NCBI GenBank assembly: GCA_028279805.1
Contig: JANQMZ010000007.1
Location: forward strand, 150,001-182,000
Source of the DNA: an archaeon
GTDB taxonomy: Archaea; Iainarchaeota; Iainarchaeia; Iainarchaeales; JANQMZ01
DNA: 32,000 bases
Direction of reading: 5' to 3'
Shown: positions 1 through 32,000 of the stretch, piece after piece
Layout of the letters: the number at the start of each line of letters is the position of its first letter
Position numbering within the stretch: position 1 is the first letter of the stretch
Program-made: the position numbers and the translations under genes
Notes under the pieces: generated by a model
The model's input: the letters and a program-made list of their open reading frames with translations, nothing else
Databases searched by the model: none
Told to the model about the DNA's origin: nothing

Positions 1-1
1 G

Positions 2-382
2 CCGGGCCCGGGCGAAAACTGTTTAAATCTGGATGCGGATGAAAAAATTTTGAAAAATGAGAATGTAAATGTTTCAGTTGAATGCTTAACGCCTTTAACA
101 GGAAATGATTTGATTAATTTGGTTTTTAAAAATATTTCAGGGCAGATTGTTTTACAGGATTCAGTTTTGTGTAAGGACGATTCAAAAGAATTCGGCCCTT
201 TTGCAAAAACAGGTTCTTATTCTGTTCAGGGTTCAGATTCTCAGAACCGGTGCAATGGCAAAGACTTTTTTTCAGTTATTGATCCTGCTTTAACCGCTGG
301 AATTCCTGAAATTCATCCTGCGTTTGGCTTACTTATAGCATTAAGTGTTTTGTTTATTTTAAGAAGAAAAGCGTTGGAATAA
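2..382 (+). CDS. 3' fragment of a larger secreted/surface protein (5' end upstream of the window), ending in a PGF-CTERM-like sorting tail
   Basis: Frame 2 is open from base 2 (PGPGENCLNLDADEKILKNENV...), so the Met at 50 is internal. The C-terminus ...GIPEIHPAFGLLIALSVLFILRRKALE is P-A-F, a hydrophobic helix, then RRK, which is the layout of archaeosortase PGF-CTERM signals. Confidence 0.6.
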   Translation, partial: PGPGENCLNLDADEKILKNENVNVSVECLTPLTGNDLINLVFKNISGQIVLQDSVLCKDDSKEFGPFAKTGSYSVQGSDSQNRCNGKDFFSVIDPALTAGIPEIHPAFGLLIALSVLFILRRKALE

Positions 383-415
383 GCATTTTAAACGCTTTTG
401 TTATTTTTTAATATC

Positions 416-877
416 ATGCTGGTTGAAGTGGGTTTCAGGAACGGCAAATTTGATGCTTTAGGGGAATCAGTAAAACAAAGCATTATTGAAGATTTGAATA
501 TTAAAACAATTGAAAAAGTTTCATATTCTGAGGGTTTTTTGCTGCCTGAAAGTTTTTCACAAAAACAAGCGGAAGAACTTGCTGTAAAACTTTTTCATGA
601 CCCCATAAACCAGATTTTTTCAGTTAATTCTCCTGTTAAAAAAGACAGCAGTTTTGTCATAACCGTTCAGTATCATTCCAATGTTACTGATAATGTTGGA
701 ATTGCAGCTGAAGAAGGAATAAAGGATTTGGGTTTTGAATTTAAAAAAAATGAACACGTGCGTTCTTTAAAAAAATATTACCTGTACGGCTCTTTATCGG
801 AAAAAGAAGCAGAAGAAATTGCTTCAGGATTGCTTGCAAACAAATTAGTGGAAGAATTTGATGTAAAAAAATGTTAA
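416..877 (+). CDS. purS: FGAM synthase subunit PurS, apparently a tandem PurS-PurS fusion (about twice the usual length)
   Basis: It lies directly upstream of purL and purQ. Both halves show the PurS pattern: half 1 is VEVGFRNGKFDALGESV...AEELAVKLFHDPINQIF, and half 2 is VITVQYHSNVTDNVGIAAEEGIKDLGF...VRSLKKYYL...EAEEIASGLLANKLVEEF. I prefer the ATG at 416 over the TTG at 398 used in the ORF track. Confidence 0.8.
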   Translation: MLVEVGFRNGKFDALGESVKQSIIEDLNIKTIEKVSYSEGFLLPESFSQKQAEELAVKLFHDPINQIFSVNSPVKKDSSFVITVQYHSNVTDNVGIAAEEGIKDLGFEFKKNEHVRSLKKYYLYGSLSEKEAEEIASGLLANKLVEEFDVKKC

Positions 878-887
878 AAGTGTTAAA

Positions 888-3281
888 ATGAATCTGACAG
901 AAAGAAAAGATGTGAAAACAATTCCGATTATTGAAATGAATGACGAACAGTTAATGGATGCAAGCAAAAATTTTTTATTATCATTAAAATTAAATGAAAT
1001 GAAAACAATTCAGGAACATTTTTTAAAACTTGAAAGAAATCCCACTGATGCAGAACTTGAAACTCTTGCACAAACCTGGTCAGAACACTGTAAGCACAAA
1101 GTGTTTAACAGTTCATTTGAATATGTTGAAAACGGTTCCTCCGAAAATATTGAAAATTTGTTTAAGGAAACAATAAAAAAATCAACAAAAGAAATAATGC
1201 AGAAAGAAAACTGGCTTGTATCCGTTTTTGAAGATAATGCGGGAATAATTTCTTTTAATGAAAATTTTGACATCGCATTCAAAGTTGAAACGCATAACCA
1301 TCCGTCCGCACTTGACCCTTATGGGGGAGCAAGCACAGGCGTGGGAGGAGTTGTCAGGGACATTTTAGGTGTTGGTTTGGGTGCGAAACCTTTTGCCAAT
1401 ACTGATGTTTTTTGCTTTGCTTTGCCTGAAACTCCTAAGGAAAAAATACCTAAAGGAATTTTACACCCAAAACGTATTTTTAAAGGGGTTAGGGCCGGAG
1501 TTGCTGATTATGGAAACAGGCTTGGAATTCCGACAGTTAATGGTGCAATTTTTTTTGATCAAAGATATCTGGGTAATCCGCTTGTTTATTGCGGCACTCT
1601 TGGAATAATTCCCAAAGGATTTCATCAGAAATCTCCAAAACAAAACGATTTGATTGTTGCTCTCGGCGCCAGAACAGGAAGGGACGGAATTCATGGTGCC
1701 ACTTTTTCATCAGCAGAATTATCAGATTCAACTGACTCAAGTGCTGTTCAGATAGGAAATCCCATTGAGGAAAAAAAATTTTTAGATGTTTTGTTAAAAG
1801 CAAGAGATTTGAAACTGTATTCAAGCATAACTGATTGCGGTGCGGGAGGTTTTTCTTCCGCAGTTGGTGAAATGGGTGAAGAAACAGGCGCTGAAGTTTT
1901 TCTGGAAAAAGTTCCGCTAAAATATGCCGGCTTAAAGCCCTGGGAAATCTGGTTAAGTGAAAGCCAGGAAAGAATGATTTTATCTGTTCCTGAAAAAAAT
2001 ATTGAAAAATTAAAACAATTGTGTAATGAGGAAAATGTTGAAGCAACTGTTATTGGAAAATTTACGAATGACAAAAAATTAAAAGTGTTTTTTGAAAAAG
2101 ATTTAATTTTAAATCTTGACATGAATTTTTTGCATAAAGGGTTGCCAAAATCAAAATTAAAAGCTGTCTGGAATTCGGAAAAAGAAAAAGCAACACAATT
2201 TTCAGAACCTGAAAACATTTCAGAAATTCTTAAACAAATTTTGTCAATGCATAACATTGCAAGCAAGGAATCAACTGTCAGGTTGTATGACCATGAAGTT
2301 CAGGGAGGCACTTTGCTAAAACCTTTTATGGGTTTAACCGGTGAAGCTCCCGCTGACTCAAGCGTTGTTACTCCTGTTCTGGGTGAAAAAAAAGCTGTTG
2401 CTGTTTCAAATTCTTTAAATCCCTGGTATGGGGACATTGACCCTTACTGGATGGCTTTTTCATGTGTTGATGAAGCTGTAAGAAATATTGTTGCAACCGG
2501 ATGTGAAATTGAAAGAATTGCATTGCTTGACAATTTTTGCTGGGGTTCTCCTGAAAAAGAGGAAAATCTTGGAAAACTGGTCAGAACAGCAAAAGGGTGT
2601 TATTCTGCCTCAAAAGACTTTAATGCTCCCTTTATTTCAGGCAAAGATTCTTTTTACAACGAGTTTTCGGTTAATGGCAAAATTATTTCAGTTCCCGGAA
2701 CTTTGCTGATTAGTGCAATGGCTGTTGTTAAGGATGTGTCAAAAATTTTAAGCCCCGGTTTTAAAAAAGCTGAAAATTTGATTTATTTAACCGGAAACAC
2801 TTTTGAAGAATTGGGAGGATCAGCTTTTGCTCATCTCATAAATGATTCTAATGGAAAAGTTCCGAAAGTTGATTCTGTCAAAGCTTTAAAATCTTATAAT
2901 GCTTTAAGCAAAGCATCTTCTCATGGCTTGGTTAAGGGAATGCATGATTTGAGTGACGGAGGATTAGGTGTTGCCTTAAGTGAAATGTGTTTTGCCAAAA
3001 ATCTTGGAGCAGAAATTGATTTGAAAAAAATTAAAACAGGTGAAAACATTTCAAGAAACGATTTTTTGCTTTTTTCTGAAAGCAATTCACGTTTGTTAGT
3101 TGAAGTTGAAGCGGGAAAAGAAAAAGAATTTGAAAAAATTTTAAAAGGCACAGATTTTTCTTTAATCGGAAAAGTTTCAAAAGAACCTGTTTTAAAAATA
3201 ACCGGGTTGAACGGAAAAAAAATTGTTGACCAAAAAATTGAATTGTTAAAAAATGCATGGAGAAAAACTTTAAAGTGGTAA
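888..3281 (+). CDS. purL: Phosphoribosylformylglycinamidine (FGAM) synthase II, small-type PurL
   Basis: 797 aa. Motifs present are SEHCKHK, VETHNHPSALDPYGGASTGVGGVVRD and DCGAGGFSSAVGEM. The gene sits between purS and purQ. Confidence 0.95.
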   Translation: MNLTERKDVKTIPIIEMNDEQLMDASKNFLLSLKLNEMKTIQEHFLKLERNPTDAELETLAQTWSEHCKHKVFNSSFEYVENGSSENIENLFKETIKKSTKEIMQKENWLVSVFEDNAGIISFNENFDIAFKVETHNHPSALDPYGGASTGVGGVVRDILGVGLGAKPFANTDVFCFALPETPKEKIPKGILHPKRIFKGVRAGVADYGNRLGIPTVNGAIFFDQRYLGNPLVYCGTLGIIPKGFHQKSPKQNDLIVALGARTGRDGIHGATFSSAELSDSTDSSAVQIGNPIEEKKFLDVLLKARDLKLYSSITDCGAGGFSSAVGEMGEETGAEVFLEKVPLKYAGLKPWEIWLSESQERMILSVPEKNIEKLKQLCNEENVEATVIGKFTNDKKLKVFFEKDLILNLDMNFLHKGLPKSKLKAVWNSEKEKATQFSEPENISEILKQILSMHNIASKESTVRLYDHEVQGGTLLKPFMGLTGEAPADSSVVTPVLGEKKAVAVSNSLNPWYGDIDPYWMAFSCVDEAVRNIVATGCEIERIALLDNFCWGSPEKEENLGKLVRTAKGCYSASKDFNAPFISGKDSFYNEFSVNGKIISVPGTLLISAMAVVKDVSKILSPGFKKAENLIYLTGNTFEELGGSAFAHLINDSNGKVPKVDSVKALKSYNALSKASSHGLVKGMHDLSDGGLGVALSEMCFAKNLGAEIDLKKIKTGENISRNDFLLFSESNSRLLVEVEAGKEKEFEKILKGTDFSLIGKVSKEPVLKITGLNGKKIVDQKIELLKNAWRKTLKW

Positions 3282-3282
3282 A

Positions 3283-4053
3283 ATGAATCCAAAAGCAATT
3301 GTTATGAGAACTGCGGGAACAAATTGTGATACCGAACTTGTTTATGCTTTAAAGTTGGCCGGATTTGACACTGATTTGATTCATGTTAATAGTTTTATCA
3401 GCGGAAAAACAAGCCTGGATGATTATGATTTTCTGGGTTTTTCAGGCGGTTTTTCTCATGGTGATTATCTGGGTTCAGGCAAAATTTTTGCAAACAAATT
3501 AAAATATAATCTTGAAAAAAAGGTTCCTCAATTTATTGAAAAAGGTGGGCTTGTTTTGGGAGTGTGCAACGGCTTTCAGATTCTGGTTAAAAGCGGTATT
3601 TTGCCGGGTTTTAATAATGATTATTCGTCTGAACAGTCTGTTACTTTGAGTTTTAATGATTCAGGAAATTTTCAATGTGAATGGATTGAACTCAAAAAAG
3701 AACAAAGCAAAAGTGTTTTCACGCATGGAATTGACATGCTTAGAATGCCTATTGCTCACGGAGAGGGAAAATTTGATCCCGGTTCTGAGGAAATTTTAAA
3801 CAAATTGAAAAAAAATAACCAGATTGTTTTTAAGTATGTGAATAATCCGAACGGTTCTGTTGAAAATATTGCAGGAATTTGTGATGAAACCGGGCGTGTT
3901 TTAGGTTTAATGCCTCACCCTGAAAGAAATGTTCACATTTTTTCAGATCCTTTAAAACTTCTTGAAAAAGAAAACATCAAAGAAAAAAACGGTGCAGGTT
4001 TAAAAATTTTTACAAATGCTCTTTCCTATATTAAATCAGAAAGGAATAAATGA
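3283..4053 (+). CDS. purQ: FGAM synthase I, glutaminase subunit PurQ
   Basis: 256 aa. It has the class-I amidotransferase nucleophile context GVCNGFQIL and a histidine context LGLMPHPER. It starts one base after the purL stop. Confidence 0.95.
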   Translation: MNPKAIVMRTAGTNCDTELVYALKLAGFDTDLIHVNSFISGKTSLDDYDFLGFSGGFSHGDYLGSGKIFANKLKYNLEKKVPQFIEKGGLVLGVCNGFQILVKSGILPGFNNDYSSEQSVTLSFNDSGNFQCEWIELKKEQSKSVFTHGIDMLRMPIAHGEGKFDPGSEEILNKLKKNNQIVFKYVNNPNGSVENIAGICDETGRVLGLMPHPERNVHIFSDPLKLLEKENIKEKNGAGLKIFTNALSYIKSERNK

Positions 4054-4770
4054 ATTGATTCCGTTCAGCAGAATAAAAACAACGCTTCCAAGAACTGCAA
4101 GAATTATGACGTTGAGGATTGGACCCCAGTTAAATGTTTCTCTTATTACAACGTAAGGAACAATTATTGCTGAAATTATAAAAATTATTGCCGCAATTAA
4201 TGCAATTATTACAATGGGGAGAAAAAATTGCCCTGAATAAGAATTGTAAGCATTCCTTAAATCGTTGCTGTTTTTTACATTTAAATTGTTTTCAGAAATA
4301 AGTAAATTTAATCTTTCAGAGTCACGGCTTTCAATTGAATTAATAATATTGATTCCTGTTCGGATTGAAAGGTTTTCATTTTCAACAACATTTATTACTG
4401 TTTTTGTGGACGGGGAAACAAACAAAAGCAAAACTGTTGCCAGAATTGAAACAACAATAAACCCGAACCAAATCAGTGACAAAGCGGATGCAAATCCTTT
4501 AAAGTCATGCCTTACCAGTGTTTCTTTTCTTACAATTTTGTGCCCTGCAAAAAAAACAAAAGACAAGACAAGCCATGTAATTATGCTTTTTAATGCTGAA
4601 AAAATTGTTGTAATAATGTTTGCATTTAATCCGTTTATTAAAAAACTTATAAAGCCAAGAAAGCTTGGAACAATTACAAAAAGCAAGGCAAGTTTGTAAT
4701 CCGGCTTTTCCAAAAATTCCAGAACCGTTTCTTTCGGATGCCTGAAAAAACTTAAACTTGGAATATGCAT
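4036..4770 (-). CDS. Yip1-like multi-pass membrane protein with an Asn-rich extracytoplasmic insert
   Basis: 244 aa with about five hydrophobic helices. The N-terminus FFRHPKETVLEFLEKPDYKLALLFVIV resembles the Yip1/DUF1282 family. Its 3' end overlaps the purQ 3' end convergently by 18 nt. Confidence 0.5.
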   Translation of the reverse strand: MHIPSLSFFRHPKETVLEFLEKPDYKLALLFVIVPSFLGFISFLINGLNANIITTIFSALKSIITWLVLSFVFFAGHKIVRKETLVRHDFKGFASALSLIWFGFIVVSILATVLLLFVSPSTKTVINVVENENLSIRTGINIINSIESRDSERLNLLISENNLNVKNSNDLRNAYNSYSGQFFLPIVIIALIAAIIFIISAIIVPYVVIRETFNWGPILNVIILAVLGSVVFILLNGINSFIPF

Positions 4771-4833
4771 AAATTCACCATTTTTAGCTATTATTGGCTT
4801 TTTTCTTATTTAAATTTAACTAAAAAAAAGCTT

Positions 4834-5229
4834 TTACATGTTTATTTCTTCAAGCTTGAATTTAATTTGCAAACCGTTTGTTACCTGAATGCCCTCAATT
4901 CCTGTTTTTGCATATTCCCCGTTTTCATAAATTGCCCAGTAATGTGTTTGTCCGGCTTCAACACCTGCAATTGATGTGACAAATTTTCCGAAAGAAAATT
5001 CCTGCGTTTCAACACTTGTTAAAGATTCAAGCAATTTTAAAACATTTGATTCTTCTTCTGCATCAACTATTTCTTCAAGCAATGTTTTTCCGTTAGCTTC
5101 AACCAGAAAAAAAACTGTTACAGTTTCAGAATCAGTTTCTGTCTGTTTTTGAATTTGCCCGGTACAACCTGAAATCAGTAACATTGTTGCCAGTAACGGA
5201 ACGAACAGCAACAATTTCCATTTGTTCAT
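4834..5229 (-). CDS. DUF4430-like secreted lipoprotein (transcobalamin-like beta domain)
   Basis: The signal MNKWKLLLFVPLLATMLLISGC has a lipobox-like Cys, and GGAGG lies 9 nt upstream. The C-terminus YWAIYENGEYAKTGIEGIQVTNGLQIKFKL resembles the DUF4430 pattern. Confidence 0.55.
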   Translation of the reverse strand: MNKWKLLLFVPLLATMLLISGCTGQIQKQTETDSETVTVFFLVEANGKTLLEEIVDAEEESNVLKLLESLTSVETQEFSFGKFVTSIAGVEAGQTHYWAIYENGEYAKTGIEGIQVTNGLQIKFKLEEINM

Positions 5230-5815
5230 TTTTTTTATTCCTCCATTTTAACATTGGTGAAAAAATTTTTGCAAAAAAAGCATTTGAAACAATATGTGTT
5301 AAAGAAAAAGGCAAAGAAGTCAGAAAATACATTGGTATTCCTATTAAGCCTGCAAACAAACCTATTCCCATCATACTCCCTGATAAATTCATAACAATTT
5401 CAAAAAATACTGTGCCCAAAACACTTGCAATTATTAAATTAGCTGAATTAATTTTCCTGGTTTTTCCAAAAATTCCTCCCAAAACTCCGCCGCCTGCCGC
5501 GCCAATTGCCTGAAAAACTGTCCATGGTCCCTGTAAACCCCATACAAAAAAATTTGAAACAATGTAAGCAGAAGAACCAAGAGTAAATCCTTCCTTTATT
5601 CCGAAAATCATTCCTGCAATAACTGCCAATGGAATAATCGGTTCAACGCTTGGAATTCCCTGCAATGCAACTCTCCCCAAAACCGCTCCTGAAAATAAAA
5701 CCATAAACGTTGTAAGGTTTTTCATGTCCTGTTTTATTTTTTGTCTTGAAAGCCAGTTTGAAATTTTTTCTTTTTTTTCATCAAGCGGTTTTTGAATTGA
5801 AACAGTTTTTTGCAT
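5132..5815 (-). CDS. ECF-transporter S-component-like integral membrane protein
   Basis: 227 aa with 5-6 Gly-rich hydrophobic helices (VEPIIPLAVIAGMIFG, AIGAAGGGVLGGIFG). It lies upstream of, and overlaps by 98 nt, the DUF4430-like gene, a pairing known for ECF substrate-capture modules. Confidence 0.45.
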   Translation of the reverse strand: MQKTVSIQKPLDEKKEKISNWLSRQKIKQDMKNLTTFMVLFSGAVLGRVALQGIPSVEPIIPLAVIAGMIFGIKEGFTLGSSAYIVSNFFVWGLQGPWTVFQAIGAAGGGVLGGIFGKTRKINSANLIIASVLGTVFFEIVMNLSGSMMGIGLFAGLIGIPMYFLTSLPFSLTHIVSNAFFAKIFSPMLKWRNKKNEQMEIVAVRSVTGNNVTDFRLYRANSKTDRN

Positions 5816-5895
5816 CTTACGATTAATGTTCAGGAATATTTAAACATTGAATAAAAGATAACAATCATTATCCTTAATATAGCATCTTGCAGTGA

Positions 5896-6966
5896 CTATC
5901 TTGTTTTTTGAGCTGAAACAACAGTTTCATATAATTCTTTTGCTTTTTTGTTTTTTTCAAAATGCTCTCTCACAGGCTTTATTAACGTATTTAACTCTGT
6001 TGCAACCATTTTTTTCAAATCAGCCGGATGTAATTTTCCTGAAGAATATGTTTTTTCCAATTCTTCATATGACTGCAATTCCAGGGTTCCTCCGAATTTT
6101 TTGTCTCTTTCAATTGTAACTGAGTTTTTGGATTTGAATATTATTTCTTTTGACCATTCAATCATCGGATTTCCTTCAATTTGTTTTTCCGGGCATAATG
6201 CTTTGTTTATTTTTTTTAAAATTTCTTGTTCGGAATCATGTACAAAAATGCTTGACTCGGGAAAAGATTTTGACATTTTGTTTTCAGCCGCACTCTTCCC
6301 TTCCCTCGGGCCGAACAATCCCAAAAGCATGTGATGATGGACAGCAACAGGTTTTTTTTTGTTTAATTTTGCTGCAACTTCTCTTGCCAGCATGTTTGCT
6401 CTGCGTTGATCCATTCCAAGCTGGCAAATGTCAACGTTTAATTTGAAAACATCTGTAACCTGCATTGCTGGATAAAACAATTGTGCATTTGTAAGTTTTT
6501 CCTGCTGTGTTCTTCCCATTATGTCAATTGCGCGCATGGCTCTCGGCAGTGAAATGTTTGCCCCTACTTTGATAAAAGTGTCCCAGTAATCCACTGAATC
6601 CATTAACTCTGAAGCCCATACAATTTCAATTTTTTTTAAATCAATTCCTGCAGCTTTCCATACCTCAAGAAAATATTTTCCGCATTTTTGAATCAAATCC
6701 ATATTCCTGTTAAGCTTGTTGTTTGCAAATGCATGATAGTCTGCGAGTAAAAGCTTGAATTTTATTCCTGTTTTTAATAATTGTTTTAAATTCATGGGCC
6801 TGTAAACGCCTATTGGCATGTGAGCCAATCCTGAGGGCTCAAATCCGTCGTAAGCTATGGGATGTGAATTTGTTTCAAACAAGTCCTTTAACTCTTCTTC
6901 TGTTATGATTTCTTTGCTCATTTCACGCATTATCTGCATTTTTTTTTCCAAATCCATGAATCTCAC
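5896..6966 (-). CDS. tyrS: Tyrosyl-tRNA synthetase, archaeal type
   Basis: It aligns by eye along its whole length with M. jannaschii TyrRS. Matching blocks are GFEPSG, LLADYHAF, YPAMQVTDV, GMDQRRANMLAREV, KMSKS, CPEKQIEGNPMIE, FGGTLELQSYEELE and LHPADLK. Confidence 0.9.
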   Translation of the reverse strand: MRFMDLEKKMQIMREMSKEIITEEELKDLFETNSHPIAYDGFEPSGLAHMPIGVYRPMNLKQLLKTGIKFKLLLADYHAFANNKLNRNMDLIQKCGKYFLEVWKAAGIDLKKIEIVWASELMDSVDYWDTFIKVGANISLPRAMRAIDIMGRTQQEKLTNAQLFYPAMQVTDVFKLNVDICQLGMDQRRANMLAREVAAKLNKKKPVAVHHHMLLGLFGPREGKSAAENKMSKSFPESSIFVHDSEQEILKKINKALCPEKQIEGNPMIEWSKEIIFKSKNSVTIERDKKFGGTLELQSYEELEKTYSSGKLHPADLKKMVATELNTLIKPVREHFEKNKKAKELYETVVSAQKTR

Positions 6967-7025
6967 TAAAATGGTTTTAAATCAATAGTAGTTTAAGATT
7001 TATATTAATTGTTCTTGGTGTGTTT

Positions 7026-7451
7026 ATGGTTAAAAGCGTGCTTGTTTTTGGCACTTTTGATGTTCTGCATTTGGGTCATGTTTTTTATTTAAATGAAGCA
7101 AAATCTCTTGGAGACAAACTAATTGTTATTGTGGCAAGAGATAAAACCGTTAAAAAATTAAAAAAACAACAGCCTTTAAATTCTGAACAGCAGAGAATGG
7201 ATTTTGTTAAAAAAATTCCCATTGTTGATAAAGTTTTTCTGGGAAAAGATTTTTTTTCAGACAAGTTTGAAATAATTGAAAAAATTAAGCCTCAAATTAT
7301 TGCATTTGGCTACGACCATCCTCATAATGAAAAAGAAATAAAAAAAGAACTTGAAAAAAGAGGATTGAACTGCAAAATTAAAAGAATGAAAGCACATCAT
7401 CCTGAAAAATATAAAAGTTCTAAAATTAAGGAAAAAATTTTTTCAAAATAA
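7026..7451 (+). CDS. ribL: Archaeal FAD synthetase (RibL-like cytidylyltransferase-fold nucleotidyltransferase)
   Basis: VLVFGTFDVLHLGHVFYLNEAKSLGDKLIVIVARDKTVKKLK closely parallels M. jannaschii RibL (GTFDILHPGH...LIVIVARDETVKKLK). I prefer the ATG at 7026 over the GTG at 7020. Confidence 0.7.
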   Translation: MVKSVLVFGTFDVLHLGHVFYLNEAKSLGDKLIVIVARDKTVKKLKKQQPLNSEQQRMDFVKKIPIVDKVFLGKDFFSDKFEIIEKIKPQIIAFGYDHPHNEKEIKKELEKRGLNCKIKRMKAHHPEKYKSSKIKEKIFSK

Positions 7452-7475
7452 AAAAAACAGTGTTTTAATTATTGT

Positions 7476-7988
7476 TTAAACTTCTTCATCTTCAAAATAT
7501 TCTTCTCTTTCTTCTTTTGTTTTAACATCCAAAGCGTCATGACTTCTGTGAGTTTTTTCAACATCTAAAATAAAATTTGAATGAATCATGTCCCTGCCAA
7601 TCAAAATAGGGTAAGACATTCCTGTTCTGTCCGCAACAGTCATCTGCACTTTATGTTTTCTTCCCTTAAATTTTATGATTCCTTTAACAACCGGCCTTCG
7701 AATTGACTTTGTCAACATTGTTTTGCTTTTAACCTGAACTGTTTTTATGATGGGACCCAAGCCTGCTTTTGCAGCTAGTCTCATGTCAACACTTGATCTT
7801 GTTGCTCCGGTGTCAAACAATGCTTTTGATTTTACTGCATCTTTTTGTCCTATTATCCATACTGTTTCAACCAATCCAACCAATTGTTTTCCTCCGAATA
7901 AATCAGTAACCGCTTTTTTTGAAACAGAAAAAATATCAGAAAGCCCTGTTTTTCTTGTTTTTAAGCTTTTTTTATCATTTTGAGCCAT
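7476..7988 (-). CDS. RimB-like retropepsin-fold protease (COG4067 / 'ATP-dependent zinc protease' family) with an acidic C-terminal tail
   Basis: The blocks VGLVETVWI...KALFDTGATRSSVD...RRPVV...VADRTGMSYPILIGRDMI match the family pattern (AKiDTGArTS ... LLGR). The tail is EEREEYFEDEEV. It is divergent from two RimK-like genes. Confidence 0.75.
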   Translation of the reverse strand: MAQNDKKSLKTRKTGLSDIFSVSKKAVTDLFGGKQLVGLVETVWIIGQKDAVKSKALFDTGATRSSVDMRLAAKAGLGPIIKTVQVKSKTMLTKSIRRPVVKGIIKFKGRKHKVQMTVADRTGMSYPILIGRDMIHSNFILDVEKTHRSHDALDVKTKEEREEYFEDEEV

Positions 7989-8093
7989 TAATTAAAGTTT
8001 GTGCAAAAACTATTTAAATTGATTAATGGCAATTACATCATTAAACTTGTTGTTTAACGGCTTTTTTATTTTAAAATTTTTTTAGTGATTTAA

Positions 8094-8933
8094 ATGAATT
8101 TGTTGCTTTTAAGAGTTGAAAAAACCAGAACACAGATAGAATTGCAAAAATCTTTTGAAAAAAAAGGATTTAATGTAAAAACTCTTAATTTGAAAAAATT
8201 AAGTTTGTTGTCTGACAGAAAAAAAACAGAATTAAAAAATGGTGATATAAACTTTGACAAAATTAATGCTGTTTATTTAAGGGCACCTTTGCAGATTAAT
8301 TCTTTTGTTGAACCGTTGCTTGACATTTTTAAAGAAAAAAAAATTTACTGCCAATACAAGCCAAATTCTTATTATAATTCTTCAAATGAAGCGTTACAAT
8401 TTAATGCTTTAAATTTAAACGGAATAAAAATCGCAAAAGTTGTAACATTCGGGGATTCAAACACTATTCAGTCACATGTAAACAAATTTGAATACCCTGT
8501 TTTATTCAAATCTTTTAGAAAACAGCAAAAAAGCCAGACAATTCTGGTTGAATCAGCCCGTTCCTTAAAATCAATTGCCAAAAGCATTCGCTTTAACATT
8601 GATGGGGCAGTAATAAGAGAATTTGTTGAAGGGCCTGTTGAAGACTGTGCGGTTATAGGTGACAAAGTTTTTACAATAAGAAGAAAATGGCTGGGAGATG
8701 AGCCTCAAAAACTTTCAAAAGGCAAGCTTGTAAAACTTTCAAAAACAGAAAAAGAAACAGCGGTTAAAGCAGCACAAGTTTGCGGTTTTGACATTGCAAC
8801 AGTTAAGCTTGCACAAGGCAACGTTTCAAAAGTCCGCCCTGGCATATCTTACCTGACTTTCAGCAAAAAATCAGGGGATTCAATGTTTGACGAGGTTGCA
8901 GATTTTTATTCAAAAAAATTAAATTTTAAGTGA
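8094..8933 (+). CDS. RimK-like ATP-grasp paralog, probably catalytically degenerate
   Basis: 279 aa, collinear with the downstream RimK-like protein (YPVLFKS..., VIREFVEG..., DCAVIGDKVFTIRRKW). It lacks the Gly-rich loop (FRKQQKSQT instead of SGFAGKGV) and the D..E.N metal-ligand block. Confidence 0.6.
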   Translation: MNLLLLRVEKTRTQIELQKSFEKKGFNVKTLNLKKLSLLSDRKKTELKNGDINFDKINAVYLRAPLQINSFVEPLLDIFKEKKIYCQYKPNSYYNSSNEALQFNALNLNGIKIAKVVTFGDSNTIQSHVNKFEYPVLFKSFRKQQKSQTILVESARSLKSIAKSIRFNIDGAVIREFVEGPVEDCAVIGDKVFTIRRKWLGDEPQKLSKGKLVKLSKTEKETAVKAAQVCGFDIATVKLAQGNVSKVRPGISYLTFSKKSGDSMFDEVADFYSKKLNFK

Positions 8934-8937
8934 TATT

Positions 8938-9846
8938 ATGGCTGGCAAAAAAAAGAAAAAACCAAAAACAAAACTTTTAATTATTGGTTCAAAAAAATAC
9001 AAAAAAAGCACTGTTAAAATGTTATTAGAGGAAGGAAGAAAAAAATTTGACTCAGTTGTTTTTGCTCCCGTGCACAAAATAAGAATAATTGAAGAAAAAG
9101 GCGAATCAAAGCTTTATTATAAGGAAAAAAATTTGAAAAATTTTGACATTGTTTACCCGCGCTTGTCAAGCTTAGATTTTTTCATGGCTGAACCTATTCT
9201 GCAAATTTTGTCAAAATCAAAAGCTTATTGCCCTGTTTCCCTAAAAGGGTTTCAGGTGTCAAACAACAAATATTTAACGATTAAATCCTTAACAGGCAAA
9301 AATGTGCCCATAACTTTAACTTCTTTGTCAATTTCACCAAAAGTTGTAAAGCAAACTGTTGAAAGTTTTGGTTTTCCAGTTGTATTAAAACTAATCTCAG
9401 GTTTTGCCGGAAAAGGAGTAATGCTTGTAAACAGGGAACAGGAATTACAGGCAATTCTGGACACAGTTCACTTGTTTGAACATGTTGTTTCAGCTCAAAA
9501 ATTTATAGAATCAAAAGGCACGGATTTAAGGTGTTATGTTACCGGAAACAAAGTCATAACGGTTGAAAGAAAAAGTGCAGGAGATGATTTCCGGGCAAAC
9601 ATTTCAAGAGGCGGTTCTGCAAAACAAATTAAAACATCCCCTGAACTTGAAAAAATAGCCTTAACTGTTTCAAAATCTTTAAACATGGACATATGTGCTG
9701 TTGACTTTATCAAAACAAGTGAAACAAAAGAAGGATTTATTGTAATTGAAATAAATTTTGTTCCCGGCCCTTTTAGAAAATTTTTAGGAAACAAAATAGT
9801 AAAAGACTGGATTAATTTTCTGCATTCAAAAATTGAAACAGCTTAA
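8938..9846 (+). CDS. RimK-family ATP-grasp alpha-L-glutamate ligase homolog
   Basis: 302 aa. Motifs present are FPVVLKLISGFAGKGVMLV, RCYVTGNKVITVERKSAGDDFRANISRGGSA and ICAVDFIKT...GFIVIEINFVPG, which give an intact ATP-grasp signature. Confidence 0.8.
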   Translation: MAGKKKKKPKTKLLIIGSKKYKKSTVKMLLEEGRKKFDSVVFAPVHKIRIIEEKGESKLYYKEKNLKNFDIVYPRLSSLDFFMAEPILQILSKSKAYCPVSLKGFQVSNNKYLTIKSLTGKNVPITLTSLSISPKVVKQTVESFGFPVVLKLISGFAGKGVMLVNREQELQAILDTVHLFEHVVSAQKFIESKGTDLRCYVTGNKVITVERKSAGDDFRANISRGGSAKQIKTSPELEKIALTVSKSLNMDICAVDFIKTSETKEGFIVIEINFVPGPFRKFLGNKIVKDWINFLHSKIETA

Positions 9847-9851
9847 CAGAA

Positions 9852-11117
9852 TCATTTCTCTTCAATTGTTTCATTTCTCTGCGGACCAATTGAAACAATT
9901 TTTACAGGCAAACCTGTTTCTTTCTCAATAAACTCAATATATTCCAAAGCTTCTTTTGGCAACTCTTCCTTTTTTTTAAAAATATTATTTATTTCAAAGC
10001 CTTTGAATGTTTTGTAAACAGGTTCACATCCTTCAATACTCTGAATTGATGTAGGAGAATCTTTTAACATTTTTTTTCCGCACTTGTATTCAACGCATAC
10101 CTTTATTTCATCCAATCCTGACAAAACATCAAGCTTTGTTAACGCAATTTCAGTCAAGCCATTTAATCTTTTTGACGTTCTGATCATTGGCAAATCAAGC
10201 CAGCCAACCCGTCTTGGCCTGCCGGTTGTAGTGCCAAATTCTCCGCCTTTTTCCCTCAATTTTTCTCCCAAATCGTTTTTTAATTCTGTTAAAAAAGGCC
10301 CTTCCCCGACTCTTGTAGTGTAAGCTTTTACAACTCCTACAACGCTTTTAAGTTTTTGAAAACCTATTCCTGTGCCAATTGTTGCAGAACCTGCAACAGG
10401 ATTTGAACTTGTTACAAAAGGGTAAGTGCCAAAATTTATGTCCAGAAAAGAACCCTGCGCTCCTTCAAAAAAAACTTTTTTGTTTTTTTGCAAAGCTTCA
10501 TGCACTTCAATTGAAACATCTGAGACAAATTGTTTCAATTTTTCTCCAATCGGTGCATATTCTTCAAATATTTCTTCTTCTGTCGGCGTTTCAACTTCAA
10601 AAACTTTTTCCAAAATTTGTCTTTTCAAAGGATAATGTTTTTTCAAATTTGCCTTAAACCTTTTTTTGTCAATTAATTCTTCAAATCTTATTCCCGTTCT
10701 TGCAGCTTTATCAGAATAACAAGGCCCAATTCCCCTGCTCGTTGTTCCAATTTTTTCCTTTCCTTTACTTTTTTCACTTGAAGTGTCAAGCAAAATATGG
10801 TAAGGCATTATTATATGGCATCTTGGATCTACGCCCAGGTCAATTTTTCCGATTGTTTTTTGGGCTATTTCAATTTCTTTAAGCAAAACTTTGGGGTTAA
10901 CCACAACGCCTGCACCAATCAATGAACGTTTTTTGTCAACAACGCCTGACGGGAGCAAATGCAGCTTGAATGTCTTGTTGTCAACAATAACAGTATGCCC
11001 TGCATTGTCTCCTCCCTGAAATCTTACCACAATATCCGCTTTATCTGAAAAATAATCGGTTATTTTGCCTTTTCCTTCATCTCCCCACTGGGTTCCGACA
11101 ATTATTTTTCCGCCCAT
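9852..11117 (-). CDS. purA: Adenylosuccinate synthetase
   Basis: 421 aa. Motifs present are GTQWGDEGKGKITDY, GGDNAGHTV, IGTTSRGIGPCY and TTGRPRRVGWLD. Confidence 0.95.
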   Translation of the reverse strand: MGGKIIVGTQWGDEGKGKITDYFSDKADIVVRFQGGDNAGHTVIVDNKTFKLHLLPSGVVDKKRSLIGAGVVVNPKVLLKEIEIAQKTIGKIDLGVDPRCHIIMPYHILLDTSSEKSKGKEKIGTTSRGIGPCYSDKAARTGIRFEELIDKKRFKANLKKHYPLKRQILEKVFEVETPTEEEIFEEYAPIGEKLKQFVSDVSIEVHEALQKNKKVFFEGAQGSFLDINFGTYPFVTSSNPVAGSATIGTGIGFQKLKSVVGVVKAYTTRVGEGPFLTELKNDLGEKLREKGGEFGTTTGRPRRVGWLDLPMIRTSKRLNGLTEIALTKLDVLSGLDEIKVCVEYKCGKKMLKDSPTSIQSIEGCEPVYKTFKGFEINNIFKKKEELPKEALEYIEFIEKETGLPVKIVSIGPQRNETIEEK

Positions 11118-11144
11118 TTATTCCCCAGAAAGAGAACATAACAC

Positions 11145-11157
11145 TAAATTTTTAAAA
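11145..11157. promoter_or_regulatory. Symmetric TATA-like box (TAAATTTTTAAAA) in the 60-bp purA/guaB divergent intergenic region
   Basis: It is the only strong A/T box between the two start codons, with its centre about 27 nt from the guaB ATG and about 34 nt from the purA ATG. The call rests on position alone. Confidence 0.3.
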
Positions 11158-11177
11158 CATTCTAATAAGTGATTATT

Positions 11178-12605
11178 ATGGAGCAAAGCTTAACTTTTGA
11201 TGATGTTCTTCTTTTGCCTGGGTACAGCAAGATTCTGCCCAAAGACGTTTCACTGAAAACAAAGCTTACAAAAAAAATCAGCTTAAACATTCCTCTTATT
11301 TCTGCCGCGATGGACACTGTTACAGAATATGAAACGGCTGTCAGCATGGCACAACAAGGCGGCATCGGAATAATTCACAAAAACATGTCAATTGCAGAAC
11401 AGGCTGCACAAGTCAAAAAAGTTAAAAGAAAAGAATTTTTGATTGTAACAGATCCGGTAACAGTTTCGCCTGATACAACTCTGGCAAAATTAAAAGAATT
11501 AAAAATAAAAAAAGGAGTTTCAACTTTTCCTGTTTTAAAAAACAATAAAGTTGTTGGAATAATAACATCAAGAGATGTTGAATTTGTTTCCGATTTGAAT
11601 AAAAAAGTAAAAAATTTTATGACAAAAAAAGTTGTAAGTGTTAAAAGCAAAATCAGCACAAAAAAAGCAAAACAATTATTGCAAAAACATAAAATTGAAA
11701 AACTTTTAATAATTGATTCAAAAAAAAGATTAAAAGGCCTGATTACCGCATCCGATATTGAAAAAACTGAAATGTTTCCTGATGCTGCAAAAGATTCAAA
11801 AGGAAGATTATTAGTCGGAGCTGCAGTTGGTCCCATGGATGATGAAAGGGCAAAAGCATTGGTTGCAGCAGACGCCGATGTAATTGTTATAGATACAGCA
11901 CACGGCCATTCAAAAAATGTTATAAGCGCGGTTAAAAGGTTTAAGAAAAAATTTAAAGTGCAGATTATTGCAGGAAATGTTGCAACCGGACAAGGTGCAA
12001 AAGCTTTAATGAAGGCCGGGGCAGACGCAGTGAAAATAGGTGTCGGGCCCGGAGCCATATGTACAACAAGAATCATTTCAGGAGTTGGAGTGCCGCAAAT
12101 TTCCGCAATAAAAGAATGTGTTAAAGCTGTTAAAGGCAAAATACCGGTGATTGCAGACGGAGGCATCAAATATTCAGGAGATATAACAAAAGCTTTAGCT
12201 ACAGGTGCAAATTCTGTTATGACCGGCTCTCTTTTTGCAGGCTGTGATGAAACGCCTGGTGAAATTATTTACATGAACAACAGAAAATTTAAGCAATACA
12301 GGGGAATGGGTTCAATAAGTGCAATGAAAAAAGGTTCAAAAGACAGGTATGGCCAAAAACATGTCATTGAAGAAAAAAAATTAGTGCCAGAAGGAATTGA
12401 AGGCACAGTACCATACAAGGGAAAAATTTCTGAAATTATTTTTCAAATGCTCGGCGGCTTAAGAGCCGGAATGGGCATGACAGGCTCTGAAAACATTGAA
12501 CAGTTAAGAAAAAAAACAAAAATGGTTCAGATTACACAAGCATCATTGCAGGAAAGCCATCCCCATTCGGTTCAAATAACATCACAATCACCAAACTATC
12601 CTTAA
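11178..12605 (+). CDS. guaB: IMP dehydrogenase with CBS pair
   Basis: Motifs present are LTFDDVLLLPGYS, ISAAMDTVTE, GIGIIHKN, VIVIDTAHGHS, VGVGPGAICTTR and GGIKYSGDI. I prefer the ATG at 11178 over the GTG at 11169. Confidence 0.95.
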   Translation: MEQSLTFDDVLLLPGYSKILPKDVSLKTKLTKKISLNIPLISAAMDTVTEYETAVSMAQQGGIGIIHKNMSIAEQAAQVKKVKRKEFLIVTDPVTVSPDTTLAKLKELKIKKGVSTFPVLKNNKVVGIITSRDVEFVSDLNKKVKNFMTKKVVSVKSKISTKKAKQLLQKHKIEKLLIIDSKKRLKGLITASDIEKTEMFPDAAKDSKGRLLVGAAVGPMDDERAKALVAADADVIVIDTAHGHSKNVISAVKRFKKKFKVQIIAGNVATGQGAKALMKAGADAVKIGVGPGAICTTRIISGVGVPQISAIKECVKAVKGKIPVIADGGIKYSGDITKALATGANSVMTGSLFAGCDETPGEIIYMNNRKFKQYRGMGSISAMKKGSKDRYGQKHVIEEKKLVPEGIEGTVPYKGKISEIIFQMLGGLRAGMGMTGSENIEQLRKKTKMVQITQASLQESHPHSVQITSQSPNYP

Positions 12606-12653
12606 AACCGTGTTAACCCAACACTTTTATTTATTTTTAACAACATTTTTTAC

Positions 12654-13316
12654 ATGCCTGAAAGTTTTTTGGACTGGGATTCAGGAATAAAAAAAATTTG
12701 CACCAAAATCTCTTCTCTTGCAGAGCAAAAAAATCCCATTATAATAGGAATTACAGGGCCAAGTTGTGCCGGCAAAACAACAATTTCAAAAATTGTTTCA
12801 CAAAAAGTCAACGGTTCCTTGTTGTCAATGGATGATTATTATAAAGAACGGCAAAAAAATGAATATCATAAAAAACTGCAAAAAACTCCTGTTAAAAATT
12901 TTGATTCACCTGATTCAGTTGACATTAAACTTTTTGCAGAACATTTATATCTTTTATTAAACAAAAAAACAATAAAAAAACCTGTGTACGATTTTACAAT
13001 CAGCAACAGAACCGGTTTTGAATCGTTCAGTTCAAATAATATAATAATAACTGAGGGTTTATTTGTTTTCAACCCTGAAATTTCCAAATTTTTAGATTTA
13101 AAAATTTTTTTGGATGCTCCCCGAAATTTAAGGCTTGAAAGAAAAATTGAAAGAGATGTTTTTGAAAGAAACAGAACCAAAGAATACGCTTTAAACCAGT
13201 TTTTGGATAACACTGAACCGTTTGAAAAAAAACACATTTACCCTTTTAAAAAACACGCCGATATTTTAATTCAAAACATAAAAAATTCTGTCTTGACAGA
13301 TAACAATAACATATAA
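12654..13316 (+). CDS. udk: Uridine kinase / phosphoribulokinase-family nucleoside kinase
   Basis: It has the P-loop IIGITGPSCAGKTTISK, followed by LSMDDYYK and IIITEGLFVF, as in Udk-family kinases. Confidence 0.7.
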   Translation: MPESFLDWDSGIKKICTKISSLAEQKNPIIIGITGPSCAGKTTISKIVSQKVNGSLLSMDDYYKERQKNEYHKKLQKTPVKNFDSPDSVDIKLFAEHLYLLLNKKTIKKPVYDFTISNRTGFESFSSNNIIITEGLFVFNPEISKFLDLKIFLDAPRNLRLERKIERDVFERNRTKEYALNQFLDNTEPFEKKHIYPFKKHADILIQNIKNSVLTDNNNI

Positions 13317-13386
13317 ATACTACTTTTTGCTTCATTTTAGCGATTTTTATGCCCCAGAATCTAAAAAATTCTGTCTTGACAGATAA
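13279..13386 (+). repeat. 25-nt perfect direct repeat (TAAAAAATTCTGTCTTGACAGATAA) at 13279-13303 and 13362-13386, period 83 nt
   Basis: Read directly from the sequence. Copy 1 encodes KNSVLTDN at the C-terminus of the udk-like gene. Copy 2 encodes KNSVLTDN at the N-terminus of the next ORF. Confidence 0.9.
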
Positions 13387-13663
13387 TACTAATCTTACCG
13401 ATGTGGAAAAAGAAATTTTTGAACTGGTTTTTCACAACTGGCCTTCAACCGCATTGGAAATTGCTGAACATTTTAAGGAAGATTTGTCAACACGTGAAGC
13501 TAAAACTCGTGCTTCAACTAAATATTCTTATTATTTGAAAAAACTGGTTGAAAAAAAGTTTTTGTTCTCAAAAAAAGCCGGCAATGCTTTAATTGTCTGG
13601 CCGATTGAAGTTGAAAAATATCGAACAATGCATAACATTTTCAGGGGCGATATTGATGCTTAA
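13349..13663 (+). CDS. Small winged-helix DNA-binding protein
   Basis: 104 aa. EKEIFELVFHNWPSTALEIAEHF...YYLKKLVEKKFLFSKKAGNALIVWP has a helix-turn-helix plus wing layout. It shares the x-W-P-(L)-S/T-x-x-E-I signature with the N-domains of the five paralogs at 17063-21312. Confidence 0.6.
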   Translation: MPQNLKNSVLTDNTNLTDVEKEIFELVFHNWPSTALEIAEHFKEDLSTREAKTRASTKYSYYLKKLVEKKFLFSKKAGNALIVWPIEVEKYRTMHNIFRGDIDA

Positions 13664-14225
13664 CCAGTTTTTTGACAAGTTTATTTTTACAAACGGCATT
13701 AAATACAAGCATTCAAATTTTTTTCTGCACGAAATTCCTTTTTTGATAATGCCTGTTGATTTAATGATTGGCATTGTTGGCAATGAAAATGAAGAATTTC
13801 AACGCGAGTTGTATTATTCTGTTAAAGAATCAGTGAAAAAAAATCTGGTTAAAAGGTTTGGAATTAATTTTAAGTTTGATGAAAAGCAAAAATTTGTTCA
13901 ATTTTTGGAAAAGTTTTTTGTCGCATCCGGTTGGGGTGATATTCATAATGTTGACATTGATTTTGAAAAAAAACGCGCATTGTTAAACTTGAATCATAAT
14001 CCTTTTTCCTCTCATGTCAAACCCAAACCAAAAAATCCGGCGGACCATTTAATGCGCGGAATTTTAGCCGGCATTTTTTCTTTTGCTTTTGATTCCGACA
14101 TTGAATGTGTTGAAGTTGAATGCCTGATTAAAGGAGATAACAGATGTGAATTTGTTTTGCAAAGGCCTAAAGAACTGGATCTGGAAAAAGAAACAACCAG
14201 GAGGCAAATCAGGTTAAAAATTTAA
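13656..14225 (+). CDS. V4R (4-vinyl reductase-type) small-molecule-binding domain protein
   Basis: The C-terminal signature is HLMRGILAGIFSFAF...ECVEVECLIKGDNRCEFVL (C-x7-C-E-F). I prefer the ATG at 13656, which overlaps the upstream stop as ATGCTTAA and gives 189 aa, the same length as the second V4R protein. Confidence 0.7.
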   Translation: MLNQFFDKFIFTNGIKYKHSNFFLHEIPFLIMPVDLMIGIVGNENEEFQRELYYSVKESVKKNLVKRFGINFKFDEKQKFVQFLEKFFVASGWGDIHNVDIDFEKKRALLNLNHNPFSSHVKPKPKNPADHLMRGILAGIFSFAFDSDIECVEVECLIKGDNRCEFVLQRPKELDLEKETTRRQIRLKI

Positions 14226-14310
14226 TTTTTTGCCAAAAATTTGGTTTTTGAATTAAAAGCAAGTTTTTTATAGCAGAAATGGCATTATTAATCAATTTAA
14301 AGGTGTACAA

Positions 14311-15057
14311 ATGAACAGAAGTCAAACAGGAATTGAAGGATTGGATAAGGCTTTAAACGGCGGTATTCCTGAAAAAAACATTGTTTTGGTTTCAGGCGGA
14401 GCCGGAACAGGTAAATCCACTTTGTGCTTGCAGTATTTGATTAATGGTGCTTCAAAATTTAACGAAAAAGGCTTATACATCAGCACCGAGCAAAGCGATA
14501 AGGAATTAAAAAAACAGGCAGCCGGTTTTGGCTGGGACCTAGAAAAACTTGAGAAAGAGGGCAAAATCAAGCTTGCTTATTTTGATGTTACAGGTGGTGA
14601 CAGTTTTATGAAAAGAATTCAGGAATTGTTTGACGAATTCAAGCCTCAAAGAATTGCTGTTGACTCTTTAACAACTTTAACAGATTCTTTAATGATTTCC
14701 GACATGACAGATGAAACTTCTTTTTCTCTGGTTCAGGTAGCTGAATCTGTTTCACCAATTCCAAGAACAGAACAAGTCATAGCAAAAACAATTTTATACA
14801 AATTAATCAAAGAAATCAGAGAATTTGGAGTAACAACGCTTATGACATCTGAATTATTTGAAGGAATTACTAGGCTAAGTGCCGACGGTGTCAGCGAGTT
14901 TATAACTGATGGTGTTTTTTTACTTTATTATTGGGAAATTGGAGAAGTAGAAGAACACGCTATGAAAATAAGAAAAATGAGATATACAAAGCATGAAAAA
15001 GGAGTGATGAGATATTCGATAGAAAACGGAATCACGTTAAAGAAGGAAAATGAATAA
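14311..15057 (+). CDS. Single-domain KaiC/RecA-superfamily ATPase
   Basis: GIEGLDKALNGGIPEKNIVLVSGGAGTGKSTLCLQYL contains Walker A, and RIAVDSLT is Walker B. The 248-aa length is typical of archaeal KaiC-like ATPases. An AAAGGTG ribosome-binding site lies upstream. Confidence 0.8.
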   Translation: MNRSQTGIEGLDKALNGGIPEKNIVLVSGGAGTGKSTLCLQYLINGASKFNEKGLYISTEQSDKELKKQAAGFGWDLEKLEKEGKIKLAYFDVTGGDSFMKRIQELFDEFKPQRIAVDSLTTLTDSLMISDMTDETSFSLVQVAESVSPIPRTEQVIAKTILYKLIKEIREFGVTTLMTSELFEGITRLSADGVSEFITDGVFLLYYWEIGEVEEHAMKIRKMRYTKHEKGVMRYSIENGITLKKENE

Positions 15058-15060
15058 ATT

Positions 15061-15630
15061 ATGGATATTTTAAAAAAATTGTTAATGATGAAGGAAATCC
15101 GATTTGAAGAAGGTGTGATTACCTTGCTTAACAATCGAACCGTTATGAATTCCATATCTCTTCCTGTTGGAATAGGAATATTTTTGGAAAAAAACCCTGA
15201 GATGATTCCAAAAATTTATGAAGAAATTAAAGAGGAACATAGAAGAGGTTGGGGTAAAACAATTGATGAAAAATATAAAATGAAACCAATAGAGTATTTG
15301 AATGAAATGTTTGAAACAAGTAATTTAGCAGGCTGGGGGAAAACCGAATTTGTTGATTTTGACGAATCAAACACAAAAGGGACTTTTAGGACACTGAGGG
15401 CCCCTATTGCCGAGGCACTAAAGGGAAAAGCAAAATTACCAACTGAACATTTATGGAGAGGAATGGCTGCAGGAACTGCTAGTGTTATTTTTAAAAAAAA
15501 TTTAGATTTTATTGAAACAAAATGTCTTGCTTTAGGTTCTAATTATTGTGAATATAAATTTTTTCCTAGAAAAAAAGTCACAAGTGAAATAAAAAAAGAG
15601 TTTGGTTATCAAGTTAATTTTAATATTTAG
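15061..15630 (+). CDS. V4R domain protein (second copy)
   Basis: 189 aa. The signature HLWRGMAAGTASVIF...ETKCLALGSNYCEYKF is C-x7-C-E-Y. It starts 3 nt after the KaiC-like stop. Confidence 0.7.
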   Translation: MDILKKLLMMKEIRFEEGVITLLNNRTVMNSISLPVGIGIFLEKNPEMIPKIYEEIKEEHRRGWGKTIDEKYKMKPIEYLNEMFETSNLAGWGKTEFVDFDESNTKGTFRTLRAPIAEALKGKAKLPTEHLWRGMAAGTASVIFKKNLDFIETKCLALGSNYCEYKFFPRKKVTSEIKKEFGYQVNFNI

Positions 15631-15638
15631 GCGATAGC

Positions 15639-16235
15639 TTGGATTTTTTAAACATTGAAACAAAATGTGTATATTCTCACGTAAAAAATTATTTTAAGAA
15701 TTCCAAAAATCAAGATCCTGCTCACGGTTTAGACCATTTAATAAGAGTGTACAAAAATGGAATGTTAATTTCAAATAATAAAGAAATTAATTTTAAAATC
15801 TTAGAACCTTCACTGTTGTTACATGATATTGTCAAACCATTAGGAAAAAATAAAGTACTAAATTTAACACTTAAAAAATCTAAAGAAATATTGTCTAATT
15901 GCAAATATAATTCTGAGCAAATTAGAGAAATATTATATACAATTGAAACACACAGTAGAAGTGATTTAAGAATTAAACCTAAGACCTTAGAAGGAAAAAT
16001 AGTTTATGATGCTGATAAAATAGATGGTGTTGGGCAAATTGGAATAAATCGAGTTAAAAAAATGGGCAAAAAATTAAATTGGACAGAACAAAAAATGGCC
16101 ACATGGTATAAAAAAAGAATTTTAGATGTTGTAGAAAATGAACCTTTTTATTTTAAAAAAAGCAAAAAAATAGCAAACCAAAGAATTGATCTTTCTTTGG
16201 AATGGTGTGAAAAAATCTTGCTCAAGAAAACATAA
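15639..16235 (+). CDS. HD-domain metal-dependent phosphohydrolase
   Basis: The motifs HGLDHLIRV ... LLLHDIVK ... IETHS ... YDADKIDGVGQIGINR give the H...HD...D pattern. It has a TTG start 8 nt after the V4R stop. Confidence 0.75.
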   Translation: MDFLNIETKCVYSHVKNYFKNSKNQDPAHGLDHLIRVYKNGMLISNNKEINFKILEPSLLLHDIVKPLGKNKVLNLTLKKSKEILSNCKYNSEQIREILYTIETHSRSDLRIKPKTLEGKIVYDADKIDGVGQIGINRVKKMGKKLNWTEQKMATWYKKRILDVVENEPFYFKKSKKIANQRIDLSLEWCEKILLKKT

Positions 16236-16327
16236 TCTTGTGTTTCAGAGCGTTAACAGAATAAATAAATATGACAATTAATATATTCCGTATGTTGTTG
16301 ATTTTATTTGAAATAATGGGTGTGTGA

Positions 16328-17005
16328 ATGGGCAGACATGTTTTAATAATTCCTGATGGAAACAGAAGATACGCTAGACATCATGGTATGAGTAATGAAC
16401 AGGTTTATGCTTTTGTTGCCAAAAAGACAACTGTTGATTTGATGAAATATTTTTTAATCGATAGAGAATTTTCTGATTTTAGTATTTTTTTGTTGTCTAG
16501 AAGTAATTTAACTAGAAGAAGAAACGAGGAAGTTGATCCCATTATTGAAGCTCAGCAAAGAATGTGTTATGATTTAATGGATGATCCTTTTTTTGAAGAA
16601 AAAAACATAAAGTTTAATGTTTATGGAGATATGAGTATTTTGCCTGGGAGATATAGAAGAGCTTTAAAAAGATTGGTTGAAAAATCGGAACATAGAGTTG
16701 GTAAAAATTGTAATTTTTTGGTTGCTTATGATGGAACTTATGAACTGATTAGTGCAGTTAAAAAAATTAATGGAGATTTTGAAAAAATAAATGAATCAAA
16801 TTTTTACAATTATTTAGATTTAAATAAATCTGTAGATTTACTTATAAGGACTGGTTTTGAAAAAAGGCTTTCAGGTGCTCCATTGCCTCAAACATCTTTT
16901 TCAGAACTTTATTTTGCAAGTTTTTATTATCCCCAATTTACTGTTGAAAAAGCTGAGGCAATAATAAAAGAATTTGACAAAAGAGACAGAAGATTCGGAA
17001 AATAA
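16328..17005 (+). CDS. uppS: cis-Prenyltransferase (undecaprenyl-diphosphate synthase family)
   Basis: The motifs LIIPDGNRRYA, DLLIRTGFEKRLSG and C-terminal RRFGK match the UppS family signature. Confidence 0.85.
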   Translation: MGRHVLIIPDGNRRYARHHGMSNEQVYAFVAKKTTVDLMKYFLIDREFSDFSIFLLSRSNLTRRRNEEVDPIIEAQQRMCYDLMDDPFFEEKNIKFNVYGDMSILPGRYRRALKRLVEKSEHRVGKNCNFLVAYDGTYELISAVKKINGDFEKINESNFYNYLDLNKSVDLLIRTGFEKRLSGAPLPQTSFSELYFASFYYPQFTVEKAEAIIKEFDKRDRRFGK

Positions 17006-17006
17006 G

Positions 17007-17032
17007 AAAATCAACCATTTGGTTGATTTTTT
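17007..17032. promoter_or_regulatory. Palindromic element A (AAAATCAACC-ATTT-GGTTGATTTT, then a T-run)
   Basis: It has 10-nt perfect inverted arms. It sits 2 nt after the uppS stop, so it could act as a hairpin-plus-T terminator, and about 30 nt upstream of the first paralog ATG. The arms recur at 21461-21500 and 22969-23008. Confidence 0.5.
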
Positions 17033-17062
17033 AAGCTTTTTGTTGCCATAAAGATAAACAGG

Positions 17063-17902
17063 ATGGCTAATCAGATACTATTACCACATTTATCCTGGAA
17101 TGAAAAATCAGCTAAGGGCACGATTATTGGTGTTTTAGCCAATGAATGGCCTCTTTCTACAAAAGAGGTTTTTAATCGGCTGAAAAAACGACATTCTTTC
17201 TCTGTTTCCTATCAAGCTGTTCACAAGGCTTTGAATGAGTTGGAAAAAGCTGAAATAATAAAAAAAGAAAACAAAAAGTATTCTTTGCACAGGAAATGGA
17301 TTGAAAACATTAAATTTTTTGCAAAAGATTTGGATTCAAAATATAAAAACAATACTAAAGCAACACCCTATTCTGAAGGAACTATTACGCTAACATTTGA
17401 TTCAATAGCAAATCTTGGAAGATTTATCATATACGATTATTTGCATGGAGATTATAATCCAAAAGGAAAGGATTGTGTTTGTTTGTGGAATCATTGCTGG
17501 CCTTTGATTGGTTTAAGTGATCAAGATCACCAAAAAATAGTTGATGCACTGGACATAGCTACACACTATTCTATAACAAAACAAAACACTTATTTGGATG
17601 ATTTGTTCACAGAAAGCTTAAACAAAATTGGTAAAAAATGCAAAACTGGAATTGACTATTTTGGATTAGGAGATTACATAATTGAAGGGGATTATGTTCT
17701 TCAAACAATTTATACTCCGAAATTTGCAAAATACTGGAACAAAGTTTACAAAACAACAAACAAAGAAACAATGGACATCGCAAAAATGTTCAAATTGTAT
17801 AACAAAAAAACAGAAATAACCGTAGTAATATTCAAAAACCAGCAATTTGCAGACAAATTAAGACAAGAAACTTTAAAACATTTTAGCGAGGGTTCAAAAT
17901 GA
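17063..17902 (+). CDS. Paralog 1 of 5: wHTH N-domain plus uncharacterised ~190-aa C-domain
   Basis: 279 aa. Family blocks present are NEWPLSTKEV...VSYQAVHKALNELEKAEII, WNHCWPLIG, GDYIIEGDYVLQTIY and EITVVIFKNQQFADKLRQETLKHF. Confidence 0.8.
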   Translation: MANQILLPHLSWNEKSAKGTIIGVLANEWPLSTKEVFNRLKKRHSFSVSYQAVHKALNELEKAEIIKKENKKYSLHRKWIENIKFFAKDLDSKYKNNTKATPYSEGTITLTFDSIANLGRFIIYDYLHGDYNPKGKDCVCLWNHCWPLIGLSDQDHQKIVDALDIATHYSITKQNTYLDDLFTESLNKIGKKCKTGIDYFGLGDYIIEGDYVLQTIYTPKFAKYWNKVYKTTNKETMDIAKMFKLYNKKTEITVVIFKNQQFADKLRQETLKHFSEGSK

Positions 17903-18720
17903 ATGGTGTTTCTGCAATTCCTCTTCTTTCCGATTCTTCAAAGAATGCAATTATTTCTTTACTTGTTGAAGAACAATCTTTAAAAGCAAAACAAATTCAT
18001 GAAAAACTGGAAAAAAATCATGGAATAAATGTAAGTTATCAAGCTGTCCACAAATCTTTAAGTGAATTGGAACAATCTGGTGTTGTTACTAAAACCAGTT
18101 CAGAATATAAAATTGACAAAAATTGGGTGGATAATTTAGAAATTTTTGCTAAAAATTTTTTGGAACAACATTATGGTTCATCTGATTTTGTTGATACGCA
18201 AACGATTGTAACAAATTCTTTGTACGAAACGGATATGGTTTTACTTGAAGCGGCTTTAAAAATGCTTGAAAACATGGAAGAAAAACCAATTCTTTGCATT
18301 CAGTGGCATCATGCATGGGTTCCATTGTTTTTAAATAAAAAAACTTATGCAGCCATAAAAGAGTTGATCCATAGAGTAGACTTGTATGATTTGATTAAAG
18401 GGGAAACTGTTGTAGACAAATGGTGTGCAAAATATTGGATAGAACGAGGTGTAAAATTAAAACTCGGAGTTGATTTGGGAAACAGTGCTGATCTAGTCAT
18501 CCTAGGGGATCATATTGTGCAAGTTTTTTATCCACAAGAACTAAGAAAAGAATTAGGTAAAGCATTTTCCAGCGTGAGTAAATTTTCAGAACTTAACACT
18601 GGTGAATTGTTCGAAAAAGTTTTCATGAAGCCAACAAAAATAACAATTGTCACAATGCGAAATAAACTTTTGGCTGAACAGTTGAGAAGAGAAACAATGA
18701 ATCATTTTAAAGGTGATTGA
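17899..18720 (+). CDS. Paralog 2 of 5
   Basis: 273 aa. Its start overlaps the paralog 1 stop (ATGA). Family blocks present are VSYQAVHKSLSELEQSGVV, WHHAWVPLFL, ADLVILGDHIVQVFY and KITIVTMRNKLLAEQLRRETMNHF. Confidence 0.8.
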   Translation: MNGVSAIPLLSDSSKNAIISLLVEEQSLKAKQIHEKLEKNHGINVSYQAVHKSLSELEQSGVVTKTSSEYKIDKNWVDNLEIFAKNFLEQHYGSSDFVDTQTIVTNSLYETDMVLLEAALKMLENMEEKPILCIQWHHAWVPLFLNKKTYAAIKELIHRVDLYDLIKGETVVDKWCAKYWIERGVKLKLGVDLGNSADLVILGDHIVQVFYPQELRKELGKAFSSVSKFSELNTGELFEKVFMKPTKITIVTMRNKLLAEQLRRETMNHFKGD

Positions 18721-19591
18721 ATTGCCTATTAATTTTACTGTCCCGGAATTGAGTGTTGATACTAATTCTTCAAAGGATACAATAATTTATGTGCTTTCAA
18801 ATGATTGGCCTTTAACTGTGACACAAATAAACAACAGAATATCTGATCTGTATGGCTTAAACATAAGTTATCAGGCGGTTCATAAAACATTGCTTCAACT
18901 GGAATTGGATAATATTGTTTTAAGAAAAGGAAAAAAATTTGAATTGAAAAAAAGCTGGATTAAAAATTTGAAAAATTTTGCAACAACACTTGAAAACAGG
19001 TACATTTTAAACGAAAGAAAAAAAAACATAAAATATAAAGGAAAACCAATTACATTAAAATTTGACGACATGAATGATTTTTTCAGAGAATTTTTATCAT
19101 TACTTGGAAGCAATCAATTAATTCAAAACAATAATAGGGCAATATATGCAATTCAAACACATGGATGGTTTCCATTAGGATTCAGATTCAGCGATTACAA
19201 TTTATTATCAAAACTGGTTAAATCAAATAAAAAAGGAGTTTGGTGTGTGATACAAAAAGAACTACCTTTTGATAAAGTTGTTGCACAAACATATAAAAGA
19301 GCTGGGTTAAATGTTTTAACAGGAATCAAAGACGACGCCTTCAAACACGGAGTTATAGCCCAGGGTGATTTTGTTTTTGACATTAACTTTTCACCTGCAA
19401 CAACAGAATTAGTGGAAGAGCTTTACTCAAAAACTCAAAATTTAAGCGTTTACTTCAGAGAATTCACAAAACAATTCACAGAAAAAAAAGATGTTAACAT
19501 AAAAATTAAAATAAGAAAAAATCCGTCTTACGCAAAATTGTTACAAAAACAAGTGTTGTCTCATTTTAAGGAGGAAGAACAAAATGATTAG
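18713..19591 (+). CDS. Paralog 3 of 5
   Basis: 292 aa from the GTG at 18713. The TTG at 18722, preceded by AAGGTGA, is an equally good start. Family blocks present are NDWPLTVTQI...ISYQAVHKTLLQLE, QTHGWFPLGF, HGVIAQGDFVFDINF and NIKIKIRKNPSYAKLLQKQVLSHF. Confidence 0.8.
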   Translation: MIELPINFTVPELSVDTNSSKDTIIYVLSNDWPLTVTQINNRISDLYGLNISYQAVHKTLLQLELDNIVLRKGKKFELKKSWIKNLKNFATTLENRYILNERKKNIKYKGKPITLKFDDMNDFFREFLSLLGSNQLIQNNNRAIYAIQTHGWFPLGFRFSDYNLLSKLVKSNKKGVWCVIQKELPFDKVVAQTYKRAGLNVLTGIKDDAFKHGVIAQGDFVFDINFSPATTELVEELYSKTQNLSVYFREFTKQFTEKKDVNIKIKIRKNPSYAKLLQKQVLSHFKEEEQND

Positions 19592-20468
19592 TGATACTTC
19601 TTCACATGGTTACTCAAACCCTTCTTCAACTAAGAATGCTATTGTTTCAACTTTATCTGAGAAATGGCCGCTTTCTGCAAAAGAGATACATTCCTCAATA
19701 ATTAATGCTTATAATATAACCGTGTCTTATCAAGCAATTCATAAAAAATTAATTGAATTAGAAAAAGAAACTATTATTGAAAAAAACGGAAAAAATTATT
19801 CTTTAAACAAAATTTGGATTTCAAACAACAAAGAATTTTTTAAAAAATTAACATCAAAATATGAAAACACTGTTGGAAAATATGAAATTGATCCAGATTT
19901 TGAAGGCACTATAAAATTAGATTTTCCAGATTTAACACTTTTACCTGTTACAATTGCCAGTCTTATTGGAAAAAAAGTTTTTATAGGAAATGGTCCAAAC
20001 ATTCTCACCGGATTTATAGATCATGCTTTGTGGCCATTAAGATTTAATTTTATGGATTTTGAAACTTTAAGAAGAATGTGTGTTAATATGGATGAAGCTT
20101 ATGCTATTATTGGAAATAATCAGCCATTTGATCAGTGGATAGCAAAACAATATCTAAGAGGCGGGTTTGATAAAGTCAAACTTGGAGTTAACTTTACAGG
20201 TAATGGAGATTATTTAATCGTTCACGGAGACTCTATAATTCAAATAACCATGAAAGAAGAAACCAAAAAATTTTTGGATAATATTTACGAAAAAATCTAT
20301 AATCTGTCAGATTTATACAAATATTATTTAAAAGCAAGAAATAAACAAATACCTGAATCAACAGAGGTTTTAATAACAAAAAATCCTGATTTGGCAAGTT
20401 TTTTGAGAAAGAAAATGATAGATATTTTCAAAGAGGACATTAAGATGGATAATAAGCTCCAAGCTTGA
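19584..20468 (+). CDS. Paralog 4 of 5
   Basis: 294 aa. Its start overlaps the paralog 3 stop by 8 nt (ATGATTAG), and AGGAGG lies upstream. Family blocks present are EKWPLSAKEI...VSYQAIHKKLIELEKETII, IDHALWPLRF, GDYLIVHGDSIIQITM and EVLITKNPDLASFLRKKMIDIF. Confidence 0.8.
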   Translation: MISDTSSHGYSNPSSTKNAIVSTLSEKWPLSAKEIHSSIINAYNITVSYQAIHKKLIELEKETIIEKNGKNYSLNKIWISNNKEFFKKLTSKYENTVGKYEIDPDFEGTIKLDFPDLTLLPVTIASLIGKKVFIGNGPNILTGFIDHALWPLRFNFMDFETLRRMCVNMDEAYAIIGNNQPFDQWIAKQYLRGGFDKVKLGVNFTGNGDYLIVHGDSIIQITMKEETKKFLDNIYEKIYNLSDLYKYYLKARNKQIPESTEVLITKNPDLASFLRKKMIDIFKEDIKMDNKLQA

Positions 20469-20493
20469 TGACTATTAATTTTAAGTGATTTTT

Positions 20494-21312
20494 ATGAGTT
20501 ATCAGGATTTGGAAACAGTTGGAGGAAAAAATTCAACTAAAAATTTAATTATAAATGCTTTAAGATTTAAGAACGATTTTACTACAAAACAGATTTATTT
20601 TTTTTTAAAAAAAGAATTTGGTTTAAATTCCTCTTATCAATCCGTTCACAAAGCATTGAAAGAACTTTCAAGTGAAAAAATTGTTTTTAAAAAAAACAAA
20701 AAATATTTTTTAAACCGGGAATGGATTCAAAATAACAAAATGTTTTTTGAAGAATTAGCTGATAAAAAAGTGGATTTAACACGACTTGAAAATCAAACAA
20801 TTAGCTTGTCTTTCAATTCTTATCATGAATTTATGGATAAAATGCTTGACATTTTTGCAAAAGAAAGAGAATTATTTCCAAACAATTTATGCGTAACTTA
20901 TCAAAATCATTTATACTGGACTATGAGTTTATCCAAAAATCAGTATAACAAGCTTAAAATTTTAGGTTCTCATGGAGGCTATATTGCCTGCAATGGAAAT
21001 TCTTTTTTTGACAAAGTTTTGGCAACAATATACAAAAAAGTGGGCTATGATGTGAAAACAGGTGTAAATTATTCAAACAATTTTGATTTTGTTGTATATG
21101 GAAACATAATTCATCAAATATTTTTTTCAGATAAACAAAAAAAAGAAATTAATATAATTTCAAAAAAATCAAAAAAAACTGAAGATATCTTTGAACAAGG
21201 ATTTCATGAAAAACTTTTTGAAAAACCCGGAAAAATAAATGTAGTTATTTTCAAAAATAAAGAATTGGCAGAACAACTGACAAATGATGTTTTAAAACAG
21301 GTTAAAAATTGA
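20494..21312 (+). CDS. Paralog 5 of 5 (most divergent)
   Basis: 272 aa from the ATG at 20494 (the ORF track uses the GTG at 20485). Family blocks present are SSYQSVHKALKELSSEKIV, YQNHLYWTMSL, FDFVVYGNIIHQIFF and INVVIFKNKELAEQLTNDVLKQV. Confidence 0.75.
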   Translation: MSYQDLETVGGKNSTKNLIINALRFKNDFTTKQIYFFLKKEFGLNSSYQSVHKALKELSSEKIVFKKNKKYFLNREWIQNNKMFFEELADKKVDLTRLENQTISLSFNSYHEFMDKMLDIFAKERELFPNNLCVTYQNHLYWTMSLSKNQYNKLKILGSHGGYIACNGNSFFDKVLATIYKKVGYDVKTGVNYSNNFDFVVYGNIIHQIFFSDKQKKEINIISKKSKKTEDIFEQGFHEKLFEKPGKINVVIFKNKELAEQLTNDVLKQVKN

Positions 21313-21460
21313 AAGAGGCCTCAATCTGAAGCCTCCTCTGCCTTTCAAGGGGTACCAACTCTCTCCTTGTAAAGTGGATAGGGCGCCCCTGTTGGAGCGC
21401 CGGAGCAGGCATCTCTCGCACGAGAGTAAACGCCTGAAATAACTCTGACGCGAGTAGTAA
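21313..21460. ncRNA. GC-rich, highly structured RNA candidate of unknown class; strand unresolved
   Basis: This stretch is about half G+C by eye, against AT-rich flanks. Nested helices can be read directly: 21315-19/21331-35, 21342-50/21365-74, 21382-88/21394-401, and 21406-10/21432-36 enclosing CTCTC-GCAC-GAGAG. Hairpin-plus-T-run terminators exist for either orientation. Only implausible Arg/Leu-rich ORFs cross it. Confidence 0.5.
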
Positions 21461-21500
21461 TATACCTTTGGTTGAAAAAAAATCAACCAAATAGTTGATT
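21461..21500. promoter_or_regulatory. Palindromic element B (TTTGGTTGA-A7-TCAACCAAA-TA-GTTGATT)
   Basis: It contains three TCAACC/GGTTGA half-sites. Its reverse complement aligns with element C at 30 of 40 positions by hand. It abuts a TATA-like GGTATATTA on the minus strand and a T8 run (21503-21511) on the plus strand. Confidence 0.5.
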
Positions 21501-21584
21501 ATTGTTTTTTTAGGATAAGAATATCTTGCCATCGGTTTTCATACAATCTGGAAAAAAGTATTTATTGAACAAAAAAAGCTATGG

Positions 21585-21617
21585 TTTAAAGCATAGAATT
21601 TAAAGCTTTTTTAAAGC
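21585..21617 (+). promoter_or_regulatory. Three direct copies of TTTAAAGC (two within the palindrome AAAGCTTT) upstream of the DsbA-like gene
   Basis: The copies start at 21585, 21599 and 21610, which is 43-68 nt upstream of the TTG start at 21653. They are TATA-like (TTTAAA) and could be a promoter or operator. Confidence 0.3.
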
Positions 21618-21652
21618 TTTAATGTTAGTACTTTTGTTATAGAGGTGATTGA

Positions 21653-22408
21653 TTGGGTAAAAAAAGACCAAAAAAAACAACAAGTCGTTCAAATAATTCA
21701 GGCAATTCTAATACTTATGTTATTGCCGGAGCAATTGTTCTGGCCGGAATAATAATCGGAGGGGCAGTATTTTTAACAAGCACTCCGGGAACAACTCTGC
21801 CTCCAAGCGGAAACAATGGAAATGGCGGAGGAGGGCATGGAAATGATGCCACTGTTTCAATGAAAGCTTTGCTTGAATCAGAATCAGCTGCAACTTTGGG
21901 AAACGAAGATGCACCGGTTGTTTTGATTGAATTTTCAGATTATGAATGTCCTTTCTGCAGGCAATGGTCTAATCAGTCAAAAGCACAGTTGGAAGCAGAA
22001 TATATTGACACAGGAAAAGTTTTGTTTGTATTCAAAGATTTCCCACTTACAAGAATTCATCCGTTTGCGGTAACCGCAGCTCATTCAGCACGATGTGCAG
22101 GAGAACAAGGCAAATACTGGGAAATGCATGACGCAATTTTTGATTTGTTTGGGCAAAACAATTTTTCACAGGAAACAGTTGAACAAACAGCTCAGGATTT
22201 GGAATTAAATGTAGCAGACTTTCAGGCATGCAATGAATCAGCAAAATTTTTGTCAAACATTCAGCAAAACTTTGATGAAGGAGCAAGCAATGGCATAACA
22301 GGCACGCCGGGATTTTTAATCGGAACACCTAACGGAACTGCAAGACTTATTTCAGGAGCACAGCCTTACTCTGTTTTCAAACAAGCAATTGATTCACTAT
22401 TGGCATAA
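21653..22408 (+). CDS. Membrane-anchored DsbA-family thiol:disulfide oxidoreductase
   Basis: It has a TTG start 4 nt after GAGGTGA. An N-terminal basic segment and TM helix (YVIAGAIVLAGIIIGGAVFL) are followed by a Gly/Asn linker. The thioredoxin fold carries the active site EFSDYECPFCRQW and a C-terminal GTPGFLIG. Confidence 0.8.
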   Translation: MGKKRPKKTTSRSNNSGNSNTYVIAGAIVLAGIIIGGAVFLTSTPGTTLPPSGNNGNGGGGHGNDATVSMKALLESESAATLGNEDAPVVLIEFSDYECPFCRQWSNQSKAQLEAEYIDTGKVLFVFKDFPLTRIHPFAVTAAHSARCAGEQGKYWEMHDAIFDLFGQNNFSQETVEQTAQDLELNVADFQACNESAKFLSNIQQNFDEGASNGITGTPGFLIGTPNGTARLISGAQPYSVFKQAIDSLLA

Positions 22409-22415
22409 ATTCGTT

Positions 22416-22452
22416 AAAAGGCGGTAAAACGCCTTTTATTTCTTGTTTTTTT
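22416..22452 (+). terminator. Hairpin plus T-run after the DsbA-like gene
   Basis: AAAAGGCG-GTAAAA-CGCCTTTT forms an 8-bp stem and is followed by ATTTCTTGTTTTTTT. Confidence 0.6.
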
Positions 22453-22529
22453 GGAAAAAATGTGGGAAAAGCTTTTTAAATGCTGAAAAAAATAATTGAT
22501 TAAAATAAAACCTTTTGGAGGTGTCGTCA

Positions 22530-22559
22530 TTGTTAGGCGGTGAAGGATGTGGCTGCTAA
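22530..22559 (+). CDS. Candidate 9-codon micro-ORF (MLGGEGCGC)
   Basis: The best ribosome-binding site in the window, GGAGGTG (22517-22523), lies 6 nt before the TTG at 22530. The Cys codons and the stop fall inside the following terminator-like hairpin. This call is speculative. Confidence 0.2.
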   Translation: MLGGEGCGC

Positions 22560-22589
22560 ACCTTGTTTAGCATCCCTTTTTATTTTTTT
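22545..22589 (+). terminator. Terminator/attenuator-like hairpin plus T-run upstream of the glutaredoxin-like gene
   Basis: A GGAT...ATCC lower stem and a GCTAAAC-CTT-GTTTAGC upper stem (7 bp) are followed by CTTTTTATTTTTTT. The structure ends 29 nt before the ATG at 22618. Confidence 0.5.
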
Positions 22590-22617
22590 ACATTATAATT
22601 TTTGAGAGGTAATTTTT

Positions 22618-22854
22618 ATGGAGCATGAAGTTAAAATTTATTCAACACCAACTTGTTCTTGGTGTGCAAAAGCAAAAGAATTCTTCAAAGAAAACAACGT
22701 TAAATATGAAGAATATGACGTTGCAATGGATGAAGAAAAAAGAAATGAAATGGTTGAAAAATCAGGACAATTAGGCGTGCCGGTAATCGATGTTGACGGC
22801 AACATAATTGTAGGATTTGACCAGCCAAGACTAACAGAATTATTGGACCTGTAA
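22618..22854 (+). CDS. Glutaredoxin-like small redox protein (NrdH/YruB-like)
   Basis: 78 aa. Motifs present are KIYSTPTCSWCAKAKEFF (CxxC), GVPVIDVDG and IVGFD. Confidence 0.8.
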   Translation: MEHEVKIYSTPTCSWCAKAKEFFKENNVKYEEYDVAMDEEKRNEMVEKSGQLGVPVIDVDGNIIVGFDQPRLTELLDL

Positions 22855-22968
22855 GCAACTAACGCTTGCACCCATTGCCAATTTTTTTTAAACTAATTTT
22901 AAAATCTTCCACTTTTGTTCCCCTTAAACCGAACAAAATCACAACTTTTTTATTTTTTTAAAAACATG

Positions 22969-23008
22969 AATCAACTAAATGGTTGATAAAAAATCAACCA
23001 AACGTATT
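22969..23008. promoter_or_regulatory. Palindromic element C (AATCAAC-TAAAT-GGTTGAT-A5-ATCAACCAAA), immediately upstream of a TATA-like GTATTTAAG
   Basis: It has three TCAACC/GGTTGA half-sites in the same order and spacing as the reverse complement of element B. The TATA-like box lies about 50 nt upstream of the ATG at 23058, and a GGGGGAGTGG ribosome-binding site lies between them. Confidence 0.5.
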
Positions 23009-23057
23009 TAAGACAATGTATGGTAATCCTACAAGCAGGGGGGAGTGGAATGAAAAA

Positions 23058-25454
23058 ATGAAAAGGTTAATCCTGACTTTAATTTGTTTAATTTTATTGT
23101 TTTCAAGTGTTTTTGGATGGTGGAATGCAAGCTGGGAGTTCAGGCAGCCTTTAACCCTTTCAACTTCAACTCTTTCCAATGATGTTTTAAACGACCATTC
23201 TATTTTGGTTAAAGTTGATTCAACAAACACGGATTTTTGGAACAGTGTTAAAAGTGATGGAAAAGATGTTCGTTTTGTTGCTGCAAACGATTTAACTGAA
23301 TTAACTTATCATATTGAAAAATTTGATTATTTTGGACAGGAAATGATTGCATGGGTTAAGGTAACCGATACTTTCAGTTCTGTTTCCAATACAAACATTT
23401 TCATGTATTATGGCAATCCCAACGCTTTTGGAAATGAAAATGAAGCCGGAACTTATCCTGCTTATTATAAAGCTGTTTACAATTTCAATGAAAATTCCGG
23501 AACAATTTTGGACAAAACTTCCAATAACAATGATTCAATTTTACAGGAAATTAATGCTTACCAGGTTAACGGCAAAATGAATGGAGCTGTTCAAACAATA
23601 GCTTCATCAAACCATGCCACTGTTCCCGATTCAAATTCTTTGGATTTGGGTTCAAACGGTTCCATTTCTTTTTGGATAAATTTTGGTTCAGATTTTCCTT
23701 CAGGGCATTCCTCTGACATTTATTTGATTGAAAAAGACGGTCCCCCTTTATCTTCAAACATTTTGATTTTTCAAAAAAGCAACGGAAAACTTGGATTTTT
23801 GCTTGGAAACGCATATGATTATTCAAGCAAAAGTTTGTGGACCGGCGGAACCTGGCATAACATAATTTTAACATGGGACGGCGTGTCCAAAAAAGCTTAT
23901 GTAAATGCTTCAATAAACGATGGCTTTGATGTGGCAAGCGGGGATTCCTGGAAAACAAATCTTGCAGATTTAACAATTTTTAATAACAGTAATAAAAACA
24001 GAAGCGGTTCGGCGGACCATGATGAAATAAGATTTTATAATATTGCATTAAATTCTGATGAAGTAAGCCTGTTATACAAATCTGAAAACAATAGCCTGAT
24101 TTCTTTTGGAAACCAGGAATCTTCAGGCGGAAGTGCACCTCCCTCTGGTGACCAAAACATTTGGGTTACATTTGTTTCCGATTCAGGAAGCACAACAGTT
24201 GATGTTCCGGAAGACACTTTAACTGTTGCAGGAGGAGATGGTATAAGCACAAGCATTTCCGGTGACACTTTAACAATTACCAATACAGCTTTAAGTGCAG
24301 GTGTTGCAGGAATTTTTGCCGGGCTTGGAATTGACCTTAATGCCAACACCGGTGACGTTTTGGTTTCAGTCAGCAACATTGTTGCATTGTTGTCAGGCAG
24401 GGCAGGAGGACAACACTTGTATGGCGGCATTAATGCCGGTGAAAATTTAACTCTTGAAAGCACTGCTAATGCCAGCAAAGGCTTAATCAATTTATTAGAT
24501 AATACAAGAATTGGTTGTAATGGTGATGCCAACAGTGCATCCCTTGTAACCTGTGGCGAACTAAAATCAGAGTCAGACACAGGGGGCTTAACCGTTTCTC
24601 CAAATGCTGCCGGTGCTGGAAATCCGGGAATTTTTTCTTATCTGGGCAACAGTCTGCATTTTGGTGCCAATAATTCCACATCCGGCTTGGTTTTGAATGC
24701 TGATAATGATGTTGGAATTGGCGGCATTGGTGCTTTTGCTGATGCAAAGCTTCATGTTGTTGAGGATAGCGTCAACAAACTTGTTTTGAAGGCTGTTAAG
24801 AATGTTGCAAATTCTTTTGTTCCTGTTGTTCAGATGTCGCAAAGCAATTCAAACGGCAACACTGAGGTTTTGGAACTGGTGCAGAATGATTCTGATGAAC
24901 CTTTTGTTGAATTTGTTGGCTCTAAAGGCAATGCAGCTTCAATTGACACTAACATTGATAAAAGACTTGCTTACATGTTAAAAACCACAATTGAATCCAA
25001 CAGCATTGAAGAATCTGTTTATTTGCCTGTTTATGGGGACGGGCATGAGGATCCTGACAATGTCATTGAGTCAGAGGTTTCTCAAAGCAGCGGCTTTTCA
25101 ACAAATTCTTTGGTTTTTGTTGATGTTACAAATCCTGCCGGCTTTGATTTAAACATTCCTAAAAAGAGCACGGTTATTCTGAATGCAATGGTTACCCATT
25201 TCAATAATGTTGGCGGAACAAATAATTTTTTCAGGTGGAAGCTTGGAAATAATGAATCTGTCAGCGTTGCACAGGAAACAATTCCACAGTTTAACCAGGT
25301 TACCACGACTTATGTTCAGGCAATTTTCAAAAACATTGAACCCGGCATTTACAATGCCAAACTTCAAATGAAAGTAAGCGGCGGAACAGGCATAATCGCC
25401 TTTTCCACCAACGATTCAGTAGCCCAGTTAACAGCGGTAACATATGAAGAATAA
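23058..25454 (+). CDS. Large secreted protein: signal peptide, DUF2341, LamG/concanavalin-like domain, and a shared ~430-aa C-terminal module
   Basis: The ATG at 23058 gives the signal MKRLILTLICLILLFSSVFG. WWNASWEFRQPLTL...DGKDVRFV...AWVKV...IFMYYGNPNA matches the DUF2341 pattern. A LamG-like region follows (ISFWINF...WHNIILTWDG...DEIRFYN). The C-terminal module (24162-25454) is homologous to 29909-31192. Confidence 0.85.
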   Translation: MKRLILTLICLILLFSSVFGWWNASWEFRQPLTLSTSTLSNDVLNDHSILVKVDSTNTDFWNSVKSDGKDVRFVAANDLTELTYHIEKFDYFGQEMIAWVKVTDTFSSVSNTNIFMYYGNPNAFGNENEAGTYPAYYKAVYNFNENSGTILDKTSNNNDSILQEINAYQVNGKMNGAVQTIASSNHATVPDSNSLDLGSNGSISFWINFGSDFPSGHSSDIYLIEKDGPPLSSNILIFQKSNGKLGFLLGNAYDYSSKSLWTGGTWHNIILTWDGVSKKAYVNASINDGFDVASGDSWKTNLADLTIFNNSNKNRSGSADHDEIRFYNIALNSDEVSLLYKSENNSLISFGNQESSGGSAPPSGDQNIWVTFVSDSGSTTVDVPEDTLTVAGGDGISTSISGDTLTITNTALSAGVAGIFAGLGIDLNANTGDVLVSVSNIVALLSGRAGGQHLYGGINAGENLTLESTANASKGLINLLDNTRIGCNGDANSASLVTCGELKSESDTGGLTVSPNAAGAGNPGIFSYLGNSLHFGANNSTSGLVLNADNDVGIGGIGAFADAKLHVVEDSVNKLVLKAVKNVANSFVPVVQMSQSNSNGNTEVLELVQNDSDEPFVEFVGSKGNAASIDTNIDKRLAYMLKTTIESNSIEESVYLPVYGDGHEDPDNVIESEVSQSSGFSTNSLVFVDVTNPAGFDLNIPKKSTVILNAMVTHFNNVGGTNNFFRWKLGNNESVSVAQETIPQFNQVTTTYVQAIFKNIEPGIYNAKLQMKVSGGTGIIAFSTNDSVAQLTAVTYEE

Positions 25455-25487
25455 TGGAGAATTAAAAAAAATAGGAGTTGATAGGGA

Positions 25488-26243
25488 ATGAAAAAAAATA
25501 TTTTGCTAATATTGATTTTGATTTTACTAAGTTCTTTTTCATTCGCATCTGAAGATATTTCGGAATCTATGAAAAAACCAAGTGAACCGATAGAAATTAA
25601 GCAGATAGTTAAGGAAACAGGTCCTTTGCCGGAGCATATTGACCCTAATTTCACTTTGGAACAAATTCATAGAATGCTAGAAGGATTTTTGGCGGATAGA
25701 GGAATCATCAGCGATGAAACCGTTTTTTATGATTTGGGTCTTAACGAGATAAATTTAATTGATTCTATAAAACTTGAACGTTCTTTTGATGAGTCGGAAT
25801 ATATAATGCGTCCGATATATTTGTTTGTTTTTGTAATAAAGAATGATAATGCAAATTCTGTTTCTTATGAATTATTTTCAGGGGATTTTGATGGTTTGAC
25901 TGGAGAAAATATTCGTTTTGATAAACCTATAAAAACAATCTTTTACAACTTGAAAACAAAGGATGATGTAGTTGAATTAATGAAAGATAGATTTGGTTTT
26001 TCTGAAAACGAAATAAAAGTCAGTTTGGTTTATTATACATCTAGTTGGAGAGTGAAAGTTGATGCTGGTAGCTATGAAGTTTATGATAATGGGTTAATAG
26101 ATGGTCCTTATAAGGCTCAAACAACTGGTTCCTCAAGCACTTCGGTAAGACAAGCACCGCGAACAGTAGCATCATATTATCCGTTAATTTTTGGATTTAT
26201 AATAATTGTAATAGGTTTGTTTTTTCTGGTGAGAAAAAAATGA
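25488..26243 (+). CDS. Small bitopic membrane protein with two PepSY-like repeats (signal peptide plus C-terminal TM anchor)
   Basis: It has the signal MKKNILLILILILLSSFSFA and the C-terminal anchor YYPLIFGFIIIVIGLFFLVRKK. Two segments end in PepSY-like motifs (YELFSGDFDGLTGENI and WRVKVDAGSYEVYDNGLI). Its stop overlaps the protease start (ATGA at 26240-26243). Confidence 0.6.
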   Translation: MKKNILLILILILLSSFSFASEDISESMKKPSEPIEIKQIVKETGPLPEHIDPNFTLEQIHRMLEGFLADRGIISDETVFYDLGLNEINLIDSIKLERSFDESEYIMRPIYLFVFVIKNDNANSVSYELFSGDFDGLTGENIRFDKPIKTIFYNLKTKDDVVELMKDRFGFSENEIKVSLVYYTSSWRVKVDAGSYEVYDNGLIDGPYKAQTTGSSSTSVRQAPRTVASYYPLIFGFIIIVIGLFFLVRKK

Positions 26244-29200
26244 AAAAGCATTATGTATTTTTTTTTCTTGCACTAATTTTTTCCTTTGCTTTAGTTGGAT
26301 CTGACATAAATAATTCAGAAAATAACACTTACAAGCTTCAAGAAAGAAGCTATTTGACAATGCTTTCACCTAGCAATGAAATGGAAATGCATCCCGACCC
26401 TTCCTTCGAAATAAAATTATTAAATGGATTTTTTATCCCTAAAGCTGGTGTTGGGATAGATATAACCAATATTGAAAAAGAAAATACTGGAGAAGAAATT
26501 TATGCTTTGGTTCAATTTCAAAGAGGCTTGATTGATTCTGATGCCCATGATTTTCTTGAGAATCAAAATTCTTTAGAATTGGGCCGTGTTCCTGACAATA
26601 CCTATGTTATCAAAATCCCAATCAACAATCTGAAAAATTTTTTTGAAAGTTATCTGATTAGATGGATCAATATTCTTCAACCAGAACAGAAAATCCATCC
26701 GAATATAGCTGAACAAGATGAATCCTTGGAAGTTTTGGTCACAGCATTTGAAAACATGACTCAAGATCAAATAGAAAAAATTTCTGTTTTGTCAGAAGAA
26801 GTGATTTTTGATGGAAAAGACTCTGAATCAATTCTTGTGAAAGCCACTTATTCAAATATTTTTAAAATTGCCAAGTTGAACTTTATTCAATGGATTTCAC
26901 CTAGAGGAACAGGTAAAACATCTCTAGACAACAGTGCAAGAGTTATCTCAGTTCCTTATGTCTGGTCTCAGGGAAATACTGCTTCCGATGTCACTGTTGG
27001 GATAATAGATTCTGGACTTGATTTTGATCATCCACACTTTTTTAATCCAACTATTCCAATCTACAAATCTAAGGATTGGGTTGATGGGGGAATGAATCCA
27101 GAGGATGAACAGGTGCATGGTACCCTTATGGCTGGAACTATTTCTGGATCTGGTAGTAGTTCTTCAAGCTCAAGATATTATAAAGGCATTTCAAATAGAG
27201 CAGCTTTGACAATAGAAAAGGCTTTCGATAGTCATGATGACTGGGTAGCACCACATCCTGCTTTAAATCCTGTTTGGAATTGGATATTGGATCCTAATCA
27301 AAATTTTAGTTTTAATGATAATCAAGATGCAGATATAATAAACAATAGTTGGGCACATTATTTTACTTATGGTGCCTATGAGCAAGCGTCTCAAAAAGTT
27401 GATAAAGTTGTTAGAGGAGAATTATCAAATGGAAAAAAAATTGTAGTTGTTTTTGGTTCAGGAAATGATCATGCAATTTCTAATGGGGCTGGAGTTGAAC
27501 CCCCCGCCACTGCAAAAAATGCTATAACTGTTGGTGCCAGTGCTGATTTCAGATCTTCAACTGAAGAATCTCAATATTCTCAGGATTTTTGTCCGCCTGA
27601 TTCACGCTGTAACTACGACAGTTTGAATGGATATGTAATGGAATATAGTGGAAGGGGCACTCTTGATGGAAGAGTCAAACCAGACATTTTAGCTCCAGGA
27701 TCCACCACTTTTGGTCCAGTAGCTCAAACTACAGTATATGCTTCTGGTGATGGAACAAGTGCTGCTGCTGCGCATGTTTCTGCTGTAGCTGCTCAAATCT
27801 TGCAAGCATATTCAACGGCATCACCTGCCTTGGTGAAGGCTCTTCTTGTCAACAATGCAGTGGGAGCTGGAACAACAGACAACAAGAATTATGATGAAGG
27901 ATGGGGGAGACTAAGCGCATTTGAATCAATTTACTGGTTAACGGATGATTACACCGCCACGTTCAACGAATTTAATCTTGGTGGACCAGGTACAGGATTA
28001 AGCAATGAAGGATATCTCGAAAGATATGTTCCTGCAGATGCAGACAGAATTGTTGTTACAATGGCTTATGATGATGAACCGTCATTTCTTTTGGGTTCTG
28101 TTCCAACTCTTAAAAACAATATTGATTTGTATTTGCAGAAACCCAATGGGTCTCAGTTGTATGTTAACGATGATTCTGTGAATAATGTTGAAAAATATGT
28201 GATTGATGATCCTGATGAAGGGAATTGGAGATTTTATGTAAAATTTGTTAATCCACAATGGTTAAGTACTCAAGATGCGGCGATGAACCTAAAAATTATT
28301 AGGAAAACTCAGCCATCTTCAACAGATATTTTGAGTACTTCTGGTCCAATTAATGTTGATCAAGGAGAAAATTTCAAAATTACTGCGAATGTTCATGCTG
28401 TTGGATTGGTTAACTATGATATGTGGACAAGAATAGATGTTCCAAATGGACTAACCTTGACTTTGCCTGGTTTTTATGACAGTATGGATGGGGATAAAAA
28501 TGTGCTAGGTGATATCCCTGCAGATGTTTTTGTGAATACTGGTGATTGGGTTATAAGAGCTGATGATCCTGGGACTTATAATGTTAGAATTTATGCACAG
28601 GGAAAAAGAAAAGATGGATCAAATATTTTTGAAGTTGATACAACAGTTGTGAATGTAAATCCAACAGAAAAAGACCCTGGAGATTTATGTTCTTCACATT
28701 CTGAGTGTGGAACTGGTTATTGTGAGGGTTCTGCTTCAAATCCTGCAAGATGTTGTGTTGCGGTTCCTCCACAAGATGGTTGGTATGGAGGAGGCAATAC
28801 GAGTACAGCGCAATGTGGTGTTGTTGATAATGATGCTGCATCTATTTACAGGGATTATTATTGTGATGCTTCCGGTTCTGCTCAAATAGAGCCAACAGAT
28901 GCCCAGGATTGTGATTCAAGTGATGGTTGGTATGGTGGTGGAAATACTGCTGGTTGTGGTGATGACCCTTCGTCAATTTGGAGAGATTATTATGTAACAA
29001 CCAATGACAACACTTGCACTTATACTGAATCTTGTAATGGAAACAATTCTTTTGATTGTGATGCCCAGGATGCTTGTGCTCCTTATTGCAGCGGTAATAC
29101 TGCAATTTTTGGAACGGATTATTATGTTGTTGAAAATACCAACACGTGCACTTCAATTGAAGAGAGTGAGGATTGTACTGTAAAAGATTCAACTGATTCT

Positions 29201-31192
29201 GATGGTGGAAACATTCCTTTAACTTTTGGAAGTGTTTTGGATTATGATGCTTGTTCTAATGGTGGCTGTATTGGAACCCAGCATGATGATGTTTGCACAA
29301 CTTCAACTGATTTAACTGAATTTTTTGATCAGGGAACTTCTTTTTCATCTCAGGCTTATTCTTGTAATGATTTTGAAACATTGGCTGTTGATCCGGATGG
29401 GGATGATCCAAGTGTTAATGCTACTTGTATTGGTGGAACAAGTGCAACTTGTTCTGTTGGAAAATTTGATGCAGTTGTTCAGGCAAACGGAACAGACCAA
29501 TGCCAGGGAACTTGTGGTTTGGGTGAAAATTCCTGTTCCTTTGTAGAATTTTATGTGGCAGATTCAGCTGATGCTTGCACCGGTTTGGATTCTTGTGCCC
29601 AAAAAACTTATGATGCTGATACAGCTGAAAACACTTGCAATACTTGTCTGGGTTCAAATCATTGGAATATTGGCGGAGAGGTTTCATCATCCTGTTGTGG
29701 AGATGATGCAAGTGAATACAAGAATACAAGAGTTTGTGTTGTTAATGTTTGTTCTACTGATAATGGTGATGGTGCTTGTTGCCTTTCAAACAATAGTTGT
29801 GTTTACAATAACACTTGTTATGCGGATGGTTTCAGGGGTGATGTTGATTTGGATACAAACCAGGAATTTTGTAATAATGGCATCTGGTCTGAGCCTCCGA
29901 AAGATGTTTGGAAAACTTTTTTGGCTGATTCAGGGAGTGCAAGTGCTGATATTACAGAGGATGTTTTAAGTGTTTTAAGCGGTGCAGGAATTTCTACAAG
30001 CATTGTTGGTGATGTTTTAACTGTTACCAATACTGTGCTGAATGGAGAAGACTTGGATGGAGTTAGTGCTTTGTTTGGCGGAATAGGAATTGACGTTAAT
30101 CCAAACAAAGGCGATGTAACTGTTTCAATTGCTGATGTTGTTGCTTTGCTGTCCGGGAGAAGCGGCGGACAAACCTTAAGCGGGGGAATTAATGCTGGTG
30201 AAAACCTGAATCTGGAAAGCACCAGTGATTCAACAAAAGGCCTGATTAATTTGTTGGATGATGTGAGGGTTGATTGTTCTGGTGATGCAAACGTTGCCGA
30301 TTTGACTGCTTGCGGAACTTTGCGATGGGAATCAGCTCAGAGTGGTTTGATAGTTTCTCCTGTTCTTGAAGGTGCTGGCAAACCGGGAATAATCACTTAT
30401 TTGGATAATGAATTGTATTTGGGAGCAAATTCTGCAACCGGTTTAATCATTAATGAGTTTAATGATGTTATTGTTGGCAGTGCAACTCCTTTAACCGGTT
30501 CAAAGCTTAATGTTATTGATAATTTGTCAAATAAAATTGCTTTAAAATTAGCCAAAGACATTTCAAATGCTGTTGTTCCTGTTGTTCAAATCAGGCAGGA
30601 TAACCCGAATGCCGGTTCAAATGTTTTGAATTTGGTGCAAAATGATTCAGATGAATCCTTTATGAAATTCACTGGTTCAAAAGGAAATGTTTTGTCAATT
30701 GATTCTAATTTGGATAAAAAAATAACTTACATGCTTAAAACGGAAATGGAGTCCGGTGTAAGTGAAAATGTTTTTGTTCCTGTTTTTGTTGATGCTGCTG
30801 ATTCAAAAAATGTTACTGGTTTTAGTAATGCAACCGGAAACTTTTCAACTGTTTCAACTCAATTTGTTGATGTAACCAATCCGGCTGATTTTAATATTAC
30901 TTTGACAAAGAAAAGCACTGTTATTTTGACTGCAATGATTCCTCACACCAATACTGTAACCAATTCCTTTAATCGTTTCAGATGGGTTTTTGGAAATAAT
31001 ACTTCTTCAAGCATGTCTCAAAAAATGCATGGTGCTGTTTATACAACCAGAGTTCCCGGAATTTTTAAAAATGTTGAACCGGGAACTTATAATGTAAAAC
31101 TGCAAATGGAAGTAAGTGCAGGAACGGGAATAATTGGTTACACTCCTGGCAATTCTGTTGCTCAATTGATTGCAGTAAGCTATGAGGAATAA
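26240..31192 (+). CDS. Giant secreted subtilisin-like (S8) protease with propeptide-like N-region, P-domain-like and beta-sandwich regions, a Cys-rich repeat region, and the shared C-terminal module
   Basis: It has the signal MKKHYVFFFLALIFSFALVG. The catalytic triad contexts are VGIIDSGLD (Asp codon at 27008), HGTLMAGTI (His codon at 27115) and GDGTSAAAAHVSAVAAQ (Ser codon at 27758). NIDLYL..P.G...NNVEKYVI...GNWRFYV resembles a P-domain. About 38 Cys fall in 28672-29908. The module at 29909-31192 is homologous to 24162-25454. Confidence 0.9.
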   Translation: MKKHYVFFFLALIFSFALVGSDINNSENNTYKLQERSYLTMLSPSNEMEMHPDPSFEIKLLNGFFIPKAGVGIDITNIEKENTGEEIYALVQFQRGLIDSDAHDFLENQNSLELGRVPDNTYVIKIPINNLKNFFESYLIRWINILQPEQKIHPNIAEQDESLEVLVTAFENMTQDQIEKISVLSEEVIFDGKDSESILVKATYSNIFKIAKLNFIQWISPRGTGKTSLDNSARVISVPYVWSQGNTASDVTVGIIDSGLDFDHPHFFNPTIPIYKSKDWVDGGMNPEDEQVHGTLMAGTISGSGSSSSSSRYYKGISNRAALTIEKAFDSHDDWVAPHPALNPVWNWILDPNQNFSFNDNQDADIINNSWAHYFTYGAYEQASQKVDKVVRGELSNGKKIVVVFGSGNDHAISNGAGVEPPATAKNAITVGASADFRSSTEESQYSQDFCPPDSRCNYDSLNGYVMEYSGRGTLDGRVKPDILAPGSTTFGPVAQTTVYASGDGTSAAAAHVSAVAAQILQAYSTASPALVKALLVNNAVGAGTTDNKNYDEGWGRLSAFESIYWLTDDYTATFNEFNLGGPGTGLSNEGYLERYVPADADRIVVTMAYDDEPSFLLGSVPTLKNNIDLYLQKPNGSQLYVNDDSVNNVEKYVIDDPDEGNWRFYVKFVNPQWLSTQDAAMNLKIIRKTQPSSTDILSTSGPINVDQGENFKITANVHAVGLVNYDMWTRIDVPNGLTLTLPGFYDSMDGDKNVLGDIPADVFVNTGDWVIRADDPGTYNVRIYAQGKRKDGSNIFEVDTTVVNVNPTEKDPGDLCSSHSECGTGYCEGSASNPARCCVAVPPQDGWYGGGNTSTAQCGVVDNDAASIYRDYYCDASGSAQIEPTDAQDCDSSDGWYGGGNTAGCGDDPSSIWRDYYVTTNDNTCTYTESCNGNNSFDCDAQDACAPYCSGNTAIFGTDYYVVENTNTCTSIEESEDCTVKDSTDSDGGNIPLTFGSVLDYDACSNGGCIGTQHDDVCTTSTDLTEFFDQGTSFSSQAYSCNDFETLAVDPDGDDPSVNATCIGGTSATCSVGKFDAVVQANGTDQCQGTCGLGENSCSFVEFYVADSADACTGLDSCAQKTYDADTAENTCNTCLGSNHWNIGGEVSSSCCGDDASEYKNTRVCVVNVCSTDNGDGACCLSNNSCVYNNTCYADGFRGDVDLDTNQEFCNNGIWSEPPKDVWKTFLADSGSASADITEDVLSVLSGAGISTSIVGDVLTVTNTVLNGEDLDGVSALFGGIGIDVNPNKGDVTVSIADVVALLSGRSGGQTLSGGINAGENLNLESTSDSTKGLINLLDDVRVDCSGDANVADLTACGTLRWESAQSGLIVSPVLEGAGKPGIITYLDNELYLGANSATGLIINEFNDVIVGSATPLTGSKLNVIDNLSNKIALKLAKDISNAVVPVVQIRQDNPNAGSNVLNLVQNDSDESFMKFTGSKGNVLSIDSNLDKKITYMLKTEMESGVSENVFVPVFVDAADSKNVTGFSNATGNFSTVSTQFVDVTNPADFNITLTKKSTVILTAMIPHTNTVTNSFNRFRWVFGNNTSSSMSQKMHGAVYTTRVPGIFKNVEPGTYNVKLQMEVSAGTGIIGYTPGNSVAQLIAVSYEE

Positions 31193-31258
31193 TAAACTTG
31201 TTTGGTTTTAACCGAACAAAATACTATTATTTAAAAACTTCAAAAACAGGGTTTTAGT

Positions 31259-31693
31259 ATGAAGAGAGTTTTGTTAATCTTAGGTTTGATTATTTTAGTT
31301 GGCTTTGTTTATGGAGCAGAAATGATTCGAGATACTGGAGAAAACGATTTGAGTCCTTATTACCGTGTTTCCGGAAGCCCTTATCTTCGCCTTCCAGAAA
31401 GCATGAAAAACTGGCCTGCTGTTTCATTACCTGAACTTGAAGAGCTTCCAGAAGAAAGTGATCCTGGAGAAGTTGTTGAATACAATGCGCTAACTAAAAA
31501 AGTTGTTAGATATCCTATAAAAGAAAATTTGTCAAATAATAATTCTAATTCCTCTTCATATCTTGGTTTGTTGTCTTTAGCTTTTCGGGAGAATCAACAA
31601 CTAATCGCTTCTGAAATTTTGTTTTCGTCATTTGTTTTTGCTGGTACTTTGGGTGTGGTAATATTTTTTGGAAAAAGTTTTTGGTTGCTTTAG
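31259..31693 (+). CDS. Small bitopic membrane protein (signal peptide plus C-terminal TM anchor)
   Basis: 144 aa. It has the signal MKRVLLILGLIILVGFVYG, an acidic/Pro-rich middle and the C-terminal helix ILFSSFVFAGTLGVVIFFG. It occupies the same position relative to the protease that 25488-26243 occupies relative to the LamG protein. Confidence 0.5.
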   Translation: MKRVLLILGLIILVGFVYGAEMIRDTGENDLSPYYRVSGSPYLRLPESMKNWPAVSLPELEELPEESDPGEVVEYNALTKKVVRYPIKENLSNNNSNSSSYLGLLSLAFRENQQLIASEILFSSFVFAGTLGVVIFFGKSFWLL

Positions 31694-31846
31694 GTTTCTG
31701 GCTTGTTTTGTTTTTTTCTTGGCATTAATATTTTTTGAAAGCATTGGTCACTACATAATATCTTTATAAAATTGACTGAATTCTTTAACAATAACCTTAA
31801 CTGAATGTTTTTCTTTAACACTTCTGAGTGATTTTTTTTATAAAGT

Positions 31847-32000
31847 TATTCAACCCTTAATGCTTCAACTGGGTCCATTTTTGAAGCCATGTAAGCTGGG
31901 TATAATCCTGCGAATAATCCGATTGAAACTGAAAACAAGAATACTTGGATTAATAATATTTCTGAAATGAAAACTTTTAAGCCGGATAAAAAAGAAATGT
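31847..32000 (-). CDS. 3' end of an FtsX/MacB-type ABC transporter permease (5' part beyond the window)
   Basis: My hand translation of the minus strand gives ...ISFLSGLKVFISEILLIQVFLFSVSIGLFAGLYPAYMASKMDPVEALRVE-stop. This is the canonical C-terminal motif of FtsX-like permeases. It is absent from the ORF track because it has no start in the window. Confidence 0.75.

Follow-up and report, generated by a model that had tools for sequence, protein, structure and literature searches.

Two of the elements in the analysed window (the whole 32,000-nucleotide stretch of archaeal DNA), B and C, and a further site, D, elsewhere in the same genome are, as judged from sequence, copies of one operator-promoter cassette of ∼45 bp. 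The cassette is kept in ∼40% of the searched genomes from one order of tiny DPANN archaea. Element A is a second, putative conserved operator type, in which the same kind of palindrome lies directly against an ordinary TTTTTAAA-type TATA box. We consider it very likely that the cassette is the operator-promoter of a specific transcription factor. The fuller proposal, that B, C and D are such cassettes, that A is the second operator type and that TrmB-like paralogs read the TCAACC half-sites, is on balance probable. No paper on the cassette was found in the literature.

Architecture of the elements

Read in the direction of transcription, the cassette consists of a 16 bp palindrome TCAACY-N4-RGTTGA, a 7 bp spacer, a further half-site TCAACC, a 5 bp BRE-like stretch with the consensus [G/A][C/A]AGG, the TATA box TATATTAA and a conserved stretch, CC.C..AACAG, ahead of the expected start site. 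The palindrome of cassette B, TCAACTATTTGGTTGA (half-sites 1 and 2; 21483-21498, minus strand), is followed 7 bp on by the third half-site TCAACC (21470-21475, GGTTGA on the plus strand) and, past a further 5 bp (AAAGG, BRE-like), by the TATA box TATATTAC (21457-21464). Cassette C, on the plus strand, has the palindrome TCAACTAAATGGTTGA (22971-22986), the third half-site TCAACC (22994-22999) and, past 5 bp (AAACG), the TATA box TATTTAAG (23005-23012), ∼40-50 nt from the ATGs at 23051 and 23061. The sequences quoted in the preliminary description for the reverse complement of B (21461-21500) and for C (22969-23008) are confirmed; on recounting, they are identical at 30 of 40 positions and eight of the ten mismatches are A/T swaps within the two spacers.

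Element A (17007-17030, no strand assigned) reads AAAATCAACCATTTGGTTGATTTT and is a perfect palindrome, AAAATCAACCA-TT-TGGTTGATTTT; its sequence had been given correctly, but the end coordinate of 17032 included two extra T. A, B and C had been presented as one common element. They share the palindrome but not the architecture, since A has no third half-site and its TATA box is directly adjacent. The TATA-like boxes assigned to the three elements (TTTTTTAAG, TATATTAC and TATTTAAG) all lie at the positions given.

The pattern TCAACY-N(2-8)-GGTTGA produces four strand-matches at three sites in the window, against a shuffle expectation of 0.06, and none of the shuffles reached four. The lone hexamer GGTTGA is not enriched in the window (21 occurrences versus 17.4 expected), which fits the earlier caveat that isolated half-sites also occur in coding sequence; the two examples cited for 13547 and 16676 are present one position earlier, at 13546 and 16675. 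In the 876 kb genome, the exact compound pattern has exactly three strict copies, namely B, C and D (C9:727213). No TATA-bearing near-miss with up to three mismatches was found in the whole genome beyond these (8 such hits versus 6 with the reversed pattern). The core TCAAC-N6-GTTGA occurs six times compared with ∼0.9 expected; its Y/R extension is confined to A-D, and all four precede genes or the RNA block. Contrary to the earlier suggestion, the regulon is not a local one: D, the fourth site, is 555 kb distant, and the cassette occurs across the order.

In all of 110 unique cassettes, 5 bp separate the third half-site from the start of the TATA box, whose positions show 90-96% conservation; TATA boxes of this type are rare in the present genome (8 of 363 upstream regions). 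The earlier observation that half-sites and spacing are kept while spacers drift extends to 78 genomes, with the TATA box at a fixed distance for each element. A protein-binding operator-promoter would be expected to show this combination. The near-invariant TATATTAA box, the BRE-like stretch and the conserved pre-start region do travel jointly, as they might in a strong or specialized core promoter for TBP and TFB that needs no dedicated regulator. Such a promoter is an improbable explanation, however: TBP and TFB contact ∼15 bp, whereas the three oriented half-sites of the cassette span 29 bp on the upstream side of the BRE; A has the same palindrome beside an ordinary TATA box; and the joint change of the three half-sites within one genus (see below) points to one sequence-specific reader. 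Furthermore, the genome encodes one TFB and one full-length TBP, leaving no alternative general factor for which the cassette could be the target.

Distribution and conservation

The operator-promoter cassette was found in 78 of 196 same-order genomes (150 matches), with a spacer that is nearly always 7 bp, and in more than 120 metagenome contigs. The reversed control pattern gave no matches in the same 196 genomes and the cassette was present in none of 19 genomes from sister orders. Two cassettes of one genome (G092) precede tyrosine-integrase genes and the elements are multi-copy, both of which would suit a small mobile element with these sequences as its ends or attachment sites. We regard this as highly improbable, given that the shared part is only ∼45 bp with unrelated flanks, that its position is always promoter-like, that it is stable across the order at 1-7 copies per genome and that 2.9 million viral contigs gave no cassette hits.

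Twelve symmetric double cassettes drive divergent genes and, where the flanks were read, each outer half-site faces its own TATA box. All three half-sites have switched jointly to TAAACC in one genus, whose sole paralog-type protein has a His-to-Gln change in its recognition helix; this covariation comes from one genus, and other paralogs have Tyr or Gln at this position beside TCAACC sites. The double cassettes and the concerted change suggest that all half-sites appear to be read by one protein.

Element A and the paralog array

Element A precedes five TrmB-like paralogs of class c3-long (17063-21312, plus strand), which consist of a winged helix, a coiled coil and a PLD-like C-terminal domain. 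The TATA-like box of the array, TTTTTTAAG (17027-17035, plus strand), is of the generic type of this genome, in which TTTTTTAA, TTTTTAAA and TTTTAAAA occur more often than any other 8-mer across 363 upstream regions. Its end lies 28 nt from the ATG at 17063, and the array transcript is predicted to be leaderless or nearly so. Upstream of c3 genes or arrays in genomes G028, G172, G134, G117, G097, G040, G019 and G001, this layout recurs: TCAACC-N4-RGTTGA runs straight into TTTTTAAAGG, and an ATG comes 30-39 nt on. The palindrome with its TATA box is present exactly in 8 of 40 windows upstream of c3 genes, compared with a background of 0.18%, and with at most one mismatch in 13 of 40 (background 1.1%). 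Conservation in relatives, which the preliminary description had named as a check, is observed, with A-like sites preceding homologous genes or arrays in other families.

Hairpin terminators had been mentioned as another explanation of A and B. Element A has a fold of -14.1 kcal/mol, starts 2 nt past the stop codon of a prenyltransferase gene upstream and has six T after it, and B on the plus strand is likewise a hairpin followed by a T-run. However, across the 78 genomes the half-site sequence itself is conserved beyond its pairing ability, while the spacers vary without compensatory changes. The third half-site and TATA box at fixed distances, and the 12 symmetric double promoters between divergent genes, also argue against termination; A-type sites in relatives precede c3 genes regardless of what lies upstream, and C and D have no gene end close upstream. 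It is very improbable that both A and B, or A alone, are terminators with an incidental likeness to C, and termination is not the main explanation of either; that A additionally serves as the terminator of the upstream gene is a minor possibility.

Candidate readers of the half-sites

The AF2 model of paralog 1 is of moderate confidence (pLDDT 70). Its top Foldseek hits are full-length matches to TrmBL2 (5bpd, 5bpi and 5box; E 8e-10), which suggests a fold like that of this TrmB-family protein, and in the same search its C-terminal part also matches the PLD-like nucleases NucT, Zucchini and Nuc. The recognition helix S49-Y50-Q51-x-x-H54-K55 (SYQxxHK) is invariant in all five paralogs at an overall identity of 27-31%, and is the most conserved block both within the array and across genomes. 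This shared helix makes the paralogs the best candidate readers. Frames of class c3 occur near cassettes at 29 per 300 kb (27 per 335 kb in metagenome loci) compared with ∼1.6 per Mb order-wide, a ∼60-fold enrichment of the family beside cassettes in relatives. The present genome (G000) has no c1 and no c2-type gene and its canonical TrmB (C9:499806) is without a cassette, leaving the paralogs as the only cassette-linked regulators here. We put the chance that the sites in this genome are read by the paralog family at about even. No c3 frame was found in 15 of the 78 genomes with a cassette (mean completeness ∼81%, one 94%; the best match in the latter is weak, with E 0.0085 and 16 bits), and c3 is present in families without an exact cassette (11 of 13 genomes in f28 and 7 of 9 in f2).

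The adjacent wHTH paralogs, already proposed as regulators in the preliminary description, remain the best candidates, but in relatives the cassette has a still closer linkage to the small regulator c1. This regulator is single-copy, occurs in most of the order's families and lies nearly always directly behind a cassette and leader, which is the classic picture of autoregulation. Variant cassettes also precede c1 (TAAACC in G099; TTAACC/TGAACC in G176 and G024), its model has a winged helix and a C-terminal helix with the TrmBL2 DNA-binding domain as the best match (TM-score 0.70-0.72), and searches found no c3 in either G128 or G004 (94% complete). The operator-promoter could then be real and the paralogs merely its targets, the reader being c1 in the relatives or some unlinked factor that all cassette-bearing genomes have in common, and another regulator acting here. 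We think this possible but unlikely. Perfect cassettes occur without c1 in G000, G011 and genus g35, and in G000 and G011 the cassette-leader locus of c1 itself lacks the c1 frame. Furthermore, no column of c1 is invariant or nearly so, and its recognition helices vary by subfamily, whereas the half-site is constant; the isoelectric points of c1 range from 4.7 to 11 compared with ∼9.5 for c2 and c3. For an unlinked reader, no candidate was identified.

Predicted targets of the cassettes

Cassette B lies upstream of a GC-rich RNA of ∼130 nt (21305-21435, minus strand), whose ends were placed at ∼26 nt from the TATA box and at the T-run. This RNA, which B was already said to face in the preliminary description, is probably the remnant leader of the c1 gene, lost here. 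It has the GCCTGCTC box and the GAGAGTTGG motif at places matching those in c1 leaders. No c1 reading frame follows it, it matches no Rfam family, and profile searches gave no confirmation of homology to c1 leaders. Cassette C precedes its probable target operon (23051-31693, plus strand; same strand throughout, with gaps of at most 66 nt), which encodes a secreted DUF2341/LamG protein and proteins of 251, 1650 and 144 residues, the 1650-residue protein being a candidate S8 protease, as labelled earlier.

Across genomes, three classes of small winged-helix regulators account for 46 of 107 first reading frames behind a cassette, and the metagenome contigs repeat this, with regulators as 35 of 69 first frames. 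An N-terminal hydrophobic segment is present in 30 of the 61 non-regulator targets, compared with 21.6% of the frames of this genome (odds ratio 3.5); many of these targets are predicted to be secreted or surface proteins.

Comparison with known systems

TrmB operators are known from Pyrococcus and Thermococcus, and the Thermococcales glycolytic motif (TGM), TATCAC-N5-GTGATA, is read by TrmBL1/Tgr, for which the position of the site relative to BRE/TATA decides between activation and repression. The present sites are similarly palindromic operators for a predicted dimeric winged-helix regulator of the TrmB family; their position varies by promoter (upstream of the BRE in the cassettes, abutting the TATA box in A), regulator genes are part of the putative regulon, and paralog 1 matches the TrmBL2 fold (E 8e-10). 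In contrast to the TGM, the half-site is TCAACY with N4 spacing, and an obligatory third half-site at 7 bp is combined with a TATATTAA box dedicated to the cassette at 5 bp, so that all 45 bp move together. Instead of sugar metabolism, the system targets regulators and surface proteins, and up to five or more paralogs in tandem have the same recognition helix. The paralogs score below the Pfam TrmB cut-off.

TrmBL2, a chromatin-like TrmB-family protein of Thermococcales, is the best full-length structural match (winged helix, long helix and C-terminal domain), at a sequence identity of 13-16%. It is abundant and single-copy and binds DNA without sequence specificity, whereas the sharply defined half-site and the very few sites per genome suggest specific recognition here. 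Ptr2 of Methanocaldococcus and TFB-RF1 of Pyrococcus are activators that recruit TBP or TFB from sites just ahead of the BRE. The cassette sites likewise have a constant distance to BRE/TATA, directly upstream of it, but those protein families (Lrp-type and others) are unrelated, and we know of no three-half-site grammar described for activators of this type.

Proposed mechanism

Dimers or higher oligomers of the TrmB-like paralogs would recognize TCAACC half-sites through the common SYQxxHK helix. At A, a bound paralog would cover the edge of the BRE/TATA region and shut off its own operon. At the cassettes it would sit just upstream of the BRE, where, by analogy with TrmBL1/Tgr, it more likely aids TFB/TBP loading, activation being slightly favored and repression nearly as probable. 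The outputs in this organism would be the surface-protein operon behind C, a secreted 650-residue protein behind D and the 130-nt structured RNA behind B. The paralogs differ in their C-terminal PLD-like domains and could thereby feed different signals into the same sites.

The palindromic elements and the compound cassette

On re-reading of the sequence, the three TCAACC/GGTTGA elements of the window (A, B and C) proved to be exactly as quoted in the preliminary description. Element A (AAAATCAACCATTTGGTTGATTTT, 17007-17030) has perfect arms of 11 bp and follows the stop codon of a prenyltransferase gene at a distance of 2 nt. The reported similarity between the reverse complement of B (21461-21500) and C (22969-23008) was reproduced, with 30 of 40 positions identical and eight of the ten differences being A/T swaps in both spacers. 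Within the window, four strand-matches to TCAACY-N(2-8)-GGTTGA were found at three sites, where dinucleotide shuffles give an expectation of 0.06; the hexamer by itself shows no enrichment (21 observed, 17.4 expected). In the whole genome (876 kb, 33.7% G+C), the pattern TCAAC-N6-GTTGA-N7-TCAACC occurs at three sites only, namely B, C and a fourth element, D, at position 727213 of contig C9. D lies 555 kb from the window, so that the regulon is not local as had been proposed. From the last half-site of the palindrome through the TATA box D equals B, and its downstream gene encodes a secreted protein of 650 residues in which no Pfam domain was found. The additional genome hits obtained when up to three mismatches were allowed all lack a TATA box (8, versus 6 for the reversed pattern).

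Elements B, C and D have a common layout consisting of the palindrome, 7 A/T-rich bp, a third half-site TCAACC, AAA[G/C]G and TAT[A/T]T[A/T]A. Element A consists of the palindrome alone, followed immediately by TTTTTTAAG. The compound cassette in its strict form is found at B and C and not at A.

Conservation of the cassette in the order

A BLAST search with the B region against 40 relatives (one per family) matched 15 genomes, often several times per genome, and the matches cover only the ~45-nt element and not the RNA next to it. A pattern scan of 196 genomes of the order gave 150 matches in 78 genomes (21 of 55 among the high-quality genomes), with a second spacer of almost always 7 bp. The reversed control pattern has zero matches in all 196 genomes, and the cassette was found in none of 19 genomes from other orders of the class. 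More than 120 metagenome contigs also bear it. A mobile element or attachment site fits poorly with the extent of what is shared, which is only 45 bp with similarity ending within ~60 bp, and with the zero hits in viral contigs.

Positional conservation was computed on 110 unique copies and also covers positions that were not part of the search. The consensus of the palindrome is AA-TCAACY-N4-RGTTGA-TT. Every half-site is flanked by A/T, and position 31, in the BRE, is A in 82% of the copies. The octamer TATATTAA begins exactly 5 bp past the third half-site and is 90-96% conserved per position. A BRE-like stretch [G/A][C/A]AGG is present and conserved, and a CC.C..AACAG stretch precedes the expected start site. 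Pairing of the conserved TCCC past the TATA box with the ribosome-binding site was considered and dropped, as the TCCC lies upstream of the expected start site.

In twelve cases a symmetric double cassette separates two divergent genes, in the order TATA, half-site, N7, palindrome, N7, half-site, TATA (loci L005, L036, L043, L053-L057, L075, L082 and L084; e.g. G005:C177:430-471). The double cassettes contain four alternating half-sites (spaced N7, N4, N7) and two outward TATA boxes, and in those whose flanks were read the outer half-sites each face their own TATA box. Such an arrangement points to a DNA-bound tetramer or dimer chain.

An intrinsic terminator is a stable hairpin with a T-run behind it, located where a gene ends, and its structure rather than its sequence is conserved. 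The caveat that A and B could be terminators was correct in that A and B do have a hairpin and a T-run (-14.1 kcal/mol and six T at A), and A could also end the upstream transcript. As the only function of the elements, termination fits poorly, because it is the sequence that is conserved, the TATA box lies at a fixed distance and many copies separate divergent genes.

Core promoter

In an archaeal core promoter, an A/T-rich octamer is immediately preceded by a purine-rich BRE and lies ~25 nt ahead of the site where transcription begins. The distance from the cassette octamer TATATTAA to the gene start downstream is 20-140 nt. The generic TATA box of the window's genome is TTTTTAAA/TTTTAAAA, often preceded by AAAGC, and TATATTAA is found in only 8 of 363 upstream regions. 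The cassette thus brings its own variety of TATA box, while A uses the generic one. The cassette could be read as a pure core promoter, yet this fits poorly with a genome that encodes one TFB and one full TBP, and with element A, in which the palindrome is paired with an ordinary TATA box. The two factors also mark the genome as archaeal. We consider it very probable that the cassettes B, C and D, together with A, are specific operator-promoters.

Several further features of the transcription apparatus were observed. The generic promoter of this genome is apparently AAAGC followed by TTTTTTAAA; the commonest upstream 8-mers include AAAGCTTT and TTTTTAAA, and two copies of the AAAGC-TTTTTTAAA type lie ahead of a DsbA-like gene (window 21560-21620). 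In addition to the normal two-repeat TBP (C9:46820-47341), a 97-residue reading frame outside the window (C9:676670-676870) matches a single TBP repeat with 22.9 bits, exactly the Pfam cut-off.

The c3 paralogs and element A

The five paralogs of the array that follows element A (17063-21312, + strand) belong to the long form of c3, one of three winged-helix regulator classes (c1, c2 and c3). Class c3 is present in 129 of the 196 genomes (321 matches, ~1.6 per Mb) and is missing in the two families (0/22 and 0/7 genomes) that also lack the cassette. It is ~60-fold enriched near cassettes (29 frames in 300 kb; 27 in 335 kb). A short form is found directly behind cassettes, and the long form (~290 residues) occurs in tandem arrays as in the window.

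Among 40 regions upstream of c3 genes, the palindrome TCAAC-N6-GTTGA is exact in eight and present with at most one mismatch in 13, compared with 0.18% and 1.1%, respectively, of 250-nt windows of the genome containing the array. Conservation of the element ahead of homologous genes in relatives was borne out by the A-type layout: in eight genomes (G028, G172, G134, G117, G097, G040, G019 and G001) the palindrome upstream of c3 is followed directly by a TTTTTAAAGG-like TATA box, with 30-39 nt between palindrome and ATG (36 nt at element A). This repetition marks element A as a probable conserved operator-promoter of these regulator arrays. Families without the exact cassette have variant palindromes, TTAAC..GTTAA and TAAACC..GGTTAA, at the same place.

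Paralogs 2-5 are only 27-31% identical to paralog 1. Seven residues (Ser49, Tyr50, Gln51, His54, Lys55, Leu57 and Leu60) that form the predicted recognition helix are invariant in all five, and this block is the best-conserved part of c3 across genomes. The AlphaFold (AF2) model of paralog 1 has a pLDDT of 70 and a pTM of 0.56. It matches seven TrmBL2 chains over its full length (275-293 columns, E values of 8e-10 to 3e-8, probability 1.0), and its C-terminal half is also matched by PLD-like nucleases. The Pfam family PF01978 (TrmB, cut-off 25.6 bits) was not found in paralog 1 and scores below the cut-off in paralog 2 (17.3 bits) and in a short relative (14.7 bits); a search of the PDB with the sequence of paralog 1 returned nothing useful. 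Solved TrmB and TrmBL2 structures combine a winged helix with a long dimerisation helix and an effector-type C-terminal domain. Judged by the match of the predicted model to TrmBL2, the paralogs are TrmB-like in this architecture even though Pfam TrmB stays below its cut-off. TrmB regulators characteristically bind palindromic operators sequence-specifically, and a small-molecule effector releases or alters the binding; what ties the paralogs to the sites described here is genomic association.

Genes behind the cassettes

The first reading frame was read behind 107 cassettes and belongs to one of the three winged-helix classes in 46 cases. Roughly 31 are c1 proteins (90-150 residues) behind a GC-rich leader of ~100 nt, nine are c2 proteins (~170 residues; Pfam TrmB above cut-off at 27.4 bits) and six are c3 proteins of 'EWPLS' type (100-130 residues), to whose family the N-terminal domain of the five window paralogs also belongs. 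Among 69 first frames on metagenome contigs, some of which are from the same species, 19 are c1, 14 c2 and two c3.

A hydrophobic signal-like N-terminus is present in 30 of the 61 remaining frames, compared with a background of 21.6% in the window's genome (odds ratio 3.5, p 6e-6, for a crude hydrophobic-segment test on related and hence non-independent genomes). These secreted targets are mostly unrelated among themselves; what recurs is the class of target, not orthology. Further targets are radical-SAM enzymes, U32 peptidases, one aldolase and, twice, tyrosine integrases. The two integrase genes are related and are driven by separate cassettes of one genome (G092), L020 on C8 and L047 on C9; they may represent integrated elements borrowing the regulator of the host. 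Elsewhere in the window, the best hits of the adenylosuccinate synthetase (9852-11117, - strand) outside its own lineage, in a search that may leave out its own and near genomes, are ~50% identical and come from Thermoplasmata, a Thorarchaeota genome and many Bacillota, and this gene may be of foreign origin. In the window's genome the predicted regulon is very small, consisting of the surface-protein operon, the secreted protein, the RNA and the regulator array.

The GC-rich RNA and c1

Cassette B points into a GC-rich block of 130 nt (21305-21435, - strand), with an expected start at ~21435 and a T-run at 21304-21308. The block has a folding energy of -59 kcal/mol (z-score -3.2). In the window and 20 related loci, Rfam gave no hit at the gathering threshold, only chance-level ones with E above 1, and a tRNA scan of the block and the 20 loci gave nothing. 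In relatives, the same position is occupied by the c1 leader, which consists of a 5' helix closing on a conserved GCCUGCUC box, a GC-rich hairpin, an A-rich stretch, the ribosome site and the c1 start. The 5' helix contains a variable hairpin, and the sequence of the GC-rich hairpin differs from genome to genome.

Neither a c1 frame at the B locus nor a c1 homolog anywhere in the window's genome was found. The RNA of this genome has a GCCTGCTC box at the matching place (15 copies genome-wide, both strands) and a GAGAGTTGG motif (five copies in the genome). The latter is common to this and other leaders, near their 3' part, including those that are frame-less (G011, G047, G035 and G083). Besides 21305-21435 of the window, frame-less RNA loci are L002, L149, L151 and L154; their hairpin sequences vary between genomes and their layout is kept. 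The GCCUGCUC box is in both the window's RNA and the frame-less RNA of G083.

In seven genomes (G028, G029, G176, G024, G178, G003 and G135), c1 and its cassette adjoin a long-c3 array, and in G091 c1 converges on the end of the array just as the block does in the window. Where located (G028:C73, G176:C38, G024:C3, G178:C115, G003:C40, G091:C9 and G135:C65), the two are divergent, convergent or co-directional. Their adjacency in many families makes the two regulator classes a conserved gene pair.

An nhmmer profile of 63 c1 leaders did not match the window's RNA. Nor did a covariance model, which was sequence-only because RNAalifold gave no consensus pairs on the MAFFT alignment, and whose only hit was the frame-less RNA of G083 (E 5e-5). 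What supports homology with the leaders is therefore a promoter in common, two rare motifs and synteny. On these grounds, the GC-rich block is probably a c1 leader that stayed behind with its promoter when the reading frame was lost. That four families have kept the leader hints at a separate function, and the frame-less RNA may have become a small RNA in its own right, with the c1 leader as its origin.

Candidate readers of the half-sites

A degenerate pattern with a second base other than C gave nine hits overall versus ten for the control; such hits are meaningful only as the TAAACC and TTAACC cases ahead of c1 or leader RNAs. The cassette of genus g35 (loci L146 in G047 and L147 in G035) has TAAACC at each of its three half-sites, and c1 was not found in this genus. 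From this concerted change and the symmetric double cassettes, we infer that one sequence-specific protein reads all half-sites. The only c3 protein of g35 reads VSYQAVQKYS in place of VSYQAVHKAL, with Gln for the otherwise conserved His, a covariation of half-site and predicted helix that is suggestive and comes from one lineage only. Other paralogs have Tyr or Gln at this helix position beside TCAACC sites.

The adjacent paralogs had been put forward as the regulators. Their linkage, the A-type operators and the TrmB-like fold speak for this, and binding itself is inferred. The invariant reading helix of the five paralogs fits the invariant half-site; c1 has no invariant column, and its recognition helix varies between subfamilies. 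The chances that one or more of the five paralogs are the reader in this genome are about evenly balanced. The main rival is that the half-sites are read by c1 or an unlinked factor. It draws on the single-copy c1, which follows a cassette in nearly all genomes that bear one, and on the failure to find c3 in 15 of the 78 such genomes, one of them 94% complete; the 15 misses are nevertheless about what a mean completeness of ~81% alone predicts. Phyletic profiles do not separate the two (c3 in 63 and convincing c1 in ~62 of the 78 cassette-bearing genomes by hand tally), and the shortfall of either is about what a genome completeness of 80-85% predicts.

If the paralogs are the readers, one bound at A would cover the edge of the BRE and TATA box and repress its own operon. 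At the cassettes it would sit just upstream of the BRE-like AAAGG and the strong TATA box, and by analogy with TrmBL1/Tgr and other archaeal activators we lean slightly towards activation there, by promotion of initiation. The divergent C-terminal domains could let different signals act on the same sites. A more elaborate possibility, which we regard as unlikely, is an undescribed self-contained module in which paralogs with an identical helix and divergent PLD-like sensor domains would compete or mix as hetero-oligomers on a fixed half-site grammar, switching surface- and secreted-protein promoters and a small-regulator cascade, perhaps on host contact, with the c1 leader RNA functioning independently and kept with the cassette in at least four families after loss of the c1 frame.

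Comparison with known systems and implications

Among known systems, the TGM operator with TrmBL1/Tgr and the TrmB operators, all of Thermococcales, come closest. They share with the present system the protein architecture, the palindromic nature of the site and its varied placement relative to BRE and TATA box. The element differs from TGM (TATCAC-N5-GTGATA) in its half-site, as seen in the consensus, and in a spacer that is one base shorter. Moreover, the cassette has an obligatory third half-site and a built-in TATA box, its targets are different and the tandem paralogs share one reading helix. Literature searches found no description of the motif.

To our knowledge, almost nothing is known of gene regulation in DPANN archaea, which have not yet been grown alone. 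The present system supplies a complete and sharply defined cis-element and named candidate regulators with a TrmB-like fold. Since the DNA is short and the proteins are of soluble size and amenable to expression in E. coli, a regulon of this group could for the first time be put to a direct test. The association with secreted and surface proteins points to control of the cell surface, a key element of the symbiotic lifestyle that has been proposed for DPANN archaea. Such a regulon is unsurprising in principle, yet it is a rare cleanly testable case for these organisms.

Follow-up and report, generated by a model that had tools for sequence, protein, structure and literature searches.

Tandem winged-helix paralogs with a PLD-fold domain lacking the HKD motif: a DPANN-wide family of probable autoregulated transcription regulators

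The window analysed here is a stretch of 32,000 nucleotides from the contig of a tiny-genome (DPANN) archaeon, and the forward strand of its segment 17063-21312 holds five consecutive open reading frames (ORFs) that overlap or nearly abut. The first gene (17063-17902, 279 aa) encodes a winged helix-turn-helix (wHTH) domain, a long helix and a predicted PLD-fold domain without the HKD motif; it belongs to a cluster of 15 proteins that usually occupy the first position in arrays. The second (17899-18720, 273 aa) falls into the largest subfamily, with 20 members, and carries a wHTH similar to that of Csa3 (PADLOC E=3.4e-6); its type of C-terminal domain (C-domain) also supplies the extra, wHTH-less unit of the natural fusions described below. 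The third (18713-19591, 292 aa, GTG start) is divergent and forms a singleton cluster, the nearest subfamily being that of the fourth gene and the best match the second gene of the array in locus L028 (36%). The fourth (19584-20468, 294 aa) is one of the 18 members of a subfamily with frequent duplications inside arrays. The fifth (20485-21312) spans 275 aa if read from the GTG at 20485 and 272 aa from the ATG at 20494; the latter is the more likely start and probably the deposited one, as the GTG-start protein is absent from the protein collection and the top match is a 272-aa protein (P0065). Its subfamily is found elsewhere within V4R-family-KaiC-V4R cassettes (L001, L017, L023), and also alone in other genomes. 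The junctions are as originally predicted, namely genes one and two overlap by the ATGA at 17899-17902, the next two junctions overlap by 8 nt (18713-18720 and 19584-19591), and a gap of 16 or 25 nt lies ahead of the fifth gene, depending on its start.

Over their full length, the five proteins can be aligned with 27-31% identity to the first and 23 invariant columns. All four sequence blocks named in the original prediction are real, common to the five paralogs and kept family-wide (106 members). There is hardly any variation in the recognition helix S-Y-Q-A-V-H-K (S49 87%, Y50 98%, Q51 100%, A52 90%, V53 84%, H54 96%, K55 100%), and conservation extends to the central block (H144 74%, W146 60%), the hairpin block (D204 86%, G209 75%, D210 80%, Q214 52%) and the C-terminal block (I252 73%, N259 78%, A263 93%, R267 66%). 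The similarity among the five ORFs is far beyond chance: each matches the family profile, which includes these ORFs, at E=1e-82 to 1e-99, and independent relatives in other genomes are recovered at E-values down to 1e-85. Mean identity between the paralogs is 41% in the wHTH versus 23% in the C-domain. The array had been taken for an old one that was retained, and the phyletic comparison agrees, since each window paralog is nearer to a protein from a foreign genome (36-52%) than to its neighbors; across all arrays, 77% of the members have their closest relative in another genome and not in their own array.

The AF2 model of the first protein (pLDDT 88.7) contains three helices (17-27, 33-44, 50-62), a wing (66-75) and a further helix (77-95), followed by an α/β domain. 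The three helices and the wing, together with sub-threshold Pfam wHTH matches, support the N-terminal winged helix of the original prediction. The C-domain, about 180 aa in size as opposed to the ~190 aa first estimated, had been considered unplaceable. This holds at the level of sequence, where searches of Pfam, NCBIfam, PADLOC, PHROGs and PDB gave no family assignment, the sole PADLOC/PHROGs match being to a Csa3-type wHTH, but it does not hold for structure. Foldseek matches of the modeled C-domain are to the single-HKD nucleases NucT (6ehi), Zucchini (4ggk) and Nuc (1byr), with probability 1.00 and TM-target scores of 0.51-0.62, and the C-terminal strand-helix block xVVIFKNxxxAxxLR resembles, by eye, the end of Nuc-type domains. 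The predicted structure is thus a phospholipase-D (PLD) fold, and the family differs from these nucleases in its DNA-binding head and in the loss of the catalytic HKD motif: HxK(x)4D is missing in 105 of the 106 members, and the single occurrence lies at a non-homologous position. The hairpin equivalent to the HKD site reads x-D-[LTF]-x-[VI]-x-G-D, and the polar residues H144, D179, D204, D210 and N259 are still conserved in the domain.

When the complete model of the first protein is considered, the seven best Foldseek matches are all chains of TrmBL2 (PF0496/TK0471; PDB 5bpd, 5bpi, 5box, 5bqt) from Thermococcales (E=3e-9 to 2e-7 over 287-301 columns), which is thus the best match in the PDB (E=3e-9). 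The global TM score is low (0.33-0.39), as would be expected if the orientation of the domains differs. TrmBL2, of about 264-290 aa, shows the same domain order of wHTH, long dimerization helix and α/β PLD-like C-domain, and lacks the sugar-binding barrel, as do the window proteins (273-294 aa), which stop directly after the PLD-like domain with no second barrel subdomain. In TrmB and TrmBL2 the HTH is followed by a dimerization helix and a C-domain; through the helix the HTH domains come to lie at neighboring major grooves, and the dimers form tetramers (PMC4877046). Sequence comparisons gave no corresponding signal. The Pfam model PF01978 matched two of 58 members, with a best E-value of 0.0043 and a score of 17.3 bits where 25.6 are required, and the FUR and HTH_12 wHTH models match more of these members than it does. 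With PF11495, not one of the 58 reached E<=0.01 and no window paralog E<=1, and NCBIfam revealed no relationship to TrmB. In hhalign, the family profile (58 sequences) and a TrmBL2-type profile built from 10 sequences recovered from metagenomes, and therefore shallow (Neff 2.2), aligned with a probability of 0.2% and E=0.26. As no sequence-level homology to TrmB or TrmBL2 was found, the analogy to TrmB mechanics is drawn from the fold. Within these terms the one-component logic of TrmB/TrmBL1 (Tgr) is alike, in that a wHTH dimer sits on a palindromic promoter operator under the control of a C-terminal domain that starts with the same PLD-like sheet, and repression or activation results depending on where the operator lies with respect to BRE/TATA. 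However, the second (barrel) subdomain of TrmB/TrmBL1, which holds 6 of the 7 sugar-binding residues, is absent from the DPANN family, and S-Y-Q-A-V-H-K in the recognition helix contrasts with their Tyr50/Asp51 signature. The operators likewise differ: the glycolytic motif of Thermococcales is TATCAC-N5-GTGATA, whereas the candidate operator of the DPANN family is based on GGTTGA. The suggestion of an undescribed kind of system therefore has to be narrowed, since the C-domain can be placed and its best structural counterpart has the TrmB/TrmBL2 architecture; what is undescribed is the family.

This family is spread across DPANN archaea, with 2,119 cluster representatives that are all annotated as "hypothetical". 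Its members are typically found in tandem arrays of 1-8 genes built from several old subfamilies; sizes of 1, 2, 3, 4, 5 and 8 genes were seen, the subfamily make-up differs between genomes, and 36 of 58 arrays are singletons, with solo genes in many genomes. The closest relative (L028) has three genes only, and across the compared arrays there is no conserved set of five orthologous positions. The same wHTH also occurs in fusions with HAD, NACHT-HEAT or unassigned domains. Proteins with a single wHTH and two or three C-domains exist as well, in the form of at least nine distinct natural fusions, and in three of these the first unit resembles the first gene of the window and the second unit the second gene, as in the order of the window. 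The joining of a gene-1-type unit to a gene-2-type C-domain in one chain makes pairing between C-domains of different subfamilies plausible. An AF2 model of a natural fusion has confidently predicted domains but a pTM of 0.48. The wHTH-C-C fusion matches two-lobed PLD proteins such as vaccinia F13 (9fhk), PPK C-domains (2o8r) and Tdp1 at E-values down to 2.6e-10, and superposition of the two lobes of the model on canonical bilobed PLD enzymes fails (TM 0.26-0.33).

Palindromes of TCAACC/GGTTGA had been singled out as potential binding sites of the array proteins, and comparative analysis strongly supports them as the predicted operator of the family. In the window, a perfect TCAACC-N4-GGTTGA palindrome (17011-17026), with half-site centers 10 bp apart, ends 37 nt before the ATG of the first gene and is a candidate operator of the array promoter. 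A composite GGTTGA-N7-TCAACC-N4-AGTTGA (21470-21498), another candidate operator, lies directly after a TATA-like TAATATA box; this whole module of roughly 70 nt has conserved counterparts shortly downstream of the L028 array and in L042, where it constitutes the promoter from which two wHTH-family genes diverge. On the opposite strand the composite recurs as TCAACT-N4-GGTTGA-N7-TCAACC (22971-22999), at the 5' end of an 823-aa ORF starting at or after 22983, which is a candidate for a further regulon member. The 17011 type of site also occurs upstream of family genes in L005, L006, L008, L061 and L066, so that a palindromic candidate operator in the regulator's own promoter is conserved across genomes. 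Because the loci come from related lineages, the following motif counts, and those of the neighborhoods below, are not fully independent. TCAACC-N4-GGTTGA was found 11 times in 995 kb versus 1.05 expected and GGTTGA-N(5-8)-TCAACC 19 times versus 0.55, at fixed spacings, with a 10-35-fold over-representation of TCAACC-N4-GGTTGA and GGTTGA-N7/8-TCAACC. At no more than one mismatch, 27 of 91 upstream regions of first or solo wHTH-family genes contain a site, against about 2% expected, while about two thirds of the family upstream regions have no recognizable palindrome at this threshold. De novo analysis ranked GGTTGA first among non-AT hexamers, with its presence in 35 of 83 upstream regions of the family versus 14% of 437 controls. 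The sites lie 15-100 nt upstream of genes with the family wHTH, whatever the C-domain; as they also precede versions fused to HAD, NACHT-HEAT and unassigned domains, the palindrome tracks the wHTH and not the C-domain.

Upstream of the array on the same strand lie genes for a V4R protein (13593-14225), a KaiC-like ATPase (14311-15057) and a second V4R protein (15061-15630). Such a signaling cassette recurs beside family genes, which points to a possible functional link with the array. Of 150 ORFs no more than two genes away from a family member, 13 encode KaiC, 8 V4R and 6 FIST proteins; KaiC and/or V4R are present in 34 of 69 loci, and KaiC genes reach a density of 19.7 per 100 kb at distances up to 500 nt from family genes versus 0-3.7 farther away. 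The combination of single-domain KaiC-like ATPases with V4R and FIST proteins is likewise that of the archaeal KaiC-like ATPase signaling neighborhoods, which Makarova, Galperin and Koonin reportedly described in 2017. As none of 66 KaiC/V4R ORFs has a candidate operator near its 5' end, they appear as neighbors and not as visible members of the regulon.

Taken together, these observations suggest that the five genes probably encode paralogous, autoregulated transcription regulators from a family that is large, unannotated and DPANN-wide and has the architecture of TrmB/TrmBL2. The long helix would pair two subunits as in TrmB/TrmBL2, and the dimer would set its two recognition helices on the half-sites of TCAACC-N4-GGTTGA. 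Association of dimers via the PLD-like domains could then extend binding to composites of the form GGTTGA-N7-TCAACC-N4-GGTTGA. As the candidate sites lie in or directly beside the promoters of the array and a few other genes, their occupancy is likely to set transcription. Given the common DNA-reading head and the strongly diverged C-domains, several inputs might feed into one operator code. These inputs may be ligands or partner proteins sensed by the C-domains, acting via separate homomers or mixed oligomers of the paralogs, with the neighboring KaiC-like ATPase and V4R proteins as likely upstream signaling partners. The earlier idea that the array is a bank of sensors remains viable; the C-domains have diverged far more than the winged helices.

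A narrower version of this reading, in which each paralog forms only homodimers or homotetramers, responds to a ligand of its own and competes with the others for shared operators, so that the operon merely reflects duplication and co-regulation, is a possibility of distinctly lower probability. It would account for the variable size and subfamily content of the arrays, the many singletons, the occurrence of the fifth gene's subfamily alone and the disparity in divergence between the two domains. However, the natural fusions place C-domains of different subfamilies in one chain, the tight translational coupling at four junctions is typical of co-assembling subunits, and domains of the PLD fold normally function as pairs. 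At the opposite extreme, the original prediction had offered a hetero-oligomer of fixed stoichiometry, and five translationally coupled, old and retained paralogs do recall an obligate 1:1:1:1:1 DNA-binding pentamer; the range of array sizes and compositions, the three-gene L028 and the lack of five conserved orthologous positions render this very improbable.

The structural match to TrmBL2, which is the best at full length and extends to the missing sugar-binding subdomain, raises the question of whether these are abundant nucleoid-associated proteins with little sequence preference, whose paralogs diversify chromatin states and whose several copies per small genome provide high dosage. TrmBL2, however, is a single-copy, highly conserved and largely non-specific chromatin protein, unlike the multi-copy, tandem and diverged DPANN family with its associated palindrome. 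The strong enrichment of this palindrome at fixed spacing upstream of family genes, the near-invariant recognition helix, which argues for base-specific reading, the occurrence of the same wHTH together with HAD, NACHT and other domains, a pattern shared with one-component regulators, and the negative hhalign result make a chromatin role improbable. We consider it a little less likely still that the palindromes belong to another factor, or are terminator hairpins or small repeats in coincidental synteny. The 17011 site does lie 6 nt past the stop codon of the upstream gene and is followed by a T-run, and synteny is common to the related genomes, but the sites precede the same wHTH with different C-domains and neighbors in several DPANN lineages, and perfect palindromes occur in just 1.1% of control upstream regions. 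Moreover, at L005, L009 and L042 they lie in divergent promoters with no gene end, which excludes a terminator role there. Finally, the nucleases among the best structural matches and the conserved polar residues could be taken to indicate active PLD-type nucleases or phosphodiesterases directed to DNA by the wHTH, e.g. in defense or DNA processing. The near-universal absence of HxK(x)4D, the lack of any PADLOC/PHROGs match other than the Csa3-type wHTH, and neighborhoods of signaling and housekeeping genes instead of defense islands leave little room for such an activity.

Beyond the favored interpretation as autoregulated regulators, a broader and rather speculative one, which we hold to be less likely than the narrower version with independent homomers, is that DPANN archaea use the family as their main layer of DNA-binding outputs. 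Here wHTH/dead-PLD proteins would combine into mixed dimers and tetramers, an arrangement that would be frozen in the natural wHTH-C-C(-C) fusions, and would share the GGTTGA code over a small regulon, their own arrays included, with switching by the neighboring KaiC/V4R modules. If this is true, these proteins would belong to a previously unrecognized signaling pathway from KaiC to transcription, with a computationally predicted operator that is ready to test.

The five consecutive plus-strand ORFs (paralogs 1-5: 17063-17902, 17899-18720, 18713-19591, 19584-20468 and 20485-21312; 273-294 aa) are found in the ORF listing, and their junctions are exactly those originally described, namely one ATGA overlap, two 8-nt overlaps and one gap of 16 or 25 nt. 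They can be aligned over their full length with MAFFT (27-31% identity, 23 invariant columns), and the N-terminal winged helix-turn-helix (wHTH) is better conserved than the C-terminal domain of about 180 aa (41% versus 23% identity). Their nearest relatives are encoded in Iainarchaeia MAGs (DPANN), and gene 1 itself is part of a contig of 853 kb. The paralogs resemble proteins of other genomes (36-52%) more than one another, which upholds the proposal of an old paralogy. The array lies in DNA of about 30% G+C between genes for V4R, KaiC, V4R, HD and cis-prenyltransferase proteins on its upstream side and DsbA-like and glutaredoxin genes downstream. Elsewhere the window encodes two adjacent RimK-like ATP-grasp proteins (8094-9846; 279 and 302 aa), the first of which gives a weak match to a Pfam model (E=1e-6).

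For the C-terminal 180 residues there was no assignment in Pfam, NCBIfam, PADLOC or PHROGs, or by sequence in the PDB, and the profile of the whole family also had no match among PDB sequences. The Pfam matches of the paralogs are restricted to sub-threshold winged-helix models (FUR, HTH_12, TrmB, PadR), and the sole match in NCBIfam, PADLOC or PHROGs is that of gene 2 to a Csa3-type wHTH. The AF2 model of gene 1, built on a 58-sequence alignment (pLDDT 88.7), displays a three-helix winged helix (residues 17-75), a long helix (77-95) and then an α/β domain. In Foldseek searches of the PDB with this model the seven best matches are TrmBL2 chains, aligned over the full length (E=3e-9 to 2e-7), followed by matches of the C-domain alone to the PLD-fold nucleases NucT, Zucchini and Nuc (TM-target 0.51-0.62). 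As 105 of the 106 family members lack the HxK(x)4D motif typical of PLD enzymes, the C-domain is predicted to be a PLD fold without catalytic activity, like the domain of TrmB that goes by the CDD name "PLDc_like_TrmB_middle". The original prediction is partly right: it stands as regards a winged helix, paralogy of old date and real palindromes, but the C-domain, which it could place in no family, has a known fold according to the predicted structure, and the protein as a whole follows the TrmB/TrmBL2 design. A reading of the array as a defence system is rejected, given that neither a PADLOC system nor the HKD motif is found.

In TrmB and TrmBL2 a dimerisation helix connects an HTH domain to a C-domain, and TrmBL2, which is without the sugar-binding part, forms tetramers of helix-mediated dimers that touch adjacent major grooves (PMC4877046). 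The overall design of the family is the same as theirs, but the family is not recognisable as TrmB by sequence. The comparison set comprised a TrmB N-terminus confirmed against 3qph, a TrmBL2 segment and aligned TrmBL2-type genes from metagenomes; an hhalign comparison of the family profile with the metagenomic TrmBL2-type alignment returned a probability of 0.2%, and TrmB membership at the sequence level was therefore set aside. Searches of homologous proteins for further TrmBL2 relatives or further fusion proteins found almost nothing, and tblastn against plasmids gave no match. By analogy, the family proteins appear to be built like and to work like TrmB-family regulators, yet to constitute a separate, unannotated family. 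Since homology to TrmB is not apparent in the sequences, the common architecture could stem from very deep divergence or from convergent fusion.

A word-indexed search recovered 63 family matches, every one annotated as hypothetical, from Diapherotrites/Iainarchaeia, Micrarchaeota and unclassified archaea, and an exhaustive search with an HMM, covering 1.84 billion representatives, recovered 2,119 at E<=1e-3, 478 of them with E<=1e-30. Species-representative genomes with the family belong to Iainarchaeia, Micrarchaeota, Aenigmatarchaeota, Nanoarchaeota, Woesearchaeota and Pacearchaeota. The papers searched contain no description of this wHTH-PLD-like family, and judging from these profiles the family itself is new: it appears to span DPANN, has no annotation and escapes recognition as TrmB by sequence. 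Among the 69 related loci from other genomes (L001-L069), L023 (JAFCBY010000150.1) is a 2.2-kb contig binned as 'Candidatus Falkowbacteria bacterium' (CPR) that carries a V4R gene and two family genes, and L051, L052 and L057 are binned as 'uncultured Methanosarcinales', with a wHTH-fusion gene and operator near-identical to those of a Nanoarchaeota MAG (L055). These four are probably mis-binned DPANN contigs, transfer being the less likely explanation.

The recognition helix of the wHTH hardly varies, with conservation of S49 (87%), Y50 (98%), Q51 (100%), A52 (90%), V53 (84%), H54 (96%) and K55 (100%). The TCAACC/GGTTGA palindromes of the window are real, with one TCAACC-N4-GGTTGA and two GGTTGA-N7-TCAACC against an expectation of 0.00-0.03. 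Over the window and the related loci (995 kb), GGTTGA-N-TCAACC occurs 19 times (0.55 expected) with a spacer of 7 or 8 in 17 cases, and TCAACC-N-GGTTGA 11 times (1.05 expected), always with a spacer of 4; a frequent arrangement is the composite GGTTGA-N7/8-TCAACC-N4-GGTT[GT]A. Of the 91 regions upstream of wHTH-family genes that are solo or first in an array, 27 contain a site with at most one mismatch (about 2% expected), which ends about 15-100 nt before the gene start. In a de novo hexamer count GGTTGA ranks right after TATA-like words, being found in 35 of 83 family upstream regions (p=3e-16), whereas among 437 control upstream regions 14% have the half-site and 1.1% a perfect palindrome. 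The same wHTH is a mobile module, and palindromic sites lie upstream of its fusions to a HAD hydrolase (L061, L066), a NACHT-HEAT STAND NTPase (L042) and unassigned domains (L051/52/55/57, L048, L063, L064), and upstream of stand-alone versions (e.g. L006:17312-17638 and L009:8742-9056), which are about 105-160 aa in length. Loci with the wHTH on other partners or alone also include L039, L058, L068, L069, L041 and L046; several of the fused C-domains are without a Pfam match, and one looks GNAT-like by eye. The motif thus seems to track the winged helix, as would be expected of its operator. A role of the palindromes as terminators is excluded at L005, L009 and L042, where they lie within divergent promoters. 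In TCAACC-N4-GGTTGA the half-site centres are 10 bp apart, a spacing that would suit a wHTH dimer, paired through its helices, in neighbouring major grooves, by analogy with TrmBL2. We consider it reasonably likely that the family proteins are autoregulated transcription regulators that read GGTTGA, and the predicted operator common to them would be a further novelty.

In the window a perfect palindrome, the candidate operator of the array, lies at 17011-17026, 37 nt before the gene-1 ATG, and is followed by a T/A-rich, TATA-like stretch. A composite site at 21470-21498, directly preceded by TAATATA, belongs to a module of about 70 nt that is conserved at two other loci: in L028 it directly follows the three-gene array, and in L042 it lies in the promoter region between two divergent wHTH-family genes. 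A second composite, on the opposite strand, occupies 22971-22999, where the 5' end of an ORF of 823 aa lies. Of the six exact half-sites in the 1.9 kb of intergenic DNA of the window, five fall in these three sites. A one-mismatch GGTTTA-N7-TCAACC at 13056-13074, about 300-540 nt upstream of the V4R-KaiC-V4R cassette, was left out of the operator count, as it is intragenic (in the 3' part of a uridine-kinase-like gene) and too far from the cassette. Two very large ORFs lie downstream of the array (22983-25454, 823 aa; 26240-31192, 1,650 aa). The first has a hydrophobic N-terminal segment, and the composite precedes or overlaps its annotated TTG start, the true start probably being a downstream Met; both ORFs possibly encode surface proteins that are regulated in the same way. 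Directly after gene 5 comes the most pronounced G+C island of the window (21303-21481, 59% versus about 30%), which contains a minus-strand element (about 21310-21462) with a folding z of -3.7 relative to shuffles. Its counterpart directly downstream of the L028 array (L028 11950-12098) retains 7 of 24 predicted pairs through compensatory changes and shares a conserved AGAGAGUUGGU stretch. The island matched no Rfam family and no tRNA in ARAGORN, and the element is a candidate for a structured ncRNA whose transcription would lead away from the TAATATA box and composite (21455-21498).

Six-frame ORFs of the 69 related loci, searched with the family profile, comprise 36 solo genes, 11 pairs, 4 triplets, 2 quadruplets, 4 quintets and one octet, showing that tandem arrays are a trait of the family. 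For 77% of array members a closer relative exists in another genome than in their own array. Clustering separates the subfamilies of gene 2 (20 members), gene 4 (18, with frequent local duplication), gene 1 (15, usually first in the array) and gene 5 (4, elsewhere solo), and a "last-position" subfamily of 6 members that is absent from the window. The translationally coupled array had suggested a hetero-oligomer made in fixed stoichiometry; the variation of array size and subfamily composition between genomes speaks against one obligate complex of this kind, and a fixed hetero-pentamer is rejected on this ground. The exhaustive search also recovered proteins of 369-644 aa (P-numbers) with two or three matched stretches, in which one winged helix is followed by two C-domains (P0021, P0066, P0067, P0069, P0071, P0076, P0087) or three (P0068). 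The extra units begin cleanly at profile position ~95-105 without a second winged helix and so cannot be artefacts of read-through. P0066, P0076 and P0021 start with a gene-1-like unit and continue with a gene-2-like one, just as gene 2 follows gene 1 in the window, and such Rosetta-stone-type evidence suggests that C-domains of different subfamilies may act side by side. The individual domains in the AF2 model of P0069 are confident, but the pTM of the model is 0.48; two-lobed PLD proteins lead its Foldseek matches (vaccinia F13, E=2.6e-10; PPK; Tdp1), yet at TM 0.26-0.33, so that comparison of this model did not confirm canonical bilobed PLD packing. The proposal that the paralogs function as mixed oligomers is tentative, and we hold it to be somewhat doubtful. 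The variable tandem arrays and multi-C-domain fusions are themselves a new habit of the family. Other family proteins carry a C-terminal HAD-type domain (P0188, P0200; DxDG motif FDIDG by eye) or a PF14336 domain (P0060) after a full wHTH-PLD-like unit; these partners look enzyme-like.

In other genomes the close neighbours of family genes (150 ORFs, at most two genes away) include 13 KaiC-like, 8 V4R, 8 FAD-binding/GGR-like and 6 FIST proteins and 6 UbiA prenyltransferases. With the window's own proteins as probes, KaiC and/or V4R were detected in 34 of the 69 loci, and direct adjacency is frequent (e.g. V4R-family-KaiC-V4R in L001 and L017, V4R-KaiC-V4R-wHTH in L041, and family-KaiC neighbours in L030, L038, L045 and L047). 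The density of KaiC genes reaches 19.7 per 100 kb at distances of up to 500 nt from a family gene, against 0-3.7 further out. In the window the V4R-KaiC-V4R cassette (13593-15630) lies on the same strand as the array, 1.4 kb upstream. Operator sites are found near the starts of 0 of 66 KaiC/V4R ORFs, and the cassette is therefore rejected as part of the visible regulon; the link appears to be only one of conserved neighbourhood, and would fit a role of KaiC/V4R upstream of the regulators. This recurrent association is also new. The FAD-binding/geranylgeranyl-reductase-like and UbiA genes make isoprenoid/lipid genes a second recurrent neighbour, and a cis-prenyltransferase gene lies directly upstream of the window array (16328-17005) and also near the L003 array; this could be common synteny or a hint of the regulon.

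DPANN archaea have tiny genomes almost without characterised transcription factors. Here about 2,100 cluster representatives across DPANN lineages, none annotated, and five adjacent genes in one 850-kb genome are given a fold, the TrmB/TrmBL2 architecture with a dead PLD domain, and a concrete predicted operator, TCAACC-N4-GGTTGA and GGTTGA-N7/8-TCAACC, and natural fusion proteins suggest how the paralogs pair. The wHTH-plus-PLD-like design is also much commoner than the Pfam TrmB models show. KaiC-like ATPases are reportedly archaeal signalling hubs, and the recurrent KaiC-like/V4R link bears on the long-standing open question of the role of those genes in archaeal signalling. The fold, the operator, the fusions and this link together make that question experimentally approachable, with few proteins and short probes.

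Follow-up and report, generated by a model that had tools for sequence, protein, structure and literature searches.

What does a G+C-rich block with no recognizable gene do in an A/T-rich archaeal genome, and on which strand is it read? The block lies in the window, the whole 32,000-nt stretch of DNA analysed here, and the sequence-only reading had picked it out by its composition as a possible structured RNA. Windowed G+C bears this out: values for 100-nt windows were 0.51–0.56 across 21300-21449 and 0.18–0.29 in the flanks, and G+C in 21313-21440 was 51–59% compared with 33.7% genome-wide. On the 853-kb contig, where mean G+C is 0.337 (sd 0.065), this island, with its peak of 0.59, is one of about six with G+C of at least 0.52 outside long ORFs and tRNA and rRNA genes. 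We conclude, with a probability of roughly 0.75, that the block gives rise, on the minus strand, to a transcript of about 130 nt (from ~21435 to ~21305) which is driven by a conserved operator-controlled promoter, ends at a hairpin followed by a T-run, and is an orphan member of a new family of leader RNAs. Its predicted parts are collected in Table 1.

Table 1. Features of the promoter and of the predicted transcript (positions in the window; minus-strand elements are given 5' to 3').
Feature	Positions	Strand	Elements	Basis
Operator and TATA promoter	21458-21500	-	GGTTGA-N7-TCAACC-N3-GGTATATTA at 21488-21458	exact match
Operator half-sites		-	ATCAAC 21499-21494, GGTTGA 21488-21483, TCAACC 21475-21470, then AAA and GGTATATTA 21466-21458	
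Conserved promoter-proximal stretch, TATA to start	21437-21457	-	CTACTCGCGTCAGAGTTATTT	
Predicted transcript, ~131–133 nt	21304-21436	-	predicted start C21436/A21435; predicted end in T-run 21308-21304	
P1	within 21406-21436	-	CAGGCGU 21436-21430 with AUGCCUG 21412-21406	minimum-free-energy fold
P1a, inside P1		-	CUCUC 21426-21422, loop GUGC, GAGAG 21417-21413	minimum-free-energy fold
P2	21382-21401	-	8-bp hairpin GGCGCUCC-AACA-GGGGCGCC, 4 nt after P1	minimum-free-energy fold
Linker after P2	21363-21381	-	motif UAUCCACUUUAC and Shine-Dalgarno-like AAGGAG 21368-21363	
P3-like helix	21342-21374	-	CUUUACAAGG 21374-21365 with CCUUGAAAG 21350-21342; UUG in the loop	fold
Remnant 18-codon frame	21302-21358	-	UUG 21358-21356, MVPLERQRRLQIEASFNF, stop 21304-21302	translation
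Terminator-like hairpin	21304-21338	-	12 pairs 21338-21312, then CAAUUUUU	terminator scan

The minus-strand RNA 21436-21304 folds with a predicted energy of -55.5 kcal/mol (z -4.07; of 200 dinucleotide shuffles, one was equally good). All four helices drawn in the sequence-only reading form in the minimum-free-energy fold, and the sequences quoted for them are right, but the numbering of one pairing, 21331-39 with 21402-10, was wrong. The GAGGC/GCCTC helix is the terminator hairpin (21312-21338), CTTTCAAGG/CCTTGTAAAG pairs 21342-21350 with 21365-21374, GGCGCCCC/GGAGCGCC occupies 21382-21401, and CAGGC/GCCTG around CTCTC-GCAC-GAGAG occupies 21406-21436. The terminator hairpin runs into the stop codon (21310-21312) of gene 20485-21312, which is convergent on the plus strand, and an 85%-identical copy of the module is found at C9:114513-114551, between another convergent gene pair; the module is therefore generic and could act on both strands. 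The proposal of a multi-helix RNA that matches no known class thus holds for the core of the block but not for its 3'-most hairpin, which lies outside that core.

Searches for known RNA classes agreed with the original failure to recognize one. No Rfam 15 family reached its gathering score in the window, and at E ≤10 nothing matched over the GC core, weak matches falling only in the A/T-rich flanks. ARAGORN found no tRNA in the block and returned nonsense models only at very lax settings; the SRP, RNase P and 5S genes are elsewhere in the genome. We considered and rejected an intron-rich or split tRNA-Tyr: ARAGORN had first missed both the Tyr and Trp tRNAs, which were then located at C9:404428-404625 (tRNA-Tyr, long intron, by eye) and C9:26772-26944 (tRNA-Trp, 98-nt intron). 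A C/D or H/ACA guide RNA was rejected on finding no C box and no fitting ACA, with Rfam matches far below threshold. Inspection of folds likewise spoke against a kink-turn (L7Ae-binding) RNA, this copy having a UUA bulge without G-A pairs and its relatives an AA/UGA internal loop without a kink-turn bulge. The template or variable repeat of a diversity-generating retroelement was dismissed, as the GC core is single-copy in the genome. Nor is there any sequence relation to the G+C-rich hairpin arrays that flank tRNA genes in this genome; the comparative data place the block in a leader family instead.

The signal that ties the locus to other genomes is its promoter. BLAST against relatives recovered the promoter piece and not the GC core. 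With up to two mismatches allowed, the operator-TATA pattern occurs at ~115 sites in 67 of 196 DPANN genomes of the same order (Iainarchaeales-like), whereas a reversed-pattern control gave no match among the same 196; here the consensus is matched at all 21 specified positions. Positions in the stretch between TATA and the start are also conserved at sites of other genomes, for example as ACACTCGAGACAGGGATAT and ATCGCCGAGACAGCGTTAT. Where this promoter occurs elsewhere, 14 of the 39 long ORFs with an ATG start open 23–27 nt past the TATA end, the arrangement of leaderless mRNAs. Because these ORFs calibrate the distance from TATA to transcription start, and position 23 here is A21435, we predict a start at ~21435. 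P1 begins at position 22 after TATA, in keeping with the ~22–24 nt at which the fold starts throughout the family. This evidence backs the minus-strand scenario in the sequence-only reading, in which the TATA-like GGTATATTA behind a palindromic element (B) would set a start near 21436 and a hairpin plus TTTCAATTTTT an end near 21305.

In the relatives, what follows this promoter is a structured 5'-leader RNA that is new (absent from Rfam) and belongs to the Iainarchaeales-like DPANN order. Roughly 50 examples, spread over more than 10 families of that order, share one layout: the same promoter, a 5'-terminal P1 enclosing P1a, P2 at 3–6 nt after P1, a linker rich in A and U, then a ribosome-binding site rich in G, and the start codon of a TrmB/MarR-like winged-helix gene of 90–116 aa. 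The small gene lies downstream of 45 of 118 promoter sites, with a leader of at least 65 nt in 35 of those 45. A protein profile, used independently of the promoter, recovered 18 more gene copies, at least 13 of which have the same leader with a degenerate promoter, and a search of wider contigs with the small protein gave 7 loci, all already in the set. Independent minimum-free-energy folds of relatives yielded the same P1/P1a and P2 layout; their P2-equivalent hairpin is unrelated in sequence with the pairing kept. The leaders of 14 relatives had no Rfam matches at E ≤1. One member of the small-gene family scored above the Pfam TrmB cut-off (27.9 versus 25.6 bits), and most fell below Pfam cut-offs. 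The portion of the OxsR study used here (PMC9426492) presents OxsR of Haloferax volcanii as a single-domain TrmB-family winged-helix regulator; like it, the partner gene of the relatives encodes a single winged helix of ~100 aa behind a palindromic site beside TATA. The operator word here is, however, unrelated to the OxsR motif CGGnCGnGCG, that portion describes no structured leader for OxsR, and the comparison concerns the partner gene and not the RNA.

The leader structure is set apart from its background and covaries. Fold z-scores had a median of -2.44 for leaders and +0.05 at 82 other occurrences of the promoter (Mann-Whitney p = 4e-12), and uninterrupted stems of at least 8 bp were present in 54% of leaders compared with 6.8% of shuffles and 10% of other sites. 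In a model-fitted alignment, 96% of cells pair, compared with 65% after shuffling, and both partners vary in 13 of 15 pairs. The covariation score is 0.735 against 0.196, and 0 of 500 shuffles reached the former; these statistics are inflated because the alignment was fitted to the model, includes a few reverse-strand hairpin rows and holds related sequences. Both-side changes are seen in all 10 of the P2 model pairs. Since MAFFT misaligns the variable hairpins when given all leaders, two sequences of equal length served as the seed for the models, which were then enlarged by model-based alignment; the compensatory changes in P1a are visible even in a plain MAFFT alignment. Compensatory substitutions, to which the sequence-only reading had looked for a check, are thus present at homologous loci.

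We then asked whether this copy belongs to the family. A covariance model built from two sequences of another family (R1) gave as its top match in the window 21437-21380 on the minus strand (16.9 bits, E 0.033), and one built from 16 rows of relatives with this genome left out (R2) placed the same interval on top with 23.2 bits (E 0.0054); both E-values are rough and significant at the scale of the window only, the same bits being borderline at whole-genome scale. In the R2 alignment 13 of 13 pairs are standard in this copy, with 5 of 5 modelled pairs standard in P1 and 8 of 8 in P2. Among 94 test loci R2 matched leader loci only, and held-out true members scored 18.5–22.9 bits. The locus has the operator-promoter directly upstream, then P1 (CAG/CUG, followed by CUGCYC) enclosing a hairpin, then P2; the P1 core CAG/CUG and the GCCUGCUC next to it are common to the locus and the relatives. 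Words of the linker are near-identical and at the same position in relatives (for example CCAUCCACUUACAGGGGG in L167), and the motif YCCAN(Y)UU(W)A, defined after the data were seen, occurs in 11 of 48 leaders and at 0 of 81 control sites.

Primary-sequence similarity is weak. A sequence-only nhmmer profile did not find the leader at this locus, and the short words at matching positions, UCAGGCG, GCCUGCUC and AUCCACUU(U)AC, were defined post hoc. A GGUGA motif just 5' of the P1 3' strand in relatives (GGUGAGCCUGCUC) is absent here, where the sequence reads GAGAUGCCUGCUCC, with AU instead. The motif is common in one subfamily and missing from the GGUCUCUGCUCGC subfamily, and so is not defining for all members. 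A hand-made structure descriptor was too loose for this A/T-rich genome, giving 161 matches in it at 38% sensitivity.

These comparisons also bear on the possibility that the block is an accident, a G+C-rich piece of a foreign or decayed gene or a tRNA remnant with incidental hairpins. It is single-copy and without a sequence match in relatives, and two short minus-strand ORFs (76 and 64 aa) overlap it. Both frames, however, cross the A/T-rich promoter and their translations look non-protein-like, for which reason we rejected a protein-coding origin; together with the missing tRNA signal, a tRNA-Tyr gene located elsewhere, the fold z-score of -4.07, and a match to the relatives' models at a fixed distance from a conserved promoter, this makes an accidental origin exceedingly improbable.

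The strand, which the sequence-only reading had left undecided, is the minus strand by comparative evidence. Sense RNA was more stable than antisense in 36 of 48 homologous leaders (Wilcoxon p = 4e-4), and the 48 leaders contain 121 G-U pairs in the sense against 67 in the antisense orientation. The single T:G pair earlier taken as a weak hint of the plus strand therefore pointed in the wrong direction. A plus-strand element, either the 3' UTR and terminator of gene 20485-21312 or a small RNA ending at the T8 run (21511), would explain why the block begins right after a plus-strand stop codon. With CTCTGCCTTTC behind it, the hairpin 21312-21338 could terminate transcripts of the plus strand as well, its look-alike at C9:114513-114551 likewise sits behind a plus-strand stop codon, and the plus strand folds with a z-score of -2.24. 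However, R1 and R2 match the minus strand only, the minus strand of the block folds better (-61.4 versus -53 kcal/mol; z -3.59 versus -2.24), and in ~50 relatives the homologous element lies between promoter and gene on the promoter's strand, in line with the family-wide sense preference. We therefore regard a plus-strand element as very unlikely.

Contrary to the idea of a free-standing, housekeeping-type RNA, then, the block shares ancestry with the leader at the 5' end of a small winged-helix regulator gene in related genomes, and here that gene has been lost. This genome keeps the promoter, P1, P1a, P2, the linker motif, the RBS-like site and the UUG, without the regulator ORF. A tblastn search found no homolog of the small winged-helix protein in this genome, and the best match to the small-protein profile (E 5e-6) is partial, inside a 329-aa frame, and no homolog. 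Because AAGGAG and UUG are present but open only 18 codons, with no homolog in the genome, we term this an orphan copy. The remnant frame occupies the place where relatives begin the small gene, and its non-conserved codons run into the generic terminator. Such ORF-less leaders were found at 2 of ~40 loci. The other (G011) is in a distant relative of a different family; its RNA (fold z -4.89) is convergent on the same winged-helix-plus-190-aa paralog array, does not conserve the 18-codon peptide, and was not matched by R2 at E ≤1. In a further genome (G091) the layout is the same and the small gene has been retained. The DsbA-like neighbour, whose best metagenome relatives are 41–49% identical, was of no use for synteny, and UppS, compared for G000/G011 relatedness, was near 30% identity in all genomes and blurred by paralogs.

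Might the remaining frame itself be the product? The unit could be a short mRNA for the 18-aa peptide, or translation of the peptide could control the terminator, as in bacterial attenuators. The AAGGAG precedes the UUG by 4 nt, the T-run behind the terminator hairpin contains the end of the frame, and G011 has a 17-codon frame in the same place behind the shared word AGAGAGUUGGU. Yet the two peptides agree in their first two residues only, the UUG, behind a short spacer, is part of the P3 loop, and there is no downstream gene on the strand to attenuate, the next gene being convergent. We consider a leader-peptide role improbable.

A weightier alternative is that the locus is an inert relic, in which a deletion took the small winged-helix gene and left promoter, leader and first codons without a role, the RNA perhaps still being made. 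The absence of the small gene, the 18-codon frame that differs between the two ORF-less loci, and the joining of the leader straight to a terminator module also present elsewhere in the genome all fit such a history, as do the strongly reduced genome (0.88 Mb), the rarity of ORF-less leaders and the loss of the GGUGA junction motif. Against it, the promoter has remained identical to the consensus, no pair of P1, P1a or P2 has been lost although, at 59% G+C in a genome of 34% G+C, drift should wear them away, and a genome of a different family has an ORF-less, strongly structured layout next to the same paralog array. Decay to a relic is thus quite possible, and we judge it only slightly the less probable course. 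The reading that we prefer, at about even odds, is that the leader persists as a small RNA, stable and regulated, that is now separate from its gene.

In the relatives, the leader may act in cis as a module at the extreme 5' end of the mRNA that sets the stability and translation of the regulator message. P3 would hold the start region in a helix, and the G-rich ribosome-binding site has its complement in the C-rich 5' arm of P2. Relatives appear to pair the stretch before the RBS with the start-codon region, for example as CAUCC/GGAUG or UUCCAA/UUGGAA (read by eye), and predicted pairing of the ribosome-binding site and start codon is moderate, with median probabilities of 0.61 and 0.41. In having a covarying fold between the promoter and the RBS of one gene family, the leader resembles riboswitches, ribosomal-protein leaders and RNA thermometers; as in riboswitch-type leaders, a helix touches the start region, and the regulator gene downstream is itself behind an operator. 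Unlike those, the family has no Rfam match, shows no conserved unpaired core of the kind seen in ligand-binding aptamers, and is known from one DPANN order, and at this locus the regulated gene is missing.

Stand-alone small RNAs derived from leaders or riboswitches include SreA and SreB of Listeria and EutX/Rli55 of Enterococcus and Listeria, for which trans targets or protein partners, and the ligand, are known. The orphan shares with them a leader-type fold with a terminator soon after the sensor part, which yields a small RNA of its own; the difference is that their targets or partners have been shown, whereas the RNA here is a predicted transcript. A search of this genome for trans targets by short complementarity gave only chance-level 11–13-mers. 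The way in which the block was detected has a precedent in base-composition screens of A/T-rich archaea, with which Klein, Misulovin and Eddy reportedly recovered HgcC, HgcE, HgcF and HgcG of Methanocaldococcus in 2002. Those RNAs too stood out as G+C islands; the Hgc families are, however, in Rfam and do not match the block.

To our knowledge, almost nothing is known of how DPANN archaea control genes at the RNA level, and descriptions of structured cis-regulatory RNAs from any archaeon are very few. The combination of operator-promoter, RNA leader and small winged-helix regulator forms a compact regulatory circuit that is testable in vitro. We speculate, tentatively and at rather long odds, that the leader is a protein- or ligand-responsive riboregulator gating translation of the TrmB-like regulator, and that here and in G011 it has been reused as a stand-alone, operator-controlled, trans-acting RNA. 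If so, it might act as a decoy for a leader-binding factor or by being transcribed convergently into the array of winged-helix paralogs, and archaea would have a counterpart of riboswitch-derived small RNAs. For annotation, the result accounts for one of the few non-coding G+C islands of the genome that had lacked an explanation, with a strand and predicted ends. The orphan copy, mirrored in a distant genome, is a natural experiment in how a leader may survive, or take on a new role, without its gene.

The genome that hosts the window is 876 kb in size (93.7% complete, 33.7% G+C), and its 853-kb contig, on which the window lies, has about six G+C islands outside coding and tRNA/rRNA sequence, the GC-rich block among them. 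In 100-nt windows the block reaches a G+C content of 0.51–0.56 against 0.18–0.29 in its flanks, with a peak of 0.59 relative to a contig mean of 0.337 (sd 0.065), and its core is single-copy in the genome. The sequence-only reading had proposed a structural RNA of no known class, and composition, folds and searches bear this out: Rfam gave no match at the gathering score, and none at E ≤ 10 over the GC core, and ARAGORN found no tRNA in the block. The four Watson-Crick helices drawn in that reading are all present in predicted folds, although the numbering of one was wrong. SRP RNA, RNase P RNA and 5S rRNA of the genome are all located outside the block. Because ARAGORN missed tRNA-Trp and tRNA-Tyr, we also considered the block as an intron-rich or split tRNA; this was ruled out, as both genes were located elsewhere.

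Other G+C-rich features were seen in this genome. Many tRNA genes are embedded in short GC-rich hairpin arrays, in leaders or trailers (for example CGCGGTGTTCCGCG then GAGAAC, or GTGCCAYTGNAARTGGCAC), and a near-identical 25-nt word, GCGGAGTAACCGTACGCAATCGGTT, stands directly 5' of tRNA-Glu, tRNA-Thr and tRNA-Asp. Three more non-coding islands consist of consecutive hairpins, two of them with the GTGCCA...TGGCAC or GCGCCAC...GTGGC type found beside tRNAs. A purine-rich island can be read as a short and highly basic ORF (MGKRPRRISVRPGQGNQAGSRNLGTGNPQGQNQRNRQIRQHSRGRGKK) that may encode an unannotated small basic protein.

BLAST of the block against the 40 nearest genomes, all from other families of the same order, gave no match for the GC core. 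The A/T-rich neighbour piece at 21439–21512 matched in many of them, often several times per genome and also at contig ends. Its minus strand reads GGTTGA-N7-TCAACC-N3-GGTATATTA, plus a third half-site upstream, and with up to two mismatches this pattern occurs at about 115 sites, spread over 67 of 196 same-order genomes; a reversed-pattern control gave zero sites in the same search. Of 39 long ORFs starting within 60 nt of such a promoter, 14 have their ATG 23–27 nt past the end of the TATA element; these are read as leaderless mRNAs and as such calibrate the transcription start. In the window, the base 23 nt past the TATA end is A21435, at which the first helix begins, in agreement with the earlier proposal of a minus-strand start near the first hairpin, behind a palindromic element and a TATA-like sequence. 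Besides the block's RNA, this operator-promoter cassette precedes the five-paralog winged-helix array, an 823-aa lectin-like surface protein and, elsewhere, a signal-peptide protein; the genes under its control in other genomes encode secreted proteins and several types of winged-helix protein, and their mRNAs are often leaderless.

We examined 400 nt of sequence behind each of 118 distinct promoter sites, and 45 of them are followed by a gene of a small winged-helix-like protein family (90–116 aa), with one member above the Pfam TrmB cut-off and the rest weakly similar to MarR/TrmB/IclR-type models. In 35 of these 45 cases the distance from the TATA to the gene start is 85 nt or more, and the leader in between is G+C-rich. 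Individual folding of the leaders gave a common layout: a 5'-terminal helix, P1, enclosing a hairpin, P1a, then a second hairpin, P2, a linker, the ribosome-binding site and the start codon. In a promoter-independent check, we read the upstream regions of 18 further small-family genes found by protein profile, and at least 13 carried the same leader with a degenerate version of the promoter. Rfam assigned no family at E ≤ 1 to 14 relatives' leaders, and a literature search found no description of such an RNA.

Features of the block, the leader family and the genome (bare numbers, window; C9, contig coordinates in the same genome)
Feature	Position	Strand	Remarks
GC-rich block	21313-21440		between gene 20485-21312 (+) and DsbA-like gene 21653-22408
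P1	begins about 22 nt after TATA		variants include CGGGC/GCCUG, CAGGC/GCCUG, GGCAG/CUGCC, GCAGA/UCUGC; common CAG/CUG core, then CUGCYC
P1a	inside P1		variable hairpin
P2	3-6 nt after P1		strong hairpin; sequence entirely different between genomes
3' part of leaders			A/U-rich linker, G-rich ribosome-binding site, start codon
Operator-promoter cassette	16999-17032, 21458-21500, 22981-23011; C9:727223-727253
Hairpin and T-run module	21312-21338; C9:114513-114551		41 nt
tRNA-Trp	C9:26772-26944	+	98-nt intron
tRNA-Ala(GGC)	C9:674500-674603		intron-bearing
tRNA-Tyr(GTA)	C9:404428-404625	+	intron of about 115 nt; recognised by eye; missed by ARAGORN and Rfam tRNA model
tRNA-flanking hairpin arrays	C9:210687-210760, 400202-400325, 430300-430370, 250797-251279, 244574-244663, 834545-834640, 26945-27033
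Islands of consecutive hairpins	C9:600868-601008, 832840-832950, 79267-79412
Purine-rich island	C9:602867-603024

Over positions +20 to +100, the 35 leaders, which as related sequences are non-independent here and in the statistics below, had a median fold z of −2.44 compared with +0.05 for 82 other sites with the same promoter (Mann-Whitney p = 4e-12), and the block's locus had z = −3.06. In 36 of the 48 leaders compared, the sense strand folded better than the antisense (Wilcoxon p = 4e-4), with 121 G-U pairs against 67; this bias favours structure formed by the transcribed strand as RNA. Hairpin stems running for 8 bp or more without interruption were present in 54% of the leaders, compared with 6.8% of dinucleotide-shuffled sequences and 10% of the other sites. 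When one subfamily was aligned simply with MAFFT, P1a showed compensatory changes. In an alignment of 22 model matches, which was itself fitted to the structure and includes a few reverse-strand hairpin rows, paired cells reached 96% compared with 65% when shuffled and 35–52% with slid partners, both sides had changed in 13 of 15 pairs, and the covariation score was 0.735 against 0.196, equalled in none of 500 shuffles.

The block's RNA has exactly the relatives' layout: CAGGCGU-UUA-CUCUC-GUGC-GAGAG-AUGCCUG, CUCC, GGCGCUCC-AACA-GGGGCGCC, then CUAUCCACUUUACAAGGAGAGAG-UUG, the counterpart of the last element in one relative being CCAUCCACUUACAGGGGGUUAUUGG-AUG. A covariance model trained on no more than two sequences from another family (R1; genomes G028 and G172) had its best match in the whole window, with both strands searched, at 21437–21380 on the minus strand (16.9 bits, E 0.033), and a second model (R2), of 16 rows from relatives and zero from the window's genome, scored 23.2 bits there (E 0.0054) with 13 of 13 modelled pairs standard; these E-values are rough and hold at the scale of the window, not of the genome. 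Members left out of R2 training scored 18.5–22.9 bits, and on 94 test loci R2 matched leader loci only and none of the promoter sites driving other genes. The match is placed precisely downstream of the family's promoter, a location for which the prior search space amounts to about 100 nt. Two findings speak against membership: BLAST and profile searches by sequence alone did not recover the block's leader, and AU stands here in place of the GGUGA junction motif that one subfamily has. A weak second match at 14031–14127 (R1, plus strand, 9.2 bits; R2, minus strand, 13.6 bits, E 0.55) was not significant.

In the relatives, the conserved fold begins at the 5' end of the predicted transcript, behind an operator-bearing promoter class. 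By eye, many have a further helix near the start codon, P3, in which the start-codon region pairs with a segment that precedes the ribosome-binding site. P2 carries a C-rich arm on its 5' side whose sequence complements the G-rich ribosome-binding site, and RNAalifold chooses exactly this pairing as its consensus if P2 is misaligned. The leader would act in cis as a module, stabilising the 5' end of the regulator mRNA and tuning its translation. Because the predicted pairing is moderate (0.61 for the ribosome-binding site, 0.41 for the start codon) and no conserved unpaired core suggesting a small-molecule pocket was seen in the leaders, the folds lead us to favour a protein-binding or stability/translation element over a metabolite riboswitch.

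In the window, the UUG at 21358 is followed by just 18 codons (MVPLERQRRLQIEASFNF), and the frame ends in a T-run 3' of a 12-pair hairpin (21338–21312) that overlaps the convergent gene's stop codon. This hairpin and T-run module has an 85% identical twin in the genome, the T-run being on either strand and both copies lying between convergent genes; it therefore looks like a generic terminator that can be reused and could act on either strand. Tblastn and profile searches found no homolog of the small winged-helix protein in the genome, the best profile match (E 5e-6) being partial and inside a 329-aa frame. A relative from a different family, G011, has the same ORF-less locus, with the promoter, P1/P1a with GGUGAGUC, a 10-bp P2 and the common word AGAGAGUUGGU, followed by a frame of 17 codons that is not homologous and by a hairpin with a T7 run. 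There, too, the RNA and homologs of the five winged-helix-plus-190-aa paralogs of the window are in convergent orientation. Genome G091 has the same layout with the small gene retained, and the paralogs in genomes G003, G028 and G117 are oriented divergently to the promoter of the leader. These arrangements indicate that leader, small regulator, paralog array and operator form one conserved module, from which the small gene has been lost in the window's genome and in G011.

With that gene gone, the block could be an inert relic: the micro-frame is not conserved, ORF-less copies are rare (2 of about 40) and no trans target of the RNA was found. We consider this possible but somewhat doubtful. 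Because the promoter is perfect, the G+C-rich helices are fully intact in an AT-rich genome and the ORF-less copy is mirrored in the distant G011, we give a probability of about 0.5 that the RNA, whose transcription, ends and abundance are predicted, has been kept in this archaeon as a regulated small RNA.

Follow-up and report, generated by a model that had tools for sequence, protein, structure and literature searches.

A tailed-virus-type fibre module shared by two predicted secreted proteins of an archaeon

Little is known of how small-genome (DPANN-type) archaea recognise and hold other cells, and most of the large surface proteins with a presumed part in this lack annotation. Phage fibres attach by the N-terminus and MAT fibres, introduced below, do the same; the C-terminal knob of a phage fibre, like that of C1q, is distal and contacts the ligand, and proteins as different as phage fibres and complement C1q bind ligands with this knob fold. 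A fibre of this kind can also be encoded by a cell: the mosaic adhesive trimer (MAT) fibres, which Bdellovibrio bacteriovorus uses in its attachment to other cells, resemble phage tail fibres and carry interchangeable C-terminal tips, two of them TNF-like, with Bd2734 and Bd2439 as NS74 members (PMC10769870). Glycans of the prey are the ligands of the TNF-like tips, and it is with the knob, at its distal C-terminal end, that the MAT fibre binds them (PMC10769870). The second relevant system is that of the SPEARE proteins of Nanohaloarchaeota. These symbiotic archaea with small genomes make giant extracytoplasmic proteins, single chains of 3,000-8,500 aa, in which serine protease and LamG-type adhesion domains are joined to a TM helix and, on the cytoplasmic side, a restriction-endonuclease-like domain (PMC6642349). 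This type III restriction-enzyme-like domain behind the C-terminal TM is the most conserved part of SPEARE, whose proposed role is in the interaction with the host (PMC6642349).

Here we describe two neighbouring archaeal genes, A and B, that share features with both systems. Like MAT fibres, their products are cell-encoded, predicted to be exported and phage-fibre-like, with a modular, putatively adhesive tip that resembles Bd2734. In contrast to A and B, MAT fibres have no N-terminal enzymatic or lectin head; A and B are archaeal, lack Peptidase_S74, and their tip, compared by structure, has only 8% structural-alignment identity to the Bd2734 C-terminal domain (8okw). Like SPEARE, A and B bring together serine protease and LamG-type domains in a small-genome archaeon, but they split the two over separate proteins, lack the TM helix and the nuclease, and carry a viral fibre module. 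About 440 previously unannotated residues in each of these proteins can be assigned to tailed-virus receptor-binding hardware.

Two different heads on one C-terminal module

The window, which is the whole stretch of 32,000 nucleotides analysed, contains the following genes and parts:

22983-25454, + strand: gene A, predicted secreted DUF2341-LamG protein with the fibre module (ORF list, Pfam)
23058-23117, + strand: signal-peptide-like N-terminus of A (MKRLILTLICLILLFSSVFG), the sole hydrophobic segment in A
23256-24068, + strand: head of A, comprising DUF2341 (23256-23519) and a LamG/ConA-like lectin fold (23604-24068) (Pfam)
25488-26243, + strand: a', 251 aa, signal peptide, ~200-aa ectodomain and C-terminal TM helix with RKK behind it (hydrophobic segments at 1-24 and 226-251)
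26240-31192, + strand: gene B, 1650 aa, signal peptide, S8 subtilase, Cys-rich spacer and fibre module
26240-26299, 26984-27907 and 28688-29872, + strand: signal peptide, S8 domain and Cys-rich spacer of B (hydropathy, Pfam and Cys count)
29888-31189, + strand: fibre module of B, with the repeat at 29900-30034, the ALLSGR motif at 30143-30259 and the tip at 30797-31189
31259-31693, + strand: b', 144 aa, signal peptide and C-terminal TM helix (hydropathy segments 1-24 and 118-138)

Three starts are available for A: TTG 22983 (ORF list), ATG 23016 (gene caller, 812 aa) and ATG 23058. The last, with an SD-like GGGGGGAGTGG upstream, is most likely the true start; cleavage of the signal peptide behind it was placed by eye, following the -3/-1 rule. 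The head of A matches DUF2341 (PF10102) at aa 92-179 (E=1.3e-12, 48.5 bits, cut-off 23.4) and Laminin_G_3 (PF13385) at aa 208-362 (E=1.1e-12, 48.8 bits, cut-off 27.6).

The head of B, at aa 249-556, matches Peptidase_S8 (PF00082) with E=2.9e-38 and 132 bits (cut-off 21.8). The catalytic triad is intact, with D257 (DSG), H293 (HGT) and S507 (GTS), and N409 is present too; judged by its sequence, the protease is apparently active. Between the protease and the module, aa 801-1216 contain 38 Cys. A reading of the locus as a defence system was discarded: PADLOC returned nothing but generic subtilase matches.

An earlier note on this DNA had claimed that A and B have unrelated N-terminal heads and share collinear, homologous C-terminal modules. 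Our comparison supports both statements: DUF2341 and Laminin_G_3 in A face Peptidase_S8 in B, while A 384-823 and B 1217-1650 form a single collinear BLASTP alignment with 241 of 445 positions identical (54%, E=1e-139), and BLASTP finds nothing else of significance in A against B. The motifs that the note quoted, a Cys pair (C512/C524 in A, C1346/C1358 in B) and the terminal YEE are all present in both. Its bounds (24162-25454 and 29909-31192) lie in the right region but start 7-10 codons too far inside: the module extends over 24132-25451 in A and 29888-31189 in B. Identity is about 54-56% for the modules and 55-59% for the tips alone. At the nucleotide level the modules are 63% identical (429 aligned codons), and only 52% of the identical residues use the same codon; the module is therefore not a recent duplication, in line with the age that the note had ascribed to the sharing. 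We also weighed a recent horizontal transfer of the module and reject it on its GC3 values of 0.33 and 0.25, compared with 0.16-0.33 in the window.

Fibre elements of tailed viruses combined in one module

The module is a mosaic of elements that are found in the fibres of tailed viruses: a ~45-aa repeat, an ALLAGRxGGQ motif, a VGIG...KLHV stalk motif and a 130-aa tip. In A they are arranged as follows:

24150-24287, + strand: element 1, ~45-aa fibre repeat (PHROG 677, E=2.1e-9)
24384-24500, + strand: element 2, 'ALLSGRAGGQxLxGGINAGENLTLESTxxxxKGLINLLD' (profile search)
24501-25052, + strand: element 3, middle stalk and neck (piecewise homologues)
25053-25451, + strand: element 4, C-terminal tip, aa 691-823, ending in YEE (AF2, Foldseek, homologues)

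Element 1, with the pattern 'QNxW-T-x-DSGS...D-LT-AGG-GISTS-GDTLTITN', occurs as a single copy in A. The matching family, PHROG 677, is annotated 'baseplate wedge tail fiber protein connector' and reaches E=0.036 in B; the repeat stands in tandem in the library proteins P0001-P0016, several of which have PF07880. Element 2 (profile positions 29-65) has 848 library matches at E<=1e-3, often several per protein, and is repeated many times in fibre-like giant proteins. The consensus among these matches is DDDHTQYALLAGRAGGQ...LTLESTSNATKG, and the widespread form is 'ALLAGRxGGQ...LTLESTS..TKG'. Element 3 includes the Cys pair, 'NDVGIGG...AKLHV' (24705-24758) and a 'PVVQ...LVQNDSDEPFVEF.GSKGN' block (24819-24986), and is covered in pieces by P0157 (module positions 77-250), P0114 (82-221) and P0165 (174-307); P0044 is collinear with positions 2-180. 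Other domains borne by the stalk relatives are Peptidase_S74, DUF2793 or a beta-helix. The PHROG and profile searches uphold the likeness to tail-fibre motifs that the note had seen in GGQ-L-GG and VGIG...KLHV. The AF2 monomer of the whole module has a pLDDT of 59, with only 35-65 in the stalk, and is unusable outside the tip, which we count against the fibre reading; a monomer model of low confidence is expected for intertwined fibres, though it does not count as evidence for them.

The AF2 model of the tip is all-beta (pLDDT 80.9, pTM 0.77), and the tip, as modelled, is a TNF/C1q-like beta jelly roll, in agreement with the ten-stranded fold of ~130 aa typical of that superfamily. In Foldseek, gC1q, TNF-like lectins and EDA-A1 match it at probability 1.00 and TM of 0.58-0.75. 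One PDB match is the central spike knob of phi812 (9eul, E=7.5e-6), and others are the C1q heads of Caprin-2 and C1QL, the short tail fibre of cyanophage A-1(L) (8ke9), the TNF-like lectins BC2L-C and PLTL (TM 0.67-0.71), Pgp3 (TM 0.75) and the C-terminal domain of Bd2734 (TM 0.72, E=1.6e-5). In BFVD, 561 viral models match at E<=1e-3, the highest TM being 0.87, and some of them are annotated as tail proteins or as C1q-domain proteins. The earlier note had proposed looking for a tail-fibre tip or a C1q/TNF-like jelly roll, and the model and both structure searches point to such a domain. Like C1q/TNF heads, the BC2L-C N-terminal domain, PLTL and Chlamydia Pgp3 (TM 0.64-0.75), the tip is a ~130-aa predicted jelly roll that ends a stalk, but it lies outside the sequence families of the C1q/TNF superfamily: none of the 11 tip sequences matches PF00386 or PF00229 at E<=1, and neither full-length protein matches these families. 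In view of this, the fold is assigned from a single AF2 model, computed with 11 sequences, which also counts against the fibre reading. The tip defines a domain family, 'xVDVTNPA ... KLQM ... AIEE', that is absent from current domain databases.

Homologues of the tip occupy tail-fibre positions in viral contigs, one past baseplate genes and two past the tape-measure region. The first of these, P0042, is encoded two small genes past Sheath_initiator and Baseplate_J_C; the gene of P0172 is the third past the TMP_2 tape measure, on a contig that has an integrase; and that of P0173 lies downstream of the capsid, the tail tube and a 603-aa protein. In sequence, P0036 and P0042 are homologous to the tip with E~1e-14 to 1e-15 against the whole library. 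The closest relatives of the tip belong to low-GC tailed viruses with PolB and ERCC4 genes (L002-L005, GC 29-31%). Compared with Caudoviricetes fibres (phi812 9eul, cyanophage A-1(L) 8ke9 and the metagenomic P0042, P0172 and P0173), A and B are alike in the PHROG 677 repeat, ALLAGRxGGQ, VGIG..KLHV and a homologous tip with the same predicted fold; they are unlike in their cellular context, their signal peptides and the large heads that replace the virion-attachment domain.

Among 1.84 billion representatives, the complete module was found in A and B only; the refuting condition named in the note, occurrence 'only in these two genes', is true of the complete module and untrue of its parts. There is no match to the module in Pfam, NCBIfam or PADLOC, and PDB sequence searches with a single module, the tip profile and the whole-module profile were empty. 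The tblastn search of 50,697 annotated phage records with the module gave no match, which counts against the fibre reading; in the same records a motif-rich relative, P0028, had a single match, a 'caprin-2 domain protein' aligned along 10% of its length. Scans of IMG/VR, GTDB genomes and JGI metagenomes for relatives of the module or tip yielded pattern matches, none of which was upheld by tblastn; for IMG/VR, this too counts against the fibre reading.

A cellular locus and its small membrane proteins

The context of A and B is cellular, not viral. The neighbours of the locus are genes for purine biosynthesis, TyrRS, KaiC, DsbA, Grx and an ABC transporter, and no capsid, portal, terminase, tail-tube, baseplate or integrase gene lies within 23 kb upstream or 5 kb downstream. 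Such neighbours leave very little probability that the locus belongs to an integrated virus or tailocin, or to its remains, with A and B as virion fibres in place of cellular proteins, an explanation prompted by the parts of the module and the tip family, which are otherwise found in the tail modules of tailed viruses, and by the LamG genes that adjoin fibre genes at viral loci. Those LamG genes have no similarity to the heads of A and B. Moreover, A and B have signal peptides, which virion fibres do not need, and the GC3 of the locus is host-like, within the range of the window.

Each fibre gene is followed directly at its 3' end by a small gene. Hydropathy confirms what had been noted from the sequence alone, that a' and b' each combine a signal peptide with a C-terminal TM helix and that A and B have no membrane anchor: A and B each show one N-terminal hydrophobic segment and none other. 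All four genes are read from the same strand and separated by short gaps only; between a' and B, stop and start overlap by 4 nt. The genes of a' and b' may be co-transcribed. The earlier note had offered a model in which the module, as a docking or adhesion device, presents the lectin-like and protease heads on the cell surface through small 'anchor subunits'; put more broadly, the module would bind a' and b', or the envelope of the producer itself, and so turn the heads outward. The gene arrangement speaks for this model, and since A and B are anchorless apart from their N-terminal signal sequences, surface display would indeed need some retention mechanism.

We consider this docking model unlikely. 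Whereas the modules are 56% and the tips 55-59% identical, BLASTP finds no similarity between a' and b' (best E=16). They have no family match in Pfam, NCBIfam, PHROG or PADLOC and are singletons among ~15 billion proteins (a' found itself alone in 5.8e9 clusters), and no homologue of either is present among the genes adjoining the viral tip homologues. The polarity is also opposite to that of the model: wherever TNF/C1q-tipped fibres have been characterised, as for the MAT proteins, the knob lies far from the producer and binds the ligand, and it is not by the knob that the fibre is attached to the producer. The 'anchor subunit' model is thus unsupported, because a' and b' are mutually unrelated and have no detected relatives elsewhere. 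They are lineage-specific, and nothing ties them mechanistically to the fibres. Neither has a match to a curated sorting signal (PGF-CTERM, LPXTG and others; NCBIfam), the tail of a' giving a sub-threshold match to an LPXTG subfamily (18 bits, cut-off 47) and b' none.

Proposed function as targeting fibres

Our preferred reading, at slightly better than even odds (roughly 0.55), takes A and B for secreted fibres, assembled as trimers, that bind a ligand on a surface with the C-terminal knob and thereby direct their lectin-like and protease heads to it. So understood, they would be an analogue, in archaea, of the MAT fibres of Bdellovibrio. The viral relatives of the shared module suggest a viral host-recognition device that has been re-used by a cell. 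The shared residues would be a domesticated tailed-virus fibre, a thin stalk of standard fibre repeats topped by a TNF/C1q-like knob. By analogy with characterised proteins of the same build, the module would assemble into a homotrimer, and the knob, at the distal end, would bind its ligand on a surface; a glycan or an envelope protein that belongs to another cell is the most likely candidate. The module would then serve for targeting and oligomerisation, bringing three DUF2341-LamG lectin-like heads (A), or three subtilisin-type protease heads that stand on a disulfide-rich spacer (B), to the surface where the knob has bound. The fibres may also have a part in the association between cells. 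Two further observations count against the fibre reading: the polarity is unusual, with functional heads on the N-termini of A and B, and their architecture was seen in no other genome searched.

Secretion could also mean release. A and B might be soluble trimers guided by the viral-type knob to a substrate or a competitor cell, in the manner of receptor-targeted bacteriocins or of complement, with its logic of C1q plus serine protease. Their N-termini resemble cleavable signal peptides, they have no C-terminal sorting signal (no PGF-CTERM or other NCBIfam model matches), the S8 protease of B looks active, and the knob fold is common to the soluble lectins BC2L-C and PLTL. Sequence cannot separate this reading from that of a surface fibre; however, DUF2341 is associated with pilus-tip adhesins, suggesting cell-associated structures (PMC4858521), and we regard released effectors as unlikely.

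A more specific scenario, to which we likewise give only a minor chance, is that an archaeal symbiont captured a viral fibre and fused it once to a lectin-like head and once to a protease, so that trimeric tools recognise, grip and locally digest the host envelope. These tools, too, would be an archaeal counterpart of the Bdellovibrio MAT fibres. With low-GC tailed viruses as the closest relatives of the tip, symbiont and virus might share a host receptor. In the literature we found no paper linking DPANN archaea to C1q/TNF-like or tail-fibre modules.

Returning to the targeting-fibre reading, if the knob does bind a host-cell ligand, it would offer a concrete, testable handle on partner specificity. 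The strategy of a bacterial predator, in which a cell re-uses a phage fibre, would then have arisen in archaea too, and B would be a natural example of a subtilase fused to a viral targeting module.

An episymbiotic lifestyle of the archaeon is conjecture: with an 853-kb contig its genome looks small, but purine biosynthesis is also encoded in the window. We call the genome archaeal on its gene content, its KaiC/V4R genes and the archaeal-type model that its TyrRS fits, as the best GTDB matches of PurA, only ~50% identical, are a mixture of Thermoplasmata, Thorarchaeota and Bacillota.

Two secreted proteins with a common C-terminal module

The locus encodes two long secreted proteins, A and B, each followed directly by a gene for a small membrane protein (a' and b'); lengths are those of the ORF list:

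22983-25454, + strand: A, 823 aa
25488-26243, + strand: a', 251 aa
26240-31192, + strand: B, 1650 aa
31259-31693, + strand: b', 144 aa

The a' stop and the B start overlap by 4 nt, 33 and 66 nt separate the other neighbours, and downstream of b' there is a T-rich tract. The start of A is ambiguous, with candidates at TTG 22983 (ORF list), ATG 23016 (public gene call, 812 aa) and ATG 23058; the last appears the most plausible because it alone of the three has both an SD-like sequence upstream (GGGGGGAGTGG) and a canonical signal peptide at the very N-terminus of the resulting protein (MKRLILTLICLILLFSSVFG). A simple hydropathy scan found a single hydrophobic segment in each of A and B, at the N-terminus.

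Pfam assigns DUF2341 (aa 92-179) and Laminin_G_3 (208-362) to A, and Peptidase_S8 (aa 249-556) to B, in which D257, H293 and S507 of the catalytic site are present along with the oxyanion N409; it assigns nothing to the last ~440 residues of either protein, nor to a' or b'. Residues 801-1216 of B hold 38 cysteines. The Cys-rich spacer (window 28688-29872, aa 817-1211) contains recurring units, e.g. 'DGWYGGGNT..CG....I(Y/W)RDYY', matches no Pfam family, and is an unclassified disulfide-rich repeat region.

The earlier note had claimed that A and B share a C-terminal module and that the sharing is no recent duplication, and both claims hold. BLASTP places A 384-823 and B 1217-1650 in one collinear alignment (54% identity, 71% positives, E=1e-139), with no second significant alignment outside the module, and a Cys pair is conserved in each copy. 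The module DNA is 63% identical across 429 aligned codons, and the same codon is used at only 52% of identical residues. This low DNA and codon identity, together with GC3 values of the modules (0.33 and 0.25) that fall within the range of other window genes (0.16-0.33), points to an old duplication or fusion, long resident in the genome.

A probable viral-type fibre: shaft elements and tip

A word-indexed search with the module returned only partial matches, covering ~10% of it, and these were tandem copies of 'QNLWETxxSDSGSTxAxxxxDTLTIAGGTGISTSISGDTLTITN'. Several lie in 493-aa proteins carrying PF07880, the T4 gp9/gp10-like family, and in A the repeat stretch gives a match to PHROG 677, 'baseplate wedge tail fiber protein connector' (E=2.1e-9). 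For the remainder of the module (alignment A1), an exhaustive HMMER search of 1.84 billion representatives gave full-length matches only to the two self proteins, and 848 proteins at E<=1e-3, chiefly on positions 29-65, the 'ALLSGRxGGQxLxGG...L-LES....KG' motif. Among the matched proteins this motif reads 'DDDHTQYALLAGRAGGQTLIGGTAASETLTLESTSNATKG' and occurs in up to eight or more copies in fibre-like giants, often with 'GNVGIGTxxPxxxLHV' after it; relatives bear DUF2793, beta-helix or Peptidase_S74, the endosialidase-chaperone hallmark of tail fibres. Other segments are covered by a few library proteins: P0157 at module positions 77-250, P0165 at 174-307, and P0036 and P0042 over the last 127 residues (E~1e-14 to 1e-15). 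Element order, too, is conserved, since another such protein, P0044, covers positions 2-180 in one piece. The module is thus a mosaic in which standard elements of fibre shafts are combined with a tip, and the complete combination is unique to this genome among the 1.84 billion representatives. The searches bear out the earlier note's likening of the GGQ-L-GG and N-VGIG...KL-V motifs to those of tail fibres. As a monomer, the whole module is modelled poorly by AlphaFold2 except at the tip (pLDDT 59 overall, 35-65 in the stalk); poor monomer models are usual for fibres that fold only as trimers, which is no proof for the stalk here.

The tip, the last ~130 residues, spans aa 691-823 in A and 1520-1650 in B. 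It defines a small family whose members begin near 'S-x-VDVTNPA' and terminate in 'A-I-E-E' or 'YEE'; those other than A and B are short proteins (144-328 aa). Where there was enough context, tip genes lie in tail modules of tailed viruses (3/3 cases): that of P0042 comes two small genes behind Sheath_initiator and Baseplate_J_C; that of P0172 is the third gene after the TMP_2 tape measure, with an integrase on the same contig; and that of P0173 is preceded by capsid, tail tube and a 603-aa protein. The P0042 contigs (L002-L005) have a contractile-tail-type baseplate module and a GC content of 29-31%, near the window's ~33%. Besides PolB and a PDDEXK protein they encode an SNF2 helicase and an ERCC4 nuclease; since ERCC4 is typical of archaea and eukaryotes, the virus could be archaeal.

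The AlphaFold2 model of the tip, built on an 11-sequence alignment, is all-beta (pLDDT 80.9, pTM 0.77), and the earlier proposal to look for tail-fibre tips or C1q/TNF-like jelly rolls gave a positive answer. Against the PDB, Foldseek found 123 matches at E<=1e-3, among them the phi812 central spike knob (E=7.5e-6), the gC1q heads of Caprin-2, C1QL1/3 and C1q, the TNF-like lectins BC2L-C-Nt and PLTL (TM 0.67-0.71), the C-terminal domain of Bdellovibrio Bd2734 (TM 0.72), Chlamydia Pgp3-C (TM 0.75), EDA-A1 and a cyanophage short tail fibre. The 561 BFVD matches at E<=1e-3 (best TM 0.87) comprise, among others, annotated tail proteins, an L-shaped tail fibre and host-specificity protein J, as well as C1q-domain proteins from cyanophages and giant viruses; one is a virion component from the archaeal virus HSTV-1. 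The TNF/C1q-like label is a structural assignment from the predicted model and not a family membership, because no tip sequence matches Pfam C1q or TNF. By homology and predicted fold, we interpret the module as a viral-type fibre, consisting of a shaft and a TNF/C1q-like knob.

Proposed working and the small membrane proteins

In phage fibres and C1q, the knob is distal, trimeric and ligand-binding. It has the same properties in the MAT fibres of Bdellovibrio: their TNF-like tips attach to GlcNAc-type sugars, and prey entry is slower when the fibres are lost (PMC10769870). Because characterised knobs are distal ligand-binding trimers, we propose that A and B would be exported and then trimerise via the module, with the knob tying them to a surface ligand: the A trimer would present three LamG/DUF2341 lectin-like heads, and the B trimer three subtilase heads on the disulfide-rich spacer. 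We infer trimerisation, polarity, ligand and biological role by analogy, and the fibre function proposed for A and B at this single locus is putative. The polarity is unusual: fibres are normally joined to their carrier by the N-terminus, the end that here bears the functional heads. This arrangement allows for a less probable alternative, in which the cell releases A and B as targeted effectors and does not retain them.

The earlier note had the module dock onto a' and b' as anchors. Its description of the small proteins stands: hydropathy places one hydrophobic segment at each end of a' and b', so that both run from a signal peptide through an ectodomain (aa 21-225 in a', 20-117 in b') to a C-terminal TM helix. 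The common anchor role finds no support, as the two are unrelated in sequence (best E=16) and both are singleton clusters; docking would need two unrelated partners for modules that are 56% identical. Neither protein matched a family in four libraries or a curated sorting-signal model, a' found only itself among 5.8 billion clusters, and the genes adjoining the viral tip homologues include nothing resembling a' or b'. The adjacency of fibre and small protein is for these reasons a single, unreplicated observation.

Known systems and genomic setting

Bdellovibrio has cell-encoded adhesins that resemble phage fibres (the MAT family, PMC10769870), Nanohaloarchaeota have giant surface proteins with protease and LamG (SPEARE, PMC6642349), and DUF2341 has been linked to pilus-tip adhesins (PMC4858521). 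Having neither TM helix nor nuclease part, A and B are not SPEARE members, and the searches brought up no sequence link to MAT proteins. They do not belong to the virion fibres either. What is new here is a complete viral module of fibre and knob fused in one protein to an S8 protease and in the other to a DUF2341-LamG head; also new are its presence in an archaeon and a tip family unannotated in Pfam, NCBIfam and PHROGs. We found no paper in which C1q/TNF-like or tail-fibre modules are tied to DPANN-type archaea. On two viral or virus-like contigs (L087 12764-13495; L088 5283-6071 and 6410-7177), LamG (Laminin_G_3) genes are found near fibre-like genes, so the pairing of LamG and fibre recurs in viruses; compared with generic LamG, the LamG head of A shows no detectable extra similarity to these genes.

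The window encodes PurS/L/Q, PurA, GuaB, UPP synthase, an archaeal-type TyrRS (NF006330, 387 bits vs cut-off 220) and a KaiC-domain protein adjoining a V4R protein. A provirus or tailocin origin of the present locus is unlikely, given these housekeeping neighbours, the lack of virion genes around A-b', the signal peptides and the window-like GC3. All four proteins are singleton clusters among ~15 billion sequences, recorded from NCBI and from Logan assembly SRR20820740 on an 853,278-bp contig, and PurA has no relative above ~53% identity in 185,579 GTDB species genomes; the source is a poorly sampled archaeon with a probably small genome, for which the episymbiotic lifestyle suggested in the earlier note is conjecture.

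Directly upstream of A lie a DsbA/Thioredoxin_4 protein (21653-22408), which by eye has a hydrophobic stretch at its N-terminus, and a glutaredoxin (22618-22854). Because of the 38 cysteines in the B spacer and the Cys pair in each module, these might, speculatively, be a local extracytoplasmic disulfide-bond supply for A and B. After b', on a contig extending past the window end (L001 9106-13353), a convergent MacB-type ABC transporter (FtsX/MacB_PCD - ABC_tran - FtsX/MacB_PCD) and a CARDB-domain protein may serve in export or at the envelope. Shortly before the fibre locus, on its upstream side, 17063-21312 holds five tandem co-oriented paralogues (273-294 aa, pairwise 27-32% identical, E 1e-21 to 1e-40) that match no Pfam or NCBIfam family, apart from a faint winged-helix (TBPIP) match in one; from sequence they look like a lineage-specific expansion of putative regulators. 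The ORF-free gap at 21313-21652 yielded no tRNA and no Rfam gathering-level match, the sole Rfam match nearby (STnc410) being weak and implausible. It contains a ~140-nt GC-rich island (core 21315-21460) in an otherwise AT-rich genome; its folding is better than that of shuffled sequences (z=-3.0 for the + strand, -2.5 for the - strand), and it may be an unannotated structured RNA.
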